Part shown: positions 1 to 64,000 of the stretch, piece by piece | Numbering within the stretch: the stretch's first letter is position 1 | How the letters are laid out: each line of letters starts with the position of its first letter | DNA from: Candidatus Heimdallarchaeum endolithica | GTDB taxonomy: Archaea; Asgardarchaeota; Heimdallarchaeia; Heimdallarchaeales; Heimdallarchaeaceae | Assembly: GCA_021513715.1 (NCBI GenBank) | Contig: CP084167.1 | Coordinates: 658,117 to 722,116 of the forward strand | Direction of reading: 5' to 3' | Length of the DNA: 64,000 bases | Translations under genes and position numbers: made by a program | Notes under the pieces: model-generated | The model's input: only the letters and a program-made list of their open reading frames with translations | Databases searched by the model: none | What the model was told of the DNA's origin: nothing

Positions 1-1539
1 AGTTGTTTCATTCCAATAATTACCATATATTCCATTATCAAAATAACTATTAGAAGAATAAAATGTGAATTTAGTATTATAAAAATTGTTTAGAAGAAAA
101 GTCGCGTTAGGATAATTTACTACTATATTAGAGTTAATAAAATTACAACCAAGTATAAGTGCATGTTCAAGAGAAGATGGAAAGTTCAAATTGTCATCTG
201 AAAAAGAAGAATTCGAGATTCTTAATTGTTTTAGTTTTGAAAAACCATAACCAAAAGGTACTCCCCTAAAAGTATACCCATTCTTCATAAAAGAACAATT
301 TTCTATAAATAAATTATTCCCCCATGCTATAATTCCCCAACTGTTTCCACTTATTATAGACGAAGTTATTTTCAATTTCGATGTTTCAGAAACAGAAACT
401 CCAACATCGCCATCTTTGATAATACTGTCAGTCAAAGTAATATTATTACTTTGATATACAGAGATCGGGCATGTAAAATCTTTAAGTATTACATTTTCGC
501 TATTAATTAGTACTAATTCTCCTTCAATAGTTGTTGATTCTATAAGAACATCTTTTTGTGATAAAACAAATCTTATATCTTTTCCATTTACTTTATTGTT
601 AATGGAATTAAAGTTAGTAAAATCTCCACCAAAGACTCGAATGGTCTCATTAAACAGTTCATTTTCGTGCAGATATAAATTCGAACCCCCATAAATCTCA
701 AAACCACAAGAGTTTCTATATAATTTATTTCCAAAAATACTAATATTATTTCCATCCCAAATTTCAATACTCCACCTACCATCATAGATATAATTGTAAG
801 ACACTTGTGAATCTTGAAGATTACCAAAGAGAGAAATTGCATCACCAAAATTGTTAAAAGTATTAGAAGATATAACACAATTTGTTCCACTTCCTAGTTT
901 AAGTCCAGAATATGAATAACTATAAGCTGTAAAAACATTATTTGTTATAAATAATCTATCAACACTGCAATCTACACGAATAGCAGCATAATATTCGTTA
1001 TTATTACCATCACTAATGAAACTATTATTTGTAATAGTAATTCCACTTAATACTTCACTTGAATAAAGACGAATTGCTATGAAATAATTAGTAAAAGTAG
1101 TATTTCTTATTAAAGCTGAATCTGTTTGGATTACTAGTCCATGCGTAAGCTTAGTGAAGTCAGATGTTCTATAGCCCAAATCACTTAAGTAACTATTTTC
1201 GATTCTAATTTCTGAGCCTTTTTCAGCGATAATAACATATTTAAGTGTTGGATCAATTGATTTGATTGTGGAATTATTAATATACAAATGACCACCTGAT
1301 TCAACGTGAATACTATATTGTCCATTATCTGTCAAGTTAAAAGAAAGAATAGAATTGTAAATATAACATTCTTCTCCATCTTGAATAACAATATCATTAT
1401 CAAGAAGTATAGACGTATTAACATAGTCAGTTAATTGATAGGAAGGAAATGTATCATCATTAATGAATCCTAAAACATCTTGATTTGAGGAAATCCTTTT
1501 ATTTGGATTACTTGTTCTGATAATTAATACAACCAACAT
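1..1539 (-). CDS. Secreted right-handed beta-helix repeat protein (NosD/CASH-like), 3' end beyond window start
   Basis: Open minus-strand frame reads from ATG at 1539 through position 1 with no stop; N-terminal hydrophobic segment (MLVVLIIRTS); repeated N-x-F/I-x-x-N-x-x-G-I motifs typical of parallel beta-helix repeats. Not in ORF track because it has no stop inside the window. Alternative TTG start at 1584. Confidence 0.6.
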   Translation of the reverse strand, partial: MLVVLIIRTSNPNKRISSNQDVLGFINDDTFPSYQLTDYVNTSILLDNDIVIQDGEECYIYNSILSFNLTDNGQYSIHVESGGHLYINNSTIKSIDPTLKYVIIAEKGSEIRIENSYLSDLGYRTSDFTKLTHGLVIQTDSALIRNTTFTNYFIAIRLYSSEVLSGITITNNSFISDGNNNEYYAAIRVDCSVDRLFITNNVFTAYSYSYSGLKLGSGTNCVISSNTFNNFGDAISLFGNLQDSQVSYNYIYDGRWSIEIWDGNNISIFGNKLYRNSCGFEIYGGSNLYLHENELFNETIRVFGGDFTNFNSINNKVNGKDIRFVLSQKDVLIESTTIEGELVLINSENVILKDFTCPISVYQSNNITLTDSIIKDGDVGVSVSETSKLKITSSIISGNSWGIIAWGNNLFIENCSFMKNGYTFRGVPFGYGFSKLKQLRISNSSFSDDNLNFPSSLEHALILGCNFINSNIVVNYPNATFLLNNFYNTKFTFYSSNSYFDNGIYGNYWNETT

Positions 1540-1960
1540 TAGAAGTAATATTGATCTAACAAGATTCTTATTAAATCTAATCAAATAAACACCAAATTTT
1601 TAACTAATTTTTTTCTTTAAAAAGATTATCTAAGTATCACTAGCAATCATAAAAACATGACTTTTATAAAACTTATTTTTATAAGTAATAATGTTTTGCT
1701 AATTATATACAGATTTAGTTTTGAAATTTATTTGTTTGACAATGATATAGTAATTCAGCAAAAGTAACTTTCACCGCTATATAATAAACTTAATTCCCGA
1801 TATTTTATTGGTGCTAAAGACTATAGTTACCAAATAAAGAAAAACATATGTTTTTACTTTTGTTCAACAAATAATTTTATATTGGGTTATAACCCATAAT
1901 CCTCTAGAAGTCTAAAACGAGAAAAAAGAGGCGATAAAAATAGGATATGGTTCAGGAAGA

Positions 1961-2362
1961 ATGCGTGGTGGAGGGAGAGGAAGGGGAGGAGGATTTGGAT
2001 TAGGAGCAGGAGGAGCCTGTATTTGTCCAGTGTGTGGTACAAAAGCTGCTCATGCAAGAGGGGTACCTTGTTTTCAATCTCGATGCCCACAATGTGGAGC
2101 ACCAATGACTAGAGCAGAAGCTTATGCCGGTCCCCAACCACAGTATAGTAAAAACGTACAAGAAGAGAAAGAATACAAATTTACTACAGCAGCAAAACCA
2201 CATATAGATCAATCTAGATGTAAGGGGTGTGCTTTATGCATAAATAGTTGTCCTTTTAATGTTATTAGAATGGAAAATGGTCATGCAATTATTGATTCTT
2301 CACGCTGCAGAAGTTGCGGAGTATGTATTTCTTCTTGTCCTGAAGGAGCAATAGTTTATTAG
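1961..2362 (+). CDS. Ferredoxin, 2x[4Fe-4S], with Gly/Arg-rich N-terminus and Cys4 zinc-ribbon-like motif
   Basis: C-terminal CKGCALCINSCP and CRSCGVCISSCP motifs; N-terminal GGGRGRGGGFG followed by CxCPVC...CPQC. Confidence 0.75.
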   Translation: MRGGGRGRGGGFGLGAGGACICPVCGTKAAHARGVPCFQSRCPQCGAPMTRAEAYAGPQPQYSKNVQEEKEYKFTTAAKPHIDQSRCKGCALCINSCPFNVIRMENGHAIIDSSRCRSCGVCISSCPEGAIVY

Positions 2363-2404
2363 AAAATGTAGAAAAAAATTAAAAATAGTTGAAAAAAATT
2401 CTTT

Positions 2405-2782
2405 TTATATTTTTAGTGGTTCAATGATTATACTATCTTTATCAAAAGTTGCCAAGTAAAAGTCTTCTGTTAAAATGAGACAACCAGTTGGACAAATATC
2501 TTGACATAATGCACAGAAGCAGCACTTTCCTAAATCTATTTGTGGATAAGTTTTTGGGTATTTTTCTTTATATTCTTTTTTTACTTCTACCATCTTTATT
2601 GCTTTATTTAAGCATATTTTGGCACATGATCCACAAGAGATGCAGTTATCGATGTCAAACTTATGTTTTGCTCTCTCTCTTTCTGGTATCTCTACTTTCT
2701 CCATTGGAAAAAGAACAGTCATTGGTCTTTTGAACAGATTCTTGAATATTTCTGAAATAACACTTAGTTTCATTGTTATCAC
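2405..2782 (-). CDS. NuoI-like 2x[4Fe-4S] subunit of a complex-I-like module
   Basis: Two Cys clusters CISCGSCAKIC and CCFCALCQDICP; last gene of the B-C-D-I operon, 2 nt after NuoD-like gene. Confidence 0.75.
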   Translation of the reverse strand: MITMKLSVISEIFKNLFKRPMTVLFPMEKVEIPERERAKHKFDIDNCISCGSCAKICLNKAIKMVEVKKEYKEKYPKTYPQIDLGKCCFCALCQDICPTGCLILTEDFYLATFDKDSIIIEPLKI

Positions 2783-2783
2783 C

Positions 2784-3896
2784 TCATCTATCTACATCAG
2801 CAGGACATTGGTTTAAACTCCAATAAATAGCAGGGACGTCAGCATAATAAGAATCAGTAAGTAAATGCTTTAAAATAGGTATCATATGAGTAAAAGAAGG
2901 ACCTCTGATCTTAACTCTATAAGGAGTCTTTTTTCCTGTAGCAATCATATAAATAGCGCCTTCTCCTCTTGATAGTTCATTACGTGTATAGGTTTCTCCT
3001 TTAGCTTTGCGGAAGTGAACAATAGGTTTCATATTAGGCGTTTTTACTTCCCCTTTTGGCATTCTGTCAATTGCTTGCTTAACTATCTTCTTGCTTTCTT
3101 CTATTTCTTGCATAGCTATCAAATATCTTGAATAAGCATCTCCTTCATCAAGAACTGGAATTTCAAACTCCAATTCATCATAAATTTCATAAGGATCATC
3201 TCTTCTAACATCTGAAGCAACCCCGCTAGCCCTTAAAATAGGTCCTGTTGCACCTAGTTTAATAGCTTCTTCTTTCGTTAACACTCCTACTTCTTTGAAT
3301 CTTTCCAACCATGCAGGATTTTCTTTTTTTGCGAATTTATGCATATAGTCAATCTTTTCAAATAAAGTAAGAATCTTTTTTTCTGCTTTCTCTGGTAAAT
3401 CTTTTCTTACTCCTCCAGGGCAGATATATCCAGCTGGATAAAGTCTTCCTCCAGTAATATAATCGAACACATCTAGCATATAGTCTCTGTATCCCATTGC
3501 AACATTAAATCCAGTAGTAAATCCTGTTCCCATTGACATCACAGCGTACCATATAAAGTGCGATTGTATTCTTGACAGTTCTGCAAGTATAACTCTGATG
3601 TATTTAGCTCTTTCTGGGATATCATAACCCATTAAAGTATCAACAGCTTCTGCATGGAGAAGATTCCACTGAAGAGGTTCTAAAACACATATTCTATCTG
3701 ATAATACGGAGTTTTGCATAGGTTCTCTATATTCCATTAACTTTTCAAAACCTCTATGTAAATATCCTGGATCTACTACAGCTTTCATCACTCTTTCTCC
3801 ACGAAGTTGAACTCTCACTGAAAAGTTTCCTGAACCAGGGTGAGCTGGTCCAAAGTACATTTCAAAATCTCCTTGTTTTTCTTCTATTTCAGTCAT
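2784..3896 (-). CDS. NuoD-like 49-kDa subunit (complex I / group 4 hydrogenase large-subunit fold, no NiFe-ligand Cys pairs)
   Basis: N-terminal FGPAHPGSGNF and C-terminal ...CPADVDR resemble NuoD; the N- and C-terminal CxxC pairs of [NiFe] hydrogenase large subunits are absent. Confidence 0.8.
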   Translation of the reverse strand: MTEIEEKQGDFEMYFGPAHPGSGNFSVRVQLRGERVMKAVVDPGYLHRGFEKLMEYREPMQNSVLSDRICVLEPLQWNLLHAEAVDTLMGYDIPERAKYIRVILAELSRIQSHFIWYAVMSMGTGFTTGFNVAMGYRDYMLDVFDYITGGRLYPAGYICPGGVRKDLPEKAEKKILTLFEKIDYMHKFAKKENPAWLERFKEVGVLTKEEAIKLGATGPILRASGVASDVRRDDPYEIYDELEFEIPVLDEGDAYSRYLIAMQEIEESKKIVKQAIDRMPKGEVKTPNMKPIVHFRKAKGETYTRNELSRGEGAIYMIATGKKTPYRVKIRGPSFTHMIPILKHLLTDSYYADVPAIYWSLNQCPADVDR

Positions 3897-4438
3897 TTTT
3901 TCACCTCAAAATAATTATCTTCTCTGGGATTACTTTCATTATAATATTCTTGTTGTACATATTTTCGCCAGTCGAAGTCCTTTCTAAACGGAGGAGGGCC
4001 ATCCCAGTCTTCCAACATTAGTGGAGTAAGATTAATGTTTCCTTTAAAAATCACGCCATAAAACTCATGGCATTCTCTTTCACATAATTCTGCATTTTTA
4101 CTCCATAGAGAAGTAACAGAAGATATTGTAGGATTTTCTCTATTTATCCTTGCTTTTATCGTTAAAAGCATTTTTTCTTTATAGGACCATAAATGGTAAG
4201 CAATTTCAAAATTATTCTTTTCAATCCAATCTGTAACACTTATTGTAGAAAGATGTTCAAAACCCATATCATAAGCAATCGAACAAGCATCTACTATTTC
4301 TTTAGGTTCAATAGATACCCAAAGTCTTTTTTTTCTTTGGATATTAACCTTCTTGTTTAATTTCTTACTTAAAGCCGTTACAATTTTTTCTTCTTTATAA
4401 TTATTCTTCTCTTTCTCTACTACACTCATTTTACTCAC
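3893..4438 (-). CDS. NuoC-like 30-kDa subunit
   Basis: ERECHEFYGVIFKGN signature; 4-bp overlap with NuoD-like and NuoB-like genes. Confidence 0.75.
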   Translation of the reverse strand: MSKMSVVEKEKNNYKEEKIVTALSKKLNKKVNIQRKKRLWVSIEPKEIVDACSIAYDMGFEHLSTISVTDWIEKNNFEIAYHLWSYKEKMLLTIKARINRENPTISSVTSLWSKNAELCERECHEFYGVIFKGNINLTPLMLEDWDGPPPFRKDFDWRKYVQQEYYNESNPREDNYFEVKK

Positions 4439-4875
4439 TCATCCGGCATTCCATGAACATGTTGAACTATTTTGAAAACAGCATCAAAAACAGCTTCAGG
4501 TCTGGGAGGACAACCAGGAATATACATGGTTACAGGAAGATAATCTTCAAGCTTCTTAACAGTGTTATATGAATCCCAATACATCCCACCTGTTATTGGA
4601 CATGAACCCAATGCTAAGACAAACTTTGGATCAGGCATTTGCTCATAAATCTTTTGTGCTCTCTTCATTGATTTTGGTGTCTGAAAACCAGCAATAAACA
4701 ACACATCAGCCTTTCTTGGTGAATTAACTGTTATCATTCCAAAACGTTCCATATCCCACCTTGAACCTACAACTGGGACAAGTTCAGTAAATCCACAAGA
4801 GTTAAACCAATTAAAAACCCAAATAGCTTTTACAAAATATTTCATCACAGTTTTCTTCTTAACCATCCTTTCCAC
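4435..4875 (-). CDS. NuoB-like 20-kDa subunit (hydrogenase small-subunit fold)
   Basis: GSCPITGG and GCPPRPE motifs; first motif is SC rather than the usual CC. Confidence 0.8.
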   Translation of the reverse strand: MERMVKKKTVMKYFVKAIWVFNWFNSCGFTELVPVVGSRWDMERFGMITVNSPRKADVLFIAGFQTPKSMKRAQKIYEQMPDPKFVLALGSCPITGGMYWDSYNTVKKLEDYLPVTMYIPGCPPRPEAVFDAVFKIVQHVHGMPDE

Positions 4876-5274
4876 TTTCTTCTCTTTTGTTTAGAAACAC
4901 AATACACAAATTCTTGCTATAATTATTTAAAAAAAAATCTACTTACATATATCTTTTAGGGTAAGGATTTAATCGTTTTGCTATACTTACAAGCCCAAAA
5001 ATGATAAAATAGGTCAATGACTTTTCGGATAACCGAACATTAATCAGTATAAACACCTGTCTAATCGTGTGAATAATTACGCACATGTTCAAAATGGTGA
5101 ATAACTGCGAATTAATTAACAATATATGTGTTTAAGAAAAAGCACATCTGCATTTAAGAATAGAAATTAATCAAACTATTAAATCTAAGAATTTGAGGAA
5201 ATAGATAAAAAAGTAAAAAAAAAGGAAAATAAAGAGACATCTACATTTATAACTTATAATACTCAAATAAATAA

Positions 5275-5400
5275 AAAAATTGTTATAAATGTGAAGGAAA
5301 ATTTGGTTAAGGTGTTCAGGAAAATAAACATTTGTAACGTGGTTCCCGTATGGGTAAGTTAATAACGTACAATCTGTTCTCCAATAAGCAAATAAATTTT
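5275..5400 (-). pseudogene. C-terminal fragment of an alpha/beta-hydrolase paralog
   Basis: Minus-strand translation ENLFAYWRTDCTLLTYPYGNHVTNVYFPEHLNQIFL aligns with the C-terminus of the esterase at 12161-13915 (ETYLNYGRKDCALLTFPYGSHAADIYFPGHFNQIFL); no upstream body or start. Confidence 0.5.
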
Positions 5401-5459
5401 CTTATCAAATCTTTTAAACTGTTAAATAAAAGAAAGAAGAAAAAAAAAGAGTGTAAAAA

Positions 5460-6020
5460 CTATTTTGATAATAGCTCAATAAAATTAGAAACAAATTTTT
5501 CGACTTTTTCCCAATCTCGTAAATCGATTACTTTATTCTTTGTATCATCATATTGTTTGGAAATAATTTCGACCATCTTTTTATCTAACCAGGTCATTTT
5601 GCTTTCAGGAGACAAATCAAGTTTTCCTCCAAATGCTTCAACTAAATTAAAGTTTAATCCGTATTTTTGTAGTCTAGAGAATATATATTCATTCTTTATG
5701 CTCTCATATTTCTCAGGATCTGCTGCAAAGGCAGAAGAAACAAAAAAAGCTTTAATTCCAATGTATTTTTTTAATGCTTCCTTTTCGTTTTTTACGAATT
5801 TTTTCACACTTTTTACCCACATAGACATCTTAATTCCAGTTCCAATAATAAGACCAGAATAATTGTTTATTTTTGGAAGTTCTTGTTTTTGAATTTGACC
5901 TAAGTCAATAATTTCAACATAAAAGTTATTTTTTTCCAATAATTCTTTAATTCTTTTAGTTACCTCTTCTTTGGCACCGTATCTAGAGCCAAAGACAATT
6001 AAAATTTTTTTATCATTCAT
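5460..6020 (-). CDS. Flavodoxin-like protein
   Basis: N-terminal KILIVFGSRYGAKEE flavodoxin-type FMN-binding loop; about 186 aa. Confidence 0.6.
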   Translation of the reverse strand: MNDKKILIVFGSRYGAKEEVTKRIKELLEKNNFYVEIIDLGQIQKQELPKINNYSGLIIGTGIKMSMWVKSVKKFVKNEKEALKKYIGIKAFFVSSAFAADPEKYESIKNEYIFSRLQKYGLNFNLVEAFGGKLDLSPESKMTWLDKKMVEIISKQYDDTKNKVIDLRDWEKVEKFVSNFIELLSK

Positions 6021-6097
6021 AAAAAAAGCAATGCTTGGTTATATTAAAATCTAGTGAAATATAATAATTGAAGAAAATTGTAAAAAAAAGAAAAAAA

Positions 6098-7777
6098 TTA
6101 TAATCTAATTCCGAATGTGGATAATTTCACACTAAACAAGAAAACAAAGAATACAATTGACCACACAGATCCTATAATACTGAGAATCAAAGCTTTTTTG
6201 TTTATTCCATTTTTCATTTCTGTTTTTTGAGCTTCTTTTGAAATAAAGTAAGAAATAAGAGAAAATGGAAAGATAAATAAACCTATTTTCGAAAGTTTAA
6301 GTGCAAAACTCGATTCAGTATGTTTTTCTCTATTGTTTCTATTAAGATCTACCCAGTCGACATTGTAAAAGTTCCCTTGAACATTCAATATATCTTTCTT
6401 CCACCACCTTTTTTCTGTTTCTTGTTTAGGTTCCTTTATGAAAAGATTGCGTAGAAAAACAATTATCCACTTCATGCTACCAAAATAGCCTATTTTCTCC
6501 CAGAAATAAGTCAAAACGTGGTAAAAAGCAAGCGACAATATTATCACAATAATTGTTCCACTCCAAGGAAGTCTTACATATGTGTCAGTCATTACTAAGC
6601 TAACAATAAAGTAGAACAAATTGTAGAAGTATTGCATGTTGTAAATAGTAAAAGGAATAAAACCTAATCGTCTAATGAATTTAGTGTGGTTAGCAAAAAT
6701 AGCACCTTTTCCTCTGAATTCAACTATTCGAAACATTACAGAGATTAAACAAAAGGAAAAACCATTTAAACTCAAAAATTGGAAAAGCCATCCAACTACT
6801 GGAACACCATTCTCTGTTGTCCAATATCTATGTTCACTTATATGTAAATACAAGTTTAGCCCTGCATCCATTCCTTGATTATTGATAACTAAGAATACGT
6901 TTAGAAAGACACCTATTATTCCAATAACAAACATTGCAATACTTATGAAAAAGAACTTTTTTAGAAAAGAAAGTTTAATTTTCTCTTCTTTTTGAGAGAT
7001 ATAAATTCCAAAAATACTCCCAGCGAAACTTGCAGTTAAATAAGGAAAGACTGGTTCCCACATTGCAGCTAATGGACCAAGGAAAAAGCGTAAAACAAAC
7101 TGTCCGAAGGAAGTTATACCAATTACACCAAATTCTACATTTTTTCCTGTAGCAGGATCAATAGCATAGGGATAACCAGGAACTAATTTATCTGATATAA
7201 ACCACATTAGAGGAGTAAAAGCAAGAGCTAACACAGCAAATAAGCTATAGAAAATAATTAAAGTAGAAGGCTTTCTCCATTTTTCGTTTCGTATAAGAAG
7301 CGCATGAACGATACCATTTATAATAATGCACCACGCAATTGTATGAACAGTCTCAAAAAATAAGAAACGCCATAAGGCTTGATCATATGTTCCTGCTTTT
7401 AAGTTGTTTAAATGAAGAAAAACTTCACCAATTGTTCCGTGATAACCTAAAATAGATTCAGATAACATCGCAAAAAAGAGAAGAAAAGAACCAGTAATTA
7501 CTTGACGAAGCATAATCTGTTTCCAATTATCCCCTCTTGCTAATTGTCTTTGCATAGAAATCATATTTCCTATAGCTGAAATAATTAGAAAAAGACCTGC
7601 AAGTCCGCCTAGAAAAGGAAGAACAACCAGTAATAAAACTTGAAATAAAGGTAATTGATCTAATTTAGCAACTAAGGAATCAATATCAAGGGTATCACTT
7701 ATTATATGAAGCACAATCATAAGAAAGATAGATATTCCTCTCAAGAAATCAATAGTAAAAAATCGTTTTTTAATCAT
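6098..7777 (-). CDS. Polytopic membrane protein, acyltransferase-3/DUF1624-like
   Basis: RFFTIDFLRGISIFLMIVLHI N-terminal motif; many predicted TM helices. Start taken at internal ATG 7777 rather than the track start 7894, which lies beyond a 14-nt homopolymer. Confidence 0.45.
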   Translation of the reverse strand: MIKKRFFTIDFLRGISIFLMIVLHIISDTLDIDSLVAKLDQLPLFQVLLLVVLPFLGGLAGLFLIISAIGNMISMQRQLARGDNWKQIMLRQVITGSFLLFFAMLSESILGYHGTIGEVFLHLNNLKAGTYDQALWRFLFFETVHTIAWCIIINGIVHALLIRNEKWRKPSTLIIFYSLFAVLALAFTPLMWFISDKLVPGYPYAIDPATGKNVEFGVIGITSFGQFVLRFFLGPLAAMWEPVFPYLTASFAGSIFGIYISQKEEKIKLSFLKKFFFISIAMFVIGIIGVFLNVFLVINNQGMDAGLNLYLHISEHRYWTTENGVPVVGWLFQFLSLNGFSFCLISVMFRIVEFRGKGAIFANHTKFIRRLGFIPFTIYNMQYFYNLFYFIVSLVMTDTYVRLPWSGTIIVIILSLAFYHVLTYFWEKIGYFGSMKWIIVFLRNLFIKEPKQETEKRWWKKDILNVQGNFYNVDWVDLNRNNREKHTESSFALKLSKIGLFIFPFSLISYFISKEAQKTEMKNGINKKALILSIIGSVWSIVFFVFLFSVKLSTFGIRL

Positions 7778-8203
7778 TAAACAAAAAAAAAAAAAATCTT
7801 TGTTAAAAGTTTTTCCTAATGCTGAAAAAGCGTTTAACTGCAATAAAAAAGTAAAAATTTGTTGGAAATTTAGGTTGTGAATAAATAGTATCATAGAAAT
7901 GAAAAATCAGATTAAAACCATCACTCCCAAGAAAAGATTAAATTTTGGAGTTAGAATCAAAAAGTCATTATAACAAGAAAAAGGATTTTTTGGGATTTAC
8001 TAATTATTATCATCAACTTTGTTTTTGTAAGATTATACTCTTTCTACTGTTATTTTAAAAGCTTATCCAATAAAGTGTAAAAACAGTTCTTGTTAGTGAA
8101 TTTGTTAATAAGAAACAAATAAATGCTCTTTTTTTTCATTAATCACTAATATTCAATTTTAAAATGTTGAAAAATGGAAAAAAAAGGTAAGAATCAGCTT
8201 TTA

Positions 8204-10579
8204 TTATTCTATTTCTTCTTTTGTAACTTTGGGCATTTTCTTTGGCCACCAGTTCCATTTCTGAGCTAATGACATTATTGCTGGAACCAATATTGTTCTA
8301 ATAAAGAAAGTGTCAACTAATACTGAAATACACAAGATAAAACCTATTTGATTCAATATCATCTCTGAGCTAATTAACAACCCTGAGAAGGCTATTGCCA
8401 TTATTATTCCTGCAGCTGTAATTATTGTTCCTGTTTTTTCTACTCCTTTTATTATTGCTGATCTATCAGAATAACCTTTTTTCCTATATTCGCTTATCCT
8501 ACTTAGAAGGAATATATCATAATCAAGTCCTAAACCCAGAACTATTGAAAAGCTAATTATAGGAACAATCCAGTAAAGAGAGTTCACCCCATTTAATACA
8601 TTTGGGAATAACCAGTCTAACACATTTTGCTCAAAAACAAGAACTGCTAAACCAAAAATCCAACTTAAGGTTAAGCCTATTGTTATTAGCAATCTCAAGG
8701 GAATAAAGAGTGAACGAAACATAATTACTATTAGAACGTATACAATCAAAACTACTGTTAAGATCATATAAGGAAAAAGGCTTATTGTTGTTTCTAGGGA
8801 ATCAATCCAAAATATTGCTCCTCCGGCAAGAAAGATCTTATATCCAAACTCTTCTTCAAAATCCTCCATTAATTCTCTTGTGTGTTTCACCCAATCCAGA
8901 GCTTCTTTTCCTTGAGGGTCAAAAGGAGTAATGATTTCAAAGAGTGCAGAAGAATTGTCTGATGTAGCATAATTAATCCACATTTGTTTATAAAGAACAG
9001 AATCACCATCTGATACTGATGGATTCAAAAGCATAGAGGCATAAAACCAAGGAATTGCTTGACCATTCAACCAAGATATACCAGTAATAGATTCATTCGT
9101 CAACATCGTTTCTTGAGATAGATTTGCAATGATCTTCTGACTATTAGTAAAAAAATCTGGTGTTCTTACTCCATTAGTTTCATTAGTTTGAAAAATTAAA
9201 TAATAGGGAAGTAACTGACCAGCTTTAAAATCGTCCTCTAAAAGAGCATAAGCATCCCATGTTTGAGTATTTCTAGGTAAAAGATGTTTGTTCTCCAAAC
9301 TAAGATCCATTTTCATTACATTTATAGATATTGGAATAGCAATAACTAAAACTAGTAAAATTATTGCAATTGCATATTTTTGAGAAAACTTTGTAATAGT
9401 GACCCAATTTATTTTCTTTTTTATTTTTTTGATATTTTGTTTAATTCTCTTATTTTTTCCATTATTCTGCATTTTCTCGATTTTCTTTTCTATTTTCTTG
9501 ATATATTTTTCATTATAGAAGAATTTACCAAAAGTAAGCAATGCTGCAGGAGTAAAAGTCAGATTTGTAAACAAAGTAACAACCACAGTAACGCCAGCTG
9601 ATAATCCCAAAGAAGCAATAGCATTAACAGGAAAGAACATCAATCCTAGAAAACATACTGCAAGAGTTAAACCAGAAACAAGTATTGTATGACCGGAATG
9701 CTCATTCATTAATGAAACAGCAGTATAATTATCTTTACCCTTTTCTACTTCTTCTCTATATCTCGTAAGTAAAAACAAACTATAGTCAATAGATATTGCT
9801 ATGACTAAAGACATCACAATACTCGGAGCAAAGGAAAGAATAGTATATATGTATGTAAATCCGTAAAGAATAAGAAAAGTTGTAAAAATACTAATTGCAA
9901 TGCTAACTAAAGGAAGAATCATAAGTTTAAGTCTTCTAATAACCAACGCTAAAACAATTAGAGCTATAGGTAAAATAAATGAATCCATTCGTTTTAAATT
10001 ATCTATAATTGCAATACTAAAATCTCTGTCCATTACAGCTAATCCTGTAAGAAATATTGTGTATTCTTCATGATTCAAATTTATTTCAGAAACAGTCTCT
10101 TCTACATAATCAATAAGATCAGCTTCCACTTTCTTATCTTCTACTTCATAAATAACAATAATCAATGTTGAAGTTAAATTCTCTGAAACAAATGATTGTG
10201 CTATATCAGATTGATTAATAGCTTGTAGACCATAATAACTGTAAACACCCTTAATTATTTGACTATCCTCAAATTTATCCAATTTATCCATTAGAGCAAA
10301 AGTATAATTTTGAACCTCTGTATTGAGAATAGACCTATTACTCTCTGATTTAATAATAATAATCAAACTTGTACTATTCGCTCTTTCAGGGAATTCTTGC
10401 TCTAAAAACTGTTGAGCCTTATATCCATCAGTATATAGCGGAGGTTCAACCACATTTTCTGTCCTATCAAAAAAATTAAACCCAAATGTTATCCCCAAAA
10501 CAAGTATAATTATCCAAAATACTAGTATTGGTATTTTAAATTTCTTTATGTATTTGTTATATATATCAACAATCCCCAT
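8204..10579 (-). CDS. MMPL-family (RND superfamily) membrane transporter
   Basis: Two repeated halves each with a TM bundle and a large loop domain; motifs LLTRYREEV and LSRISEYRKKG. Start taken at ATG 10579 (MGIVDIYNKY) rather than track start 10675. Confidence 0.7.
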   Translation of the reverse strand: MGIVDIYNKYIKKFKIPILVFWIIILVLGITFGFNFFDRTENVVEPPLYTDGYKAQQFLEQEFPERANSTSLIIIIKSESNRSILNTEVQNYTFALMDKLDKFEDSQIIKGVYSYYGLQAINQSDIAQSFVSENLTSTLIIVIYEVEDKKVEADLIDYVEETVSEINLNHEEYTIFLTGLAVMDRDFSIAIIDNLKRMDSFILPIALIVLALVIRRLKLMILPLVSIAISIFTTFLILYGFTYIYTILSFAPSIVMSLVIAISIDYSLFLLTRYREEVEKGKDNYTAVSLMNEHSGHTILVSGLTLAVCFLGLMFFPVNAIASLGLSAGVTVVVTLFTNLTFTPAALLTFGKFFYNEKYIKKIEKKIEKMQNNGKNKRIKQNIKKIKKKINWVTITKFSQKYAIAIILLVLVIAIPISINVMKMDLSLENKHLLPRNTQTWDAYALLEDDFKAGQLLPYYLIFQTNETNGVRTPDFFTNSQKIIANLSQETMLTNESITGISWLNGQAIPWFYASMLLNPSVSDGDSVLYKQMWINYATSDNSSALFEIITPFDPQGKEALDWVKHTRELMEDFEEEFGYKIFLAGGAIFWIDSLETTISLFPYMILTVVLIVYVLIVIMFRSLFIPLRLLITIGLTLSWIFGLAVLVFEQNVLDWLFPNVLNGVNSLYWIVPIISFSIVLGLGLDYDIFLLSRISEYRKKGYSDRSAIIKGVEKTGTIITAAGIIMAIAFSGLLISSEMILNQIGFILCISVLVDTFFIRTILVPAIMSLAQKWNWWPKKMPKVTKEEIE

Positions 10580-10649
10580 TTCAACCACCCAAAATATGTT
10601 TATTGTATTGGCAATTTTTATTGTCGGCACTCTAAACATAACAACACCC

Positions 10650-10657
10650 TTATATAA
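10650..10657 (+). promoter_or_regulatory. Candidate archaeal TATA box for the TetR-like gene
   Basis: TTATATAA about 30 nt upstream of the ATG at 10687, inside the 107-bp divergent intergenic region. Confidence 0.3.
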
Positions 10658-10686
10658 ACATAACCTTAAAACCATTCAGAAGAGAA

Positions 10687-11376
10687 ATGAATAATGGTTT
10701 CAGGATGAGAAAAGATCAAAGAAAAGAGTTGATTAAGCGAGTAACGATACAAAAAATGATTGAAGTGGGTATAGAAAATGTAAGTATGAAATCAATAGCT
10801 GAAGAAGCAAAGATATCAGACACATTACTTTATCGCTATTATCCCAGTAAATATGTGATTTTGTATGACTTTTTTCTGCATGAATTTGATAGAATTGATG
10901 ATAGGATTGAAGAAATCTTTGAAACAATAAAAATAATGATTACTGATCTTTATCAATCAATACCAATTTTAGTTAAAATATTGAAAAAATTGCTAAAAGA
11001 ATTCAAGTATGGGTTATTATTATTGATAAATGAAGAAGAAAAATTGTTTACTTACTTAGAAGAAGGAAGAAAAATTTGGGAAGAGAAAGGAGAGAAAGTC
11101 CCCACTCTTTCTGTAGAATACTTTCTAAATAAACAAGCAGTAGAAGTTATTGCAGAGTATTTTTCCAGATGTAAAAAAGACGGATTCTTCAAAGAATCAA
11201 TAGACCCAAAAGTTGCTTCAATGATGCTTATTACAATAATCTGGCAAACAATAATAAAAAGACCATACAAGTTCTTAGAACCAGAGATGACTGAAGAAGA
11301 ATACGACAAATTGCTTGATGGACAAATAGATATAATAATCAAGGCTTTGACTCCAAAGTCTAAAAGTGAAAAATAG
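10687..11376 (+). CDS. TetR-family transcriptional regulator
   Basis: N-terminal HTH (MSMKSIAEEAKISDTLLYRYYPSKYVIL); divergent from the MMPL transporter, the classic regulator/efflux arrangement. Confidence 0.7.
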   Translation: MNNGFRMRKDQRKELIKRVTIQKMIEVGIENVSMKSIAEEAKISDTLLYRYYPSKYVILYDFFLHEFDRIDDRIEEIFETIKIMITDLYQSIPILVKILKKLLKEFKYGLLLLINEEEKLFTYLEEGRKIWEEKGEKVPTLSVEYFLNKQAVEVIAEYFSRCKKDGFFKESIDPKVASMMLITIIWQTIIKRPYKFLEPEMTEEEYDKLLDGQIDIIIKALTPKSKSEK

Positions 11377-11420
11377 AATTAAAACTTAAGAAATAAAAAA
11401 GAAGTAGATCCATTATTAAG

Positions 11421-11837
11421 TTAATCTCTGATAAGTTCAATGAAATCGTTGGCAAATTTTTCTACTTTTTTCCAATCTCTGAAGTCAACAATATTGTTTT
11501 TCAAATCTGGTTCATAAACCCATTTTTCTGGAAATACAGGTTGAACATCATACATGCTGTAAAAGAGAATAGTAGGTCTAGTTTCATCTTGAATTATTTC
11601 CCCATAAACTATTGGATGACCAAATTCTCCTTTTGTTAAATCAACCAAATGAACGTTTTCTCCTCCTAAATGGACAATTTTTTTCATTAACATTTCCGTC
11701 ATTTTTTCTATTCCGTTTCCATCAGCGGATACGGAAGGTTGGCGGATAAATCGTCTAATTTCTTCAATATGTTTTGTTTCAAAATCTTCCCTTATTTTTG
11801 AGTAAATTTTCTCAATATTCAATTTAATCACAAACAA
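11421..11837 (-). pseudogene. Truncated M20-peptidase N-terminal fragment fused to a flavodoxin-type C-terminal tail
   Basis: N-terminal IRQPSVSADGNG...YSMYDVQPV resembles an M20/ArgE/DapE N-terminus, but the ORF is only 138 aa; last 20 aa (VDFRDWKKVEKFANDFIELIRD) match the flavodoxin C-terminus at 5460-5520. Confidence 0.45.
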
Positions 11838-12160
11838 GTCATATTGTTTATATAAATAGCTTTTAAGACTCTTTGCTAAAAGTACAACTATTTTATTCTA
11901 CTGTATTGGAGAAAAAGCTATCTTTGACTAAAAAAAACATATTTGTAAATTGAAATATGTGAGGTTATTGGCTTTTTTCTCTTATCTCCGTTCTTTATAC
12001 CAATATTATTAATATTTTCAATTATCTCAAAATTCGAAATATTAACACAGAAAACTTTTGCATAAGCTTTTTCATCGATTTGCTAAAATCAAAGATTTAT
12101 TTGTTGAAATATTATTTAAAAAAATAAAAAGAGAAAATAAAGGAATAAAAAAATAATATT

Positions 12161-13915
12161 TTAAGAATTATAAAGTATTAGGAAACGCTCCATGTAGTAA
12201 AGAAAAATTTGATTGAAATGTCCTGGAAAATAGATATCTGCAGCATGGCTTCCATATGGGAAAGTTAACAACGCACAATCTTTTCTTCCGTAATTTAAGT
12301 AAGTTTCTTTTATCAATTCTGATTCTTCTATTAACCTATCTTTCTCACCTTGAAAGATCAAACATGGAGGAGAATTTTGGTTAATTAATAAACTTGGGTT
12401 GACCCACTCTTCTTTACTTCTTGTTGCAAATTCATACTGAACATTATTTGCTGGATAATAAGGGATTAACCCTTTTATTGTTAGTTTATCTGAAAAAATA
12501 TTTGTATAATTTTCTGAAACTATAGATAACGCTGTTGCACAAGCGAGTTGACCTCCCGCTGATCCTCCTGAAATAAAAACAGAAGATAAGTTAGCTCCAT
12601 ATTTAGCAGCATTCTTTTCTAAATATAAAGTGAAATTTCCTATATGTCTCAACATATCATCGATTATAAAATCTCCATAGACATATTCGGGTCCTGATTG
12701 AAGAGAACCAAAGACTTGTGTATTATTATTTAAGCCATACTGGATATCAAAAACGATGTAGCCCTGAGCGGCTAGATATCTATTCATCATTTGAACATTC
12801 ATCATTCCTTTATCTCCAATAACCCATCCTCCACCATGGATTCTGATAATTGTAGCGTTTCTTCCTGGTAAATCATTTGTAGGTTTTTTTGGTAAATAAG
12901 CATCGAAGTAAAGTTTAATGTTTTTATCAACCAAATAATTACTTTCACTCCCATCAAAGAAAAGAACGTTAGATATTGTTTCGCATTCCGGATTACCAGT
13001 TCCTAGAAAATAACCAGTTAGCTGAAAAGGTGTTTCTAATAGATAATCTTCATAACCTGAATCTTCTATGATTTTTCTCCAATCACCGTCGAAATAAGAA
13101 TTGAACGCGTTACTAAATTCTTTGTCTGTAGAACTAATCGTAGAGGGAATATAGCCCATAGGAATAAAAGATATGGAACTAAATGCCAATCCTAAAACAA
13201 TAATAGTTGTAGCAGTGAATTTCATTTCGCTTATTTTTTTCTTTATTGTGTAAAGAAGGAAGAAAGTAGAATTGTAGATAACTATCCCCAGTATTAAAGC
13301 TCCTGGAATAAAAAAAACGTTCATGAAGAAAAAGAGCGTGTTTTGAATTCTTGGAGCAAAGAAGATTATTATAGCAAATAAACCCATAATCATACCAAAT
13401 AAAGCTTCTATTGTCAAGAGTATTTTCAAAAATTTGTAAAGGATCTTCTTTTTATTTGCTCTTACATCAACTTTGTTTCTGTTTTCCTCTTTCTTTTTTG
13501 AATCTAAAAAGAAAAACAGCAATATCACTAAGGGAATAAAAAAGAGGAGAATAAAGGTTAATAGAATGACTGAACTAAATAAAGCATTAACTACTTTATC
13601 GGGAGTGTAGCCTACAAAATTAATGAAAAAGAGAACAAGAACACTCAGATTTGTATATAGATAAAATATATAAGTTAATATCCTCACCCTTTTGAGCTCA
13701 GTTCCTTCTTTTTCTCTCACTTTGCCTATTAATGCAAAAAACAAACTGTTCAAGAAAATTGTGAGAATAATCAGTAAACCATTAATGTTCCAAACAAACA
13801 AATTTGAGGGAAAAATGAAATAAATTGTTCCTGTAATAATGTTAAGAAGATTTAAAGCAAATAAAACCGAACAAATATAGAAACTCAATGATTTCATAAA
13901 AAAATAAAATTTCAA
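12161..13915 (-). CDS. Membrane-anchored alpha/beta-hydrolase (hormone-sensitive-lipase-type esterase)
   Basis: N-terminal multi-TM region followed by HGGGW oxyanion-hole motif and GGSAGG nucleophile elbow. Confidence 0.7.
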   Translation of the reverse strand: MKFYFFMKSLSFYICSVLFALNLLNIITGTIYFIFPSNLFVWNINGLLIILTIFLNSLFFALIGKVREKEGTELKRVRILTYIFYLYTNLSVLVLFFINFVGYTPDKVVNALFSSVILLTFILLFFIPLVILLFFFLDSKKKEENRNKVDVRANKKKILYKFLKILLTIEALFGMIMGLFAIIIFFAPRIQNTLFFFMNVFFIPGALILGIVIYNSTFFLLYTIKKKISEMKFTATTIIVLGLAFSSISFIPMGYIPSTISSTDKEFSNAFNSYFDGDWRKIIEDSGYEDYLLETPFQLTGYFLGTGNPECETISNVLFFDGSESNYLVDKNIKLYFDAYLPKKPTNDLPGRNATIIRIHGGGWVIGDKGMMNVQMMNRYLAAQGYIVFDIQYGLNNNTQVFGSLQSGPEYVYGDFIIDDMLRHIGNFTLYLEKNAAKYGANLSSVFISGGSAGGQLACATALSIVSENYTNIFSDKLTIKGLIPYYPANNVQYEFATRSKEEWVNPSLLINQNSPPCLIFQGEKDRLIEESELIKETYLNYGRKDCALLTFPYGSHAADIYFPGHFNQIFLYYMERFLILYNS

Positions 13916-14121
13916 TCTATTTATTTATTTTTTGTGTGGAAAATAACAAAAACATTTATTTTCAAATAAATAAATTTGAAGGAAAATATCTGATTATTGG
14001 AAAATATTTATCAAACTTACAAAGCCAAAAATCATAAAAAAACATATTCAAATTCTCATAAATAATATTACACTATTTTTTATTTATGAATATTTAAATA
14101 TGTAAATAGCCGCAAATTTTT

Positions 14122-14466
14122 ATGGAAATCGGATATATTTACCTAATAATATTTGTTGTTTTCCTTGTTTTAGGGGTATTAACACATTTTGGTTATTTGA
14201 ACATAATAATTGAACGTTATTCTGCTTTTCAACATCTTATTAGAAAGAAGAACTTTAAAGTTGATAAAAAGAAGGTATCAAAGTACTATGAGACTCATTT
14301 CTATTTCTTTAGTGTTTTATTCCTTATTTCTGGCATAATAGCCCTAGTTAATTTCACCAATGCTACTCAAGTAGCTTTTTGGATAGTTATTGGTACAATT
14401 ATAATTGGTGTTTTGGCTTTTCTTTTCCTAAACATTTTGAAGAGATTTTTAATTTTTAAAGAATAA
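14122..14466 (+). CDS. Small hypothetical membrane protein
   Basis: 114-aa ORF with three hydrophobic segments; no recognisable motif. Confidence 0.35.
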   Translation: MEIGYIYLIIFVVFLVLGVLTHFGYLNIIIERYSAFQHLIRKKNFKVDKKKVSKYYETHFYFFSVLFLISGIIALVNFTNATQVAFWIVIGTIIIGVLAFLFLNILKRFLIFKE

Positions 14467-14526
14467 ACCTGTAATCTACCAATTATATTTTTTTTCCTAA
14501 AGACTATGTTGCAAACTTATTAGAAA

Positions 14527-14575
14527 TTTTTTCTACTTTTTTTCAATCTCTTAAGTCAATTATTTTGTTTTAATA
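14527..14575 (-). pseudogene. Orphan remnant of the flavodoxin-type C-terminal module
   Basis: Minus-strand KIIDLRD*KKVEK; nucleotide similarity to 5487-5540 and 11449-11500, with TGA where the other copies have TGG (Trp). Confidence 0.4.
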
Positions 14576-14786
14576 TTTTAATATTGTTTAGAAACTATTT
14601 CTGCAATTTCTTATTCCACCATCAACTTAAATCTTTATGAATACCGATTTGCTGGATAATAAGAAAATGGACAAAAGTAAAAAGAAGAAAACATTTTGAA
14701 GATTAAAAAGTAAACTAAGGAAACAGGAATGTTACCAAATTTTTATAACCAAAAAACGAATAGATGGAGTAAATTTCTAATTTTCA

Positions 14787-15161
14787 TTATTCTAAGTATG
14801 GAATCACACAAAGAAAAACAACTTTCTCGCTTCCAATATTTTTATACCCATGAGGTTCATTAGGTGGAACGTACAACACATCATTAGCTTTAACTTCTAT
14901 CTCTTCTTCTTCATTAAAGACCACACAAGTGCCTTGAAGAAAGTAGATTTCGTGTTCTTGAGGATGATGGTGTAAACCTATTTGTCCTTTTGATTCAATT
15001 TCGAACCTTCGCATGGCAAATCTTGGAGCTCCATCTTCTTTACTAATCAACCATCTAATTGTTGTACCAGTTGACCCATAATCATCAACATTCTTTTTTT
15101 CAACTTCTTCAAAATATTTCTTAATCATTTTATTCACAGTTACAATCAAGAATTCAACCAT
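14787..15161 (-). CDS. Cupin-domain protein
   Basis: GLHHHPQEHEIYFLQG ... YVPPNEPHGYKN cupin motifs. Confidence 0.65.
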   Translation of the reverse strand: MVEFLIVTVNKMIKKYFEEVEKKNVDDYGSTGTTIRWLISKEDGAPRFAMRRFEIESKGQIGLHHHPQEHEIYFLQGTCVVFNEEEEIEVKANDVLYVPPNEPHGYKNIGSEKVVFLCVIPYLE

Positions 15162-15386
15162 TTTTTAATTTTTCTCAAATTAATACTGTTTCAATTAATT
15201 TCAATATTCAAATAAAAAAGTAGGTCTGAAGATTGTTTATATCAAATAACTTTTTGGAATGTTGTTAAGCAATTCATTTTATAATTGAATGATATAAGCT
15301 TTATCACATAATTTTTATCAAAAAAATCACACATTAATAATTTTAAAATAGAAAAACCTTAAATTTACTTCGTTTATACATAATTT

Positions 15387-16172
15387 ATGGGAAAAGCTGA
15401 AAAAGATTATATTGATCAACTAGATGCCCAGTACAAACGTCAATCTGTATGGACAAAAGATTATAGAAATAGGATCTATCGTCAGATTGGGATTAAAGGA
15501 GCTAGAAGAGTACTTGAAGTTGGTTGTGGAACAGGAACAATAACCAAAGAAATACGTGAAAAAACTTCTGCCCAAATAACTGCAATAGATAGAGATCATT
15601 TAGTTATTGCCACTGCACAAGAAAATATTACAGATGTAGAATTTTATCGTATGAGCGTTGAAAAGATGTCTTTTCGAGACGAAACTTTTAATATTGTTTT
15701 GTGCAACTATTTCTTTATGTGGCTTGATAAACCTTTCAAGTCTCTTATGGAAATGGTTAGGGTTTGTAAAACAGGGGGATACATAGTCGCTCTTGCAGAA
15801 CCTGATTATGGAGGGTGGATAGAACACCCTGATTTTGGTTTAGGAAAGCAACACATTGAAGGAATTAAAAAACAAGGTGCGGACCCTTTTGTGGGAAGAA
15901 AAATTCTTTCTCTGTTTGAATCTGCAGGATTAGAAACAAATATCTCTGTTGTGGCAAATGTGTGGGAAAAGGAAAGGTTATTAGAACAAATCAAGAATGA
16001 GTGGAAACTTGTTTTAGAAACAGAACAGATAACTGATGAAGAGTACCAAGAGATAATGAAAAAAGAAGTAAAAACGATAGAAGAGAACATGAGAATGATT
16101 TTCTTACCTATATTTTCTGCGGTAGGCAAAAAAGTAAGATGTGTACAAGAACCAAAAACCACTTCTTCATAA
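15387..16172 (+). CDS. Class I SAM-dependent methyltransferase
   Basis: VLEVGCGTGT motif I. Confidence 0.7.
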   Translation: MGKAEKDYIDQLDAQYKRQSVWTKDYRNRIYRQIGIKGARRVLEVGCGTGTITKEIREKTSAQITAIDRDHLVIATAQENITDVEFYRMSVEKMSFRDETFNIVLCNYFFMWLDKPFKSLMEMVRVCKTGGYIVALAEPDYGGWIEHPDFGLGKQHIEGIKKQGADPFVGRKILSLFESAGLETNISVVANVWEKERLLEQIKNEWKLVLETEQITDEEYQEIMKKEVKTIEENMRMIFLPIFSAVGKKVRCVQEPKTTSS

Positions 16173-16251
16173 ATTCTTTTTTTTTCAAATCATATTTAAC
16201 TACAACTTGATTACAAAGGATTTTTTAATAATAAATATAATTAGAAGTTAA

Positions 16252-16941
16252 ATGGATAATATTTCACTATTCTTCTTAATTTTATTTGCTGTAGTGTCGA
16301 TTTTGCATATTATCGGAGAGTTTACAATTGATCTAAAGAACAAACGAAATACTATTTTGAACTCAATTACCAAACTTCTTATTATCCCATCGTTATTAGT
16401 TTTTTACATCATTTCAGTAATTTCAATATATCCCTTTATAGTCTCTGCTTTAGTTTCAGGGTTCTTGGGAGATTTATTTTTACTTTTACAAAGAATATAT
16501 AGAAAAGAACGATTCTTCTATTTAGGACTAGGTTCTTTTGGTCTTGGACATATTTTCTACACTTCTAACTTCATTATTTTATCTTCTTTCCACGATTTTA
16601 GATGCTATTCTATTTTTCTTACATTTCCATTTCTTTTAGCAGGAATAACAATAGCTAAAATTCTATTATCACATATTGAAAAGAAAAAAGAGAAGATTTC
16701 AGTAGTTATTTACATTTTACTAACAGTTATTCTAGGAATTGGTTCTTCCTTACTTTTGGCTTCAAGTTATCTAACAGGTGAGTTACTAATCTATATTGGA
16801 ACTATATTTTTTGCTATTTCAGATGGAATGAATGGATATTGCAGATTTGTTAAACAGATAAAATACAAAGAAACTATAATTATGAGCACTTATATTGTAG
16901 CTCAATTTTTAATTATTTATAATATTATAAAAATTGTTTGA
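16252..16941 (+). CDS. Hypothetical polytopic membrane protein
   Basis: 229 aa, about 7 hydrophobic helices; no confident family assignment. Confidence 0.4.
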   Translation: MDNISLFFLILFAVVSILHIIGEFTIDLKNKRNTILNSITKLLIIPSLLVFYIISVISIYPFIVSALVSGFLGDLFLLLQRIYRKERFFYLGLGSFGLGHIFYTSNFIILSSFHDFRCYSIFLTFPFLLAGITIAKILLSHIEKKKEKISVVIYILLTVILGIGSSLLLASSYLTGELLIYIGTIFFAISDGMNGYCRFVKQIKYKETIIMSTYIVAQFLIIYNIIKIV

Positions 16942-17432
16942 CAAAAATGAATATCTCTATTTAAAAATAATTATTATAATATTTACTACAAAAAATTGAA
17001 TTTAGGAATGAGTTAGAGAAAAGAAAGTATATTCGACTGGAAAAGAAAAAGGATCAAAATATTTTATAATAATAAGGAGTTTTTTCACTTTCTTTTTCTG
17101 ATTAACATTTCTGGTTCTCACAATTATCTATCTTGTGATTGTGAAAAACTTGAAAAATTCTATTCATAAAAACCTTTAGTAATAGAAACATAATGTACAA
17201 AAAGTTTATTGAAAATTCTTACAATAATATCAGTCTTTCTTTCGATATAGTCTACTTTATTTTCTTCACCTAATTTTTTGTTTACTTTCAAAAATAAAAA
17301 AATAGAAAAAAATAATTTTAAGTTATTAGAAAAAAAGTAATTGTTTCTTTGACTTATTACTTTTAATTAACCCTATCTTATTTTAATAATAACTTTATAT
17401 ATTAAAATCTTCTACCTACTAGAAATCACAAG

Positions 17433-18587
17433 GTGAAAAAGGTGTCAACCAAAAGTAATGAAAATCAAGTTGTATCCACTCAAACCAGTGAGAATACAAA
17501 CATTTTGCGTTTACCAGCAGAAAAGAAGTACGAAAAAGAGTTAGAGTTTCTTCATTCTATTGATAAAGGCAAGAAGCCAACAAATTGGTACCTTTCTCCT
17601 CAGATGTTACGAACTTTTATTTTGGGTTCAAATGAACACAATATGAAAATAGAAAAAAAGTTTTACGGCGATCAGAGTTTAGTAGAAAGAGCAATAGTTA
17701 CATTAGCGAGTGATAGGGGATTATTACTTATAGGTGATCCTGGTACAGGAAAATCTTGGTTAGCAGAACTTCTTGCAGCAGGAATAAGTAGAAATTCTAC
17801 TCTTGTTGTACAAGGGACTGCTGCTACTACAGAAGACCAAATAAAATACTCATGGAATATCGCTTCAGTAATAGCTTCTGGCCAATCTCTTGAAACTCTT
17901 ATTCCATCTCCAATAATGCAAGCTATGGAAAAAGGATGTATTGGACGTTTTGAGGAACTTACTCGTTGTACTTCAGATGTACAGGATTCTCTTATTTCTA
18001 TTCTTTCAGAAAAATATATTTCTATTCCTGAACTTTCTGAGCAAATTGTCCATGCAAAAGAAGGGTTCAATGTTATTGCAACTGCTAACAGTAGAGATAA
18101 AGGAGTAAATGATCTTTCCTCTGCATTAAAACGGAGATTCAATTTTGTAACAATACCGATAGTAACGGATACAAAAACTGAGAAAAACATAATCAACTTC
18201 CGAATCAAGGATCTAATGGAAAAGAAAGGTCTAAGTACATCAGTTCCACAACCACTAATTGATATTTTATTAGAAACTTTCAACGCTCTTCGAGATACAA
18301 ATAAATCAAAAAAGAATGAAAATGAAAGACTTGAATCTTCTCTCTCAACAGCAGAACAAATAGGTATCTTAGAAGATGCGCTCTTACAATCGATATTTTT
18401 CACGGAGTACACTCAAGAGCAAGCACTAGCTCGTTCAATAATTGGAGGTTTAACTAGACGTTTGCCTGAAGATCTTACGCTCATGAACAAGTTTTGGCAT
18501 TCTGTTGTCAAAGAAAAAAGTCAAAAGTCTGAAAACTGGAAAAAGTATTTCTCTGAAGGAAAGAAAACAATAAAGACTTTTACATGA
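17433..18587 (+). CDS. MoxR/AAA_5-like AAA+ ATPase (operon gene 1)
   Basis: Walker A GDPGTGKS, Walker B-like IGRFEEL, sensor ATANS, RRF arginine; GTG start. Confidence 0.7.
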   Translation: MKKVSTKSNENQVVSTQTSENTNILRLPAEKKYEKELEFLHSIDKGKKPTNWYLSPQMLRTFILGSNEHNMKIEKKFYGDQSLVERAIVTLASDRGLLLIGDPGTGKSWLAELLAAGISRNSTLVVQGTAATTEDQIKYSWNIASVIASGQSLETLIPSPIMQAMEKGCIGRFEELTRCTSDVQDSLISILSEKYISIPELSEQIVHAKEGFNVIATANSRDKGVNDLSSALKRRFNFVTIPIVTDTKTEKNIINFRIKDLMEKKGLSTSVPQPLIDILLETFNALRDTNKSKKNENERLESSLSTAEQIGILEDALLQSIFFTEYTQEQALARSIIGGLTRRLPEDLTLMNKFWHSVVKEKSQKSENWKKYFSEGKKTIKTFT

Positions 18588-18603
18588 ACAGAGGTAGGTA
18601 TTA

Positions 18604-21537
18604 ATGGCAACAAGTGGCTCCTCTTCAATTTCGGAACAACTTGATACAAATAAAAGTCTCTTAAAGCAACTGATAGAGGTGTCAAAGGAAATTGAGAAAG
18701 AAAAACAATCAAATTCTGTTGAAATTTTTTTAAAGACAATAATCAAAGATATCAAAAGAGTAGAAAATGAAACATTAGAGATTATTCCTGTTTCACATTA
18801 CTCTCTTTCTTCTGCTGTTCATGTATGGCAGAGATTATCAGAAAAAAAACCTAAGGTTATATTTCTTGAAGCACCAGAGGATTTTGAGAGAGAATTGGAA
18901 AATATAAAATATTGCACCCCTCCTGTAGCTTTTCAAGGAATATTAGTCAAAACAGAAGAAATTGACCATGTGTTCTTGCCTATTAACTCTTATACAATCG
19001 TTTCAGAAGCTTCTGCAGAATATCAAGCAATAAAATATGCTTTTGAAAACCCAGGAACAGAGCTAATTTTTGTTGATGCTCCTTGTACTAATCGTGTAAA
19101 ATGGGAGCAAAAATATCTTGCAACTAAAAAATATAAAGCAAAAAAAGAAGAGATTAATGCTAATAACTACAATTTCATTATTGGAAACACGATTCCAACA
19201 AAAAAGGAATTTCTAATCACACTTCTTGAAAAAACAAATTTCGATGATTATAGTCTTTGGTGGGAACAAGTAGCTGAAAATGCACTTTTAGATCTCTCTT
19301 ATGATAATTATAGATATGTAATGGTTTTATTAGGGAGTGTTTTTCGTCGCTCTGGTTCTGATGATAAATTAGAAATAATTAGTTCTCTAAGAGATAAATT
19401 CATGTGGAATAAAATTAAAAGTGTGATAAATTCAAAAAAACTTCAACCAGAAGACTGTGTTTTTATTTGTGGAGCAGCACATGCAATTGCAACAGTTGAA
19501 GAATGGGGAATGAAAGGAATAAAGAAAAAAAATAGACGCAGTAGAAAATCAGAATGGAAATACGGAATAAATCAAGTCGACTACAATTTAATAGATCAAA
19601 TTGCTAATAAAACTCCTGGTTCCACTTCTGAAATACATGCGAAGTGGGATGCAATAAAGAGATCTGTTTACAAAAATAAAAAAGAAGAAATAACTTTAGA
19701 ACTAGACAAGTATAATCAAGCTGTTCATGATAAAATACTCACTTGGGCTTCTGAAACAGTGAAAAAAGCGAGAAAAGCAGGTTATATTACTAGCCCTGCA
19801 GACAGTATTGCAATTGTAGAGCTTACATACGCTCTTAAAGAAATTAGAAATAGAGCACGAATCACACCACGAGAATTTATTGATGCGGCAGTTACAAGTA
19901 TTCAAAAAAACGATTTATATCTTCAACCAGTAGAGGAACTAATTGATGAATACATATTTCCTAATGTTTTAGGAAAAGTAGGGTATAAAGCCTTGCCAAG
20001 CTTGGCAAAAGATGTTTTTGATCGACTTTCTATCTTAAAAATTTCAAGAGATTCAAACAGAGTTCAAAGAGTGCTATTAGATTTAGATAAACAACCAGAA
20101 CTCAAACCTGTTTCTGATTTACTCTGGATGTTAAAACACATGAATATTAATGTTGTTCCAATTGCTGGAAAAAAAACCCTTGGAAAACATATTAAACAAG
20201 AATCATGGGATTTATACATCTACAAAAACAAAAACCCTCTGATTTGGCTTTCATTAGAAGGAATATCAGTAGAAGAAGTTTTTCGTTCCCGAATAACGAA
20301 AAAAGTGAAAAAAGATCCTTCAATTTTATCTATTTTAGAAGCTATAAAATCGGTACTTACTTATTTGAATTATAAGGATATATTATTATTCACTCTCTCT
20401 AATTTACTATTTTCTAATCTTGAAGGTATAATATTTGAAGATCAAAAAAAACTATATTCTTTAACTTTAGAGCTTTTAAACTACTTAAGAACTCTCAAAG
20501 AAGGTATCCCAAAATGGTTTATCTATTACATTGTTAGTTCTTACAGACAATATTGTCAAGAGCTAGTTAAAGCAGCAGCAGATAACTCAATCTCTGCAGA
20601 ACAGTTTTCCATGATTTTCTCTTTCATTTTCAAAATCGAAGGAATAGCCCTAACAGAAGGAGCAAGTAGAGAAGAATTAGAAATAGCAATCAAACTAACT
20701 CTTGACTTGGATGAAATTCCTGAAAATAAGAAAATTATAGCTTTAGCTGCTAATAGTTTGCTTAAGCAAGAAAATGAAAAAGAACTAAGACAAATTATAT
20801 CAAAGGTCTTCTGGAATCCACAAATTATTCAATCAGCTTCAGAAATTGTTTTAGCTTTAGTATATTCTTCAAATTTTGCTCCCAACCTAATATTTCTTTT
20901 TATAGAATTCTTAGACCAATGTTTTCGAAGATTGAGCGATAATCTTATCTCTCAGTGGTTACCACTATTGACTTCACAAATGAAAAAGTTAGATCAAAAC
21001 TATGTTATACAAATCGCTCAAATAGTCAAGAGGTATTATAATCGAGATCTCAAACAAATTGAAGTAATGAATGTTTGGTACGATGAAAGTTTATATGCCA
21101 CGATAACAGACAGAAGAGAAAGAGAAACAGAGATAGCAATTGAAACTGAAAATATTATTATATCTACTAACTTTATTCATAATTTTATTTATGCTTTTCC
21201 AGAAACACTTAACCAACTTTGCTTACTATTAGGTTTTGAACAAATAAAACAATTTCCACTATTTAGTCAATCAACTACTTCAATTAGTTCAATTGAAAAA
21301 ACAGTAGAAAAAGAGATTCCACTTATTACAAGAATTCTAATTAAGAATCCTGCAACAATAATCAATATTAAAAAAATTTTTGAGATAAAAAAAGAGTTCA
21401 CTATCACTAAACAAGATTTGGAAAAATCTAATAAAATTGACAAAGAAAAAGAAGATCTAAAGACATGTGACTCTCCATTTTCTATTTTAAAATCTCATTC
21501 TCAAACCCTTGAGAAAACTAGTGAATTATTAAGGTGA
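18604..21537 (+). CDS. Large uncharacterised protein, possibly DUF5682-like (operon gene 2)
   Basis: 977 aa; N-terminal IPVSHYS...VIFLEAPED...PPVAF resembles, from memory, the N-terminal motif of DUF5682-type proteins; otherwise alpha-helical with no catalytic motif recognised. Confidence 0.5.
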   Translation: MATSGSSSISEQLDTNKSLLKQLIEVSKEIEKEKQSNSVEIFLKTIIKDIKRVENETLEIIPVSHYSLSSAVHVWQRLSEKKPKVIFLEAPEDFERELENIKYCTPPVAFQGILVKTEEIDHVFLPINSYTIVSEASAEYQAIKYAFENPGTELIFVDAPCTNRVKWEQKYLATKKYKAKKEEINANNYNFIIGNTIPTKKEFLITLLEKTNFDDYSLWWEQVAENALLDLSYDNYRYVMVLLGSVFRRSGSDDKLEIISSLRDKFMWNKIKSVINSKKLQPEDCVFICGAAHAIATVEEWGMKGIKKKNRRSRKSEWKYGINQVDYNLIDQIANKTPGSTSEIHAKWDAIKRSVYKNKKEEITLELDKYNQAVHDKILTWASETVKKARKAGYITSPADSIAIVELTYALKEIRNRARITPREFIDAAVTSIQKNDLYLQPVEELIDEYIFPNVLGKVGYKALPSLAKDVFDRLSILKISRDSNRVQRVLLDLDKQPELKPVSDLLWMLKHMNINVVPIAGKKTLGKHIKQESWDLYIYKNKNPLIWLSLEGISVEEVFRSRITKKVKKDPSILSILEAIKSVLTYLNYKDILLFTLSNLLFSNLEGIIFEDQKKLYSLTLELLNYLRTLKEGIPKWFIYYIVSSYRQYCQELVKAAADNSISAEQFSMIFSFIFKIEGIALTEGASREELEIAIKLTLDLDEIPENKKIIALAANSLLKQENEKELRQIISKVFWNPQIIQSASEIVLALVYSSNFAPNLIFLFIEFLDQCFRRLSDNLISQWLPLLTSQMKKLDQNYVIQIAQIVKRYYNRDLKQIEVMNVWYDESLYATITDRRERETEIAIETENIIISTNFIHNFIYAFPETLNQLCLLLGFEQIKQFPLFSQSTTSISSIEKTVEKEIPLITRILIKNPATIINIKKIFEIKKEFTITKQDLEKSNKIDKEKEDLKTCDSPFSILKSHSQTLEKTSELLR

Positions 21538-21544
21538 AAAAATA

Positions 21545-22024
21545 ATGGGTAATAAAATAATAGAAGAAAAAGAAGAAAAAAACAATTTTTATCTTTCTAT
21601 TATCCCTAGAAATACACCTCCTAGAAGAAATTATAAAATCAAAAAAGTCCCTTTTATGGAGTTTAGAGATAACAAAATTCAAGGAGTAGTTTCTAGCGGA
21701 AGTAGTTTTGAACGAGTATATGTTTGTGTTATAAATCTAGAAGACAAAACATTTACATGCCACACAAACAACAATCGTCCTTGTGGAGGACTAAGAGAAA
21801 GAATGTGTAGTCACATCAAAGCTCTACTTGATGTAGCACTACGCAATCAGGAAACTGAATTACTGTTTATGCAATACGATTTTGACTTTTTTGACCCTGA
21901 TGGAAGTAGACGCTATTCTGATGTTTTTACTCGCTTTCAAGAACAATTACATTTTCTAGAAATTAAAATGGATGAGAAAGAAAATTTTCCTGAAATGAAT
22001 TGGTTTGTAGGTGATTTATCATGA
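21545..22024 (+). CDS. SWIM-like zinc-finger protein (operon gene 3)
   Basis: FTCHTNNNRPCGGLRERMCSHIKALL fits the SWIM pattern with the usual second Cys replaced by His. Confidence 0.5.
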   Translation: MGNKIIEEKEEKNNFYLSIIPRNTPPRRNYKIKKVPFMEFRDNKIQGVVSSGSSFERVYVCVINLEDKTFTCHTNNNRPCGGLRERMCSHIKALLDVALRNQETELLFMQYDFDFFDPDGSRRYSDVFTRFQEQLHFLEIKMDEKENFPEMNWFVGDLS

Positions 22025-23331
22025 ACCAAATAATTATTGAAGAAAAGACTCTTGATGAAATAAGAAAAGTTCAATCTGTTTTGCAAGAACTTAGCGAGAT
22101 CTTCATGATAGGGCTAGGTAAACTTACCAAGAAAGAAAAAGAAATTTTCGATAAAGTTAATGAAGGTTTTTCGCATACTCCTCTCTCTGAAGTTCTTGCA
22201 AATAGTTTTTCCAAACTCAAAAACTCTGATTTTTCTGAAGATGTTATTACTCCCCTTGTTTATGCTATCTTATCTCTTCAAGGAGCAATATATGATGCTT
22301 TATTCACTACTGTAGGTGAAGAAAGAACATTTACAGAAATAGGTAAAGTAGAATATTACGATTTTTCACAAGAAAAAGCTGTTCTTATGGAAAATATAAG
22401 AAAATGGTTAATTAGCTTACTCATTAGCGGATTTAAAGATTTACAACTAGATAATATAGATTCGTTTTCCTCTGTGCTTGAAACAATTTCCTCATATCCT
22501 GAATTAACCCGATTAAATGTCTTGTTGCGAGGATTAATCTGCGATTTTAAATTTACACAGAATAAAAAAGAACTAAAAAAATATGCTATTCGATTTCTGG
22601 ATCTTTGGACAAAAAGTTATTTTCTCACTTTAATGGAAATAAAAACTAAAAATAAACGAATTGAAAATGCTAAATTCTATCCCATAGCCTATCAACACTT
22701 CATCCACGAACAATTCTTTGTAGGAATAATTAGAGGAATTGTACAAACAAAGGATAACAGTCTATTTGTTAATTTAGAATTTCCTAGTTTTGTATCACCT
22801 CTTATTCCATCAAAAGAGTTTTACAGCTTAATCTATAAAAACAATGAAGAACTTTTTACTGCTCTTAAGCAATCCAAGGTTGTGATTATTGAAGAAGCTT
22901 CTCTAAGTCCTCAAGGAGTAATGCACATAGAAAAATTTACAGTTTCTGATAAATCATTCAATATTAAAGAAGTTTATGAGAATACAAATAATTTCAAAGA
23001 TATCTATTTAATAAAAAAACCTTCTTTGGATAGACATCATGTACATTACTTTCTACCATTTTTTATCGAAGAAAAACTGCCAAAATTGAGTACCACAGAG
23101 GACACTAAAATTAAATTTAGAAACAATAAATTCAAAAAAAATTCAAAACATTTTAAAAAACCTAAATTTGTTGAACTTCGTTACGATAACGATTTCTATT
23201 GGAATATAATTCAATTTTATTTACCAAAGTTTCCAGAAGAAATTTTGTATTTTGAAACAAAAAATATCAAAATTAAAACAGAAACTTATGAGCTTATGAA
23301 AGAAAAAAGTAGTAAAATACTTAGGAAGTGA
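22021..23331 (+). CDS. Uncharacterised protein (operon gene 4)
   Basis: 436 aa; 4-bp overlap with the SWIM gene; no motif recognised. Confidence 0.5.
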   Translation: MNQIIIEEKTLDEIRKVQSVLQELSEIFMIGLGKLTKKEKEIFDKVNEGFSHTPLSEVLANSFSKLKNSDFSEDVITPLVYAILSLQGAIYDALFTTVGEERTFTEIGKVEYYDFSQEKAVLMENIRKWLISLLISGFKDLQLDNIDSFSSVLETISSYPELTRLNVLLRGLICDFKFTQNKKELKKYAIRFLDLWTKSYFLTLMEIKTKNKRIENAKFYPIAYQHFIHEQFFVGIIRGIVQTKDNSLFVNLEFPSFVSPLIPSKEFYSLIYKNNEELFTALKQSKVVIIEEASLSPQGVMHIEKFTVSDKSFNIKEVYENTNNFKDIYLIKKPSLDRHHVHYFLPFFIEEKLPKLSTTEDTKIKFRNNKFKKNSKHFKKPKFVELRYDNDFYWNIIQFYLPKFPEEILYFETKNIKIKTETYELMKEKSSKILRK

Positions 23332-23335
23332 ATAA

Positions 23336-24946
23336 ATGTCTTTAAAGAGCCATAATATAAAAGCTGCAACATATTGGAATACACTATTAAGTTCGATTAA
23401 CAGCAAAAATAAATTAGAAAATATTATCCCTAAACTTTGCAAAGAAAACGGGCTTCCTCAAAACTTTCTAGAACAAAACTTTGATTTTAAAGATCTTACT
23501 CTTCCTGAAGAAAAACAATCAGAAGAAATTCAACAATTTCAAAAGCTTCTTGAAGAAAAACGAATAGATTTCAAGAATTCTTCTCTAAATCAAATTATTA
23601 AGCAAATTATGACGATGAGAGAAGAACAAAATCCAGAGGATAAAAAAACAAGTTCTTCCTCTTCCAACTTTACGAATCTTCAACGTCTTGTTTTTTCTAA
23701 AGTATTTCAAGAAATTTTTCAACCTGTACAAAAATCTAAAGTAACAGCAAATGATTTTTCAGAATGGAAAGAAAATAAACAACTTTGTCAAGAAGCATTC
23801 GAAGAAATTACTCAAATAGAAGTAGAATTAGAAAAACAAAAACATTCAAAGAAAGATTTGGAAACAACGATTGATGATATTTCACTTTCTGAAAAAGAAA
23901 AAGAAAAATTAACTGATGAATCACCTATTCCTCTAATTGAAGGAGAAAAAGCCAAAGTTTCATCTAAAAAAGGAAAAGGAAAACAAAAGTCTTTAGAGAA
24001 ATCACCTATTGGAGGAACAGAAAAAGGGCAAGGTTTTTTTGTCGATAGAAGAGAGTTGGAAGAAGTTTTTGATCTTATTGAGAATGAAATGATTTCAAAG
24101 ATGAAAATCATTGAATTATTACAAGACGATGAATTGGCAAAAAAAGTCAGTCCTTCAATAGGTATAGTTGAACAACTTCTTCATTTAAAAAAGAGTTTAC
24201 CTGCTTCTGCCATGACAAATGCTAAAATGATTATAAAAAAATATGTACGAGAAGTATCAGATCTATTTAAAACCAGATTTGATAAATCGATCAAAAAAGT
24301 ACCGAATCCTGATATTGTGCCAAAGAAAGTTTTTAGAAATCTAGATCTTCAAAGAACAATCTGGAAGAATTTGCCAAATTATGACATACAAGAAAGAAAA
24401 TTGTACGTAGACCGACTCTATTATCATCGTGCAGGAAAAAAAGAATTACCCTCTAAAGTAGTGATAGTAGTTGACCAAAGCGGTTCAATGGTAGAAGCAA
24501 TGGTACAAACTGTCATTCTTGCATCAATATTTGCTCAGTTACCTAAAGTAAATGTAGATTTGCTAGCTTTTGACACAAAAGTAATTGATCTAACAAAATA
24601 TGTTAATGATCCCTTAGAAGCTTTATTAAAAACTAATCTAGGAGGAGGAACATCAATAACTTATGCTTTAAAGGAAGCACAAAAGAAAATACAAAATCCA
24701 TCAAAAACAGCTCTAGTATTGATCACTGATTATTATGAAGGAGGAAACGCATATGAAAAACTGTTTAATACAATTAAAGATATCAAAGATAATGGAACGA
24801 AATTCATTTCTATTGCTTCTATGACAAGAAAAGGTTATGTCGACGTCAATAGTAATTTTGTACATGCGTTAAAGAAAGAAGGAATAGAGACAATTATGGG
24901 AAATTTCGACAGATTAATAGAGTTGTTAAGAAAATATCTGTTGTAA
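23336..24946 (+). CDS. vWA-domain protein with complete MIDAS motif (operon gene 5)
   Basis: C-terminal vWA fold with DQSGS ... GGGTS ... ITDYYEG; acidic/lysine-rich coiled N-terminal half. Confidence 0.7.
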   Translation: MSLKSHNIKAATYWNTLLSSINSKNKLENIIPKLCKENGLPQNFLEQNFDFKDLTLPEEKQSEEIQQFQKLLEEKRIDFKNSSLNQIIKQIMTMREEQNPEDKKTSSSSSNFTNLQRLVFSKVFQEIFQPVQKSKVTANDFSEWKENKQLCQEAFEEITQIEVELEKQKHSKKDLETTIDDISLSEKEKEKLTDESPIPLIEGEKAKVSSKKGKGKQKSLEKSPIGGTEKGQGFFVDRRELEEVFDLIENEMISKMKIIELLQDDELAKKVSPSIGIVEQLLHLKKSLPASAMTNAKMIIKKYVREVSDLFKTRFDKSIKKVPNPDIVPKKVFRNLDLQRTIWKNLPNYDIQERKLYVDRLYYHRAGKKELPSKVVIVVDQSGSMVEAMVQTVILASIFAQLPKVNVDLLAFDTKVIDLTKYVNDPLEALLKTNLGGGTSITYALKEAQKKIQNPSKTALVLITDYYEGGNAYEKLFNTIKDIKDNGTKFISIASMTRKGYVDVNSNFVHALKKEGIETIMGNFDRLIELLRKYLL

Positions 24947-25058
24947 ATTGAGTTTGCAAACGTTCTCTTTTTTTGTTCAATTTATAATAAAGAAAAATCA
25001 ATAACATTTCTTTTTTCATTCTAACAACTTTAAATAATACCTTTTTTCGCACAATTCT

Positions 25059-25433
25059 ATGAAAGATCTTGATGAATTTAAAAAATTCAGACAAAAAATG
25101 AATGAAAAAATCTTTTTCTATGGAAACAAGCAAATAAACAGATTTTTCTCTTTAGACTCTCAATCTTATCGCGAAGGAGCTTTAACTGAAAAAGTGAAAG
25201 AACTTTTAGGTTTAGCTACATCTACTGTTTTAAGATGTGAAGATTGTATTACATATCATATTATTCGTGCTGTTCAAGTTGGATGTTCAGACGAAGAGAT
25301 AATAGAAACACTAGAAATAGCTTTGATCGTTGGAGGTTCAATAGTTATACCTGAACTACGAAGAGCAGTATCTACGTTAGAAGAACTAAGAGAAAGACAA
25401 AAGAAAGGAATAAACATTGATGAACTTGTTTAA
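25059..25433 (+). CDS. Carboxymuconolactone decarboxylase (CMD/AhpD-like) family protein
   Basis: RCEDCITYH motif in a 124-aa helical protein. Confidence 0.6.
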   Translation: MKDLDEFKKFRQKMNEKIFFYGNKQINRFFSLDSQSYREGALTEKVKELLGLATSTVLRCEDCITYHIIRAVQVGCSDEEIIETLEIALIVGGSIVIPELRRAVSTLEELRERQKKGINIDELV

Positions 25434-25501
25434 TAATTTTCCATTTTTTGTCTAATTTCTTTTGTTAAAATTAAGAACAATACAAGTAATAGTAGCTTTA
25501 G

Positions 25502-26032
25502 TTAACTATAAGTTTTTAACTTATCTAACTCTTGATGTAACAAAGTTTTAGCTTCTAGATTTTTTGAATTGATTCTTAAAGCTTTTTGAAAACATCTAAT
25601 AGCTTCTTCTCCAGCAAGAACTTTACCCAGGCTTATCCAATCGCTCTCAGATTGGGGTTTTTGGTCACCTAACACGAATTTTAAACCTTCTTGAGGTTTA
25701 CCAAAATCAACAAAGACTACATGTTGTTGGATAAGTCCTGTAGATTGGACATTAGGTAATATTGTTTTCAGCAGTGTTTCTTTGTAAGTTGGCTCTTGAT
25801 GTTTCTTAGAAACTAACCAATACCACTCAGTGACTTCATCTTTTATCTTAGTAACTAGAATATGAGATTTGTATTTTACTTCAGTTTTGCATTTTGGGCA
25901 CTTGTAGACATTTATTTTTCCATTCAAGATCTGCTTTAATCTAAATGGTTCCTCGTTCAAATTTATAGATGAGCAAGCTCGAATTTCAAACTCTTTCGAG
26001 CAATTTGGACAAATGATAACCTCTTTTTCCAT
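25502..26032 (-). CDS. CpXC-like zinc-ribbon protein with helical C-terminus
   Basis: CPNC ... CPKC pairs at the N-terminus. Confidence 0.4.
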   Translation of the reverse strand: MEKEVIICPNCSKEFEIRACSSINLNEEPFRLKQILNGKINVYKCPKCKTEVKYKSHILVTKIKDEVTEWYWLVSKKHQEPTYKETLLKTILPNVQSTGLIQQHVVFVDFGKPQEGLKFVLGDQKPQSESDWISLGKVLAGEEAIRCFQKALRINSKNLEAKTLLHQELDKLKTYS

Positions 26033-26390
26033 TGAGCCCCCCTTTTTCAGACTCTAAATATAACATATATAGATTAAGTTTATAAATCTACTTATTTACA
26101 AAAAACCAGTTAGTTTATTGCAAAAATATGGCTTCTTAAGACTTATAGCAGCCATATTTTAAATTTGATATCTTTCTTTTGTCTATTTTTTCTTCGACAG
26201 AAAAAAAAAATGTCTATATTTTTCATAGACACATTTTTTTCTCACATTTTTTTCTCACATTTTTTTCAAAGAGTAATTACGCATTTGATTACCATTTTTG
26301 TATTTTAAATATGTATTAAGTTTTCTTGAAATAAAAAACAATATTTCTGTTACAGAAAAAATCTTTTTATACTGAAAAGTCTCTTTTAAA

Positions 26391-27020
26391 ATGAATTCAA
26401 TGATTCCGCGAACTTCAATGCTCAAACCTAAATTAATTAAGAAGATGATGGCAGAAAGCGAAAAAAAAATCAGAGTCGAAAAAGAATCTATTAATGCTAT
26501 TAATGTTTTTCCTGTTCCAGATGGAGATACAGGAGCTAATATGTATTTTACTATAAAGAAAATTGTTGAAGAAGTTCAAAATGTTACTGATGAAGAAAAA
26601 ATTCTTTCAGCTATCAACAGAGGAGCTTTTTTAGGTGCTAAAGGCAACTCTGGTGTAATCTATTCTCAATTTTTAATAGGTGTAGTTGAAAGTCTTGAAG
26701 AACAACAAAAAATAACTATCTCTTCTTTCTCTAAAGGATTTGCTCAAGGAGTAGAATATGCTTACGATGCAGTTATGAACCCTGTTGAAGGAACAATATT
26801 GACAGTGATTAGAAAAGTATCTGAAAAAGCAGCTGAAATAGCTGACAGAAATGAAGAAATTGGTTGGATAGAGTTTTTTGATGCTTTAATAGAAACAGCT
26901 TACAAGGCTCTAAAAGAAACACAAGATCAACTTGAAGTATTAAAAGATGCAGGAGTAGTAGATGCAGGTGCAAAAGGTTTTGTTCATATACTAGAATCAT
27001 GGAGAAAAGCTTTAGAGTAA
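26391..27020 (+). CDS. DAK2-domain protein (DhaL-like)
   Basis: DGDTGANM signature and GAKGNSG loop. Confidence 0.6.
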   Translation: MNSMIPRTSMLKPKLIKKMMAESEKKIRVEKESINAINVFPVPDGDTGANMYFTIKKIVEEVQNVTDEEKILSAINRGAFLGAKGNSGVIYSQFLIGVVESLEEQQKITISSFSKGFAQGVEYAYDAVMNPVEGTILTVIRKVSEKAAEIADRNEEIGWIEFFDALIETAYKALKETQDQLEVLKDAGVVDAGAKGFVHILESWRKALE

Positions 27021-27088
27021 CAAAATTTACTAAAATAATGTCTTTTTATTTAATTACCTTTAAATAATATTAACATCCTTTTTTTGAT

Positions 27089-28414
27089 ATGACTACTTCC
27101 GAGGAGTCAATACCAAGTGATAAATTTCTGAACATAGAAAAAAATAAGATAGCAAATGAAGAGATATATAAAGAAACAGATAAGGAAAAAGTAATTATAA
27201 CCCCCAAAACAATGAAAAAAAGGAGTAAATTAGATTTATATTACTTTAGCACTGAAATAATACTTATGATTGCAGGTATTGTTATACTATTTTTAGTTTC
27301 AATTAAACCTTCTCTTTTCTTTGAGCATGATTTGATAATAAATAGAGATGAGTATGGAACAGTAATTAGCACATATATGTATTTTGGTGATTTATCCCCA
27401 TTGGCATTAGGACTTACAGCTGTATGTTTGATGTTTCCTCTGTTAAACAACTATCTGTACATTTTTGTACTAGAAAGTGAAAAAAGGTTAAAAGCTTACA
27501 TAATTCGAGCTGCCATAAATGCAATAGCTTTTGCAGTAATACTAGCCATAAATGCAAATGGAATTTATTTTGACAATAATTATTCACTTGCTGTTTTTAT
27601 TGCTTTCTATACTCTTTTTGGGGACTTTTACTTAAGAACACTTTTATTATTTACAAGGAAGCAATCTAAAAGCATTTTATTCAGCAAACTAGAGTCAGCT
27701 TCACCAGCAGAAATAGAATGGAAAAAATACAACAAAATTTCAGGTTACCTAGCTTTAATTTTAGGAATATTCATGCTGCAATTTATCTGGTTGATTTACC
27801 ATCTTGTAATTAGGCCTGTAAAAATTAACAGAACTAAGGATCAACTAATCATTGAATTTTTGGAATTTGGTCAAGAGGTAAATTGTAGTAAAATTGCCCT
27901 AGAATTAGCTATATCATTGGAAGAAACAATTTATAGAATAAAGAGGCTAGTATTTAAAGAGCAAATAACTGGAGAGTTTACCCGTTATGGGTTTATTTTA
28001 CATGAGATAAAAAATCCAAAATGGTTCTCAAATAAAGTATCAGAGAAATACGAATTGTTTATGCTAACTGTGGAAATGTCGGAAAAAGAAAAGCATGTTA
28101 ACAGATTCTTTGATATTGCAGAAAGAAAAAAGATGAACGTAGACGAGTTAAGAAGAATTTTTAAGATAAAAGAAGACTATATTATAAGAGATTTCATTTT
28201 GTTACTACCTCCTAATACAGTTAAATTAAAACGGAATATAGTATCAGGAAAACAGTTTATACTCTTTAACTACGAGCTAATCTTAATGAAAAGAAAGCAA
28301 ATAAAAGAGAGCTTGCTCTATCATTTTGACGAAGTATTCAAACTGAAAATTGCTGATAAAACTCTTACAAAAACAAAAGCAAAAGCAAAAACAAAAGCAA
28401 AAGAAAAAAAATAA
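27089..28414 (+). CDS. Membrane protein with cytoplasmic winged-helix-like domain
   Basis: N-terminal TM helices; central region with HTH-like pattern; lysine-rich C-terminal tail. Confidence 0.4.
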   Translation: MTTSEESIPSDKFLNIEKNKIANEEIYKETDKEKVIITPKTMKKRSKLDLYYFSTEIILMIAGIVILFLVSIKPSLFFEHDLIINRDEYGTVISTYMYFGDLSPLALGLTAVCLMFPLLNNYLYIFVLESEKRLKAYIIRAAINAIAFAVILAINANGIYFDNNYSLAVFIAFYTLFGDFYLRTLLLFTRKQSKSILFSKLESASPAEIEWKKYNKISGYLALILGIFMLQFIWLIYHLVIRPVKINRTKDQLIIEFLEFGQEVNCSKIALELAISLEETIYRIKRLVFKEQITGEFTRYGFILHEIKNPKWFSNKVSEKYELFMLTVEMSEKEKHVNRFFDIAERKKMNVDELRRIFKIKEDYIIRDFILLLPPNTVKLKRNIVSGKQFILFNYELILMKRKQIKESLLYHFDEVFKLKIADKTLTKTKAKAKTKAKEKK

Positions 28415-28557
28415 TCTTTAGTTTTTTTTCTTCTTTTAATATCTCTCTTATATGCTTTACTTACTTATAATTGAACATTTAGTAAATTTGAACATTTTCT
28501 ACTACCCTTTGTGATTTTTAGAGAAAATTTATTTAGTAGCGTGACAATCAATTTTCT

Positions 28558-29628
28558 ATGATATGGCTTTCTTTATTTTATTCAATTCTCTCCTTGGTAA
28601 TCCTAATTGCTTTTCTTGCAGTTATTATTATAAAACAACTTGAACTTCGATGTACAGCTGTTTATTTTCTAATAATCGTTATTGTTTCAATTATTGGATG
28701 GGTTTTAGGAGATATGTTACAGATAGTTTTTAGTAGTTTGGAAAATAGAGGATTAGTGCTTATATTTTCTCGTTTAGCAACAATAAGTAGTATGATTGCT
28801 ATGATTAGTACAGTTTTATTTGCAAGAGTCTTAACTGCTAGACAAACATTAAACTCTACAACTGTAATTATTGCATTTGTTATGTTTAGTGCTGTTGTTG
28901 CACTAACTTTAAGCTCAAGCTATAGAGTAATTGACCCACCAAAGGAAGTTGAGTTTTATAAAACAGAAGCAGAACTCTTATGGGTTATATTAGACGGAGG
29001 TATGGTGATTTTTGCCGGTTCCATTTTCCTCTACTATCTTGTTAGACAAAGAAAAATAGTACAAAACAAGTATTTACCAGTTTTGACTTTAATGAGCGTG
29101 GGAGTAATCATTGCTTTCTACGTAAGTACCATCCTTTACACAATTTATGCAATATGGTTTATAGTTCCTTTATTGCATTTAGAACTAGTAAGTGCAAGTA
29201 TAGGGGCATTAATTATAGGAATCGCTATGATTAAAGGAGGAAAAGAAGCAATCTATTATTCTTCTAGAGTTTTTTCACTACATATTTTTGATGATGTGGG
29301 AATAAGCTACTATGCTAGTGTATTTCAGTCAGGATATATTGTGGATGAACAACTGATCTCAGGAATAGCCTCTGCGATTATAAGCTTTGCAAAAGAGCTA
29401 GTAGGAAAAGATGTTTTTCCAAGAGAAATAGATTTAGATGACTACTCACTCTTACTAGCTAAAAAAGAGAATACCATAATCCTAATTAGTGTTGAATACC
29501 CAACAGCTCACTTAAGACAAACTATGAACAATATTATTGAAAACTTTAGGATGGATATGAGTGATGATGAAATAGGGGAACTTGTTGAAAATTACATTTG
29601 TTTTGAACCAAGAAAACTAGTGCATTAA
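28558..29628 (+). CDS. Polytopic membrane protein with C-terminal roadblock/LC7-like domain
   Basis: About 7 TM helices, then a C-terminal domain (GISYYASVF...LISGIASAIISFAKELVGK...ILISVEY) that aligns with the C-terminus of the 53976-55976 protein and with MglB-type roadblock domains. Confidence 0.45.
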   Translation: MIWLSLFYSILSLVILIAFLAVIIIKQLELRCTAVYFLIIVIVSIIGWVLGDMLQIVFSSLENRGLVLIFSRLATISSMIAMISTVLFARVLTARQTLNSTTVIIAFVMFSAVVALTLSSSYRVIDPPKEVEFYKTEAELLWVILDGGMVIFAGSIFLYYLVRQRKIVQNKYLPVLTLMSVGVIIAFYVSTILYTIYAIWFIVPLLHLELVSASIGALIIGIAMIKGGKEAIYYSSRVFSLHIFDDVGISYYASVFQSGYIVDEQLISGIASAIISFAKELVGKDVFPREIDLDDYSLLLAKKENTIILISVEYPTAHLRQTMNNIIENFRMDMSDDEIGELVENYICFEPRKLVH

Positions 29629-29893
29629 AAGTCTATGCTTGTAAAACAATAGTAAGTTCCTTCAAACAACATTACTTCTTTTTTTTTAAACCATTCAAGT
29701 GGATAACAAATTTTTTGTTTAATGAACTTCAATAAAAATGAAGATAAAATTTTTCAAACTTTATTTAATTACAAAAAAAAGAAGGTTATTAATATCAAAA
29801 AAAGTCTTAAAAAGACCAAACTTGTAAGGTTATCATAAAAGCTAGTAAATTCAATTATAGTATGAAAAAGCAAGCAAAAATAGAGGATAAATA

Positions 29894-30340
29894 ATGAGTA
29901 CTAATTCAAAGTTAATTAAACTTTCAACAATTGTAGCATTAATCGGTTTTCTAATTTCTCTTTTCCTTTTGTATTCTGAAATAACAAATTCATTTTATTG
30001 TATAGTTGAAGAGCATTTTTTTGACTGTTCAAAAGTTAATAAGAGTTCTTATGCAAGTATTCTTGGCGTTCCAATAAGTCTTATAGGTGTTATCTACTAT
30101 TTGTCAATAATAATAGCAGCAATAATGATCAGTAAACAAATTAAGGATAAGATTTTGCTTGATTTTGTACTTCCTGTTGTTACAACTTTAGGATTATTCT
30201 TTTCAATTTATTTAACTTTAATAGAAGCGATTGTAATACAAAAATTCTGTGAATACTGTTTAGTTTCAGCAATATGTAGTACTTCCTTGGCCGTAATTTA
30301 CTTGATAAACCCCATTTCTAAACTCAAAGAAAAAAAATAG
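29894..30340 (+). CDS. VKOR-family (vitamin K epoxide reductase-like) membrane thiol oxidoreductase
   Basis: Loop Cys pair and CEYC motif in a TM helix; four hydrophobic segments. Confidence 0.5.
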   Translation: MSTNSKLIKLSTIVALIGFLISLFLLYSEITNSFYCIVEEHFFDCSKVNKSSYASILGVPISLIGVIYYLSIIIAAIMISKQIKDKILLDFVLPVVTTLGLFFSIYLTLIEAIVIQKFCEYCLVSAICSTSLAVIYLINPISKLKEKK

Positions 30341-30702
30341 AAAGTTAAACAATAACTAAAAATAATCTAGTAGAAATAATCAAAAACTTAAAATAAGCTA
30401 AAAATTTTTATTTATATGGCTGAAGCAATAATATATTTTTGTATTTCCGCTTCAGCCCTCCCTCCCTCAATTTTCCGTTATAATAATGCATTTACCCCCT
30501 ACTCTTTTAAATTTAGACTTAAGAATGTCTTTAAAGAATTTAAAATAAAAAAGATGAAATTTAGTTAAGTAATATTCCTTTTTTCTCTTTTATTTCACTC
30601 CAGATCATTTCATCTTCAAAAAATAATCAAGACTCATTTCCTCTTTTAAACCATCTAATAGAAAGAGGTCATTAAAATAGAAAAAGAAAAAAATAATTTA
30701 AC

Positions 30703-32802
30703 TTACAAAATAGGAATTAATCCTGCTCCACCATTGATGAGCATTAATATTCCCATGAAGATGGATGATGTAAGACTCATTACTACTAGTAGAGTGTTTA
30801 TTGATGGTCCTGCTGTATCTTTGAATGGATCACCTACTGTATCTCCAGTTATAGCAGATTTATGTGTATGTGTTCCTTTTCCTCCTAGGTTTCCGTCTTC
30901 TATCCATTTCTTTGCATTATCCCAAGCTCCTCCTGCATTACTCATAAATATAGCAAACACAAAACCAGAGAGTATTGATCCTGCTAGAAATGCACCTAAG
31001 GAAGCTACTCCAAAGAATATTCCTACAAGTAGTGGTAACAGAATTGATATTAAACTTGGTAGTATTAACTGTTTTAATGATCCTTTTGTTGCAATCGAGA
31101 TCGTTTTTGAGAAATCTGCTGGTTCTTCTCCTGTCAGAATCTTTGGATTTTCTTTAAACTGTCTTCTTATCTCATCAACCATTTTTGCTGCGTTTTTCTG
31201 TACTCCTAAAATCAGTACTGCACTAAACAATGCTGGAGCCATAACTCCAAAGAATGCACCTATTAACACATTTACTGATAGCAAGTTTATTCCACTTTCT
31301 ATTATTCCAGCTTCTTGAGCATATGAGAACATTAGTGCTACAACAGCTAGATTTGCAGCTCCAATTGCAAAACCTTTGGTAATTGCTTTGGCTGTGTTTC
31401 CTGCAGAGTCTAATCTATCAGCAATGCGAATAGTTTCTTCTCCTAAACCACCTTGTTCAGCGATAGCTCTTGAATTGTCTACAATTGGGCCATAGGCATC
31501 ATTTGAAACAATAGTTCCTACAATAGCTAACATTCCTACTGCAGCCATTGCTACTCCAAATTGAGCATCAAGTAAGTAAGCTAAAAACATAGCTATAATT
31601 ATGCCTACTCCTGGAGGAACAACACTTATAAGACCATAGGAAAATCCAGAAAGGATTACTAGTGCATCTCCTTCTTCTGCTGCTTTAGCGATGTTTCTTG
31701 TTGGTGGAAGATCATCCCTAGTAAAGTAGTCACTTGTCCAACCAATGACAATTCCGCTAGCAAGACCTAAGATAACAGCAAAGTAATTTCTCCACAGACG
31801 ACTGATCTCTCCTTCAGTTAATGATTTATTCAAAGTCATTAACCAGACAATTAAAGCACCTAATGCTGCAAATATTAAAGTCGCAAGATAAGTTCCAAGA
31901 TTTAAAGAACGCCCAGGATTATCAGAACTTATGAGTTTAATTATAAATATTCCAATCAATGAAGCAATAAGACCTATTCCAGAGAGAACAAGAGGATAAA
32001 CAATAAAAGTTTCTTTAGCAGCAGTTAATATTAGTGAATTTGCCAGAATCATTGCAGCAACAATTGAAGCAACATAAGAGTCAAATAGATCAGAACCCAT
32101 TCCTGCTAAATCTCCTACATTGTCGCCTACATTATCAGCAATTGTAGCAGGATTTCTTACATCATCTTCAGGTAGATCAAACTCACTTTTTCCTACTAAA
32201 TCTGCTCCCACATCAGCTGTTTTAGTATATATTCCTCCTCCACATTTCATGAATAGAGCGATTGTACTAGCTCCAAAACTGAAACCCAGTACTACATAAG
32301 GTGATTGGAATATCCAGTACAAACCTGAAACACCTATTAGCGCAGCTCCTACTACAGCCAATCCCATCACAGCTCCACCAAAGAAAGCAATGTCAAAACC
32401 TTTCTTTGTTCCTACAGTACAACCTTGCGCAGCTCTTGTATTTGCTTTGACTCCAACCATCATTCCTAACCAACCAGCGATCATGCTTGCTGCAGAACCT
32501 ATAAGGTAAGCTATCGCTTGTTCCCAATTCAGATCTCCAGAAACTACAGGTACTTTATGGTTAGTCATATCTGAAGGTAAGAATAGTAGGATTACTAAGA
32601 ATAGTATAAATACAAAGATGCTAAGCACTGTGTATTGAACCTTCAAGTAAGTTTCTGCCCCTTTTTCTATATAGCCTGAAACTTCTTGCATTTTTTCATT
32701 TCCAGGGTCTTCTTTCATAACTAAGAAAGCGAAGAAAACCGCCATTCCTATCGAAATTACACCTGCTATCAGCGATACAAGTAAAATTAACGGTACAGCC
32801 AT
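30703..32802 (-). CDS. hppA: Membrane-bound H+/Na+-translocating pyrophosphatase
   Basis: 699 aa with GGG(I)YTKTADVGADLVGK and DNVGDNVGD signature motifs; 15-16 TM helices. Confidence 0.9.
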   Translation of the reverse strand: MAVPLILLVSLIAGVISIGMAVFFAFLVMKEDPGNEKMQEVSGYIEKGAETYLKVQYTVLSIFVFILFLVILLFLPSDMTNHKVPVVSGDLNWEQAIAYLIGSAASMIAGWLGMMVGVKANTRAAQGCTVGTKKGFDIAFFGGAVMGLAVVGAALIGVSGLYWIFQSPYVVLGFSFGASTIALFMKCGGGIYTKTADVGADLVGKSEFDLPEDDVRNPATIADNVGDNVGDLAGMGSDLFDSYVASIVAAMILANSLILTAAKETFIVYPLVLSGIGLIASLIGIFIIKLISSDNPGRSLNLGTYLATLIFAALGALIVWLMTLNKSLTEGEISRLWRNYFAVILGLASGIVIGWTSDYFTRDDLPPTRNIAKAAEEGDALVILSGFSYGLISVVPPGVGIIIAMFLAYLLDAQFGVAMAAVGMLAIVGTIVSNDAYGPIVDNSRAIAEQGGLGEETIRIADRLDSAGNTAKAITKGFAIGAANLAVVALMFSYAQEAGIIESGINLLSVNVLIGAFFGVMAPALFSAVLILGVQKNAAKMVDEIRRQFKENPKILTGEEPADFSKTISIATKGSLKQLILPSLISILLPLLVGIFFGVASLGAFLAGSILSGFVFAIFMSNAGGAWDNAKKWIEDGNLGGKGTHTHKSAITGDTVGDPFKDTAGPSINTLLVVMSLTSSIFMGILMLINGGAGLIPIL

Positions 32803-32949
32803 TTTTTTATACTCCTATTTTTTTCTTCTTTTCCGTATCATACACCCGTATTTAAAATTTGTGCAAATTAAAGTTAATAAGTTTAACAATTTTTTTAATA
32901 AAATAATTTATGTTAAATAGTTCAACGATGAAGAAAAATGAGTTTAGGG

Positions 32950-33235
32950 CATACAAAAAGAAAAAATTCATTTCATTTTTTTTAACTCTCTTCCAAATAA
33001 AAATACAGTTAAGATTGTAGCCCCCAAAGCAAGTAAAAACAAATAAATTAAAGTTATTTCGAATGGAGAATTATCCAGAAATTAGCCAAAAGACCAAGGA
33101 AAGACAGCTGCTAATGTGTTGGGTATTGCAAACAAGAAACCAAGTGCTGTTGACCTATTTCCTGATGCACTTCTTCTCTTACATATCTTGTACTTGCTAC
33201 ACTACTAAAGTGTAAAAAGGCTATGAAAGCAAAAT
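32950..33235 (-). pseudogene. C-terminal fragment of an MFS-transporter paralog
   Basis: Minus-strand RSTALGFLFAIPNTLAAVFPWSFG* matches the MFS protein at 35968-37221 (KSRSTALGFLFAIPNTLAAIFPWSFGY); in-frame TAA and an upstream frameshift. Confidence 0.5.
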
Positions 33236-33237
33236 AA

Positions 33238-33660
33238 AATATTATTATTCCACATGTTCGAGAAGGTAAAGGAAAAGGAAAAAGTACTCGTAAGTTTCGC
33301 AGGAAACTTCATCAGTGGAACTTTTCTCTTGTCCTTGCTCTTCTCCGTCGGACACTAATATTAAGAGGTTTTGACCCTCATCGAATATTAACAATAGAAG
33401 AAAGAGGGACATCTTCTCACTGTGCTCGTTACGGGAAGAAAGTTATCCGTCCAGTAAGAGGTTTAGTTCATTGTTCTTCTTGCAATTACACTTTCCACTC
33501 TGACCTCACAGGGGCAATAAATATCGCTCGTAAGTTCCTTGGGGCTCTTTTCCGTCCTCGAGGAACAACTATCACTGATTACCTCACTGGTCAAAGGTTC
33601 AGTTCTACCCATTTCACTGTTTGCCGAGGGCTCAGCCATTGGTTGCAGTCCCAGTAGATG
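33238..33660 (+). pseudogene. 5'-truncated TnpB-like nuclease gene (zinc finger plus RuvC-III)
   Basis: No start codon; translation ...IRPVRGLVHCSSCNYTFHSDLTGAINIARKFLGALFRPRGTTITDYLTGQRF... aligns with the C-terminal ~120 aa of the intact gene at 51095-52609. Confidence 0.65.
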
Positions 33661-33720
33661 AAAAAGGACTTAACTAATTCTATCCTCTTATATTTGAGGT
33701 TTAGTTCTTTCTTTTTTGTC

Positions 33721-33800
33721 TCTCGTGGAGTGAAGAAAGATAGAAAGAAAAACTTTCTTTTCTTCTTTATGATTCCCACGATTCGTGTATGATGTCTGTC
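33721..33800 (+). ncRNA. Degenerate copy of the TnpB-associated structured 3' element
   Basis: CTCGTGGAGTGAAGA...hairpin...CTTTATGATTCCCACGATTC matches 52649-52710; the inner stem differs in sequence but stays complementary. Confidence 0.35.
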
Positions 33801-34017
33801 TCAACTCTTCATAGCATTGTATGACTTGGTTGAGTTCAAGAGATTAAACTTTTACTTGTTTTTTCTCTTGCAAGACAGAGTGCGAAAAACTTTACGTAAA
33901 AAAGTAAATCATGACAAAATACTGCATCTTCTGGTGTTTTTGATCCACATTTTGTACAATATTTCATAAACATTCACCCATATTACTACCATAGTAGTAA
34001 TACTATCTTATATAAAT

Positions 34018-34572
34018 CTATTCAAATCTTTTAGAAGTGAAAGTGAACACATGTTGAATAAAGGATTTGGGGGTGAACCCTCTCCTAAAGTAAAGAATTG
34101 AAAGAAATACTAAACTTAAGAAACCTCCAATTTCATTATAATAGACATAAGGTTGTAAAAGAAACTGAAAGTATGTTTGTGTTTTTGGTTGAAAAGTATA
34201 GTTTACAAAGGGGAAAAACCAAGGAATAAATCCTGCTGTATCTAAAATGATATGCATTATCCAACCCAGAATCAATGCAGAATAAACAGTGGGTTTTTTC
34301 CTGAAAACAACTATGAATAAAATGAACATCAGTATAGCAAATGGAATTGAATGACCAATGTATCTTCCATAACCTGTTATAGGCTCTGAAATGAGTTTAT
34401 CAATAATATCTGGTCCAAGAGCTCCAATTATTAGGGGAATAAAAGCAAAATGAACTATCCCCCAACTATCTGTAGGTTCTAAATTTTTCTTTTTTAGAAG
34501 TAACCAATAATAAAGATGAGCTATAATTTCTGCTGTTAATAATGTGTATCCAATGTGGGCAATTAAGAACAT
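34018..34572 (-). CDS. Membrane-bound metal-dependent hydrolase-like protein (DUF457/YdjM-like)
   Basis: GALGPDIIDK and conserved His residues across TM helices. Confidence 0.45.
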   Translation of the reverse strand: MFLIAHIGYTLLTAEIIAHLYYWLLLKKKNLEPTDSWGIVHFAFIPLIIGALGPDIIDKLISEPITGYGRYIGHSIPFAILMFILFIVVFRKKPTVYSALILGWIMHIILDTAGFIPWFFPFVNYTFQPKTQTYFQFLLQPYVYYNEIGGFLSLVFLSILYFRRGFTPKSFIQHVFTFTSKRFE

Positions 34573-34604
34573 TCAAATCTTTTCTCCGAGTTGAGTTATA
34601 GTTT

Positions 34605-35171
34605 CTATTTTTTTGCTTTATGATGTTTATAAATATTTTTAGTTAATGCATCAAGTAATTGAGTTAACCCTTTACCTGAAATTGCTGAGACTTCAAAGAA
34701 TTCATTGTTAATGTTCTCTCTAGCTGATGTACGGTTTAATCTAAGACAAAAAGCTTGTGCGTCTATAGGATTTAATGTTCTATTTCTTACATTAGGGTTA
34801 TTTCGAAGATCAATTTTATTTCCTACTAGAACTATTGGAATCTTCCCTTTTCTATTGTAATTGATCAATTGCTCTAACCAGAATGTTACTCTTCTAAATG
34901 TCTCTGCTTTTGTAATATCAAAAACTATAAACGCTCCATCAGCTCCTAAATACCATTTAGTTCTTTGAGGAGAGGATAATAGTTCTCTTGCAGGTAAATC
35001 ATAAAGGTCAAAAGCTACTTCTTCTCCTTGTATTGTGCGAAAAACTTTTACAATCTCCGCTTTTAGAGAAGGAACCTTCTCTTTATTTTTTTCATTTTGA
35101 ACTATTTTCTTAAATAAAGTAGTTTTACCTACGCTGTTATCACCTATAAAAAGAATCTTAAATGTGAGCAT
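34605..35171 (-). CDS. Divergent Ras-superfamily small GTPase
   Basis: G1 GDNSVGKTT, G4 GNKIDL, G5 SAISG; G3 is YDLPARE, lacking the Gly and Gln of DxxGQ. Confidence 0.7.
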   Translation of the reverse strand: MLTFKILFIGDNSVGKTTLFKKIVQNEKNKEKVPSLKAEIVKVFRTIQGEEVAFDLYDLPARELLSSPQRTKWYLGADGAFIVFDITKAETFRRVTFWLEQLINYNRKGKIPIVLVGNKIDLRNNPNVRNRTLNPIDAQAFCLRLNRTSARENINNEFFEVSAISGKGLTQLLDALTKNIYKHHKAKK

Positions 35172-35257
35172 TGTTTTTCCTCAGAAACATTCATTTATTA
35201 GTATATACTTAAAAGAATCACTTAAAGTATAAAAAATTAATGTATTAGCTACTTTAC

Positions 35258-35827
35258 TTACTTTTGATTTGATTTATCTCTGATACTTCTTCCAAGAATT
35301 TCAAAGGCTCTATCGATATTTAATCCAGTCTTTGCGCTTGTTTCTAAACAATAATTAATTACACCATACCTCTGTGTACGAAGATTTAGTTCAGTAACAT
35401 ACTTTTGAACTTGTTTGAACTTAACACTCTTTCTATCTCTTAAATCACTTTTATTTGCAAGAACGACAACAGGTACCACTCCTGAACCGTTGAATTTGTA
35501 AAGTTCATTTAACCACATTGGTAGATTTTGAAAAGAAGAAGGACGAGTTATATCAAAGACAAGTAAGGCACCTTGTGCTCCTTTATAAAAACGTGCTCTA
35601 ACTTGCTCAAACATCTGTTGTCCTGCAAGATCCCAAATTTGAAATTTCCACTTCTCATTAGGAATGATTTCTTTGTCTATTGTTGAAAAATCTGCCCCAA
35701 GTGTCATAAGATGACTGGTATTAAATCCGTATCCCATATATTGCATTCTAATAGAAGTTTTTCCTACTGCACCATCACCAATAAGAACGATTTTGAAAAT
35801 AAACAGTTTTTCTGTCATGAAGTTCAA
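35258..35827 (-). CDS. Ras/Rab-like small GTPase
   Basis: G1 GDGAVGKTS, switch I TLGADF, G3 WDLAGQQ, G4 NKSD, G5 ETSAK. Confidence 0.8.
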   Translation of the reverse strand: MNFMTEKLFIFKIVLIGDGAVGKTSIRMQYMGYGFNTSHLMTLGADFSTIDKEIIPNEKWKFQIWDLAGQQMFEQVRARFYKGAQGALLVFDITRPSSFQNLPMWLNELYKFNGSGVVPVVVLANKSDLRDRKSVKFKQVQKYVTELNLRTQRYGVINYCLETSAKTGLNIDRAFEILGRSIRDKSNQK

Positions 35828-35967
35828 CCAATATCTCTGTTAATCTTTTTTTCCTAATATATTCTCCTTATTCCATGTTTAAATTTTTTTATCTAGGAAA
35901 CTTCGTTCAAAAAAAAGTTTAAAAATAACATTTAAAAATAAACATCAAAAAGAGCAGAAGAGAAAGA

Positions 35968-37221
35968 ATGTCGAGGATACATAGTAAAAATCCTATTGCT
36001 TCATTAAGTATTTTGATTTTTGGTCATTTTCTCAACCATTTCTATGCTTATGTGTTTGGTGCAGCAATGTTTGTGATAAGAAATGATATAGTTATGAACA
36101 ATAAACAAATTGGATTATTAGCAACTATTCAAATGGTAGTTTTTGCACTTTGCACTTTTATTGTAGGAGTGTTGGGAGATAAATGGTTAGCAAGTAAAAA
36201 ACTGTTTGTACCCGTAGGTATTTTCTTTATGGCACTACATCTGATAGTTGCATCAATAGCTCAAAGATATATCGTTCTTGCAATTGCAGCAGCGATTGTA
36301 GGTTTTGGTGCTTCTTTTTATCATCCTGTAGCCTATGCAGCAATAGCAGATCTCTATGAAGATAAAAAAGGATTGACTATGGCTCTAAATGCTGCTTTAG
36401 GAATGATTGGAACAGCTCTTACACCAGGAATAATTGCTTCATTTAGCGAGTGGATTGGATGGAGAAAATTCTTTCTATACTTTGGTCTGGGCGCAATAGT
36501 TTTAACTTTTCTAATGTTTATAGGATTTAATAGACTAATAGACTATAGCTTTGAAAAAGAAGAATTAGAACAAATAGAAAAAAGAAGAAATTCAATGACA
36601 ATGAAAGAAAGAATAATCTATTGGCTAAAATTTGAATTTCTAGCTATTCTAACTTTAGCTGTAATAACATGCTTGGCCTATTCTTCGCTTAGATCTGGCT
36701 TATACAAAATAGTGACACAGTTTTTAAGTATTATATTTGTAGATTACTATGATTATAACATATTAAATGCTGGTTGGTTATCATCAGTAATGCTGATAAT
36801 AGGTGGATTAACTGCCATTTTTGGAGGAATATTGAGCGATAAGAAAAATACTCCGTTAACTATGTTTATTTCTTTATTTGGTTCTACAATATCGATTTTG
36901 CTTATTTTTCTATTAGGCAAAAATACAGGAACTTGGGGAATAATAATTCTTTATTTTTCATTTATAGCTTTCTTACACTTCAGTAGTGCTGCAAGTACAA
37001 AATTTGTAACAGAGGAAGTACATCAAAAAAGTAGATCTACAGCTCTCGGTTTCTTGTTTGCGATTCCTAATACACTTGCAGCTATATTTCCTTGGTCATT
37101 TGGATACTTTATGGATAACTCACCGTTTGATATAACACTAATCTATCTGTTCTTCATTGCCTTAGTTGCAACAATGTTAACAATTATATTATTTGCGCGA
37201 GAGCTAAAAAAGAAAAAATAA
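35968..37221 (+). CDS. MFS transporter
   Basis: 12 predicted TM helices in two 6-helix halves. Confidence 0.7.
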   Translation: MSRIHSKNPIASLSILIFGHFLNHFYAYVFGAAMFVIRNDIVMNNKQIGLLATIQMVVFALCTFIVGVLGDKWLASKKLFVPVGIFFMALHLIVASIAQRYIVLAIAAAIVGFGASFYHPVAYAAIADLYEDKKGLTMALNAALGMIGTALTPGIIASFSEWIGWRKFFLYFGLGAIVLTFLMFIGFNRLIDYSFEKEELEQIEKRRNSMTMKERIIYWLKFEFLAILTLAVITCLAYSSLRSGLYKIVTQFLSIIFVDYYDYNILNAGWLSSVMLIIGGLTAIFGGILSDKKNTPLTMFISLFGSTISILLIFLLGKNTGTWGIIILYFSFIAFLHFSSAASTKFVTEEVHQKSRSTALGFLFAIPNTLAAIFPWSFGYFMDNSPFDITLIYLFFIALVATMLTIILFARELKKKK

Positions 37222-37355
37222 TGTGAATTTCGAATTACTTTTATTTTTTTTTATAATAATAATATTCAACCAAGCTGTCTTATTTCTATGTTGAATAAAA
37301 CAAAAAAGACTAATAAAAAAGAATATTAGTAAAAAAAGAAGAAAAATTAAGCTAA

Positions 37356-40300
37356 CTATAATTTTCCTTCATTTGAGCGCTCAAAAGATGAGAATTCATT
37401 AAGAAGGCGGTCAATAGCTTCTGTGATTTCTTCTTTACTACCTGATGCAAAAGTGAAAATAACCATTTCTCCATCTATCACAAGGAGATCTTCAGGAAGG
37501 GTAACTAACCATCTATACAATGCCCCACGATTAGTGAATTCTAATGCATCCACTAAATCTTGAATAGACACTTTTTTAGCTCTTTTTGCTAGTCCTCCTA
37601 AAGTATTTCTTCTTTTAATAGACATTTGCCATTCAGCAAAAGAATCAAATCCTTCATTTAACGCTTGTTGATATGTAGGATAATCTGGAAAACCATTTTT
37701 ACTTGCTTTGCTTGCAGAAGTAAAATCAGGAGCTTTCATTTTCTTAACAAAAATTAACCCATTTTTATTTTCAGCGCCTAGTTTTTGAGCTTCTTCATAT
37801 TCTTCATAATTAGAAAAACCACCATCTTTTATCTTTTTAGCAATATCATAACTAGGAGCCCCTAACTTCTTCGTTAGTTCAAATCTTTCTTTATTTTCAG
37901 CGCCTAGTTTTTGAGCTTCTTCATATTCTTCATAATTAGAAAAACCACCATCTTTTATCTTTTTAGCAATATCATAACTAGGAGCATTAGTTTGTAAAAT
38001 TTCTAAATTCATTTTTCTTTTATTTAAACGGTAGCGAATGAAAAATACCAAGCCAACTATAAATAATAAAAATAATGATCCGATAGGAATAATGTAAAAT
38101 TTTAAAGGGTTAGAACTTGATTTTAAGGGATTTGTATTAAATATTAACTCTATTTTATCGGAAAATCCATCGTTGTCTGTGTCTGTGTCTGTAGGGTCAG
38201 TATAATAAGTATTTACTTCTTCTTCATCAGTTAACCCATCGTTGTCTGTGTCTGTGTCTGTAGGGTCAGTATAATAAGTATATTCTTCTATGTTAGTTAG
38301 CCCATCATTATCATCATCTTCGTTTGCGTTACTTGTTAATGGGTCTAAATTGTAAAGTACTTCCCACCCATCTGGCATTCCATCATTGTCTGTGTCTGTG
38401 TCTGTAGGGTCAGTATAATAAGTATATTCTTCTATGTTAGTTAGCCCATCATTATCATCATCTTCGTTTGCGTTACTTGTTAATGGGTCTAAATTATAAA
38501 GTACTTCCCATCCATCTGGCATTCCATCATTGTCTGTGTCTGTGTCTGTAGGGTCAGTATAATAAGTATATTCTTCTATGTTAGTTAGCCCATCATTATC
38601 ATCATCTTCGTTTGCGTTACTTGTTAATGGGTCTAAATTATAAAGTACTTCCCATCCATCTGGCATTCCATCATTGTCTGTGTCTGTGTCTGTAGGGTCA
38701 GTATAATAAGTATATTCTTCTATGTTAGTTAGCCCATCATTATCATCATCTTCGTTTGCGTTACTTGTTAATGGGTCTAAATTGTAAAGTACTTCCCATC
38801 CATCTGGCATTCCATCATTGTCTGTGTCTGTGTCTGTAGGGTCAGTATAATAAGTATATTCTTCTATGTTAGTTAGCCCATCATTATCATCATCTTCGTT
38901 TGCGTTACTTGTTAATGGGTCTAAATTGTAAAGTACTTCCCATCCATCTGACATTCCATCTTCATCAGTATCAGCTTTTTTGGGATTTGTACCTAAGTAA
39001 TCTTCCAAAAAGGAGGATAAACTATCATTGTCAGGGTCTACATCTGCTAAATTATTTGTTCTGGAAAAGTTTCCTGTTCCACTTAAACCCTGCCAAAAAA
39101 CATTAATACCTGAAGGTTCAAATTCTAAAGCATAAATACTATAGTCAAAACTGCCTATTAATAAATCTAGTTTTCCATCCCCATTTATATCTGCGATAGC
39201 AGGAGAAGAGTCGATATCTCCACCTGTTGTGTATGACCATATTACTGTCCCATTTTGCCCATTAAGAACATAAATCCTGTCATCTTTACTTCCTATTATT
39301 ACATCTAGTTTTCTATCCCCATTTATATCTGCGATAGCAGGAGAAGAGTCGATATCTCCACCTGTTGTGTATGACCATATTACTGTCCCATTTTGCCCAT
39401 TAAGAACATAAATCCTGTCATCTCTACTTCCTATTATTACATCTAGTTTTCTATCTCCATTTATATCTGCGATAGCAGGTGAAGAGTAAATAACTCCACC
39501 TGTTGTGTATGACCATATTACTGTCCCATTTTCCCCATTAAGAGCATAGACTAAGCTATCATAACTTCCTATTATTACATCTAGTTTTCCATCCCCATTT
39601 ATATCTGCGATAGCAGGAGAAGCGCAGATATCATATCCTGTTATATATGACCATATTACTGTCCCATTTTCCCCATTAAGAACATAAATCCTGTCATCTC
39701 TACTTCCTATTATTACATCTAGTTTTCCATCCCCATTTATATCTGCGATAGCAGGAGAAGAGTCGATATCTCCACCTGTTGTGTATGACCATATTACTGT
39801 CCCATTTTGCCCATTAAGAACATAAATCCTGTCATCTTTACTTCCTATTATTACATCTAGTTTTCCATCCCCATTTATATCTGCGATAGCAGGAGAAGAG
39901 TCGATATCATATCCTGTTGTGTATGACCATATTACTGTCCCATTTTCCCCATTAAGAACATAAATCCTGTCATCTCTACTTCCTATTATTACATCTAGTT
40001 TTCCATCCCCATTTATATCTGCGATAGCAGGAGAAGAGTGAATAGCAGCACCTGTTGTGTATGACCATTCTAATAAACCAAATTTTCCTATAACATATAT
40101 TGTATTATCAACGCTACCTACAATTACTTCTGTAACTCCATCATTGTCTATATCCGCTGCAGAACATGAAGAAACAATATAATTGTTAGTTTTGTAGTAC
40201 CAAAGTCGATTAGAAGTCAATGAATTTACCGAACTAGAGAGAGATATCTGCTGTTCTGATAATGGTAAGGAATAACTAAAACTTGGTAAATAAAATGAAT

Positions 40301-40481
40301 CTGTGGACTGTTTAACTGAGGTCAAATTATCTTGTGAATTTGTTGTTGTAATATCTTGATAATTTGATAACACTAATAATACAATAAGCGTTGTAGATAA
40401 AATTATTCTCTTTTTTATAATAAAATTGAATAGCTCATCAAAAATATGACGCCATATTTCATTTTTTTTTGAATTAATCAT
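37356..40481 (-). CDS. Large surface-anchored repeat protein: beta-propeller (FG-GAP/PQQ-like) blades plus thrombospondin-type-3-like calcium-binding repeats
   Basis: N-terminal signal/anchor; 8 copies of YTTGGDIDSSPAIADINGDGKLDVIIGS..DDRIYVLNGENGTVIWS; 5 copies of DTDTDNDGMPDGWEVLYNLDPLTSNANEDDDNDGLTNIEEYTYYTDPT; TM helix; cytoplasmic tail with a duplicated 32-aa unit. Confidence 0.75.
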   Translation of the reverse strand: MINSKKNEIWRHIFDELFNFIIKKRIILSTTLIVLLVLSNYQDITTTNSQDNLTSVKQSTDSFYLPSFSYSLPLSEQQISLSSSVNSLTSNRLWYYKTNNYIVSSCSAADIDNDGVTEVIVGSVDNTIYVIGKFGLLEWSYTTGAAIHSSPAIADINGDGKLDVIIGSRDDRIYVLNGENGTVIWSYTTGYDIDSSPAIADINGDGKLDVIIGSKDDRIYVLNGQNGTVIWSYTTGGDIDSSPAIADINGDGKLDVIIGSRDDRIYVLNGENGTVIWSYITGYDICASPAIADINGDGKLDVIIGSYDSLVYALNGENGTVIWSYTTGGVIYSSPAIADINGDRKLDVIIGSRDDRIYVLNGQNGTVIWSYTTGGDIDSSPAIADINGDRKLDVIIGSKDDRIYVLNGQNGTVIWSYTTGGDIDSSPAIADINGDGKLDLLIGSFDYSIYALEFEPSGINVFWQGLSGTGNFSRTNNLADVDPDNDSLSSFLEDYLGTNPKKADTDEDGMSDGWEVLYNLDPLTSNANEDDDNDGLTNIEEYTYYTDPTDTDTDNDGMPDGWEVLYNLDPLTSNANEDDDNDGLTNIEEYTYYTDPTDTDTDNDGMPDGWEVLYNLDPLTSNANEDDDNDGLTNIEEYTYYTDPTDTDTDNDGMPDGWEVLYNLDPLTSNANEDDDNDGLTNIEEYTYYTDPTDTDTDNDGMPDGWEVLYNLDPLTSNANEDDDNDGLTNIEEYTYYTDPTDTDTDNDGLTDEEEVNTYYTDPTDTDTDNDGFSDKIELIFNTNPLKSSSNPLKFYIIPIGSLFLLFIVGLVFFIRYRLNKRKMNLEILQTNAPSYDIAKKIKDGGFSNYEEYEEAQKLGAENKERFELTKKLGAPSYDIAKKIKDGGFSNYEEYEEAQKLGAENKNGLIFVKKMKAPDFTSASKASKNGFPDYPTYQQALNEGFDSFAEWQMSIKRRNTLGGLAKRAKKVSIQDLVDALEFTNRGALYRWLVTLPEDLLVIDGEMVIFTFASGSKEEITEAIDRLLNEFSSFERSNEGKL
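38150..38960 (-). repeat. Intragenic tandem repeat, 144-bp unit, about 5.5 near-identical copies
   Basis: Unit recurs at 38371, 38515, 38659, 38803, 38947 (period exactly 144 bp); encodes the 48-aa Asp-rich repeat. Confidence 0.85.
39100..40080 (-). repeat. Intragenic tandem repeat, 138-bp unit, 7-8 near-identical copies
   Basis: ATCTGCGATAGCAGG recurs at 39189, 39327, 39465, 39603, 39741, 39879, 40017 (period exactly 138 bp); encodes the 46-aa propeller blade. Confidence 0.85.
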
Positions 40482-40596
40482 ATTTATAACCTTTACATTT
40501 ATATATTACAGATTCTCTGTTAAGAACTGCTTATTTATAAGTTGTAAATAATAAAGTGAAAACAAATATAAATAATTTACTTAATTTTTTCTCGGT

Positions 40597-40700
40597 TCTT
40601 TGTTCACTCAATAGACTTGGATTACACTTTTGGGCACTAGAGAAACATAGGGGTGATTCATAAATTTTTCTCCAGGAGTAAGGAGGTTAAGAGACTAATG
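40597..40700 (-). pseudogene. 3'-terminal fragment of an IS481-like transposase gene
   Basis: Reverse complement of 40621-40700 is near-identical to 44540-44627 (…TPGERFMNHPYVSLVPKSVTQVY*). Confidence 0.6.
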
Positions 40701-40729
40701 AGGTCAACTAAAATTGTAGTAAAAAAGTA

Positions 40730-41270
40730 AATCATGTCTAAAAAGTCTATTTCTTGACTTACACTGCCTGAAGGAGCAAAAGGTAATTGTAGCAGATTAG
40801 AGGACTGTAGAAAGTATTAAGGACACAAGAAGGTAAACGATCAAGGATAGGGGAAGAGAGATTTTGAGGAAACCGAAAACATGTTCAACACTACTACGAT
40901 ATTCAGGGTGATGATTATAGTTATTGAGACCAGAATAAAGACGATGAGCATGGTCTTATCCCTATTATTTATCCTAAAACTAACGCTCGTTATTCTGGTT
41001 ATCCACCATTTGTATCTATAGTCCATGAGTTGAAATTTTACGTAATTTCTTCAGGACTCTCCCCAACCAATCAACAAACTTAGCGAAAGTTGTGAAGACT
41101 GGCTTAAGAGAACATGAAAGACACAGTCTTAATTAAGTTCTCTAAGGGGTTCATCTCCTTATCCCGGGCACTCATAACTCCCAAAGGGAAGACCGGGTGT
41201 CGTAGGAGTGAAACCTACGTCTTTAAGCATATAGCTCAAGACACTAGATAAATTAGAATTAAATATATAA
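40730..41270 (-). pseudogene. 5'-truncated, indel-bearing copy of the IS4/IS5-like DDE transposase gene
   Basis: Minus-strand AHRLYSGLNNYNHHPEYRSSVEHVFGFLKISLP... aligns with the C-terminal half of the transposase at 48491-49435; degenerate right inverted repeat at about 40729-40747. Confidence 0.6.
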
Positions 41271-41286
41271 AGATAGCTGAAAAGTT

Positions 41287-41892
41287 GTGACACTCCCTAA
41301 TATCGTGTATGTATTCTTTATTTTTGCAAATGTGTTTCAGGTTGTTATTGGTCTGATAACTCCACAAACTAAAAATTTAGTTTATTACGTAAAAAAGTAT
41401 CTCATGGACATAGTAGGTCCTACAGCTGAAATTAATGAATTAAGTGTTATTACAAAAACAGGTGATATTAGTGTTAATTCACACACTACTGAAAATGTTA
41501 CAATTAACAACATTATGCTTATTTCAACTACAGGTATTATTCATTTTAGTTTAAGTGATGAAGGAATAAATTATATAAGCAATGCTCTTTCAACCACTAC
41601 TACAGGAAAGATAGAGTTCGATTTTGGAAATAATTGCACTTACAACGGAACAGAAATTAACCTTTCAACAACAACAGGAAAAATAGTTGTTTATTGTACA
41701 AATATGAATTACTTAGTCAATGTATCGTGGTTAATTTCTACAACTACTGGTTCTGTTTATGCAAATATTACTCAAGATTTTATTATTGAAAATCAATTAC
41801 AAGTTTCGTTTTTCATTACAGTAAATACTGGTTCAATAGAAGTATTAACTACTTTTCATGAAGAGCTTTTTTGTACATTTTTGTCAAATTAA
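41287..41892 (+). CDS. Hypothetical protein with STTTGKI repeats (DUF4097/adhesin-like)
   Basis: Three to four repeats of STTTG(K/S)I in a beta-rich sequence; GTG start, so the true start is uncertain. Confidence 0.35.
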   Translation: MTLPNIVYVFFIFANVFQVVIGLITPQTKNLVYYVKKYLMDIVGPTAEINELSVITKTGDISVNSHTTENVTINNIMLISTTGIIHFSLSDEGINYISNALSTTTTGKIEFDFGNNCTYNGTEINLSTTTGKIVVYCTNMNYLVNVSWLISTTTGSVYANITQDFIIENQLQVSFFITVNTGSIEVLTTFHEELFCTFLSN

Positions 41893-42430
41893 AAAATTGG
41901 TGTTTAAATAGTGAAAAGACATTATTAATGTAGAGAGTGAAAAAAAAAGATAGATGTTAAGAAAAATACTTACTCTCTAAGCTGGCACGGCGTGTCAGGA
42001 TAAAAAAAACATGCGCATAAAGAAAGAAATCAAAGAAAATTTGAATACGACTTAACTTTCCCGTGTGAGAGGATTTATTCATCCAGTTTCCACGGTGGAG
42101 GAGTGCTCAACCTTCTCCTCTGGCTCAATGAGTGTTTAGATCTCCCTCCTAGACAGATCTTTCCGAGAGCAAGATTGGCGTACAAAAATATTGTACAAAA
42201 ATTAAGTTGATGAAGATATAGGCTACCTTTTTGAAGCAAATACAGCTACAGGTACAATAAGCATTCCTAGTCAATCAACAAACTATGATACAGCTCTTAA
42301 CAAATACTATTTCTCTCTGCACACCAGTACTGGAGACATAAAAGCAGAGGTATAATCTACTACTTCTTTTTTTTGTTTTTTCTTTTCTAACTTACAATAA
42401 ATTAAAAAATGAACAAATAATTTTTTTTCT

Positions 42431-43576
42431 ATGAACGAAAAATACATCGATCAAATCAGAGCAAATTCTCCGACTTTAAATCAAGTAACTTTTTTAAATC
42501 ATGCAAGTACAGCACCCTTACACGGTAGAACACAGCAAGCGTTTCATGATTATTTGAATCAGTGGTCTAAGTATGATTTTGCTGAATCCAAAGAAAAGAG
42601 TCAACTAGCTCGTGAGGAATTTGCTAAACTAATTGGTGCTTCAAAGGAAGAAATACTTTTTACTTCTGATGTTACTCAAGGTACCAATCTTGCCGTTCAT
42701 ATGTTAGATTATGATGAAAAAAGTAACATTGTATGTTATTGGAATGATTATGCAGGACAAGTACATAGTGCTCTTTTCTTAAATAAAAAGAAAAAAATAG
42801 AATATCGTCCAGTCCCAGATCGTGAAGGTTACATTTATCCTGATGACTTTGCTGAAAAAATAGATAAGAATACTAAAATTGTTCTTTTGTCTCATGTTCA
42901 ATGGATTACTGGGTTTAAATCTGATATCAAAGAAATAACTAAAATTGCTCATGAAAATGGTGCCATGATTCTTGTAGATGTTATTCAGAGTTCAGGTGTG
43001 CTCGAGATTGATGTTAAAGACTGGGATGTTGATTTTCTTACTTCAGGAGTAGCTAAATGGCTTTTAGGACCAAATCAAGCAGGTTTCTTTTACATGAAAA
43101 AAAAGTTAATTGATGAATACGATCCACCTTTACCTGGTTACCAAGGAGCTGATTACGGCTCGATTGACTCACCTTATTGGAATGTTAAACAGATAGAATA
43201 TAGAGAAGGTATTGACAAGTTTCAAATTGCAAATATTGGACCAATGATGTATCAGATTGCATATGAAGGTATGAAAATAATCACTGAATATGGAATAAAA
43301 AAGGTGGAAAAAAGAGTTTTAGATTTAACTTCTTACCTTATCGAGAGAATTCAAGAACTTGGCAATTATGAGTTTTTAAGTCCTATTGAAGATAAATACA
43401 GAGCTGGAATTGTTAATTTCAAAGTTGAAAACAACATTGAGATAGCTAAAAAACTTTCTGAAGAAAAAGTAGTTGTTTCTTCAAGATATGGAGGAATCAG
43501 GATTAGTCCTCATTTTTATAATACCAAAGAAGACTTAGACAAATTTATAGAATTATTTAAGGCAATCAAAAAATAG
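42431..43576 (+). CDS. PLP-dependent class V aminotransferase / cysteine-desulfurase-fold enzyme
   Basis: SHVQWITGF ... ILVDVIQSSG ... SGVAKWLLGP with candidate PLP-binding Lys. Confidence 0.65.
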   Translation: MNEKYIDQIRANSPTLNQVTFLNHASTAPLHGRTQQAFHDYLNQWSKYDFAESKEKSQLAREEFAKLIGASKEEILFTSDVTQGTNLAVHMLDYDEKSNIVCYWNDYAGQVHSALFLNKKKKIEYRPVPDREGYIYPDDFAEKIDKNTKIVLLSHVQWITGFKSDIKEITKIAHENGAMILVDVIQSSGVLEIDVKDWDVDFLTSGVAKWLLGPNQAGFFYMKKKLIDEYDPPLPGYQGADYGSIDSPYWNVKQIEYREGIDKFQIANIGPMMYQIAYEGMKIITEYGIKKVEKRVLDLTSYLIERIQELGNYEFLSPIEDKYRAGIVNFKVENNIEIAKKLSEEKVVVSSRYGGIRISPHFYNTKEDLDKFIELFKAIKK

Positions 43577-43688
43577 ACTTAAATTCGCTCTATCTTACTT
43601 TTTTTGAACTCACTTATTTCTCTGTGTATACTCCACTCACATTGGTAACAAATAAATAGAAGTGGGTTACGTGGGTAAGTGATTAAAT

Positions 43689-44627
43689 ATGAATAAGACC
43701 GAACGTAACCTGGAGAAACTAAGAAAAATTGTAGTTAAAAAAGCTTTGGAAGGAGAGAAGATAAAAGAGATAGCTCACAAGTATATGGTGAGTAGGAAGT
43801 TTGTGTATAAGTGGTTGAAGAGGTTCAGAGAGAACCCTGAAGGAGAATGGTGGAAAGATAGATCCTCCAGACCAAAAACTATACACAGGAAAGTGGATGA
43901 GGAGTTAAAAGAGAGGATAAGGGAGTTAAGAATAAAACAAGGAATGAATGTGGAGAAGATAGCTTATTTGTTGAAGAGAGAAGGAAAAGCACTCTCTCAG
44001 ACGACAGTGACGAAAGTAATAAAAGAGTTAGGTCTTCCTTTATGGGTCAATAGAAAAAAGAGGAAGAGACCTCGATACAAGAGTTTTGAACGTCAAAAAC
44101 CTAACGAACTCTGGCAAATAGATGTGAAAGGACCATTCTGGGTAGAAGAACAGGGACAACATCTCCATCTCATAACCTTGATAGACGACCACTCACGATT
44201 CTGTCTGGGAGCTAAATTCCACCCTTTTGCACCAAAAAAAGAGCAGATAATAAATCTACTAGAGGAAGCAATAAAAGAGTACGGTTACCCCGAGTCTATC
44301 CTCACGGACAATGGAGCACTCTTCTCTTCCGTTAGAGGAGGAACAAGTACCTTCTCCCGTTGGTGTCAAACAGAAGGAATAAAACACATCAGAGCTAGAG
44401 TTTTTCACCCCGAAACATGTGGAAAAGTAGAAAGACTACATGGGACAATCATCCGTGAGATGGAAAGATTAGGTCTAAAATACTGCAACCCCGACCTCTC
44501 CTACTACCGCTCTTACTACAATTTTAGTCGTCCTCACCAATCTCTTAACTTCCTCACCCCAGGAGAAAGATTTATGAATCACCCCTATGTTTCTCTAGTA
44601 CCCAAAAGTGTAACCCAAGTCTATTGA
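43689..44627 (+). CDS. IS481-family-like transposase (HTH plus rve integrase core, DDE)
   Basis: N-terminal HTH; WQIDVKGPF...LIDDHSR...LTDNGALF...HPETCGKVER; GC content higher than flanking DNA. Confidence 0.75.
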   Translation: MNKTERNLEKLRKIVVKKALEGEKIKEIAHKYMVSRKFVYKWLKRFRENPEGEWWKDRSSRPKTIHRKVDEELKERIRELRIKQGMNVEKIAYLLKREGKALSQTTVTKVIKELGLPLWVNRKKRKRPRYKSFERQKPNELWQIDVKGPFWVEEQGQHLHLITLIDDHSRFCLGAKFHPFAPKKEQIINLLEEAIKEYGYPESILTDNGALFSSVRGGTSTFSRWCQTEGIKHIRARVFHPETCGKVERLHGTIIREMERLGLKYCNPDLSYYRSYYNFSRPHQSLNFLTPGERFMNHPYVSLVPKSVTQVY

Positions 44628-44722
44628 GTAAACACTCACTTATTTCTCTGCCTAAATTTTATATAGTAGTACCTTTTTATCCTCTTAATACAAATACATA
44701 TGACCAATACGGGTGATTTAAA

Positions 44723-47593
44723 TTGAAAAAAAAGAAACTTGTAGAGCCTGAGGAAGTAAAAGAAGAAGTTTATTGGCATGCGTTGAAAAAAGAAGAAATT
44801 TTTGAACGCTTAAATACTTCTGAGAATGGTCTTAGCTCTGAAGAAGTCACAAAAAGACACGAAATATACGGTTTAAATAAGATAATAATCAAAGAACGTT
44901 TTAAAATTCTAAAAATGATTATTGAACAATTTCAAGATTTCCTTGTACTGTTACTAGTTGTAGCTGGGACTATAAGTTTAGGTGTAGGTATTTCTTATTC
45001 TAGTCCTGGAAACATTTCTACTGAGATTTATGATGCAATAGCTATTTTTGCAATAGTATTTCTAAATGCAGGAATAGGATTTGCTCAAGACTATAAATCT
45101 AATCAAGCGTTAGAAAAGCTCAAAGAGTATTTTGAACAAGATGTTGTTACTATAAGAAATGGAAAGGAGTTTATTGTTCCTTCTTCAGACCTTGCTCCTG
45201 GGGATATTATAGTAATAGAAGCAGGAGATAAGGTTCCAGCGGATTGTAGAATATTGGAATTGAACAATTTGAAGATAGATGAAGCTCCTCTCACTGGAGA
45301 ATCAAAATCTATAACCAAAAACTTGGAACTTGTTAAAAAAGATGCGAGGATACATGATAGAAAAAATATGGTCTTTATGGGAACAACTTGTGTTTACGGA
45401 AGAGCTAAACTTGTAGTAGTTAAGATAGGAATGGAAACAGAGATGGGTGAAATCGCTAAGTTAACCCAAGTTAAAACAGAGATGACACCTTTACAAAAAT
45501 CTCTTGACAGATTTGGTAAAAGTCTAGGAGCAGTAATTCTGGCTTTATCTGCCGTTATAATGATAGTAGAAATTATTTCAGAGATTCATTTTTACGGTTC
45601 AGAAAAAACTGTTTTTGCGATCATTTTTGAAAGCTTTGAAACAGCGATTGCACTAGCTATTTCAGCTGTTCCAGAGGGATTAGCAGCAGCGATAGTAATC
45701 ACATTAGCTATAGGAGTATCACGTATGGCAAAAAAACGAACAATTGTTTCGAGATTACCTGCCGTTGAAACTTTAGGAAGTGTCAATTACATATGCTCTG
45801 ATAAGACTGGAACCTTAACAAGAAATGAGATGACTGTTAAAGAGATATGGACAGCTGATGATAAAAATATTGAAGTGGAGGGAAGTGGGTATCTAAAAGA
45901 GGGTAGATTTATGCAAGGAGAAAAAGAGTTTGAACCCTCAAAATCTCCTGCACTTATGAAAGTGCTAGAAATATCTTATCACTGTAATAACTCTTCTTTA
46001 ATAAGAAATGGTAATTCCATACAAGTTAGAGGAGACCCCACTGAAGCAGCTCTTTTGGTTGTAGCAGAGAAAGGTGGATTAACTGAAGCTGACAAAAAGG
46101 AAAGAATCCACGAATTGTTCTTTGATAGCGATAGAAAAAGAATGACCACAATTCACAGAGATGGAGATAAAAATATCGCTTTAATGAAAGGTTCTCCTCC
46201 TATTGTTTTACAAAGGTGTAAATACATACTAGTCAATGGAAAAGTTGAACCATTAACTGCAGAGAAACAAAAAACTATAGAAGAAGCAAATATAAATATG
46301 TCATCAAAAGCTCTTCGAGTTCTTGCTATGGCTTACCGTGAAGTTCCTGAAGAATTTGATAGAGATGACTATGACTCTATAGAAGTAGATATGATTTTTG
46401 TAGGATTAACAGGAATGATAGACCCTGCAAGACCTAATGTAAAAGAAGCAATTCAAGAATGTAAAGATGCTGGAATAACTACAATAATGATTACTGGAGA
46501 TCAAAAAGAAACAGCTGTAGCTGTAGCTAAAGAGATTGGAATTCTCACATCTGAAGAAGATCTTGTCGTAAATGGTGAAGAATTAGATTTAATGACTGAA
46601 GAAGAGTTAATAGAAAAAATAGAGAAAATAAAAGTTTACAGCAGAATGAGCCCCAAAGATAAGTACAGAGTTGTTGAAACTTTACAAAAACTGGATAACT
46701 TTGTAGCTGTAACTGGAGATGGAGTTAATGATGCACCAGCACTAAAGAAAGCAGATATAGGTGTAGCCATGGGTATTACTGGAACAGATGTTACTAAAGA
46801 AGTTGCAGATATGGTTATTACAGATGATGCTTTTAATACGATAGTCGATGCAGTAGAAGAGGGACGTAATATCTTTGCTAATATGAAGAGATTTATCAGA
46901 TATACTCTAAGTAGTAATTTTGACGAACTATTTGCAGTATTGCTTATTACCTCATGGTTAGGAGTTTTACCTTTTACTCCCCTACAGATTCTATTCCTTA
47001 ACTTGCTAACAGACGCATTACCAGCTTTAAGTTTATCTTTTGAGCCATATGATCCTAAGTTAATGAAAAAACCTCCAAGAGGAAAGCATGATTCATTCCT
47101 TCGAGAAATGTATTCTTTTGCAGCGATATCAGGTATAGTTGCTTTCTTTGCTTCTGTTTCAATGTTCTTGCTGGTTTATAACCATTTGGGACCACAAAAA
47201 TTCGGTTCGATAAGTATTCCAGAGAATAAAGAACAAATAGTAGCATATGCACAATTTATGGCTTTCATTGTAACCCTTACATTTGAGCTAGTTTTTGTAT
47301 TCATTGCAAGAAATGATAATGATGTTAAAGTATATGAAACTAATCCTTTCAAGAATATGATGCTTATCTGGGCAGTTCTTAGTTCATTTGTATTACTTGG
47401 ACTAGTAATTTTTGTTCCTGTCCTTCAACAAATATTTACATCATTCAACAACTACTACTACGTTCCTGATATAGTTGATTGGGGATGGATCTTACTTTTC
47501 ACAGTAGGATTTAATATTCTAATTGAACTTTTCAGAGAACTCATGATGACTAAAAGAATGAAGAAATTTGCTCACAAAATTGGGTTTGCTTAA
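44723..47593 (+). CDS. P2-type cation-transporting P-type ATPase
   Basis: DKTGTLT phosphorylation site, PEGL in TM4, TGDGVNDAPALKKADIGVAMG hinge; 956 aa. Start appears to be TTG at 44723; the first in-frame ATG is 65 codons downstream. Confidence 0.85.
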   Translation: MKKKKLVEPEEVKEEVYWHALKKEEIFERLNTSENGLSSEEVTKRHEIYGLNKIIIKERFKILKMIIEQFQDFLVLLLVVAGTISLGVGISYSSPGNISTEIYDAIAIFAIVFLNAGIGFAQDYKSNQALEKLKEYFEQDVVTIRNGKEFIVPSSDLAPGDIIVIEAGDKVPADCRILELNNLKIDEAPLTGESKSITKNLELVKKDARIHDRKNMVFMGTTCVYGRAKLVVVKIGMETEMGEIAKLTQVKTEMTPLQKSLDRFGKSLGAVILALSAVIMIVEIISEIHFYGSEKTVFAIIFESFETAIALAISAVPEGLAAAIVITLAIGVSRMAKKRTIVSRLPAVETLGSVNYICSDKTGTLTRNEMTVKEIWTADDKNIEVEGSGYLKEGRFMQGEKEFEPSKSPALMKVLEISYHCNNSSLIRNGNSIQVRGDPTEAALLVVAEKGGLTEADKKERIHELFFDSDRKRMTTIHRDGDKNIALMKGSPPIVLQRCKYILVNGKVEPLTAEKQKTIEEANINMSSKALRVLAMAYREVPEEFDRDDYDSIEVDMIFVGLTGMIDPARPNVKEAIQECKDAGITTIMITGDQKETAVAVAKEIGILTSEEDLVVNGEELDLMTEEELIEKIEKIKVYSRMSPKDKYRVVETLQKLDNFVAVTGDGVNDAPALKKADIGVAMGITGTDVTKEVADMVITDDAFNTIVDAVEEGRNIFANMKRFIRYTLSSNFDELFAVLLITSWLGVLPFTPLQILFLNLLTDALPALSLSFEPYDPKLMKKPPRGKHDSFLREMYSFAAISGIVAFFASVSMFLLVYNHLGPQKFGSISIPENKEQIVAYAQFMAFIVTLTFELVFVFIARNDNDVKVYETNPFKNMMLIWAVLSSFVLLGLVIFVPVLQQIFTSFNNYYYVPDIVDWGWILLFTVGFNILIELFRELMMTKRMKKFAHKIGFA

Positions 47594-47711
47594 TTTTTTT
47601 TTCATTTTATTTTGTTATTTTTCTATTAATAAATGGTTTAATGCTATTCAATAATGTAAAAAAGAAAGACTTAGTTGATTAAACTTTGTCTCACTATTAA
47701 TCCCATTTATC

Positions 47712-48296
47712 TTATTTGTCAAATAGTATTTTGATTTTATCATCTATTTCTTTAGCTTCTTGTTTTTTTCCCATTTGTGATAAAACTCTAGAAAGTAATG
47801 ATAAAATTTCCTTAGAACTTGGATTTATTTCAATTGCTTTCTTTAACAAATCTTCTGCTTCCTCCAACTTGTTTTTTTCAGCTTTTAGTTTAGCTAATTC
47901 AAAAAGAGCAGAACTATTAGTACTATCACTTTCTATTGCTTTAGTAAAAGCATTCTCTGCTTGTTCAATATTATCAAGTTTCAAGTAACACACGCCCAAA
48001 TTAAACCAAGTTATAGTGTCAGAATTGTTAATAGCTAACGCCTTATTGTAAAGTTCTAATGCTTTTTCTAAATCACCTTTTTTTTCTGTTAAAACACCTA
48101 AGTTGGTTAAACATTGAACATAATTTGGGTCATACTCCAACGCAGTCTTATATGCATTAATGGCTTCATCTATTTCTCCTTTTGACTCAAGAATCGCGCC
48201 TAGATTAAACCAACCAAAAGGGTCTGATGGATTTTCCCTTATATATTCTTTAAGATCTTCTATTATTTCAGATATTTCTTCACCCATTTTTATCAC
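47712..48296 (-). CDS. TPR-repeat protein
   Basis: Five to six canonical 34-aa TPR units (W-LG-Y-A-F-A-P pattern). Confidence 0.7.
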   Translation of the reverse strand: MIKMGEEISEIIEDLKEYIRENPSDPFGWFNLGAILESKGEIDEAINAYKTALEYDPNYVQCLTNLGVLTEKKGDLEKALELYNKALAINNSDTITWFNLGVCYLKLDNIEQAENAFTKAIESDSTNSSALFELAKLKAEKNKLEEAEDLLKKAIEINPSSKEILSLLSRVLSQMGKKQEAKEIDDKIKILFDK

Positions 48297-48460
48297 TGTA
48301 ATTATTGAACTAGAATCATTCCTTTTTTTCTTTTATATATTTTGCCTAAATAAATTTAAGAAGTAGCATTATAGTAAGATTTTTTTTTAAAATATTACCT
48401 TTTTTTTTAATGAACAATACATTTACAATAACAATTAAATATCAAATGTAATTCTAGTAT

Positions 48461-49464
48461 AAGCATGTCCAAAAATTAATTTTTATTAATGTGGGGGTTT
48501 ATGTCGGAAGTATGAATTTCTTTCAGATCATAGACCCCCACAAAGCAAGAGAATTCATAATCATTAATGAACCTTTCCTTAAGAAACTGGTGAAAGAGGA
48601 ACCGAGAGAAAGCAAGAGAGGGAGAAAGAGAATAGCAGAAAGATGGGTGATACTGGCTTTAGCAATCATTGCTAGAATAGAAGGGATAGCTTGGAGGAAG
48701 TTAGAGGAAAAGTTGTCTTTATGCGATTTTTTGATAGAAGAGGGGTGGATGAAGAAGATTCCTTCTAAATCTACTTTTCATGCAGTGTGGAGAGCGACAG
48801 AAAGTAAAATCTTAGAGCAGTGGATAATAGATTTAGGTAGGGAAATAGTGAGGAAAAAAGGCTTGAAAGCTATGGCAGTGGATAGTTCAGGGTTTAAAAT
48901 CCGTCAAGCTTCTGTTTGGCGTTTTCTCAAATGGTCAAGAGGGACACTAAAGAAAACCTCTAAACTTTTCTGGAAGATACACCTTATAGTTGGTTTACCC
49001 TCTCGAGCTATAGTCTCTCTCGCTCATTCTGCTAGTAACACTCACGATAGTAAAGTCTTCGGTTTACTCTGGCAGAAACTTCCTTCTGCACTCTTGAGAC
49101 CTTTCTTGCGATTTTATGGAGACTGTGCCTACTGGACAGAAAATATCGTTGGACTTCTTAGCCAACATTCCTTTTTCCCTGTTATTCCCCCAAAAAGTAA
49201 TGCTCGTTATCCCTCTCCTCCTCCCCTCGGACCAATAGTTCAAGCTCATCGTCTCTACCCTGGTCTGTATCGTCGTAATCATCATCCCGAGTATCGTAGT
49301 AGTATTGAACACGTCTTTGGTCTCCTTAAACTCTCTCTTCCCCCAATCCTTGATCGTTTACCCTCCACCATCCTCTCTACCTTGTACAGTTCTCTTCTCT
49401 GTTACAACTACCTTTTACTCCTTCGGACCGTTTAGTTGGTGAAAAAGAATTTTTGGACATGCTT
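48461..49464 (+). mobile_element. IS4/IS5-family-like insertion sequence (1004 bp) with perfect 17-bp terminal inverted repeats
   Basis: Left IR AAGCATGTCCAAAAATT at 48461-48477; right IR is its exact reverse complement at 49448-49464; flanked by direct repeat TAGTAT at 48455-48460 and 49465-49470. Confidence 0.8.
48491..49435 (+). CDS. DDE transposase (IS4/IS5-like)
   Basis: AVDSSGF, YGDCAY and IEHVFG...K motifs; the ATG at 48512 may be the true start. Confidence 0.75.
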   Translation: MGVYVGSMNFFQIIDPHKAREFIIINEPFLKKLVKEEPRESKRGRKRIAERWVILALAIIARIEGIAWRKLEEKLSLCDFLIEEGWMKKIPSKSTFHAVWRATESKILEQWIIDLGREIVRKKGLKAMAVDSSGFKIRQASVWRFLKWSRGTLKKTSKLFWKIHLIVGLPSRAIVSLAHSASNTHDSKVFGLLWQKLPSALLRPFLRFYGDCAYWTENIVGLLSQHSFFPVIPPKSNARYPSPPPLGPIVQAHRLYPGLYRRNHHPEYRSSIEHVFGLLKLSLPPILDRLPSTILSTLYSSLLCYNYLLLLRTV

Positions 49465-49491
49465 TAGTATATTTGGGAAAAAGAGGTAAAA

Positions 49492-50838
49492 ATGACTCCA
49501 AAAGATTCTAAAAAACCTTCAGAACTAGAAAAAGCTATTTTAGAAGCAAAAGCAAAGTTACAAAATGTAGTTGCTAAAAAAGAAGGTAAATATATAAGAA
49601 AAACAGAGCTAGAGAATGCTATAAATGAAGCGTTAAAAAGCTTAAAGCCTGTTTCTGAAGAATTAATAAAGAAGAAAATAAAAACCAGTTCATTTAAAGA
49701 TGAACTAGTAAAGGCAAAGTCAGAACTAAAGCAAGTAAAACAAGAAAAAAAGAGAGTTACAAAAAACGATATGGAATTAGCTATTAAAGAAGCTATTAAA
49801 AATCTAAAACCATTAACTGAAAAAGGGAAAAAGCAAGTTTCTTCAAAAGGAGAATTAGAATTAGCTATTTTAGATGCTTTTTCAAAGCTAATTGAAGTTT
49901 CAGATGAACAGAAAAATTATGCTTTAACAAAGAAAGAACTAAAAATTATAATTAAGGATGCTAAAAATAGATTAAAGAAAGTACCAGAAAAAGAACTCAA
50001 ACATGCATTAACAAAGAAAGAACTAGAGCACGAGCTGAGAGACTTAAAAGGAAAACTAAAACCAGTCCCAGAACAAGTAAAAGTACCAGAACTTTCGATT
50101 AAACAACTTAGAACTGCCATTAAAGAAGCAAAAGTAAGATTAAAACCTGTTCCAGAGAATTTAAAGAGTATAAGTTCTATCTCAGTTGGTAGATCAATAA
50201 AAAAAGAAGGAGAAAAAATAAAAAGGAAACTATTGCCTATTCCAGGAGATGCTAAAACTTTCGAAATTCAGAACATAGAGCACATTAAACTCTTTTCTGC
50301 AGAAAGGTTGGATTTTAATAAATTCATTTCAAAACTAGAAAAACAAAAACAACAACCACTGCGTAAAATAATAATTAATCCAAAAACAAAGTTTTGTAAA
50401 ATAGAGTTAATGAACAAAGATAACCCTAATTCTCCGTATAACATTACAGGAGGAGGAGATATTTTAGAATTCACTTCAACTTACCGTTTCTTGTTTAAAC
50501 ATGGGTATATAAAAATAGAGAATAACTATCCCTTACTCTTTTCAGATAAACAATGGATTGTCTGGTATTTAAGAGAAAAAATAGAATTAACTTTCGTGGA
50601 CATAGCTTTTGCAATGAATGAAACAGTTAGAAACGTTAGAAACCTGTTTAATGAAGCTGAAAAAAGAATAAATCAAATATTAGATTTTGTTGTAGATGAA
50701 GAGCATTACCAATTAGTAGCAGCACATGCAATGAAAAGAAAAGGAGTACGTATCCAACAGATTGGAGATACTATAATTGAGCCTAAAATTACAGAAAAAT
50801 ATCTCATTGAACAACAACAACTAGAAGAATTAACTTAA
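49492..50838 (+). CDS. Lysine-rich repeat protein with C-terminal HTH-like segment
   Basis: At least six repeats of EL..AI.EA...LKPV in the N-terminal 250 aa; C-terminal LTFVDIAFAMNETVRNVRNLFNEAEKRI resembles a sigma-region-4/LuxR-type HTH. Confidence 0.45.
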   Translation: MTPKDSKKPSELEKAILEAKAKLQNVVAKKEGKYIRKTELENAINEALKSLKPVSEELIKKKIKTSSFKDELVKAKSELKQVKQEKKRVTKNDMELAIKEAIKNLKPLTEKGKKQVSSKGELELAILDAFSKLIEVSDEQKNYALTKKELKIIIKDAKNRLKKVPEKELKHALTKKELEHELRDLKGKLKPVPEQVKVPELSIKQLRTAIKEAKVRLKPVPENLKSISSISVGRSIKKEGEKIKRKLLPIPGDAKTFEIQNIEHIKLFSAERLDFNKFISKLEKQKQQPLRKIIINPKTKFCKIELMNKDNPNSPYNITGGGDILEFTSTYRFLFKHGYIKIENNYPLLFSDKQWIVWYLREKIELTFVDIAFAMNETVRNVRNLFNEAEKRINQILDFVVDEEHYQLVAAHAMKRKGVRIQQIGDTIIEPKITEKYLIEQQQLEELT

Positions 50839-51094
50839 ATTGAAGAACTTGAAAAGAAAGTAGAAATACCAAGAGAGTGGGTTATAAAAACAGCTTATAA
50901 AATAGAAACTCTGGAAGGAGGTTATTATCTATGGAAAGAGTTTCTAGGAGCATTAAACAAGGATTCTCTACTGATGATAGAAAACGACAGTTTACCCCAT
51001 GAAAAAATTTTTTGTATAAATTCTTTAGGTTTTTAAATAAATTGCTTAATTAATAAATAGAGAAAAGAAAGTGAAGAAGAAAAAGGATTAGAAA

Positions 51095-52609
51095 ATGGAG
51101 AAAATAGTGAGAACATTAAGAGTAAGAGTAAAAACAGAAAAATTAACGAAGTTCAAAAAAGATAGAATGAGAAAGATAACAGGAAGAGATACTAGAATAA
51201 TAGAAGAATATGTAAAAATAATAAGAAAAGAAGAAGAAAAAGTAATAAGAAAAATAAGCAAACAAGGAGAGATAAGACTAAAAGTGCATAAAGGCAAGTT
51301 AGATGAACTAACACTAACAACAACAAAGAAAACAAATAAGAAAAAAAGGACAGTTGTACCCTATGATCTCAAAAAAAAGTTTCCTAATTGTTCTCACGAT
51401 GAATTTCAAGAGTGTAGAGATGTAGCAGTACAACTTTATGAACAAGGATATAACAAAAAAAAGAACAAAAAAAGAAAAAAAGGATATATTTTACCACCAG
51501 TAAAACGAGCAAGAAAACAACTAATCAATAAAAATAGATTTATCATAAAACATTTGCCTAAAGGGAAAAACACTCTTTCTCGTTGGTGGGTAGGGATAAG
51601 AGACTCATTAGACACACAAAAAAGAAAAAAACGAACACATCGAAGACTATGGATACCACTAGAAATGAGTGAATATCACCAAAAAGAAATAAGAAAAGGA
51701 CAAGTAAAAAGTCTAGAATTAAAATATAACTCACAAAAAAACAGTTGGTGGGTAAATTTTCAGATAACAATTATTCCTCAAGCAGATCTCTACAAGAAAA
51801 AAAAAGTTGACTCTTCTCTTCTTCCTCCAGCTGTGCTGGGAATAGATCTGGGAGAAAAAATACCTGGAGCAGGAGTGTTATTAACATCAACAGGTAAAAT
51901 ATCTCCCAATCATATTTTCTTCTGGAAAATGAAAGAATGGAAAAAAAGGAAGTATATCTATCAACAGAAAATAAGAAGATTGCAACGAAAACTTGCAAAA
52001 AAGAAGAATACATGTAAAGACAAAAGAAGCAATAAAGGATATCAAACATTAAAAAAATTAAGAAAAAGATATCAGACGCTCTCTCATGCTTATTTATATG
52101 CTTTTATCAATGAGTTGTGGAAAGATATTGTTGAACTTACACAGGATTATAATTTAGTCGTTGTTGTTGGTTACCCCAAGGGAGTACACTCGAAATTAAG
52201 AAAAAAAGTAATGAATCAAGACTACAGACCACAGAACTCTTCTACTCGTTTTACTCGTAAAAAGGTTCACCCGTGGAATTACTACCAAATAGTTACTCTT
52301 CTTCGACGAATGTGTCTTCTAAATGGGTTAGAACCCGAACGTATCCTCACCTTACAGGAATATCTTACCTCTTCTCTTTGCTCAAAATGTGGACGAAAGA
52401 CTATTCGACCTGTTAGAGGTCTTGTTTATTGTTCTCATTGTCATTATACTCTTCACTCTGACCTTACCGGTGCAATCAACATCGGGAAATTGTTTCTTCG
52501 TTTTCTTTTTCGCCCCCGAGCATCTACACTAGTTGATTATCTTACTGGACAACACTTTAGTCTCACCTTTTATACTTCCTTCAGGGGTCTCAACCAGTGG
52601 TTGAAATAG
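51095..52609 (+). CDS. tnpB: TnpB-like RuvC nuclease (IS200/IS605 OrfB, Cas12/Fanzor-related)
   Basis: RuvC-I LGIDLG, RuvC-II region around FINELW, zinc finger CSKCG...CSHCH, RuvC-III HSDLTGAINIG; lysine/arginine-rich N-terminal half. Confidence 0.8.
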   Translation: MEKIVRTLRVRVKTEKLTKFKKDRMRKITGRDTRIIEEYVKIIRKEEEKVIRKISKQGEIRLKVHKGKLDELTLTTTKKTNKKKRTVVPYDLKKKFPNCSHDEFQECRDVAVQLYEQGYNKKKNKKRKKGYILPPVKRARKQLINKNRFIIKHLPKGKNTLSRWWVGIRDSLDTQKRKKRTHRRLWIPLEMSEYHQKEIRKGQVKSLELKYNSQKNSWWVNFQITIIPQADLYKKKKVDSSLLPPAVLGIDLGEKIPGAGVLLTSTGKISPNHIFFWKMKEWKKRKYIYQQKIRRLQRKLAKKKNTCKDKRSNKGYQTLKKLRKRYQTLSHAYLYAFINELWKDIVELTQDYNLVVVVGYPKGVHSKLRKKVMNQDYRPQNSSTRFTRKKVHPWNYYQIVTLLRRMCLLNGLEPERILTLQEYLTSSLCSKCGRKTIRPVRGLVYCSHCHYTLHSDLTGAINIGKLFLRFLFRPRASTLVDYLTGQHFSLTFYTSFRGLNQWLK

Positions 52610-52775
52610 ACCTATGTACTATTATACCATAATGGTAGAATACTTAGTACTCGTGGAGTGAAGAGTTCTACTCTTCTTTATGCGTCCCACGATTCCTAGA
52701 TGATGTCAGTATGCTCAAACATCTGTTTCAGCGTTTGTATTCTTCCACTGACGTAGTAGGAGAAAATTGTACAAA
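52610..52775 (+). ncRNA. Candidate TnpB-associated guide-RNA scaffold (omega-RNA/reRNA-like) and element right end
   Basis: Immediately after the tnpB stop: near-palindrome TACCATAATGGTA (52625-52638), nested stems CGTGG...GAAGAG-loop-CTCTTC...CCACG (52649-52700), ending near palindromic TTGTACAA (52767-52774); core conserved with compensatory changes at 33721-33800. Confidence 0.4.
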
Positions 52776-53849
52776 AAATTAACTCATGAAGAAGAATACT
52801 TGATAAACGCTATAGGATTAGGAGGAGAAATAATACCTGACATCAAGAGCAATTTCAAAAAACTAATTGAAATATTCGCAGAAGCTCCTGACGATCTTGT
52901 AAAAATAGGAGATACAGCCTTTTTCATGGGTTATATGGATAATATTTATTCTAGCCAGTTTTGGACAATAAAAAACTTCGTTAAAGGAAACAAAAAAAAT
53001 TGGAAAAAAGATTTTATAAAAATAGCAATAAAAGCATATTCAAAAGCTCTAGATAATATTATTCCATCAGTTAACCCAGTAAAGTACGGTTTGCTAATAA
53101 ACGATTTAGGAGTATTTTACTTATTTCTGTCAGAATTAGAGCAAACTAAAAAACACACTATAGAAGCAATCAAAAATTTACTTGATGCAAAAAAAGCATT
53201 ACCTTTAGAGTTCTTTAAAACAAAACATAGTGATATTTGTTATAATTTAGGACTGGCTCATTTATTTTTGTCTAAAATAGAAGAAAAAGAAGAAAATATT
53301 AAACAAGCTATTCTAAACTTTAACGTTGCTCTGCAAGGAAGAACGTTAAGAATGTATCCATTGAAACATGCTATAACACAAGTCAATCTAGGAATTGTCT
53401 ACCAAAAATTAGCTGAAATCGAAGAAACCTCTTTAAATTGTACATTAAGTATAGAATCTTATAACAATGCTTTGAGATCCAACACTCTAGACGTCATGCC
53501 AACAGAAGCAGCGATGATATATAACAACATAGGTCTATCTTATTGCACTTTATCTGATGTACAGGAAACAGAATACAATATTTCACAAGCTTTAATTGTT
53601 TTAAATGATGCTTTGACCATCAGAAATGAAGCACAGTTTCCTGTTGAATATGCAATTACAACAAGTATTTTAGGAAAAGCTTATACAATTCTAGCAACAG
53701 TAAAAGAAAAAAAAGAATATTATGAAAAGGCAATATCAGCATTTAATAAAACAATTAAGATATTCATCAAGAAATATGAAGACTTCTACCAAGCAATAAT
53801 ACAAGAAAAAGAAAAAGTAGAAGAGAAACTAAAAGAAATAGCGCAATAA
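52767..53849 (+). CDS. TPR-like helical repeat protein
   Basis: Recurrent (N/Y)N(L/I)G..Y..L...E pattern every ~40 aa; start ambiguous (TTG at 52767, TTG at 52800 or a downstream ATG). Confidence 0.5.
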   Translation: MYKKLTHEEEYLINAIGLGGEIIPDIKSNFKKLIEIFAEAPDDLVKIGDTAFFMGYMDNIYSSQFWTIKNFVKGNKKNWKKDFIKIAIKAYSKALDNIIPSVNPVKYGLLINDLGVFYLFLSELEQTKKHTIEAIKNLLDAKKALPLEFFKTKHSDICYNLGLAHLFLSKIEEKEENIKQAILNFNVALQGRTLRMYPLKHAITQVNLGIVYQKLAEIEETSLNCTLSIESYNNALRSNTLDVMPTEAAMIYNNIGLSYCTLSDVQETEYNISQALIVLNDALTIRNEAQFPVEYAITTSILGKAYTILATVKEKKEYYEKAISAFNKTIKIFIKKYEDFYQAIIQEKEKVEEKLKEIAQ

Positions 53850-53975
53850 TTTTCTTTTTTTTAATTACTAAACCCTTCTAGAAAAATCATTTATCTTATT
53901 TGAATCCTACCTAATTTTCTATGTTAATTTTTACTTATATTTATAAATAAAAACATACTATATTTTATTGCTAAA

Positions 53976-55976
53976 ATGAAAAGTTTTTTACCAAAATTTG
54001 TTCTCAATGAAATTGATATATATTTAGAAGATTCTCAAAAGACTATTTTAGAAGAGAAAATAGAAAATATTGTTAGTAATGTTTCAGATTATGATTCAAT
54101 TGCTAAAGATGTTACTTCTTTTCTTTTAGAAATGGATATCAGTGATTTAACAATATATGACAAAATGCTTGTAATTACTTCTGTACTATTGAATTATTGG
54201 AAAAAAGATTATTCTTTTATTTTAAAAATTTATGAGAAGTTTCATTCTACAGACTTACCACTCAGTGTAAAAATTTGTTTTCTTCTAATTTTCCAAGAAT
54301 CTTTTGATTTAGACAATTTTAACTTTTGGAGAGAGGAAATAGAGGAACATATAGAAAATATAACTAATACTGCTGAAAAAGAATTTCTTAGCACTGCTAT
54401 TGAACAATTTGCTTCTAAGCTTGAGCAGAGACCCGAGGTTGGTTATCGTTCAATGAACCAGCTTATTCGTTCTCTTGAGGAGAATGAGCAAATCTCTTAT
54501 CAGTATCCTTTTGTTTTTGAAGCTTTAGAGCTTGAACTTATTCAGTATTCTAACATTTTAGCTGATGAAGTTTTTTCTGAAATCTGGGTAGAATCTGCTA
54601 GAAGAAGAGCTGAAGTAATGGAAAACTATGGTATGTTAGTTCAAGTCAACAGCCTTATTGCTAGTATTTTAGTTAAAGAGTATCATCTAGAAAAAGCTAA
54701 AGAAAAGATTGAAGAAGGGTTGGAGATCGCTAAGAAGATCAATTCACCTATTTTAGCTGCTCAGATTGAATTAAGCAATGCTTTACTATTGAAAATGGAA
54801 GGTAAATTGAATGAAGCTTTAAAGCTGTATGAAGAAATAGCCAAAGTCAAGAATCTTCCTCAAACTTTTCAATTGGATATTTATAGCAAAATAGGTGAGA
54901 TTTATCTTAACAAAGATGAGATAATTAAGGCTGAAGAATACTATCTTAAAGCTCACAAGATTAATAAGAAACTTAATTATTTCAATCCTCTTGTTGAAAT
55001 AGTTATAGGTTACATAAATTTGCTTTTGGAGAAAGATGAAGGAGAAGCTTTAGACAAAGGGCTGAAAATAGCAGAGGAACAGTTTGATTTTTCTTCAATC
55101 CCTTACTACTATTTTTACAAGGGTATTTATGAACAACAAAGGGTCAATCTGACCTTATCTATCGAATATCTTGAAAAAGCATTAAACTCTTTTGAGCACC
55201 AAAAGAACTTTGAAGGTATTGTTTATACTAATGGTGCATTAGCAGAGTCTTATCTTCAAATTTACAAACTCCTTCATGATGACAAATATTCTTCTCAATT
55301 TCTTTACTATATTGACAACCTTATTGAAATATTAAAGGAATTAAACAATCCTCTATATGTTGAAGCTATAAAGACTAAAGCTGGTTATTATTTGGATAAA
55401 GGTTTAATTAAAAATGCTGAAGATTTATTTATTGATGGAATAGAATTTGCTAAAATTCGCAGGTTAAAAGAGGAAGAAGAAGAATTAAAGGAATCACTTA
55501 CTAATAAAAAGAATTTATCGAAAATAACTTTAGAAGGAACACAAATTCTCTTTAGGAAAATCAGAATGTTTAGTTTTGGCAAACATAAAACTGTACCTAC
55601 TAAATTATACTTACTTTTAGTAATAAATGAAGCAGGTATTCCTCTTATTTCTCACTCATTTACTGAAGAGGAAATGATAGATAAGGTATTAGTTTCAGGT
55701 CTAATTTCAGCTATAATTAACTTTTCTTCTGAAGTTTTAGGAAAAGGAGAAGAAACACTGAGATCTATTAATCATGAAGGAAAAGCAGTTATTGTCGAAA
55801 AAAGAGGAAATGTGATGGGTATTTTAGTTGCTGAAGATGAAAATTTTGAGATGAGACTTGAACTTAGACAATTTCTACAGAGAGCTTTAGATAAACTGGT
55901 TTCTGAGCAACCTATTGTTAGAGAAAACGATAGTGAAATAATATCTATTATAGAAGAGGTTTTTGAGAAAAAATAA
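53976..55976 (+). CDS. TPR-like repeat protein with C-terminal roadblock/LC7-like domain
   Basis: Helical repeat body; last ~110 aa (LYLLLVINEAGIPLISH...LVSGLISAIINFSSEVLGKG...MGILVAEDEN) align with MglB/roadblock-type domains and with the C-terminus of the 28558-29628 protein. Confidence 0.5.
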   Translation: MKSFLPKFVLNEIDIYLEDSQKTILEEKIENIVSNVSDYDSIAKDVTSFLLEMDISDLTIYDKMLVITSVLLNYWKKDYSFILKIYEKFHSTDLPLSVKICFLLIFQESFDLDNFNFWREEIEEHIENITNTAEKEFLSTAIEQFASKLEQRPEVGYRSMNQLIRSLEENEQISYQYPFVFEALELELIQYSNILADEVFSEIWVESARRRAEVMENYGMLVQVNSLIASILVKEYHLEKAKEKIEEGLEIAKKINSPILAAQIELSNALLLKMEGKLNEALKLYEEIAKVKNLPQTFQLDIYSKIGEIYLNKDEIIKAEEYYLKAHKINKKLNYFNPLVEIVIGYINLLLEKDEGEALDKGLKIAEEQFDFSSIPYYYFYKGIYEQQRVNLTLSIEYLEKALNSFEHQKNFEGIVYTNGALAESYLQIYKLLHDDKYSSQFLYYIDNLIEILKELNNPLYVEAIKTKAGYYLDKGLIKNAEDLFIDGIEFAKIRRLKEEEEELKESLTNKKNLSKITLEGTQILFRKIRMFSFGKHKTVPTKLYLLLVINEAGIPLISHSFTEEEMIDKVLVSGLISAIINFSSEVLGKGEETLRSINHEGKAVIVEKRGNVMGILVAEDENFEMRLELRQFLQRALDKLVSEQPIVRENDSEIISIIEEVFEKK

Positions 55977-55982
55977 ATGAAA

Positions 55983-57953
55983 TTATGAAACTAGTGGTCT
56001 AATTTGGTATTTTAGACCTATAATTTTCATTATATCCACAGCATCTTCAATTGTGTTTGCTGATATTTCTAGTTCCTCAATAATTTGGTCTATATAGAGT
56101 ATTTCTACTGTACTCATTTTTTCTGTTTCAGGGAGAAGTCTTTCTAAAGCATTGTGATTGTTAATATCTAACTCATGTTCTATAGCATGTACATCGTTAA
56201 ATATTGGATGAGAAGCAAGAGGTTGAATACACACAACTTCCAAAACTTCTACTGATTTGTCAATTAAATCACAAAGTAAATCACACTCTTTTATCAAGTA
56301 TTGAGAAAAATAGTCATCTATTTTCTTTCTGGGAATGTATAGAATCTTTCTTAGAGAGCGCAAGATATAACCTATAGCTTTATCGAGTGTAGTAGTAAGT
56401 TTATAGAAATGGTAATCATCAGGAGCAGGTCTAACACTACTATACATTACCTGGGTGACTTTAAAAACAAGGTCATCAGCAAGCCTTTCCTCTTTTTTTG
56501 CTGCCATCATGAGTTTAATTGCTTGTTCTTTATCGCCATCCAAATATCTCTTAAATGATTGAGCTAACAAATGTATTGTTTTTTGAACTTTCTCTGCATG
56601 CTTTATAGAATGAGAGGCTTGTACCCATCCAGGTCTGGTTTCTATAGCTAAGATAGAAAAAGAAAAACCAAGAATGATTAATAGAGTTCCTGCAAACAAG
56701 AATGGAAATTTGAAAACATTACTGACTAAACTATCGCCTAAAAATTGTAGAACATCAATATTTACAACAAGACCAGCCAAACCAAGAACAATTAAAGGTC
56801 CAGTAAAGTAACCAGAATCTAAAGACGATCGATAAATACCTATACTTTTTTCTCTTTTTATTATAGGAACAACATCTTTTGTAATACTTGGAAGTGAAGG
56901 ATAATAAAGAGATGTTCCTAGTCCAGCAAGTAAAGTTAATAATACTACAACTCCAAAAAGGTCAGTAAAAACGATTAATATAATGCTTGTTCCTGCTAAT
57001 AAAAAACCAAGAATCATTGGTGTTTTTCTTCCTATTCTATCACTCAATTTTCCAGTAAAAGGCATCGTAGTTGACCAAGCTAAAGTAAAAACTGAAGTAG
57101 CTATTCCTATCTGGACATTAGAAAAACCATAAACAGTTGATAATAGTAGAGGAAAAATCAAAACCAGAATACTGTCAGTAATTCTAGATATGTGACCTCC
57201 TAAATTAGCCAATATTAAAGTTGGTACTCTAAAAATATTTTTTGTACTCCATCGACTTTCGACTTTTGTAGCGTCTAAAAGTACTGAATCTTTTGTTCCT
57301 GCAACTAAATCAGTTGTTTCTACTTTCTTAATAAATATGAAACCAAAAGCTAGAGCAATTCCTGCAATTATTAAAGCAAAAATAAAAGTCTCTGCAAACC
57401 CCAGGTTATTTGCTATTACACCTGCTAAGAAAGAACCAAGACTTGAACCTAAATAAACAGAGAATTCCATTGAACCAACAGAAAAAGCTGCTCCTTCATA
57501 TCCTGCTATATCAGTAAGAGCTGACATTGTAGAAGTAAAGAGTAAACCTAATCCTCCTCCAATAAATGCATTTCCAAGGGGTAAGGCCCACAAGTTTCTT
57601 GAAAAAGCTAAAGCAAAAGATCCACAAAGTACTAAAATCAATCCAATCCTAATTGTCCACTTTCGTTGATATTTACTACTTATTGTAGCACTAAAGAAAC
57701 CAGCTATTCCTTTAAAAAGCCCATAAGCTATAACTGCTGAGGAAATTTGGAGGAAAACAATGAAACTTCTTTGAAAATTTTCTTGTGATTCAAATAGAGG
57801 AAAATTTGTAAATGATTCTCCAAAAAGAGATAGTGAAGTTCTTTGTACTCCATAAGCAATACCAGCAAAAAGTAAAACTGTAATAATTGGTCCCCATTTA
57901 GAAATACTGCGTAAGAATGAGAAAGATTCTAGCTTTTTTTCTTTTAGTTCCAT
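55983..57953 (-). CDS. MFS transporter fused to a cytoplasmic PhoU/DUF47-like helical domain
   Basis: About 12 TM helices followed by ~230 aa of helical cytoplasmic domain. Start taken at ATG 57953 (MELKEKK) rather than track start 58118. Confidence 0.55.
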   Translation of the reverse strand: MELKEKKLESFSFLRSISKWGPIITVLLFAGIAYGVQRTSLSLFGESFTNFPLFESQENFQRSFIVFLQISSAVIAYGLFKGIAGFFSATISSKYQRKWTIRIGLILVLCGSFALAFSRNLWALPLGNAFIGGGLGLLFTSTMSALTDIAGYEGAAFSVGSMEFSVYLGSSLGSFLAGVIANNLGFAETFIFALIIAGIALAFGFIFIKKVETTDLVAGTKDSVLLDATKVESRWSTKNIFRVPTLILANLGGHISRITDSILVLIFPLLLSTVYGFSNVQIGIATSVFTLAWSTTMPFTGKLSDRIGRKTPMILGFLLAGTSIILIVFTDLFGVVVLLTLLAGLGTSLYYPSLPSITKDVVPIIKREKSIGIYRSSLDSGYFTGPLIVLGLAGLVVNIDVLQFLGDSLVSNVFKFPFLFAGTLLIILGFSFSILAIETRPGWVQASHSIKHAEKVQKTIHLLAQSFKRYLDGDKEQAIKLMMAAKKEERLADDLVFKVTQVMYSSVRPAPDDYHFYKLTTTLDKAIGYILRSLRKILYIPRKKIDDYFSQYLIKECDLLCDLIDKSVEVLEVVCIQPLASHPIFNDVHAIEHELDINNHNALERLLPETEKMSTVEILYIDQIIEELEISANTIEDAVDIMKIIGLKYQIRPLVS

Positions 57954-58058
57954 AAAATTATTCAGGAAAAATGAATAATAAAGGTTGTTATTTGAATTAA
58001 ATAAAGTACACAATATTACAATAAATTTAAATTTACCCAAGAGTTTGCCAAACAGAAA

Positions 58059-58886
58059 ATGATTAAACAAAAGAAGAAAAAAGACTATTTTGTGAGAAAA
58101 TTCTCTCTTAGCAGACAAATTCTGGCTGATTATAATGATGTTGCAGCTACTTTTCCTAGAGTTAGAGGGCAGTTAGAATATGACATAACAAACGCAAAAA
58201 GAAGAATAGAAGAAATAAAAAAAATAGATAAGTATGATGTTTCTTACACTGCTTGGATTGCAAAATGTATTAGCAGAGCAGTAAAGGAAGATTTAAGGTT
58301 TAATTCCTATAGAAAAGGTAGAAAGATAATCGTTTTCAAAACTGTAGATATTAGTATAATCGTAGAGATTACAACTAAAGAAGGAAAAAAAGTACCTTTT
58401 AATTATGTTATTAGAGACGTAGAAAATAAGAGTGTAAAAGAAATTACAGAAGAAATTCGTGCAGTACAAAAAAGAAAAATAGAAGAAACTGAACAACTAA
58501 CAAGAGATAGTTCAAGTAATTTTTCTTCTCTCTACTTGTTGATTCCACGCTTTATAAGAAAAATGGTAATTAAATCAATATTGAAAAACCCATTTAAACT
58601 AAGAAAACTAATAGGAACTGTAGGAATAACTTCTTTAGGGATGTTTGTTCAAAATTTTGCAGGATGGGCGATTCCTTTTGCTGATAAGACCTTAAATGTA
58701 GCAGTTGGAGGCATGAAGAATTCTGTAGAACTAGTAGAAGGAGAATTAAAAGAAAAAACACTACTGTGTGTAACCTTTCTTGTTGATCATAATCTTATAG
58801 ATGGAGCCCCAATAGCTAGATTTGTTGCTAGGGTGGGAAATTTAATGAAAGATGCTTCTTTTCTTGAAGATATAAATAAACCCTAA
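58059..58886 (+). CDS. Stand-alone 2-oxoacid-dehydrogenase E2-type acyltransferase catalytic-domain protein
   Basis: C-terminal VDHNLIDGAPIARF matches the DHRxxDG active-site motif of E2/CAT-fold acyltransferases; no lipoyl domain. Confidence 0.5.
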   Translation: MIKQKKKKDYFVRKFSLSRQILADYNDVAATFPRVRGQLEYDITNAKRRIEEIKKIDKYDVSYTAWIAKCISRAVKEDLRFNSYRKGRKIIVFKTVDISIIVEITTKEGKKVPFNYVIRDVENKSVKEITEEIRAVQKRKIEETEQLTRDSSSNFSSLYLLIPRFIRKMVIKSILKNPFKLRKLIGTVGITSLGMFVQNFAGWAIPFADKTLNVAVGGMKNSVELVEGELKEKTLLCVTFLVDHNLIDGAPIARFVARVGNLMKDASFLEDINKP

Positions 58887-59088
58887 CTTCAATTGATAAT
58901 ATATTAAATCTATTCTTTTCTCTTCTTTTTCATTTTTGTTCTTCATTTAGGACTTCTTCAGCTAATTGATTTTCTTAAAAACTAAGATTTTCATCTTATT
59001 TTTTTAACGTCAAGTATTTGTAAAAAAGAAACTTTAATATAATGATTACTGGATAAAGTTACAATAACAAACTTGTTAGGAGAACATA

Positions 59089-59766
59089 ATGAATAAAAAG
59101 TACGAAGACGTTTTACATTTCAATCAGAAACAAATAATGGTTTTAAACGAGAAACAGACAGAATTAATTCGAGACCCCCAATATTCTCCAATAACAAGAG
59201 TTCTTCGTTCTGGCCCATTAACTGTTCAAGAAATAACAGAAGAATATAACAAACTTATTCTATTGAATTGTCAAATCGATACAGAAAATAATGGTGATTT
59301 TGAGAAATTAAAAAGGTCTGAGAAATCTATATACAGATATCTTCGTGATCTTGAAGAATCAGGATTAGTAACAGTAGCAGGTCAAAGAGTTATTTTTGGT
59401 CAAACTGCTACACAAAAACTATGGTCGAGAACAGCTAAAATTTTTGTTTTTAAAACACAAACAGTAAATTTCTGGAAAACAGAAGAAGGATTAAAATTTG
59501 CAGAGAAAATTAATGATTTATTGCATATTATTTTTGAAGATTATGATAAAGAGTGCAAATATACTCAAGAATTATTAATAAAATTGAATAAAATAGCTGA
59601 AGAATCTATTTTAGAGATTTTTACTAAAAATCCAGAAAGAATCGATGAAATAATTGGAAGTTGTGATTTCGAAGATCTGAATCATATTCTCAAAGAACTT
59701 CATCTATTAATTTTATTGTTGAAAAAAGATGAGGTTGAAGCTTTGTTACAAAGTTGTTTTGATTAA
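59089..59766 (+). CDS. Hypothetical protein with winged-helix-like segment
   Basis: 225 aa; IYRYLRDLEESGLVTVAGQRVIF resembles a wHTH recognition helix and wing. Confidence 0.35.
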   Translation: MNKKYEDVLHFNQKQIMVLNEKQTELIRDPQYSPITRVLRSGPLTVQEITEEYNKLILLNCQIDTENNGDFEKLKRSEKSIYRYLRDLEESGLVTVAGQRVIFGQTATQKLWSRTAKIFVFKTQTVNFWKTEEGLKFAEKINDLLHIIFEDYDKECKYTQELLIKLNKIAEESILEIFTKNPERIDEIIGSCDFEDLNHILKELHLLILLLKKDEVEALLQSCFD

Positions 59767-59777
59767 TTTAAACGATT

Positions 59778-62000
59778 TTAACCTAGAACAAGTTCTTTTT
59801 TTGGTTTTGATTTTTGTTTAACCTTTTTTACTTCAATAGTTTTTTTCTCTGCTTTATTATCTTTTTTTTCTTTCAAATCTTCTCTTTCTTTATTTAGGAC
59901 TGGTTTTACTGTTTCTTCCTTTTCTTTAACAACGGAAACTTCTTCTTTTTTTGTTTTACATTCTTCTTCTGTCTGTATTTTCTTTATTTTAGTTTCTTTT
60001 TTATCAAGAACAAGCTTTTCTGATTTTTTCTCTTTTTCAAGGTCTTTTGTTTTTATTAATTCTTTCTTTTCTTTAGCCTTTAAGACTTCTTTCTCCATTT
60101 CTTTCTTTTCTTTTTTCTTAACTTTTTTTTCTACCTCTTCAACTACCCTAATATGCATTTTTTCTTTTACTTTTTGATAGAGTTTAGTTGACCAAGGTAA
60201 TGCCTTTTGAATTGAAACACTAGAGAGAGAACGAAGTATTTCTGTAACAAATTTTTTTTGTATTTCTTTATTTCCTGCAAGCTTGTTATATGCATTTAGT
60301 AAAACTGAATAAATATATTCTTCATCATCATAAAGAAACAAAATATCTCTAATAACATTTGAAAGATTTTCGTTTTTTTCAAATTGAAAAATATTTTTAC
60401 AAATTATATCCTCAAAAGATTTTTTAAGAGCTAAACGGTTTGTTTTCTCTGTTTTTAGATCAAAGCATAATTGAATGCTTTCTATAGTTAAATCTTGTAA
60501 TGAATTCGAAATGAATCCTTTTTTTTGACTTAAAACAGAGTTAACAGCATTCAGGAAGTTTGAACTTAAAGTTTCTGAACTAATCGACATTAATTCATTT
60601 CTTTGTTTGTTAAAAACTAATTCACTTTTTAAATTCTGTAGTATTACTATTACTTCTTCTACATCAAAGTTTTTTGCTATTTTGCTCTTAATTGATTCTT
60701 CTGAAAAAAATAGTGAATATTGATAAAATTTTTCGCTTAACTCTAGCAATTTAGAATCTTGATTTTTGTTCATATCTTTTAGATTCATTGAAATAGCTAC
60801 TAACAATCCTTGAATAGTTTTTTCTGTTTTTTTCTTTTCTTCATCTTTTGAAACTTGAAGCTTTAGTAGCATAACAATTAGCTTTTTAATTTGTAAAACT
60901 ACTAGCTCTTTCTCCTCTAATGATAAATCTGACAACTCTGTATCTACTGCAATTAATGATTTGTCTAACAATAAGTTTAAGTTTTCCTTTGTTTTTGAAC
61001 TAACTTGATTTTCCTTATCTAAAGTATGAAAATAAGCAAAAACACTTATTGAAAATAAATCTACTTTTTCTTCTAGTCTATTCAGGAAAACTTCAAAGTT
61101 GTTTATTATTTTTTCTAATTTTTCTTCAGGTTTATCTTGTTGTTCTAAACCTATTTTAAAACTATTTAAGTAATCCTTAGAGCATTTTGAAGAAAAAACA
61201 TACATAATAGTTGGATAAAAAGTAAGATATCTAAGTAGATCTTTCTTAACCATCCTAATATCAAAAAAATATTCAGATTTACTCATAGAAAGTGAAAAAT
61301 TGGTAAGAAATTGTGCTTTTTCTATAGGTAAAAATCTTAAAAGATCATTTTCTAGATGCTCAAATCGTATAAGTTTTCTTCCACAAGAAGGACATTTATC
61401 TTCGATTGTTATTTTTTGTCCACAGATTGAACATAAAACAGTCTTTTTTCTTAATTGCACTCCACATTGATTACAATAATTACTGTCTGGATGATTAGAA
61501 GAACCACAATTTAAACATTTAACAACTTTAAAGGCTGGTTTTTCTTTTTGTTCAAAATGTTGCTCTTTCTGCATTTGTTCATTACTATTACTTATCTTTA
61601 GAATGCTAAATTTTAATCCACAATATTTACAAAAGCGAGCATTGGGAGGGTTAACAGTCCCACAGTTCGAGCATATCAATACGTTTGGTTCAGTTTTTTT
61701 CTCACCTATCTTTGCTCCACATTGTGTACAAAAAACAGCGTTGATTTTTTGTTTTGACCTACAAGAAGGGCACTCTTTTGTTTGTAAAACAGCTATATTA
61801 TTTGTGTTTCTTTCGTTTTTAAAATTAAAACCACATTTAGAGCAAAACAGAGCCTCTTTACGAACATATTTCTGACAAATAGGACATTGTTTAAGAAGTG
61901 TATATTCAGAAGGAATGTCAATCTTATGTCCACAATGAGTACAATAAGAAACTTCTTGTTTATTGAGCAACCCACAACTATTACACATCTTTTTTATCAT
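59778..62000 (-). CDS. Multi-zinc-ribbon protein with long helical body and Lys/Glu-rich tail
   Basis: At least ten CxxC pairs arranged as five double-zinc-ribbon units in the N-terminal 215 aa; C-terminal ~110 aa low-complexity K/E-rich. Confidence 0.5.
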   Translation of the reverse strand: MIKKMCNSCGLLNKQEVSYCTHCGHKIDIPSEYTLLKQCPICQKYVRKEALFCSKCGFNFKNERNTNNIAVLQTKECPSCRSKQKINAVFCTQCGAKIGEKKTEPNVLICSNCGTVNPPNARFCKYCGLKFSILKISNSNEQMQKEQHFEQKEKPAFKVVKCLNCGSSNHPDSNYCNQCGVQLRKKTVLCSICGQKITIEDKCPSCGRKLIRFEHLENDLLRFLPIEKAQFLTNFSLSMSKSEYFFDIRMVKKDLLRYLTFYPTIMYVFSSKCSKDYLNSFKIGLEQQDKPEEKLEKIINNFEVFLNRLEEKVDLFSISVFAYFHTLDKENQVSSKTKENLNLLLDKSLIAVDTELSDLSLEEKELVVLQIKKLIVMLLKLQVSKDEEKKKTEKTIQGLLVAISMNLKDMNKNQDSKLLELSEKFYQYSLFFSEESIKSKIAKNFDVEEVIVILQNLKSELVFNKQRNELMSISSETLSSNFLNAVNSVLSQKKGFISNSLQDLTIESIQLCFDLKTEKTNRLALKKSFEDIICKNIFQFEKNENLSNVIRDILFLYDDEEYIYSVLLNAYNKLAGNKEIQKKFVTEILRSLSSVSIQKALPWSTKLYQKVKEKMHIRVVEEVEKKVKKKEKKEMEKEVLKAKEKKELIKTKDLEKEKKSEKLVLDKKETKIKKIQTEEECKTKKEEVSVVKEKEETVKPVLNKEREDLKEKKDNKAEKKTIEVKKVKQKSKPKKELVLG

Positions 62001-62168
62001 ATAGACCCAGCACTAATTTCTATTTAGAATAAAACATGCAAGTATATATAACTAGTTTTTTTATAATTATTCAAAAATTAAAATTCTTATTGTACAGCTG
62101 TTTGTACAGTCCTTTTTTCTCTCTGTACAAAGTCTTTATATAAATACAATGAAAATCCAAGACAAAAT

Positions 62169-64000
62169 ATGAAAAATAGAATTGAAACAAAAAATAGAAA
62201 TTTCATTTTGATTTTGGTAATGATATTTTTACTCAGTTTTTCAAGTGAACACATTTTAGTTAGCGCATCAATTACTATTTACTCAGAAAGCAATATACAC
62301 TTCTCTGATGAAACTGCGGAAATCATAATAAATTCAGATGATGATTTTGTAAAATATGGATTTCCTGGTAATGGTTCAGTAGATAATCCATATATTATAA
62401 GCAATTTAACTCTCAACACTTCGAAAATGTACGGTTTTGTTATTACTAACATAAGCTCTTATTTTATCATTGAAAACTGTTTTATTAGATCTGCACATTA
62501 TGGAATATTTATTGGTCATATTAAAGGAAATCATACAATTATTAGAAATAATACCTTTTATAAAAATCCAGTAGCTATTGAAATCTCTCACGTACCTGGT
62601 ATTTCTATTATAAACAACACTTTCAATGAAAATATAGATTTTGGAATATTTATTGAATACTCTCCCAATTCTACTATTAGCTCGAATAATTTCTACAAAA
62701 ACGGTGTTGGTTATACAGGAAATGGTTTGATAATCAAAAGTTCTAAAGATTCAATTATATTAAACAACTCATTTGTTAGTGATGGTCTGGCTATTGATCC
62801 TTCTAATTCAGGAAATGAATTAAATTTATTCAATAATACTGTTAATAATAAAGAAATAGGTTACTTTTTAAGAAAAAACAACTTGAATATAGATCAATCT
62901 GTTTATGGCCAAATAATTATTACAGATTGTTATAATGTTAGTATTTCAAATCAACAAATTTCAGAAACAGATGTAGCTATTTCTATTTATTATTCAACTA
63001 ATGTATACATTTCTAACAATAATCTTAAGGTTAATGACAAGGGTATTTTCCTATTTCAAACATATAATTTTACAATAGAAGGCAATTCACTTGAAAATAA
63101 CTCTTTGTATGGTTTAGGAATTAATGATTGTACTAAATTTAACATTATAAATAATGATATTATCAAAAATAGAAAAGGAATAGAACTTTTTATCATCGAT
63201 GGATTTCTAAGTTCCAATATTACTAAAAATAGAATCAAAGAGAATTTAGAACAAGGAATAGCATTAAGTAGTGTAAATAAGGTAAACATAAGCGAGAATG
63301 TCATATTTAAGAACTTAGTTGGATTATATGCCTATTATTCTTCTGATGTTTATATAGTTTCAAATTATTTTGAGTCTAATTCACTCTATGCGATAATTTT
63401 AATGGATAGTACAAGTGAATTCCATATTTACTATAACTATTTTACAGCAAATAACTATGAAAACGAAAATGAAAGCCAATGTTTAGATGATGGCATAGAC
63501 AACCTTTGGTACAATCCTGAAACAAAGAAAGGGAATTATTGGTCAGACCTTTATCATGAAAAAGAATACATAATAGATGGTTTTGCAGAAAGTGTAGATC
63601 AATATCCAATAGACCTATTTATTATAGATTACCCCAATTTATTTAGTTGGAAACGTATAACAATTTTTCTTTTAGTTACAGTGGCCCTTATAGGAGGAGG
63701 AATTTATTTCTTAAGTAGAATAATTAAAAGAAACAATTCTTATCTTTCTGACAAAAAGAAAGAATCAAAGAATGAGGAAAAATTGATTTATGATCCTAAA
63801 AAAGAAAAAAAAGATAAGCACTTAAGTTCTCCAACTGCTACTTTGAATAAGCAAATCAAAAAACATTTAGCAAAGAGCTTTTCTAAATGGTTTATAGTGG
63901 GTTCATTTTCTGTTCTTCTCATCAGTTCTGGTTTTCTCGCATACAAAATTTCTGTTTCTCCTGATAACAATAATTCTAATATTATCGTAAATTATGCACA
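62169..64000 (+). CDS. Secreted right-handed beta-helix repeat protein with C-terminal TM anchor, 3' end beyond window
   Basis: ATG at 62169, open frame to the window end; signal-like N-terminus; repeated N-N-x-F/I-x-x-N beta-helix units; TM helix (ITIFLLVTVALIGGGIYFL) followed by a Lys-rich segment. Confidence 0.6.
   Translation, partial: MKNRIETKNRNFILILVMIFLLSFSSEHILVSASITIYSESNIHFSDETAEIIINSDDDFVKYGFPGNGSVDNPYIISNLTLNTSKMYGFVITNISSYFIIENCFIRSAHYGIFIGHIKGNHTIIRNNTFYKNPVAIEISHVPGISIINNTFNENIDFGIFIEYSPNSTISSNNFYKNGVGYTGNGLIIKSSKDSIILNNSFVSDGLAIDPSNSGNELNLFNNTVNNKEIGYFLRKNNLNIDQSVYGQIIITDCYNVSISNQQISETDVAISIYYSTNVYISNNNLKVNDKGIFLFQTYNFTIEGNSLENNSLYGLGINDCTKFNIINNDIIKNRKGIELFIIDGFLSSNITKNRIKENLEQGIALSSVNKVNISENVIFKNLVGLYAYYSSDVYIVSNYFESNSLYAIILMDSTSEFHIYYNYFTANNYENENESQCLDDGIDNLWYNPETKKGNYWSDLYHEKEYIIDGFAESVDQYPIDLFIIDYPNLFSWKRITIFLLVTVALIGGGIYFLSRIIKRNNSYLSDKKKESKNEEKLIYDPKKEKKDKHLSSPTATLNKQIKKHLAKSFSKWFIVGSFSVLLISSGFLAYKISVSPDNNNSNIIVNYA

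Follow-up and report, generated by a model that had tools for sequence, protein, structure and literature searches.

The segment at positions 33250–33912 of a 64,000-nt window of the Candidatus Heimdallarchaeum endolithica genome (GCA_021513715.1, contig CP084167.1, forward-strand positions 658,117–722,116; coordinates below count from the first letter of this window) is, with a probability that we put at about 0.8, the deletion-truncated right-hand third of a TnpB transposon of the type found in Candidatus Heimdallarchaeum aukensis, with a right end that encodes an omegaRNA scaffold. According to the history that we propose, the ancestor would have been a ~1.96-kb TnpB-only transposon, of a type that is multicopy in Ca. 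H. aukensis, and one deletion would have taken its left end and the first ~350 codons of tnpB, together with the 5′ part of a divergent MFS paralogue. The survivors are the last ~135 codons of the gene, now dead, and a complete right end of ~255 nt, which by its position and structure is predicted to encode the scaffold of an omegaRNA (reRNA) composed of hairpin 1, helix P2 around hairpin P3, helix P4 with a three-helix domain, and a terminal hairpin. The scaffold would end at the transposon boundary, so that the flanking DNA from 33913 would serve as guide. The TnpB of an intact element would bind the omegaRNA and cut guide-matching DNA, while in the remnant the RNA gene would have been orphaned.

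The plus-strand frame at 33238–33657 is free of stop codons and translates to the C-terminus of a TnpB (NIIIPHVREGKGKGKS...HSDLTGAINIA...LSHWLQSQ, stop codon TAG at 33655–33657). The frame matches Pfam PF07282 (Cas12f1-like TNB) with an E value of 2.5e-8 and NCBIfam guided_TnpB with an E value of 3.2e-8, and no ORF of at least 40 amino acids with a start codon was found in it. The preliminary description placed here the last ~120 codons of a TnpB paralogue, starting at 33238 and lacking a start codon; the gene is indeed 5′-truncated and dead, with no usable start, but the homology runs from ~33250 and covers ~135 codons (33250–33657, plus strand). The codons at 33238–33249 ('NIII') are the reverse complement of 'GIII' codons of a minus-strand MFS pseudogene. 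What the remnant retains begins at the RuvC-II Glu (IEERGTSS), includes the zinc finger, the RuvC-III motif (HSDLTGAINI) and the C-terminal helix, and runs to the C-terminus. One zinc-finger Cys has been replaced by Tyr, so that the CxxC now reads CARYGK. The remnant tnpB is dead and cannot make TnpB.

Comparison with other TnpBs revises the idea that the remnant is a decayed second copy of the intact element in the window. The remnant protein is 54–55% identical to the intact TnpB of the window and 78–88% identical to TnpBs of Ca. H. endolithica, Ca. H. aukensis and related metagenomic sequences, and at the nucleotide level it is 84–90% identical to H. aukensis elements. Judged by these identities, the remnant belongs to a different subfamily from the intact copy and is not a decayed paralogue of that copy. 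Furthermore, its coding part carries only three private substitutions in 369 nt, one of which is the zinc-finger Cys to Tyr change, so it has hardly decayed by point mutation; its truncation is ascribed to one deletion.

Species-representative genomes were scanned for TnpB, which yielded 76 loci; eleven of these are ~1.96-kb copies in the closed Ca. H. aukensis genome. In blastn comparisons, window positions 33252–33913 align with the final ~660 bp of the aukensis copies, at 84–90% identity for eight of the eleven and at 75–82% for the remaining three (L005, L009 and L039). The matches end at 33912–33919, and nothing upstream of the remnant matches the left part of the aukensis elements. Host genes in the window are themselves 88–95% identical in nucleotide sequence to the H. 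aukensis flanks, indicating that the host is a close relative of Ca. H. aukensis; recent horizontal transfer from H. aukensis is therefore not needed and was rejected. No copy of the element was found in viral contigs.

The left junction of the remnant, at ~33250–33263, joins two divergently oriented genes, both of which are without their 5′ part. Specifically, positions 32971–33263 on the minus strand hold an MFS-transporter pseudogene fragment (residues ~320–417, with one frameshift and one in-frame stop), which covers the final ~98 codons of a gene paralogous to the MFS gene at 35968–37221. The fragment is 77% identical to 36929–37219 over 291 nt in blastn, with a tblastn E value of 6e-31. 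Because tnpB and the MFS paralogue are 5′-truncated at the same junction, a single genomic deletion would explain the truncation of both. Two other routes to a truncated element were considered and rejected. An internal deletion with the left end kept is inconsistent with the absence of a left terminus upstream of the remnant, where neither blastn nor a terminus-motif search found one. Recurrent 5′-truncated transposition, an idea raised by three loci with a right end only (L003, L077 and L079), is not the case here, as the junction abuts the truncated MFS pseudogene; in addition, L003 turned out to be a 721-bp tandem duplication including flank. Within this locus (Ca. H. aukensis CP084166.1 23346–31512, locus coordinates ~4290–5431), the last ~700 bp of a full TnpB element, together with 25 nt of flank, are repeated perfectly in tandem after the element, giving two identical omegaRNA-plus-guide units in a row.

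An alignment of 3′ flanks defines the other boundary. The eleven aukensis copies and the remnant are alike up to ...GTAAATCAT / ...AAAAAGTAAATCAT, at window position 33912, and unrelated beyond it. Since the eleven aukensis copies diverge from one another immediately after the equivalent of 33912, this position is the right end of the transposon, which the remnant keeps complete. The terminal hairpin P8 (TTTAC/GTAAA) and the right end ...TTACGTAAAAAAGTAAATCAT, a terminal inverted-repeat sequence, lie at 33891–33912 on the plus strand, as located by the divergence of copies and by a match to the terminus motif. In the right end of the remnant, 3 of 130 conserved columns are altered, compared with 1–4 for the right ends that stand beside full-length genes and 11 for the decaying orphan L079.

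In ISDra2 and related TnpBs, sense transcription yields an omegaRNA whose scaffold stops at the right end of the element, and the next ~16–20 nt are the guide. The present copies show the corresponding boundary: the eleven aukensis copies, the remnant, and the intact copy when set against its second copy in a metagenome contig (L078, which diverges after ...CTCATG) all diverge directly after ...TCAT. By analogy, DNA from 33913 onward would act as guide, with 33913–33932 (plus strand), which adjoins the right-end boundary, as the candidate segment that would form the 3′ end of the omegaRNA. Near-matches to this candidate guide in the window, among which a second target was sought, are within chance. 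The candidate guide of the intact copy, a low-complexity purine run, has eight window matches with three mismatches, compared with 2.6 expected from shuffles, and no close match to it was found in the window.

The 255 nt past the stop codon of the remnant are predicted to fold into a multi-helix RNA. Hairpin 1 (AACTAA..CCTC..GAGG..TTAGTT; 33672–33706, plus strand) is, as read from alignments, the homologue of the hairpin at 52616–52650 in the intact copy; it has been wholly resequenced between the two window copies, yet is present in both, and the hairpins of relatives at this place also differ in sequence. It is followed, in aukensis-type copies, by a T-tract (33705–33717, TTCTTTCTTTTTT) that is absent from the intact window copy; this tract looks like an archaeal oligo-T terminator, might stop transcription that reads through from tnpB before it reaches P2, and is able to pair with the purine arm of P3. 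Helix P2 (TCGTGGAGT / ATTCCCACGA; 33723–33781, plus strand) surrounds hairpin P3 and a conserved TTTATGATTCC motif, and was recovered by RNAalifold, pair counts, the covariance model and the minimum-free-energy fold. Helix P4 pairs TTCGTG at 33782–33787 with TGCGAA at 33881–33886 on the same strand, as supported by RNAalifold, pair counts and the minimum-free-energy fold, and closes a domain of three inner helices, namely P5 (GTCT/AGAC), P6 (CTCAACT/GGTTGAG, with a CATTGTATG loop) and P7 (CAAGAGA/TCTCTTG). In RNA letters, the RNAalifold consensus of 17 sequences comprises P2 (UCGUGGAGU / AUUCCCACGA) enclosing P3, P4 (UUCGUG / UGCGAA), the P6 loop CAUUGUAUG, and P8 just before ...UCAU. When folded as single sequences, both window copies repeat this layout except for a shifted register of P4.

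Several observations argue that this structure has been maintained. In both window copies, predicted folding is stronger for the sense than for the antisense strand (z of −4.3 versus −3.3 and of −3.0 versus −2.0). On 14 aukensis-type sequences, a 48-pair model is 97.5% paired, compared with 42–52% when partners are slid, the model having been derived from the same sequences on which the pairing was scored. Among these 14 sequences, six pairs show double-sided changes, compared with 1.7 in shuffles (0/500), most of the double changes coming from one lineage (L081/L082) and hence representing few independent events. In P4, four of the six pairs differ between the two window copies and all are still paired (G-C to C-G, U-G to U-A, G-U to A-U and U-A to U-G), and conserved G-U pairs are located in P2 and P4. 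The covariance model R1 scores 222 bits on the remnant and 64 bits on the intact copy (E 3.6e-15), where P2, P3, P4 and P8 are aligned and the P6-P7 part is replaced by a shorter insert. R1 was not sufficient as a single model for all subfamilies: it finds the A-types and a miniature element in the window (described below), but of subfamily C it recovers L031 alone (21.8 bits) and of subfamily B nothing. Subfamilies B and C were therefore analysed separately from the A-types.

The retention of flanking 3′ motifs, pointed out in the preliminary description, is borne out. CGTGGAGTGAAGA occurs exactly at 33724 and 52652, and TCTTCTTTATGnnTCCCACGATTC only at 33761 and 52672; two window matches of TCTTCTTTATGnnTCCCACGATTC were obtained in 0 of 100 shuffles, and both motifs stand only beside the remnant and the intact tnpB. 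The conserved motifs lie 66–130 nt beyond both stop codons, so the similarity is not coding similarity, which disposes of the alternative that it reflects just the 3′ coding sequence of tnpB. A small conserved ORF after the stop codon (33658–33792) was also rejected, because its ATG is missing in relatives.

Hairpin P3, the stem to which attention had first been drawn, occupies 33732–33765 in the remnant (GAAGAAAGATAGAAAG/CTTTCTTTTCTTC) and is composed of a GAAG base, a purine arm, an AAAAA loop, a pyrimidine arm and CTTC. Its sequence differs, as originally observed, from GAAGAG/CTCTTC at 52660–52676 in the intact copy. The GAAG/CTTC base is invariant in 17 sequences, while the distal purine and pyrimidine runs bring the predicted helix to 7–31 bp. 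The claim that the stem differences are compensatory, and that the structure is thereby selected, fares less well: the P3 stems of the two window copies differ by a single compensatory pair (G-C to A-U) and by an extension, but their complementarity is no better than that of separately shuffled arms. Specifically, the remnant P3 has a folding energy of −9.2 kcal/mol, compared with −8.1 ± 2.2 kcal/mol for shuffled arms (p = 0.33), and p ranges from 0.02 to 1.0 over the copies. Complementarity of P3 thus comes largely from the composition of its arms. With a purine arm facing a pyrimidine arm, and with shuffled arms folding about equally well, the statement that the arms stay complementary is weak evidence of selection. 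Real covariation is carried by the helices other than P3.

It is accordingly possible, if doubtful, that P3 is free of structural selection altogether and is a low-complexity purine/pyrimidine palindrome produced by slippage or hairpin-templated repair, its complementarity being a by-product. Besides the shuffled-arm controls, such a view would account for the several pairing registers of P3 and for the alternative partner of its purine arm, the T-tract just upstream, and the same elements also carry purine tracts of variable length near their left end. It is harder to reconcile with the invariant base and with the co-varying arm lengths (Spearman 0.88 for 13 distinct hairpins, which are not independent). 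It also sits poorly with subfamilies B and C, which carry unrelated, non-low-complexity hairpins at the P3 position, immediately 5′ of a shared motif, UAAUGAGUSCC / UUUAUGAUUCC; these P3-equivalents (GAGUACC/GGUGCUC in subfamily B, GAAUCUGUC/GACUGAUUC in subfamily C) show compensatory changes in both subfamilies. For the distal part of P3, a lack of selection is compatible with the omegaRNA reading. We therefore read P3 as a peripheral stem, probably free of protein, which would have to exist and whose tip would be free to vary; its distal tract most likely grows and shrinks between copies by slippage, under a loose requirement for a hairpin. The proposal that the hairpin keeps its position while its sequence changes agrees with these comparisons, as the conserved structured element keeps P3 at the same position across copies. 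Selection on structure, likewise, is apparent for the element as a whole, as judged from P4, from the resequenced hairpin 1, from the six double-change pairs and from the compensatory changes in the P3-equivalents of subfamilies B and C, although the flagged stem is weak evidence for it when taken alone. Thus, the structural intuition of the preliminary description holds for the whole element, and the stem offered as its proof is the weakest evidence for it.

The near-palindrome and the TTGTACAA motif that had been thought to recur in the remnant in a different order exist as letters (TACTACCATAGTAGTA at 33984–33999, TTGTACAA at 33952–33959), but they had been matched to the wrong counterparts. 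Both lie 40–90 nt outside the element, in flanking DNA beyond its end at 33912 and just beyond the stop codon (34018) of a convergent gene at 34018–34572, and were rejected as parts of the element. The palindrome of the intact copy at 52616–52650 is the first hairpin after the stop codon and corresponds to 33672–33706 in the remnant, while its TTGTACAA (52767–52774) lies inside the terminal inverted repeat and corresponds to TTACGTAA (33893–33900). TTGTACAA has six occurrences in the window, compared with about two expected. Farther into the flank, 34605–35171 and 35258–35827 on the minus strand are adjacent genes for small Ras/Rab-like GTPases, the second with GDGAVGKT and WDLAGQ motifs. Such genes are typical of Asgard genomes.

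The intact element of the window spans 50998–52788 on the plus strand, with the left terminus at 50998–51019, tnpB at 51095–52609 (504 aa), and the right terminus at 52767–52788 (element end at 52787). Its RNA region (plus strand) contains hairpin 1 at 52616–52650, P2/P3 at 52651–52692 and P4 at 52693–52698 / 52757–52762, and is without P5–P7. The protein has the split RuvC D-E-D residues and zinc finger that define TnpB, of which the remnant keeps the C-terminal segment only: GIDLG, EYLTSS and HSDLTGA are aligned and conserved, with the D-E-D residues kept. It matches PF07282 (3.8e-10) and guided_TnpB (1.2e-14, below the curated cut-off), and its predicted fold (pLDDT 77) matches Cas12f (4.8e-13) and ISDra2 TnpB (4.2e-11). 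In every subfamily, the ends are 22–28-bp imperfect inverted repeats of the form 5′-ATG...CAT-3′ (window 50998–51019 and 52767–52788; loci L001–L061). The elements are ~1.8–2.0 kb long, carry tnpB only and hold no transposase gene. When the flanks were examined for a target-adjacent motif or a target duplication, the sole recurrent feature was a C preceding the left end in most copies.

A third member of the family in the window is a miniature element of ~380 bp without tnpB, at 41025–41406 on the minus strand, which is detected over its full length by R1 (31.5 bits, E 1.5e-6) and carries the terminus motif with one mismatch. It opens with a left terminus (CATGAGATACTTTTTTACGTAA) and closes with a right terminus (...TTACGTAAAATTTCAACTCATG), between which are the final ~25 codons of a subfamily-B-like TnpB and an omegaRNA-like scaffold, and it aligns with subfamily B. 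By this composition, it is a candidate mobilisable stand-alone omegaRNA. About 290 nt from it, at 40715–40736 on the minus strand, is a solitary terminus-like sequence, CATGATTTACTTTTTTACTACA (three mismatches to the terminus motif; 0 chance matches expected). The DNA between the two, at 40730–40952, is 75% identical to a repeat found at 49115–49464 and in H. aukensis (L003, 7814–8167). At 52786–52788 and 41403–41405, the ATG of the terminal CATG seems to double as the start codon of the gene next to it, so these elements would lie flush against gene starts; the genes concerned are a TPR-like ORF (MKKNT...) after the intact copy and 'MDIVGPTAE...' in ORF 41287–41892.

An intact right end next to a dead tnpB could mean that the remnant has been retained as a working stand-alone omegaRNA gene, which would supply an extra guide in trans to full-length aukensis-type TnpB elsewhere in the genome. 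We consider this unlikely. The right end is as intact as those beside full-length genes, the window also holds the tnpB-less miniature element with its omegaRNA-like scaffold, and trans-acting stand-alone omegaRNAs have been reported (Altae-Tran 2021, as cited in PMC10691335). Yet the very few private substitutions mean that recency alone accounts for the intactness, other orphans (L079) show visible decay, and the sole intact TnpB in the window is 54–55% identical in sequence, with an RNA that lacks P5–P7. Trans use of the remnant RNA would require full-length aukensis-type copies at other genomic loci. A broader proposal, in which the remnant and the miniature element would both be retained guide-RNA genes that add targets for full-length TnpBs elsewhere in the genome, with P3 freely expandable, is similarly improbable; if true, it would give an Asgard archaeon a natural system of several dispersed guides.

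Least probable is a reading in which the conserved 3′ region acts as DNA, that is, as a transposase-bound transposon end whose hairpins are single-strand DNA or protein-binding features: inverted repeats at both ends of every subfamily and the overlap of P8 with the repeat are in line with it, and covariation alone cannot separate RNA from single-stranded DNA, but the left end repeats only the terminal ~22–28 nt while the ~200 nt with P2–P7 occur solely at the right end, on the 3′ side of tnpB and in the same orientation, the conserved G-U pairs and better sense-strand folding are strand-specific, and the layout matches the omegaRNA loci of other TnpBs.

On the omegaRNA reading, the locus is a real but ordinary relic of a transposon family not yet described in detail. 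Its value is mainly one of housekeeping, in that it supplies the true boundaries of the remnant, the cause of its truncation, and the helices with real covariation. Beyond this, the analysis provides a first structural sketch and a covariance model for the guide-RNA region in a TnpB family that is divergent, restricted to Heimdallarchaeia and marked by inverted-repeat ends and effector-less derivatives; these could aid the annotation of Asgard genomes and the choice of compact nuclease/RNA pairs. In such a choice, P3 would be the stem that can likely be trimmed, its tip being presumably dispensable. A caution that follows from P3 is that purine/pyrimidine stems look compensatory for free.

The systems most similar to these elements are the TnpB-omegaRNA (OMEGA) systems of the IS200/IS605 superfamily, in particular those of the tnpB-only IS1341 type (ISDra2 TnpB; the sotRNAs of Halobacterium). 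Shared features are a RuvC/zinc-finger TnpB (PF07282, guided_TnpB), a predicted fold matching Cas12f and ISDra2 TnpB, a multicopy distribution, and a conserved structured region in sense that reaches from the tnpB stop codon to the right end of the transposon, with conservation stopping at the boundary. As position, strand, structure and sharp boundary match those of TnpB omegaRNA loci, of which archaeal examples have been described (PMC10691335, PMC12558985), we read the right end as an omegaRNA scaffold, and the region past the stop codon fits this assignment by analogy. Unlike in the IS1341-type systems, the Heimdall protein is divergent (54.5 bits, compared with a curated NCBIfam cut-off of 100), the A-types have their whole scaffold (~180–255 nt) beyond the stop codon, and the ends are 22–28-bp inverted repeats rather than asymmetric, with no TnpA gene inside. 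No Rfam family reached its gathering score anywhere in the window (best sub-threshold E 0.28, to unrelated families), and the sotRNA families RF02656 and RF02657 were not among the matches up to E = 10. No description of a Heimdallarchaeal TnpB RNA of this family came up in a literature search; Wu et al. 2022 describe multicopy transposase families in these Heimdallarchaeum genomes, in a text in which the terms IS605, OrfB and IS200 are absent.

Classical IS200/IS605 elements have asymmetric ends with subterminal hairpins and no inverted repeats, and encode a Y1 TnpA (a serine recombinase in IS607). The present elements depart from this arrangement in their imperfect inverted repeats and in their content, tnpB only within ~1.8–2.0 kb. 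Type V (Cas12f-like) CRISPR-Cas systems differ in that the loci studied here are multicopy and bounded by transposon ends; a tandem-repeat scan found no repeat array near either copy, the only long arrays lying within the coordinates of a 1041-aa ORF (37356–40481). Those arrays are long, near-perfect 138- and 144-nt tandem repeats at 38236–40068, and the translation of the ORF contains repeated DINGDGKLD and DTDNDG motifs.

Transposons with inverted terminal repeats that contain a TnpB are known from DDE/IS630-associated branches (PMC10691335). The present elements resemble these in the symmetrical inverted-repeat termini around tnpB, and differ from them in that a DDE transposase gene between the repeats is absent and a TA duplication is not evident. 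Finally, stand-alone omegaRNAs that act in trans and are 'evidently mobilized' have been reported (Altae-Tran et al. 2021, in the account given by PMC10691335). As far as that account goes, the remnant is like them in that it would encode an omegaRNA with no effector gene beside it, in a genome where effector-bearing elements occur as well, and unlike them in that 33250–33912 was apparently born by deletion and has no left end, whereas the miniature element at 41025–41406, which carries both transposon ends around its scaffold, fits better.

Follow-up and report, generated by a model that had tools for sequence, protein, structure and literature searches.

Asgard archaea encode dozens of Ras-, Rab- and Arf-like GTPases that are central to ideas on the origin of eukaryotic membrane trafficking. 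To our knowledge, almost none of these small GTPases has a known partner. Pairing them with partners is difficult since Asgard GTPases lack lipid anchors and their genes generally lie outside operons with partners or regulators, as reported for strain MK-D1 in a study that makes no mention of a constant association with YdjM (Tran et al. 2024, PMC10933270). The Heimdallarchaeum cassette presented here would be a rare instance in which the order of genes suggests a specific partner in the membrane for small GTPases of Asgard archaea: it brings together a canonical Rab-like GTPase (G1), a diverged Rab-like G protein (G2) and an integral membrane protein of the YdjM/DUF457 family (Y).

G2 is likened here to atypical small GTPases, kappaB-Ras among them and, in the same atypical or constitutively loaded category, Rnd, RhoH and Arl13B. 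The kappaB-Ras protein lacks the catalytic Gln, is constantly loaded with GTP and contributes, as a subunit with a structural role, to a regulator that acts on a different GTPase (PMC12314375). A second comparison is offered by the Roc domain of LRRK2, which reads DFAGRE and carries R1398 at the position of Ras Q61, a residue proposed to sense the gamma-phosphate (PMC13345514). For Y, the nearest known systems are the YdjM/DUF457 family itself (PF04307) and the zinc-dependent phospholipase C fold, represented by B. cereus PLC (1ah7) and clostridial alpha-toxin (1olp).

The cassette is located in a 64-kb stretch of the genome of Candidatus Heimdallarchaeum endolithica, referred to below as the window, whose ORF listing gives G1, G2 and Y as consecutive ORFs, all on the minus strand:

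35258..35818, minus strand: G1, canonical Rab-like small GTPase, 186 aa (Pfam Ras, 1.1e-40)
35172..35257, minus strand: G1-G2 spacer, 86 nt, read from the sequence
34605..35171, minus strand: G2, divergent Rab-like G protein, 188 aa (Pfam Ras, 4e-26)
34573..34604, minus strand: G2-Y spacer, 32 nt, read from the sequence
34018..34572, minus strand: Y, YdjM/DUF457 integral membrane protein, 184 aa (PF04307, 44.1 bits for a cutoff of 29)

The three reading frames all differ. G1 could start at a TTG at 35827 (189 aa) or at an ATG at 35818 (186 aa), the latter being favoured by gene callers and by the H. aukensis orthologue. The complete genome of Ca. Heimdallarchaeum aukensis is the nearest to the window (95% amino acid identity for G2, 84-91% nucleotide identity over the region), in agreement with the Asgard affiliation proposed by the initial annotation. 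Measured against this genome, dN/dS amounts to 0.030 for G1, 0.047 for G2 and 0.051 for Y. All three genes are therefore subject to strong purifying selection (dN/dS 0.03-0.05); because these values are low, they are genuine genes and not chance ORFs, and neither G2 nor Y is decaying.

G1 carries exactly the motif set first read from the sequence: the P-loop GDGAVGKTS, switch I TLGADF, switch II WDLAGQ (nt 35618-35632), NKSD and ETSAK. It has every element by which the Ras superfamily is recognized. Its best solved relatives are Rab8A (2.4e-31) and the Thorarchaeota Rab 7ezb (1.7e-30), the other top PDB matches being Rab43, Rab2, Rab7 and Rab1, and its 1627 homologues at E<=1e-20 are mostly named Rab family GTPase and originate from Heimdallarchaeia. 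Pfam adds a weak secondary match to Gtr1_RagA for G1 (1.4e-7) and none for G2; in NCBIfam both proteins match the generic small_GTP domain alone. According to the criteria of Pereira-Leal and Seabra, a Rab is reportedly closest to other Rabs, displays the RabF motifs IGxDF, KLQIW, YYRGA and LVYDIT and is said to end in a C-terminal Cys prenylation motif (CC, CxC or CaaX). The corresponding segments of G1 are LGADF, KFQIW, FYKGA and LVFDIT, of which G2 retains only IVFDIT and WYLGA. The C-termini read RSIRDKSNQK in G1 and IYKHHKAKK in G2; sequence inspection revealed no C-terminal Cys prenylation motif in either protein or in the cassette orthologues of both, and no N-terminal Gly for lipidation in G1 or G2. 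Asgard Rab-like proteins share this lack of a prenylation Cys, and G1 is typical of them (Thorarchaeota Rab 7ezb; MK-D1 set, PMC10933270) with its single G domain and full complement of the five G-box motifs. Among cassette orthologues G1 is 72-96% identical, F28, T35 and DxAGQ are retained in all eight sequences compared, and its dN/dS makes it the slowest-evolving member. An LN insertion preceding beta-6, missing in Ras, is common to G1 and G2.

The corresponding motifs of G2 are GDNSVGKTT (P-loop), PSLKAEI (switch I), YDLPARE (switch II), NKID and VSAISG. In terms of Ras numbering, DLPARE (nt 34983-35000) amounts to A59P, G60A and Q61R, and the G2 of the window also has Lys at the aromatic F28 position and Ser at T35. 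The absence of the catalytic Gln, which the initial annotation had pointed out, turns out to be a trait conserved in the family and not a mutation of this locus, as no Gln occurs at this position in any of ten lineages: Arg is found in eight, Lys in L016 and Gly in L020. Across the same ten lineages the elements of nucleotide binding are invariant (P-loop GxxxxGK[ST], N118, K119 and D121 of NKxD, and the G5 Ser S162). The F28 position is K or P throughout and never aromatic, A59 is always replaced by Pro, position 12 is a bulky N, T, P, V or Y instead of Gly in nine, Gly60 persists in two and is gone from eight, and T35 is represented by Ser in six, Ala in three (L003, L004, L016) and Thr in one. 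Arg62 was considered as an invariant catalytic residue of G2, a proposal weakened by the Lys of L016 and the Gly of L020. Of the Ras-superfamily hallmarks, G2 thus displays the P-loop, NKxD/SA and the fold but not the T35 Thr or DxxGQ, and its sequence would suit a pseudoGTPase or non-cycling atypical GTPase, a class with a G-domain fold in which catalytic or switch residues are replaced and GTP hydrolysis or switching is absent or negligible. The AF2 model (pLDDT 90.4) is confident over the fold and falls to 66 in switch II; its top Foldseek matches are Rab10/32/2/11. The Ras-superfamily nature initially attributed to both proteins is upheld by Pfam Ras, PDB matches and Foldseek, which mark them as Rab-like G domains. 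G2 shares its fold with the other Asgard Rab-like proteins and departs from them in further lacking F28, G60 and Q61 and in having Pro59.

From the missing Gln, the initial annotation concluded that G2 probably cannot hydrolyse GTP in the canonical way. The loss itself stands, but it is not sufficient proof: kappaB-Ras, Rap and Rheb hydrolyse GTP despite lacking Gln61 (PMC12314375, PMC2265111). The stronger argument, drawn from the alignment, is the combined loss of F28, G12, G60 and Q61 together with the invariant Pro59. In Ras, loss of G60 or a bulky residue at position 12 blocks the switch and GAP-assisted catalysis, and G60 is missing from eight of the ten G2 lineages while position 12 is bulky in nine. 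These residues weigh against the proposal that G2 is a working, non-canonical GTPase, sensing the gamma-phosphate in cis through the Arg/Lys at the Q61 position or receiving a catalytic residue in trans from a partner in the manner of RapGAP and Rap, and cycling to signal to or through YdjM. Such a G2 might nevertheless still cycle by analogy with R1398 of LRRK2, since the Q61 position is basic (Arg or Lys) in nine of ten lineages and the T35 position carries a hydroxyl residue (Ser or Thr) in seven, and LRRK2 hydrolyses GTP with an Arg at this very place (PMC13345514). The resemblance extends to the Glu that follows the Arg (DLPARE or DIPGRE in G2), and Roc is a secondary Pfam match of G2 (1e-17). 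However, this match is outscored by the Ras/Rab models, no COR domain accompanies G2 in Pfam and the Roco context is absent, most G2 proteins lack Gly60, and the Arg is not universal. With L020 having Gly at Q61 and L003, L004 and L016 having Ala at T35, we regard a working G2 as fairly unlikely.

The comparison with kappaB-Ras, Rnd, RhoH and Arl13B is based on an intact G domain in which nucleotide-binding motifs are kept, the Gln is replaced and a membrane-targeting motif is absent. It is not one of orthology, as G2 forms a separate archaeal clade. The kappaB-Ras type has Leu at position 61, whereas G2 has Arg/Lys and the invariant Pro59; the conserved neighbour of G2 is a putative membrane hydrolase and not a GAP. 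The G2 family also possesses motifs of its own, RTLNPID and RLNRT, and a basic C-terminus, KHHKAKK. Its specific invariants, R93, N104 and Y105 in helix 3, LNPID at 133-137, and R144 and R147 in helix 4, are grouped away from the switches, which suggests a conserved partner-binding surface.

The third gene, initially described as DUF457-like and on the same strand, is confirmed as a YdjM protein by its PF04307 score. Its AF2 model contains five hydrophobic helices predicted to be transmembrane. Over 36 YdjM homologues, H74, H107 and D111 are invariant and H6, D55 and D58 are conserved in at least 90%; the prediction places all six residues on the outer side of the membrane. In the predicted topology, the cytoplasmic loops (KKK, RKK) and the C-terminal tail are basic. 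Y may be a relative of zinc phospholipase C, built of five helices and facing outward, and if its active site does face outward, only some 40 cytoplasmic residues would be free for contact with a GTPase. A profile search of Y against PDB sequences returned nothing meaningful, and NCBIfam gave no match. A literature match to 'DUF457' is irrelevant, for only the start of the word agreed: the domain in question was DUF4579, from the CRISPR effector Cap1.

The organization of the spacers distinguishes the two gene junctions. The G1-G2 spacer may hold a putative internal terminator and promoter: it includes an oligo-T tract, ttaattttttat, and an A/T-rich segment resembling a TATA box, ttttaagtatata, some 40 nt ahead of the G2 ATG; a GAGG lies 8 nt 5' of the G2 ATG. 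The G2-Y spacer, with a GGAG 14 nt 5' of the Y ATG, is too short at 32 nt to leave room for a promoter of its own, and G2 and Y are therefore likely to be co-transcribed. At orthologous loci, G1-G2 spacers range from 48 to 206 nt; those between G2 and Y are shorter (32, 120, 95, 23, 18, 12, -29 for an overlap, and 82 nt), being at most 32 nt or overlapping in six of nine lineages. G2 is found immediately 5' of YdjM on the same strand in nine of the ten lineages with sequence (the window, L007, L003, L004, L006, L014/15/09, L016/17, L018 and L020), and contig P0170, available as gene calls without DNA, has the same order, G2 then YdjM. A G1-type gene precedes G2 in nine of ten. In the lineage of L014, L015 and L009, an Arf-like GTPase replaces G1 while the G2-YdjM pair is retained; in L024, G1 and G2 are present and YdjM is missing within 5 kb. 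Next to a more distant YdjM, 37% identical, no GTPase gene is present, so the linkage is specific to the YdjM subfamily of the cassette. Judged from gene order, the cassette of G1, G2 and YdjM appears conserved throughout the family of Heimdallarchaeum, and its tight genomic coupling appears to centre on G2.

Gene order alone could be misleading if these genes were neighbours merely through inherited synteny in a slowly rearranging region, with no functional module and with G2 as one more diverged Asgard Rab-like protein. An H+-PPase, an MFS transporter, a class-V aminotransferase and a P-type ATPase are also often near the cassette, and this partly kept wider synteny means that some of the linkage may be gene order inherited inside one family. 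The lineages found do appear, by source names, to form a single family-level clade, and the GTPases of MK-D1 generally lie outside operons with regulators (PMC10933270). The flanks have nevertheless been altered repeatedly by insertions, inversion and gene replacement: NosD, PAS, GH114, a second YdjM or an H-PPase adjoin the cassette depending on the lineage, and the MFS-G1-G2-Y block of the window, although whole, runs in the opposite orientation to that of H. aukensis. Adjacency and strand of G2 and Y persist through these changes, down to 43-49% amino acid identity where synonymous sites are saturated, with spacers as short as 12 nt and one overlap of 29 nt. Since G2 in addition has its own conserved non-switch surface, inherited gene order is quite unlikely to be the whole explanation.

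The reading we favour, with a probability of about 0.4, is that G1, G2 and Y constitute one membrane-associated G-protein module specific to Heimdallarchaeaceae-type Asgard archaea, in which G2 is the non-cycling partner of YdjM and G1 the switch. G2 would still bind guanine nucleotide, but neither the loaded-spring switch of canonical GTPases nor hydrolysis by the Gln-dependent route would remain; like Rnd, RhoH or kappaB-Ras, it would not cycle and would probably carry nucleotide at all times, and it would be co-expressed with YdjM and act as its dedicated cytoplasmic partner. YdjM, a relative of zinc phospholipase C in this reading, would be a hydrolase of five helices that depends on metal, with an extracellular His/Asp site and a cytoplasmic face limited to short basic loops and a basic tail. 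G1, the slowly evolving canonical Rab-like GTPase, would be the true on/off switch. Having no lipid-anchor motif, it would reach the membrane through the G2-YdjM pair, and from there it would regulate the hydrolase or treat YdjM as a membrane landmark. The identities of the genes, the state of their motifs, their conservation, selection and linkage are observed; we infer the physical G2-YdjM and G1-G2 contacts, the nucleotide locking of G2, the topology and the direction of control. L024, devoid of YdjM, and L014, with its Arf-like GTPase in the place of G1, were counted against the module.

The catalytic/regulatory partnership that the initial annotation proposed for the two GTPases is plausible. 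G2 might instead be devoted mainly to G1, acting on it like a GEF, GAP or co-factor that is itself GTPase-like (compare Arl13B for Arl3, or kappaB-Ras in RalGAP) or as the inactive half of a Rag-like G1:G2 heterodimer, YdjM being a mere neighbour or anchor. The G1 to G2 order in nine of ten lineages, L024 without YdjM included, and the slow evolution of G1 are consistent with this role, and an Arg of G2 switch II, taken as invariant in this proposal and present in eight of ten lineages, could act in trans. The pair recalls Rag/Gtr on Ragulator in that two unlike small GTPases are encoded jointly and that a protein, not a lipid, is the plausible means of membrane attachment; an operon with a Rag-like GTPase pair is on record for the Asgard archaeon MK-D1 (PMC10933270). 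Unlike Rag/Gtr, though, G1 and G2 each consist of one G domain of about 186 aa and lack the C-terminal roadblock dimerisation domain. The initial annotation had mentioned two roadblock-domain proteins in the window; Pfam detected no Robl_LC7/roadblock or Ragulator-like gene among all ORFs of at least 100 aa in these 64 kb. The replacement of G1 by an unrelated Arf-like GTPase in L014/L015/L009 beside an unchanged G2-YdjM pair, and G1-G2 spacers exceeding those between G2 and Y, likewise speak against a primary role toward G1, which we consider unlikely.

The module of G1, G2 and YdjM can be taken one step further, on speculative ground and with quite low odds. The G2-YdjM pair could be a protein membrane receptor for a Rab-like switch devoid of lipid anchor: a locked G2 would sit permanently on the cytoplasmic side, bound to the loops and tail of a zinc phosphodiesterase that faces outward, and would recruit G1-GTP or, in one lineage, the Arf-like GTPase. 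In this way the state of the cytoplasmic GTPase would be linked through the membrane to hydrolysis of lipid headgroups or a surface polymer or, in reverse, YdjM would be a transmembrane exchange factor or sensor following a Sec12- or GPCR-like logic. If true, this would represent a pre-eukaryotic way of directing GTPases to membranes, and an Asgard Rab-like GTPase would for the first time have a defined effector. The cassette provides in any case a concrete, conserved and experimentally tractable triplet, composed of a canonical switch, a naturally 'oncogenic-like' paralogue that is presumably locked and a specific small membrane protein, and it places the uncharacterised YdjM/DUF457 family in a functional context that is open to testing.

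The G2 family seems narrow and monophyletic in the searches performed: an exhaustive profile search of 1.84 billion representatives returned two family-specific matches, while a pattern-based scan retrieved H. aukensis and a spurious Bryobacterales match (31% over 59 residues) from genome contigs and just four short, near-identical contigs from metagenomes. The description of G1 and G2 as a tandem pair holds as far as adjacency is concerned; a recent tandem duplication is not supported. The two proteins are about 30% identical, and in a neighbour-joining tree each is monophyletic, with no sister relationship between them and a long branch leading to G2. On this tree, the G1 and G2 clades would each be older than the divergence of the sampled lineages.

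Three consecutive ORFs constitute the cassette, in transcriptional order G1, G2 and Y (coordinates from the ORF listing):

35258-35827, minus strand: G1, a canonical Rab-like GTPase; 186 aa from the ATG at 35818, the start chosen by gene callers and present in the orthologue of Candidatus Heimdallarchaeum aukensis
34605-35171, minus strand: G2, a divergent Rab-like GTPase with the switch II motif DLPARE; 188 aa
34018-34572, minus strand: Y, a YdjM membrane protein; 184 aa

The initial annotation of a tandem GTPase pair followed by a hydrolase-like gene is borne out as a whole, since the ORFs occupy 34018-35827, contain all the GTPase motifs quoted and match Pfam Ras (G1, 1.1e-40; G2, 4e-26; weaker secondary matches of the GTPases to Roc, Arf and others) and PF04307 YdjM, once DUF457 (Y, 44.1 bits, the cutoff being 29). 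The two roadblock-domain proteins that it had also placed in the window could not be recovered: no ORF of at least 100 aa matched Robl_LC7 in Pfam, unannotated ORFs being checked to E<=0.1. Its assignment of the DNA to the Asgard lineage is supported because G2 recurs at 95% amino acid identity in the complete H. aukensis PM71 genome (scan of one genome per species) and because the homologues come from sources named Heimdallarchaeaceae or Heimdallarchaeota. The DNA around the cassette is 84-91% identical to H. aukensis, and these identity levels would fit a sister species of the latter (compare PMC8813620). Between the two, dN/dS amounts to 0.030 for G1, 0.047 for G2 and 0.051 for Y. The H+-pyrophosphatase and MFS genes nearby give values of this order, and G2 is no decaying duplicate.

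Gene contexts were compared in 10 lineages with sequence. The order G1-type, G2-type, YdjM is found in the window, in the H. aukensis locus L007 and in the related loci L003, L004, L006, L016/17, L018 and L020, as well as on contig P0170, available as gene calls without DNA. Locus L003, from a Heimdallarchaeaceae lineage, carries two tandem YdjM copies after G2 (2690-3253 and 3344-3889; 53% and 69% identity to Y). L024 has G1 and G2 followed directly by the aminotransferase, no YdjM being found within 5 kb, and L022 encodes a more distant YdjM (37% identity) without GTPase neighbour. G2 is the hub of the cassette, since YdjM comes after it in nine of the ten lineages and G1 before it in nine of ten. 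G2 could be imagined mainly as a regulator of G1, resembling Arl13B or kappaB-Ras, or as one half of a Rag-like heterodimer without roadblock domains, which we regard as unlikely. In L014, L015 and L009 the place of G1 is taken by an Arf-like GTPase of 303 aa (Pfam Arf 1e-32) that is extended at its C-terminus, and G2 and YdjM are retained, 18 nt apart. This Arf-family gene (L014 2424-3335, also in L015, its C-terminus in L009 1-105) has an extension of about 120 aa without Pfam match. Further upstream are the genes of another GTPase, Arf/SRPRB-like and divergently oriented, and of a PAS protein.

The spacers between G2 and Y measure 32, 32, 120, 95, 23, 18, 12, -29 and 82 nt, those between G1 and G2 48 to 206 nt. 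Because the G1-G2 spacer of the window contains a T-run and a TATA-like stretch, G2 and Y may form their own transcription unit. Wider synteny is also often shared (H+-PPase, MFS, class-V aminotransferase, P-type ATPase), so inherited gene order possibly contributes to the linkage; that it explains the linkage entirely, with no functional connection, seems quite improbable. The immediate flanks of the cassette differ (NosD, PAS, GH114, H-PPase, extra genes), and the MFS-G1-G2-Y block of the window is inverted relative to H. aukensis, yet whole. The inversion, traced by comparing L007 with window 32803-33257, 33910-37230 and 41287-41892, has interrupted a zinc-ribbon gene at one breakpoint: the first ~19 codons of this gene (MKYCTKCGSKTPEDAVFC...) lie at 33966->33910 (minus) and its C-terminal part is ORF 41287-41892 (plus). 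The 3' end of the MFS gene occurs in duplicate over about 300 bp (32960-33257 and 36930-37230).

G1 is an ordinary Asgard Rab-like protein. Most of its 1627 homologues at E<=1e-20 are Heimdallarchaeia proteins described as Rab family or GTP-binding, its closest solved structures are Rab8A, Rab43, Rab2, Rab10, Rab7 and the Thorarchaeota Rab 7ezb, and Ras F28, T35 and DxAGQ are retained in all eight cassette orthologues. Unlike true Rabs, G1 has no C-terminal prenylation cysteine, as is the case for other Asgard Rab-likes. A distant G2 homologue from a Logan assembly, P0008, of archaeal or eukaryotic source, is Rab-like with a canonical DTAGE, and its last residues, GWCC, are similar to the double-cysteine motif at which Rabs are prenylated.

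G2 belongs to a distinct and narrow family: a profile built from five orthologues and searched without word index against 1.84 billion representatives retrieved no more than two proteins specific to the family (337 and 225 bits), followed among single-domain matches by generic Rab-likes at about 100 bits. In a neighbour-joining tree, G2 and G1 proteins fall into one clade each, without a sister relationship between them, so the pair is ancient and does not stem from a recent tandem duplication. Alignment of 10 G2 lineages with H-Ras gave the following residue states.

Residue states in G2 (H-Ras positions)
P-loop GxxxxGK[ST], NKxD and G5 Ser: retained in 10/10
F28, the aromatic that stacks on guanine: K or P in 10/10
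G12: replaced by N, T, P, V or Y in 9/10
T35: S in six, A in three, T in one
A59: Pro in 10/10
G60: gone from 8/10
Q61: R in eight, K in one, G in one; Gln in 0/10

The absence of the catalytic Gln, noted initially for the window protein, thus extends to all lineages aligned. AF2 predicts a Rab-like fold for G2 with confidence (pLDDT 90.4; switch II alone uncertain, 66), and the structural neighbours of the model are Rab10, Rab32, Rab2 and Rab11. Invariant G2-specific residues cluster away from the switches (R93, N104 and Y105 in helix 3, LNPID 133-137, R144 and R147 in helix 4), suggesting that G2 has a conserved surface for a partner.

Ras proteins altered at positions 12, 59, 60 and 61 are blocked in hydrolysis or in the conformational switch, and they exchange nucleotide faster when F28 is lost. 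The same residue-change logic is displayed by a natural protein, kappaB-Ras (PMC12314375). Our reading of these residues is that G2 probably binds guanine nucleotide and does not cycle canonically. Non-canonical cycling, Arg/Lys-based or partner-assisted, is a somewhat unlikely alternative, for which there are precedents: kappaB-Ras, Rap and Rheb hydrolyse GTP without Gln (PMC12314375), and LRRK2 uses an Arg at the Q61-equivalent position, which is Arg in eight of ten G2 lineages, as gamma-phosphate sensor (PMC13345514). We tentatively prefer, with a probability of about 0.4, a mechanism in which G2 would not cycle, would be expressed together with YdjM and would dock on it as a G protein, and G1, devoid of lipid anchor, would be the real switch working through the G2-YdjM pair.

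Among 36 YdjM homologues, H74, H107 and D111 never vary, and H6, D55 and D58 hardly do (>=90%); Pfam Zn_dep_PLPC matches seven (best 2.2e-6) and DUF4184 matches 19. Y is a predicted enzyme. No solved structure was matched by the sequence of Y, whose AF2 model (pLDDT 87.6) has five long helices. The combined number of Lys and Arg is 11.6 on average for loop 1, loop 3 and the C-tail and 2.2 for the N-terminus, loop 2 and loop 4, and the positive-inside rule suggests an N-out, C-in topology. The His/Asp cluster would then lie at the outer face, and the cytoplasmic part would amount to about 40 residues, most of them basic.

In the literature searched, no paper was found joining Asgard with pseudoGTPase or Asgard Rab-like with catalytic glutamine, nor was a link of YdjM to Asgard GTPases found described. 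According to a structural survey of Asgard GTPases, the GTPase genes of MK-D1 generally lie outside operons with partner genes, which hampers pairing (PMC10933270). What emerges is an atypical subfamily of the Asgard Rab-like proteins, whose expansion is known, together with a conserved putative membrane partner that is new.

Elsewhere in the window, 37356-40481 (minus) encodes a surface-type protein of 1041 aa that H. aukensis lacks at the equivalent position. It has seven FG-GAP/beta-propeller repeats and five bacterial TSP3-type repeats that are nearly identical (DDDNDGLTNIEEYTYYTDPTDTDTDNDGMPDGWEVLYNLDPLTSNANE), followed by a TM segment and a cytoplasmic motif that is repeated. Mobile elements are represented by three genes in a stretch of 9 kb: an IS-type rve integrase with HTH domains (43689-44627), located between the aminotransferase and P-type ATPase genes that adjoin in other lineages, a DDE_Tnp_1 transposase (48491-49435) and a 504-aa TnpB/Cas12f-like protein with a TNB domain (51095-52609). 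A five-gene cluster at 17433-24946 (plus) comprises a MoxR-like AAA_5 ATPase, a DUF5682 protein (977 aa), a VWA_CoxE protein and two proteins of 159 and 436 aa without Pfam match. A group-4 [NiFe]-hydrogenase or complex-I-like module occupies 2405-4875 (minus; 20-kDa, 30-kDa and 49-kDa/NiFeSe subunits and ferredoxin), and 1961-2362 codes for another 4Fe-4S protein; 55983-58118 (minus) encodes a 711-aa MFS transporter fused to a C-terminal PhoU_div (DUF47) domain.

What the first reader, a model, noticed from the sequence alone, without database searches (positions are those of the whole stretch)
40560..52775. Mobile-element-dense accessory segment carrying transport and metabolic cargo
Within about 12 kb there are two IS families (one as an intact element, both as remnants), a TnpB element, a lysine-rich HTH protein and GC-rich non-coding islands, interleaved with a class V aminotransferase, a P-type ATPase and TPR proteins. 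The transposase genes are GC-richer than the host-like genes, pointing to horizontal origin. The cargo genes may have been acquired or may be mobilisable.
Basis: partly seen in the sequence, partly recalled or inferred. Interest (0 to 1): 0.4.

Follow-up and report, generated by a model that had tools for sequence, protein, structure and literature searches.

The report
Core genes peppered by resident transposons
This stretch of an Asgard archaeon's chromosome is not an imported gene island: it is ordinary, inherited host DNA that three families of the genome's own jumping elements have repeatedly inserted into, splitting two host genes.

Summary

The window is Ca. Heimdallarchaeum endolithica. 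Its sister species H. aukensis has the same genes in the same order (83-86% nucleotide identity, 84-97% amino-acid identity) and clean empty sites where the window carries:
- an IS481 element (43625-44634, 16-bp target duplication);
- an IS5-like element (48461-49464, 6-bp duplication);
- a 1787-bp TnpB-only element (51002-52788).

The aminotransferase and the P-type ATPase have host-like GC3 (0.21). The aminotransferase's homologues grade outward through Heimdallarchaeaceae and other Asgard archaea. Only the two DDE transposase genes are GC-rich (GC3 0.38-0.41).

New details:
- The "lysine-rich HTH protein" and the downstream TPR protein are two halves of one 856-aa host gene split by the TnpB element.
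- Both "GC-rich islands" are interiors of about 350-380-bp MITE-like derivatives of the TnpB element family. They sit in what remains of a second host gene.
- This TnpB family has 20-30-bp terminal inverted repeats and CATG at both junctions. That is unlike canonical IS200/IS605 elements.

Overall the finding is ordinary biology in a genome already known to be transposon-rich. The TnpB end architecture is the one modestly novel point.

The parts
40598..40722 (-). Remnant of the IS481-family element: the last ~125 nt including the right inverted repeat, truncated internally.
   Evidence: 89% identical to the reverse complement of 44513-44634. tblastn matches transposase residues 276-312 at 86%.
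40719..40736 (+). 18-nt scrap of a TnpB-element right end (GTAAAAAAGTAAATCATG). It lies between the IS481 and IS5-like remnants. Its CATG coincides with the CATG inside the IS5-like inverted repeat.
   Evidence: Exact 18-mer shared only with the right end at 33896-33913. nhmmer hit to the right-end part of the profile. The insertion-into-the-repeat reading is inferred.
40733..41025 (-). Remnant of a diverged IS5-like copy. 40733-40952 is the reverse complement of the 3' end. 40956-41025 is a short direct-orientation fragment, giving a fold-back junction.
   Evidence: 74-80% identity to 49241-49466. 40956-41025 matches 49173-49242 at 69%. tblastn.
41028..41406 (+). MITE-1 ('GC-rich island 1'): a 379-bp non-coding element with TnpB-family termini. 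CATG lies immediately left (41024-41027) and forms its last 4 nt.
   Evidence: Terminal inverted repeat matches 19 of 24 positions (CATGAGTTGAAATTTTACGTAAT / ATTACGTAAAAAAGTATCTCATG) ([I20], 67, 68). The right flank resumes homology to the aukensis 413-aa gene exactly at 41407. Core GC 0.44. RNA fold z = -2.6.
41407..41860 (+). Middle part of a disrupted host gene, orthologous to the aukensis 413-aa zinc-ribbon protein. The ORF called at 41287-41892 starts inside MITE-1 and ends inside MITE-2.
   Evidence: 78% nucleotide identity to L002 8034-8453. Translation alignment. Pfam on the aukensis protein.
41861..42212 (+). MITE-2 ('GC-rich island 2'): a 352-bp non-coding insertion absent from aukensis. 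Its ends resemble those of the TnpB element. CATG lies on its left and it ends in GATG.
   Evidence: Exact insertion relative to L002 8453/8472; removing it restores the ORF. The left end matches about 70 nt at 68% and the right end 37 nt at 76% to the ends of 51002-52788. Core GC 0.44.
42431..43576 (+). Class V aminotransferase / cysteine-desulfurase-like PLP enzyme. Host gene.
   Evidence: Pfam PF00266, E=9e-45. 89% amino-acid identity to the syntenic aukensis ortholog. GC3 0.21. Asgard-graded homologue series.
43625..44634 (+). Intact IS481-family insertion sequence (transposase 43689-44627), inserted between the aminotransferase and the ATPase.
   Evidence: NCBIfam IS481 score 232.4, above the cutoff of 224. 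16-bp target duplication at 43609-43624 and 44635-44650. One diverged copy of the duplicated target sequence (12 of 16 positions match), with no element, in aukensis. GC3 0.41.
44723..47593 (+). Type II (Ca2+/cation) P-type ATPase. Host gene.
   Evidence: Pfam E1-E2_ATPase and related domains. Best NCBIfam hits are PMR1/SERCA type, below cutoff. 94% amino-acid identity to the syntenic aukensis ortholog. GC3 0.21.
47712..48296 (-). 194-aa TPR protein. Host gene.
   Evidence: Pfam TPR families. 84.5% amino-acid identity to the syntenic aukensis ortholog.
48461..49464 (+). Intact IS5-like (DDE_Tnp_1) insertion sequence (transposase 48491-49435).
   Evidence: Pfam PF01609. 17-bp perfect inverted repeats and a TAGTAT duplication at 48455-48460 and 49465-49470. 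Empty site in aukensis. A 90%-identity cluster of 70 members in H. endolithica, with full-length relatives of 303-317 aa. GC3 0.38.
49492..51001 (+). 5' part of an 856-aa host gene (the 'lysine-rich protein'). It carries an in-frame TAA at 50836-50838 and is cut off by the TnpB element after CATG at 50998-51001.
   Evidence: Deleting the 1787-bp element (run as 51004-52790, which leaves the same joined sequence as deleting 51002-52788 because CATGAA is repeated at both junctions) gives an ungapped 856-aa alignment to aukensis L002:16861-19431 with few substitutions. No Pfam domain found; HTH unsupported.
51002..52788 (+). TnpB-only transposable element, 1787 bp. It comprises the left end, tnpB (51095-52609, 504 aa), a conserved structured 3' region (about 52575-52788, the presumed omega RNA) and a right end finishing in CATG.
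   Evidence: Absent from aukensis at an exact site. PF07282 hit and invariant D-E-D triad and zinc finger. The 3' region folds with z = -3.2. A 45-nt block is 82% identical to the copy at 33755-33799, although the proteins are only 59% identical. A 98%-identical copy exists in a JGI metagenome (L083).
52789..53849 (+). 3' part of the same 856-aa host gene (the '360-aa TPR protein', ORF called from 52767).
   Evidence: frame restored. Weak TPR hits in both the window half and the aukensis full-length protein.
33285..33913 (+). Outside the finding: a 5'-truncated copy of the main Heimdallarchaeum TnpB subfamily (C-terminal 122 codons, the 3' RNA region and the right end). It sits at one junction of a block that is inverted relative to aukensis.
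   Evidence: tblastn 59% over residues 383-504. 81-84% identity of its 3' region to L082 and L086. The right-end flank corresponds to aukensis position ~7437 in inverted orientation.

Best explanation
The segment is a vertically inherited, syntenic part of the Ca. Heimdallarchaeum endolithica chromosome. It has become a local landing and rearrangement zone for the genome's own multi-copy mobile elements. The aminotransferase, P-type ATPase and TPR genes are resident host genes, not cargo.

**Shown**
- After the split from H. aukensis, an IS481-family element and an IS5-like element each made a simple cut-and-paste-type insertion into intergenic DNA. Each has its own intact target duplication.
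- A 1787-bp TnpB-only element inserted into the coding sequence of an 856-aa host gene. It split that gene into the 'lysine-rich' and 'TPR' ORFs.
- Two ~350-380-bp non-coding derivatives with the same kind of ends (MITE-1 and MITE-2) lie in what remains of a 413-aa zinc-ribbon gene.
- At 40.6-41.0 kb, older copies of all three families are nested and truncated.

**Inferred**
- The TnpB element works as an OMEGA-type system. tnpB encodes an RuvC nuclease. The conserved structured ~210-nt 3' region would be its omega RNA, and read-through into the right flank (AAGAAGAATACTTG...) would supply the guide.
- The CATG (often CCATG) left of the element would serve as the target-adjacent motif. The nuclease would then cut element-free alleles and favour retention or homing.
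- Transposition itself would be carried out in trans by an enzyme encoded elsewhere in the genome. That enzyme recognises the 20-30-bp terminal inverted repeats and a CATG target. Its class (Y1, serine recombinase or DDE) is unresolved.
For: **Source and synteny**
- The source organism is identified by a 100% protein match on the 3.33-Mb H. endolithica contig.
- L002 (H. aukensis) aligns collinearly with window 41422-57153. The gaps fall exactly at the three elements and the two MITEs.
- Junction sequences show a single copy of each duplicated target in aukensis.
- Deleting the 1787-bp TnpB element (coordinates as run: 51004-52790) restores an ungapped 856-aa ORF closely matching aukensis. Deleting MITE-2 restores the 413-aa gene's frame.

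**Host-like character of the non-element genes**
- Ortholog amino-acid identities are 84.5-97%, against a published genome-wide identity of 90% (PMC8813620).
- GC3 of the 'cargo' genes is 0.21, against 0.38-0.41 for the DDE transposases.
- The aminotransferase's homologues grade through Heimdallarchaeaceae, then Hermod- and Hodarchaeota, then Bathyarchaeia.

**The elements are resident and multi-copy**
- The IS5-like transposase cluster has 70 members in this genome.
- The TnpB main-subfamily clusters have 31 members (endolithica) and 18 members (aukensis).
- Published work reports 11 transposase families with up to 27 copies in these genomes.

**TnpB element anatomy**
- The catalytic triad and zinc finger are invariant across 13 relatives.
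- The left flank is CATG in 9 of 9 copies. The right end finishes in CATG in 6 of 8 copies (MITE-2 ends GATG; L086 ends ATCAT).
- Terminal inverted repeats are present, for example CATGATTTACTTTTTGCGTAA against TTACGTAAAAAAGTAAATCATG.
- The 3' region is conserved and structured: z = -3.2, and 13 of 71 predicted pairs show compensatory change in 5 sequences.
- Flanking genes of relatives are diverse housekeeping genes, and no transposase recurs among the families listed (the 25 most frequent of 74).
Against: - Only one close relative genome region (22.8 kb) was available. The polarity of each difference (insertion here versus loss in aukensis) rests on target duplications and frame restoration, not on an outgroup.
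- The ~3.1-kb FG-GAP/TSP3 surface-protein gene just upstream (37356-40481) is absent from this position in aukensis. aukensis in turn has a 3-gene ABC-transporter operon between the ATPase and the TPR gene that the window lacks. Some true accessory-gene flux therefore occurs in this neighbourhood.
- The omega RNA, the target-adjacent motif and the homing role are inferred from family knowledge. Covariation support comes from only 5 sequences, 4 of them closely related.
MITE-2's end similarity to the TnpB element is modest (68-76%).
Confidence: 0.88

Rival explanations
1. The 12-kb segment is a horizontally acquired accessory island, and its transport and metabolic genes arrived with the IS elements or can be moved by them.
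For: - High element density, and GC-rich transposase genes.
- Gene-content differences from aukensis occur nearby: the FG-GAP gene is present only here and the ABC operon only there.
Against: - Same gene order in aukensis without the elements, with exact empty sites.
- The genes have host-like GC3.
- Ortholog identity is typical of the genome.
- The aminotransferase has an Asgard-graded homologue series.
Confidence: 0.04
2. Composite transposon. The IS481 remnant (40598-40722) and the intact IS481 (43625-44634) present two outward-facing right ends. Together they could move the intervening ~4 kb, including the aminotransferase, as one unit. They may have delivered it here.
For: - The two right-end repeats are in inverted orientation and face outward.
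- The intact copy encodes a full-length transposase.
Against: - No common target duplication flanks 40598-44634...CTCGGTTCTT on the left against CTCACTTATTTCTCTG on the right.
- The intact IS481 has its own perfect 16-bp duplication, so it inserted alone.
- The aminotransferase sits at the same place in aukensis without any IS481.
Confidence: 0.03
3. The TnpB-only elements and MITEs are ordinary IS200/IS605 (IS1341-group) elements moved by a Y1 'peel-and-paste' TnpA. CATG would be the left target sequence and also the right cleavage site. The apparent inverted repeats would be only subterminal hairpins.
For: - A constant tetranucleotide lies left of the left end and closes the right end, without needing a duplication.
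- The right end has a subterminal palindrome that keeps pairing between subfamilies through a compensatory change (ACTTTACGTAAA..GT against AATTGTACAA..TT).
- tnpB-only copies far outnumbering tnpA copies is known in archaea (PMC3119063).
Against: - The terminal 10 nt outside the palindrome (CATGATTTAC / GTAAATCATG) are also inverted copies of each other. This is a true terminal inverted repeat, which IS200/IS605 elements are defined as lacking.
- The left ends show no consistent hairpin on the top strand (sequence inspection).
- No Y1 transposase gene appeared among the flank-ORF families listed, which were the 25 most frequent of 74.
Confidence: 0.35

Closest known systems
IS481 family insertion sequences (ISfinder / NCBIfam NF033577)
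   Same: - Single rve-type DDE transposase of 312 aa.
- Element length of ~1 kb.
- Inverted repeats starting TGT.
- A long target duplication.
- Score above the curated family cutoff.
   Different: - The 16-bp duplication is at or just above the range I recall for the family (4-15 bp; from my own knowledge).
- The host is archaeal (Asgard).
IS5/IS4-type DDE_Tnp_1 insertion sequences
   Same: - PF01609 domain.
- ~1-kb element.
- Perfect 17-bp terminal inverted repeats.
- A short target duplication.
   Different: - It scores well below every NCBIfam IS5/IS4/IS1182 cutoff (70.9 against 140).
- All detectable relatives are Heimdallarchaeota, so this is a lineage-restricted branch.
- A 6-bp duplication is not typical of the named IS5 subgroups (from my own knowledge).
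IS1341-group (tnpB-only) elements of the IS200/IS605 family, and the OMEGA TnpB-omegaRNA system (Karvelis 2021; Altae-Tran 2021; Meers 2023, cited from my own knowledge; review PMC13565253)
   Same: - RuvC-type TnpB with a D-E-D triad and a zinc finger.
- No transposase gene in the element.
- A conserved structured non-coding 3' region running to the right end.
- Insertion next to a fixed short motif.
- Many diverged copies per genome.
   Different: - 20-30-bp terminal inverted repeats, and the same tetranucleotide (CATG) at both junctions. Canonical IS200/IS605 and IS607 elements have no terminal inverted repeats and no duplications.
- The protein scores below the NCBIfam TnpB cutoff (54.5 against 100).
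- The protein carries a lysine-rich N-terminal region and a conserved C-terminal extension.
MITEs and PATEs derived from archaeal transposons (Haloquadratum; PMC3119063)
   Same: Short non-coding elements that keep the ends of a protein-coding parent element and insert at the same kind of target. Internal-deletion derivatives of tnpB elements are documented there.
   Different: - The two interiors here are unrelated to each other and to the parent's 3' RNA region.
- Only one copy of each was seen in the data held.
Eukaryotic Fanzor (TnpB homologue) genes carried inside inverted-repeat-bounded DNA transposons (PMC10530073)
   Same: A TnpB-type nuclease rides in an element bounded by terminal inverted repeats and is moved by an unrelated transposase in trans.
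   Different: - No link to any identified transposase here.
- No phylogenetic test of relatedness to Fanzors was made.
- This is a resemblance in architecture only.

Membership tests
IS481 family | rve DDE transposase scoring above the curated family model cutoff | tested here: met
   NF033577 scores 232.4 bits against a cutoff of 224, covering 5-284 of 284 profile positions.
IS481 family | ~1-kb element with a single ORF, terminal inverted repeats and a direct target duplication | tested here: met
   1010 bp. Ends are TGTATACTCC... and ...GAGTAAACA. 16-bp duplication; a single diverged copy of the target sequence, with no element, in aukensis.
IS5 family | Transposase reaches a curated IS5-family model cutoff | tested here: not met
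   Best hit is NF033579 at 70.9 bits against a cutoff of 140. Only the Pfam DDE_Tnp_1 superfamily domain passes, at 43.9 against 23.
IS5 family | Terminal inverted repeats plus a short target duplication | tested here: met
   17-bp perfect inverted repeats and a TAGTAT duplication; empty site in aukensis.
TnpB / OMEGA RNA-guided nuclease | RuvC D-E-D catalytic triad and a zinc-finger (TNB) domain | tested here: met
   PF07282 scores 40.2 against 26.3. D251, E422, D456 and C429/C432/C446/C449 are invariant in 13 sequences. The NCBIfam guided_TnpB score of 54.5 is below its cutoff of 100.
TnpB / OMEGA RNA-guided nuclease | Structured omega RNA overlapping the 3' end of tnpB and reaching the right end | tested here: inconclusive
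   The 3' region is more conserved than the protein: an 82% block against 59% amino-acid identity. Fold z = -3.2. RNAalifold finds 71 pairs, 13 of them with compensatory change, but from only 5 sequences. No Rfam hit.
TnpB / OMEGA RNA-guided nuclease | RNA-guided, motif-dependent DNA cleavage | not testable with these tools
   This needs biochemistry or a motif-depletion assay.
IS200/IS605 family (IS1341 group) | No terminal inverted repeats | tested here: not met
   Left and right ends are inverted copies over ~20-33 nt, including the non-palindromic terminal CATGATTTAC / GTAAATCATG.
IS200/IS605 family (IS1341 group) | Insertion 3' of a fixed 4-5-nt target, without target duplication | tested here: inconclusive
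   CATG lies left of the left end in 9 of 9 copies. The right end finishes in CATG in 6 of 8 copies. One CATG-equivalent is present at the empty sites. This fits either a 4-bp duplication or a target plus right cleavage site.
IS200/IS605 family (IS1341 group) | Subterminal hairpins at both ends on the same strand | tested here: inconclusive
   The right-end palindrome is conserved, with one compensatory change between subfamilies. No consistent left-end hairpin was seen by inspection.
IS200/IS605 family (IS1341 group) | A Y1 (HUH) TnpA available in the genome to move tnpB-only copies | not tested
   The complete genome was not searchable here. No Y1 or resolvase family was among the flank-ORF families listed, which were the top 25 of 74.
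MITE (miniature inverted-repeat element) | Short and non-coding, with inverted-repeat ends related to a coding element and the same target signature | tested here: met
   MITE-1 is 379 bp with a 19/24 inverted repeat. MITE-2 is 352 bp with ends 68-76% identical to those of the TnpB element. Both have CATG on the left and CATG or GATG at the right end. MITE-2 is an exact insertion relative to aukensis.
MITE (miniature inverted-repeat element) | Repeated in the genome | tested here: inconclusive
   No second copy of either interior was found in the window or in 81 related loci. The whole genome was not available.
Genomic island / composite transposon carrying cargo | Absent from the same locus in close relatives | tested here: not met
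   The genes are present in the same order in H. aukensis.
Genomic island / composite transposon carrying cargo | Cargo with atypical composition or foreign phylogeny | tested here: not met
   GC3 is 0.21 for both genes, within the host range. The aminotransferase's relatives are Heimdallarchaeaceae and other Asgard archaea.
Genomic island / composite transposon carrying cargo | A target duplication flanking the whole unit | tested here: not met
   The flanks of 40598 and 44634 are unrelated. The intact IS481 has its own duplication.

The most novel reading that the evidence does not exclude
The Heimdallarchaeum TnpB-only elements and their MITE-like derivatives may form a distinct transposon type. 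They are bounded by 20-30-bp terminal inverted repeats and always sit between two CATG. An RNA-guided TnpB nuclease would ride in a double-strand, inverted-repeat or site-specific element moved by a non-Y1 enzyme. That would be an archaeal counterpart of the inverted-repeat transposons that carry Fanzor in eukaryotes, found in the archaeal group closest to eukaryotes.
Probability: 0.25. Interest if true: 0.6.

Novelty: new variant of a known kind. Interest (0 to 1): 0.3.

Why it matters
**For the scan.** This finding can be closed. It is not a cargo-bearing island. It is a textbook case of resident insertion sequences eroding a conserved region of a genome already published as transposon-rich.

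**Points worth keeping.**
- The annotation of this genome should merge two 'genes' into one disrupted 856-aa gene. The 201-aa ORF should be treated as a gene fragment.
- The Asgard TnpB family here offers exact, comparative-genomics-defined element boundaries, a candidate target-adjacent motif ((C)CATG) and a candidate guide. That makes it directly testable as an RNA-guided nuclease.
- Its end architecture does not fit the two known TnpB-carrying transposon families. If a different transposase moves it, that bears on how TnpB/Fanzor nucleases changed vehicles around the archaeal-eukaryote boundary.

Tried and rejected
- **RNA family and tRNA scans.** Rfam at gathering threshold over the whole window, and at E<=1 over 40400-53000, gave nothing meaningful (one SCARNA3 hit at E=0.11). 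No tRNA or tmRNA was found. The GC-rich islands are therefore not known RNA families, and no tRNA integration site is involved.
- **MITE interiors as omega RNA scaffolds.** I tested whether they carry the TnpB 3' RNA scaffold. An nhmmer profile of the 3' region hit only the terminal ~25 nt, and BLAST against 81 related loci found nothing. Rejected.
- **MITE-1 against MITE-2.** Their interiors are no more similar than shuffled sequence.
- **HTH in the lysine-rich ORF.** Only a 13-bit hit at E=0.07. Not supported.
- **Mutated CATG at the aukensis empty sites as nuclease escape.** The aukensis empty sites read CACG, CACG and TATG. Only 42% of window CATG sites are conserved in aukensis, so 3 of 3 non-conserved has P of about 0.2. 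Not significant.
- **A transposase partner next to TnpB relatives.** No Y1 or serine recombinase gene appeared among the flank-ORF families listed. Distant relatives instead pair with an unknown giant ORF (see the items noticed in passing).
- **Inverted repeats in the 36-40% identity subfamilies (L088-L094).** No convincing ends were found.
- **Supplementary files of Wu et al. 2022.** A search for IS family names returned nothing.
- **Aloposons from that paper.** They are unrelated to these elements.

Full report
**1. What is in the sequence**

The window is about 30% GC. Between 40.5 and 52.8 kb the ORF map and Pfam/NCBIfam scans give, in order:

- a 201-aa ORF with no domain (41287-41892);
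- a class V aminotransferase (42431-43576);
- an rve/IS481 transposase (43689-44627; NCBIfam IS481 232.4 bits, cutoff 224);
- a type II P-type ATPase (44723-47593);
- a 194-aa TPR protein on the minus strand (47712-48296);
- a DDE_Tnp_1 transposase (48491-49435; best NCBIfam hit IS5 at 70.9 bits, below the cutoff of 140);
- a 448-aa lysine-rich ORF with no domain (49492-50838);
- a 504-aa TnpB-like protein (51095-52609; PF07282);
- a 360-aa ORF with weak TPR hits (52767-53849).

Repeat searches confirm the remnants. 40598-40722 is the reverse complement of the IS481 3' end (89% identity). About 40733-40952 is the reverse complement of the IS5-like 3' end (74-80%).

GC3 is 0.41 for the IS481 transposase and 0.38 for the IS5-like transposase. 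It is 0.17-0.26 for all other genes, including the aminotransferase (0.21), the ATPase (0.21) and TnpB (0.24).

**2. Element boundaries**

The IS481 element spans 43625-44634. It has TGT... inverted repeats and a perfect 16-bp direct repeat (CTCACTTATTTCTCTG) on each side.

The IS5-like element spans 48461-49464. It has perfect 17-bp inverted repeats (AAGCATGTCCAAAAATT) and a TAGTAT duplication.

Both are structurally intact, not just one. An independent Logan assembly contig (L001) is 100% identical to 44607-48489 and stops about 28 nt inside each IS. That is what multi-copy repeats do to short-read assemblies.

**3. Source organism and the decisive comparison**

The aminotransferase is 100% identical to a protein on the 3,326,783-bp contig of Ca. 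Heimdallarchaeum endolithica.

A genome-collection scan with the ATPase returned Ca. H. aukensis PM71 (CP084166.1, locus L002) at 94% identity. The next-best hits were 42-45% identical and mostly archaeal.

BLAST of L002 against the window is collinear from 41422 to 57153 at 78-86% nucleotide identity. The gaps fall exactly at five places:

- 43625-44634 (IS481);
- 48461-49464 (IS5-like);
- about 51002-52788 (TnpB element);
- 41861-42212;
- the region left of 41407.

The junction sequences show that aukensis has one copy of each duplicated target and no element.

Ortholog amino-acid identities are 84.5-97% (aminotransferase 89.2%, ATPase 93.9%). These bracket the 90% genome-wide amino-acid identity published for the two species (PMC8813620).

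The aminotransferase's homologues fall off smoothly: 89%, 70%, 64% and 56-60% within Heimdallarchaeaceae/Heimdallarchaeota, then 42% in Hermodarchaeota, 39% in Hodarchaeota and 36-38% in Bathyarchaeia.

Both conditions are met.

**4. The lysine-rich ORF and the TPR ORF are one gene**

In aukensis a single 856-aa ORF (L002 16861-19431) covers both. Deleting the 1787-bp element from the window restores a 2571-nt frame. The deletion was run as 51004-52790. This leaves the same joined sequence as 51002-52788, because CATGAA is repeated at both junctions.

The product aligns with the aukensis protein without gaps and with few substitutions. The only defect is an in-frame TAA at 50836-50838, where aukensis has His.

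The TnpB element therefore sits inside a conserved host gene. No HTH could be verified in the lysine-rich part.

**5. The GC-rich islands are MITE-like elements in a second broken gene**

aukensis has a 413-aa zinc-ribbon protein (L002 7374-8615). In the window only its middle and end survive.

*MITE-2.* 41861-42212 (352 bp, core GC 0.44) is an exact insertion relative to aukensis, and removing it restores the frame. Its first ~70 nt and last 37 nt resemble the two ends of the TnpB element at 68% and 76% identity.

*MITE-1.* A profile of the TnpB 3' region, together with an inverted repeat already listed (I20), led to a second such element at 41028-41406 (379 bp). Its ends are CATG|AGTTGAAATTTTACGTAAT... 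and ...ATTACGTAAAAAAGTATCTCATG|, matching at 19 of 24 positions. Its right flank resumes the 413-aa gene exactly at 41407.

The 201-aa ORF starts inside MITE-1 and stops inside MITE-2, so it is a gene fragment.

The interiors of the two elements resemble neither each other nor the TnpB 3' region. What they encode, if anything, is unknown.

**6. The TnpB element family**

The window's TnpB keeps the RuvC triad (D251, E422, D456) and the CxxC..CxxC zinc finger. All are invariant in an alignment with 12 relatives.

Relatives with names or source labels are all Asgard archaea. The main ~484-aa subfamily forms 90%-identity clusters of 31 members (endolithica) and 18 members (aukensis). The window's copy is a 53%-identical side branch, with a 98%-identical copy in a JGI metagenome.

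Comparing ends across copies (window element, MITE-1, MITE-2, and loci L082, L084-L087, L093, L108) shows:

- The base sequence immediately left of the left end is CATG in 9 of 9 copies (CCATG in 7).
- The right end finishes in CATG in 6 of 8 copies. MITE-2 ends in GATG and L086 in ATCAT.
- The ends are inverted copies of each other over 20-33 nt. An example is CATGATTTACTTTTTGCGTAA against TTACGTAAAAAAGTAAATCATG. This includes terminal bases that are not themselves palindromic.

Canonical IS200/IS605 and IS607 elements are defined as lacking terminal inverted repeats and target duplications (review PMC13565253; PMC3119063). On that feature this family does not fit.

The data cannot say whether the second CATG is a 4-bp duplication or the element's own right cleavage or crossover site.

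No transposase-like neighbour recurs next to the relatives in the top-25 family list. The flanks are diverse housekeeping genes, as expected for a mobile tnpB-only element.

**7. The presumed guide RNA**

The ~210-300 nt between the end of tnpB and the right end is conserved. This includes a 45-nt block that is 82% identical between copies whose proteins are 59% identical.

The window's copy folds better than shuffles (z = -3.2). RNAalifold on five copies gives a multi-stem structure in which 13 of 71 pairs show compensatory change, including a hairpin that keeps pairing while its length changes. Five sequences, four of them closely related, make this suggestive rather than proven.

From what is established for TnpB (cited from my own knowledge: Karvelis 2021, Altae-Tran 2021, Meers 2023), I infer three things. 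This region is the omega RNA. The flank AAGAAGAATACTTG... supplies the guide. (C)CATG is the target-adjacent motif.

**8. The junkyard at 40.6-41.0 kb and the wider neighbourhood**

The IS481 remnant is fused to an exact 18-nt copy of the TnpB right end (GTAAAAAAGTAAATCATG, 40719-40736). That copy's CATG is the CATG within the IS5-like inverted repeat (AAG-CATG-TCC). This reads as a TnpB element that had inserted into an IS5-like copy and was later mostly deleted (inference).

A 70-nt direct-orientation IS5-like fragment follows the inverted one.

Outside the finding:

- 33285-33913 is a 5'-truncated TnpB copy at one edge of a block (33.9-37.2 kb) that is inverted relative to aukensis.
- The FG-GAP/TSP3 gene at 37356-40481 is absent from this position in aukensis.
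- aukensis has an ABC-transporter operon between the ATPase and the TPR gene that the window lacks.

The neighbourhood is therefore a rearrangement hot spot, but the genes inside the finding are not imports.

**9. Comparison with what is known, and novelty**

Wu et al. 2022 already reported 11 transposase/integrase families with up to 27 copies in these two genomes. A 2026 survey singled out H. endolithica for its transposon load. The density itself is therefore known.

Neither paper's main text contains the term TnpB (0 occurrences). The supplement search of Wu et al. for IS605/OrfB terms found nothing. I found no description of inverted-repeat-bounded, CATG-flanked tnpB-only elements or their MITEs in the papers I searched.

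I classify the whole as ordinary. The TnpB family is a new variant of a known kind.

**10. Verdict**

- Observation: confirmed.
- Interpretation: only partly supported. Density and GC-rich transposases hold; accessory or mobilisable cargo does not.
- Confidence in the resident-host-genes explanation: about 0.88.
- Interest: 0.3, carried mainly by the unusual TnpB end architecture and the clean, testable element boundaries.

Noticed in passing
window 32897-37284: The block 33910-37230 (three small genes plus an MFS transporter) is inverted relative to H. aukensis. One junction carries a 5'-truncated TnpB copy (33285-33913). It also carries a 360-bp inverted duplicate of the MFS gene's 3' end (32897-33259 against 36929-37284, 73-77% identity).
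   Followed up: partly
window 37356-40481 (-): A 1041-aa FG-GAP / bacterial-TSP3 repeat surface protein. It contains 138-bp and 144-bp tandem repeats up to 99% identical. It is absent from this position in H. aukensis, so it is a real gene-content difference right next to the IS remnants.
   Followed up: partly
L002 12860-15779 (H. aukensis), corresponding to window ~47629/47644: aukensis has a three-gene ABC-transporter operon (ATPase plus two ABC-2 permeases) between the P-type ATPase and the TPR gene. The window lacks it. No IS sequence is visible at the window's junction.
   Followed up: partly
L095-L160, L163 3450-9665 and 15405-17665, L164 1-7109: Distant (~30% identity) relatives of this TnpB, from metagenomes, are divergently paired in 39 loci with a giant ORF (1388-1855 aa). 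That ORF has no Pfam, NCBIfam or PDB sequence match. One contig has two such pairs 7 kb apart (the TnpBs are 43% identical), and the giant proteins are about 25% identical over their full length between contigs. This is an unknown conserved two-gene module and is not present in the window.
   Followed up: partly
L108 ~1740-2207; L091 ~2660-2900: In other metagenome contigs, near-identical IS481 copies sit immediately beside or inside TnpB-family elements. Nesting of these two families, as at window 40598-40736, therefore recurs.
   Followed up: no
whole window: CATG, the tetranucleotide that flanks every TnpB-family element, is under-represented. There are 111 occurrences against 144 expected from a trinucleotide-based (CAT x ATG / AT) model and 180 from base composition.
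   Followed up: no
window 50836-50838: The split 856-aa host gene also carries an in-frame TAA where aukensis has a His codon. The gene therefore has two independent lesions, which suggests it is decaying rather than just interrupted.
   Followed up: partly
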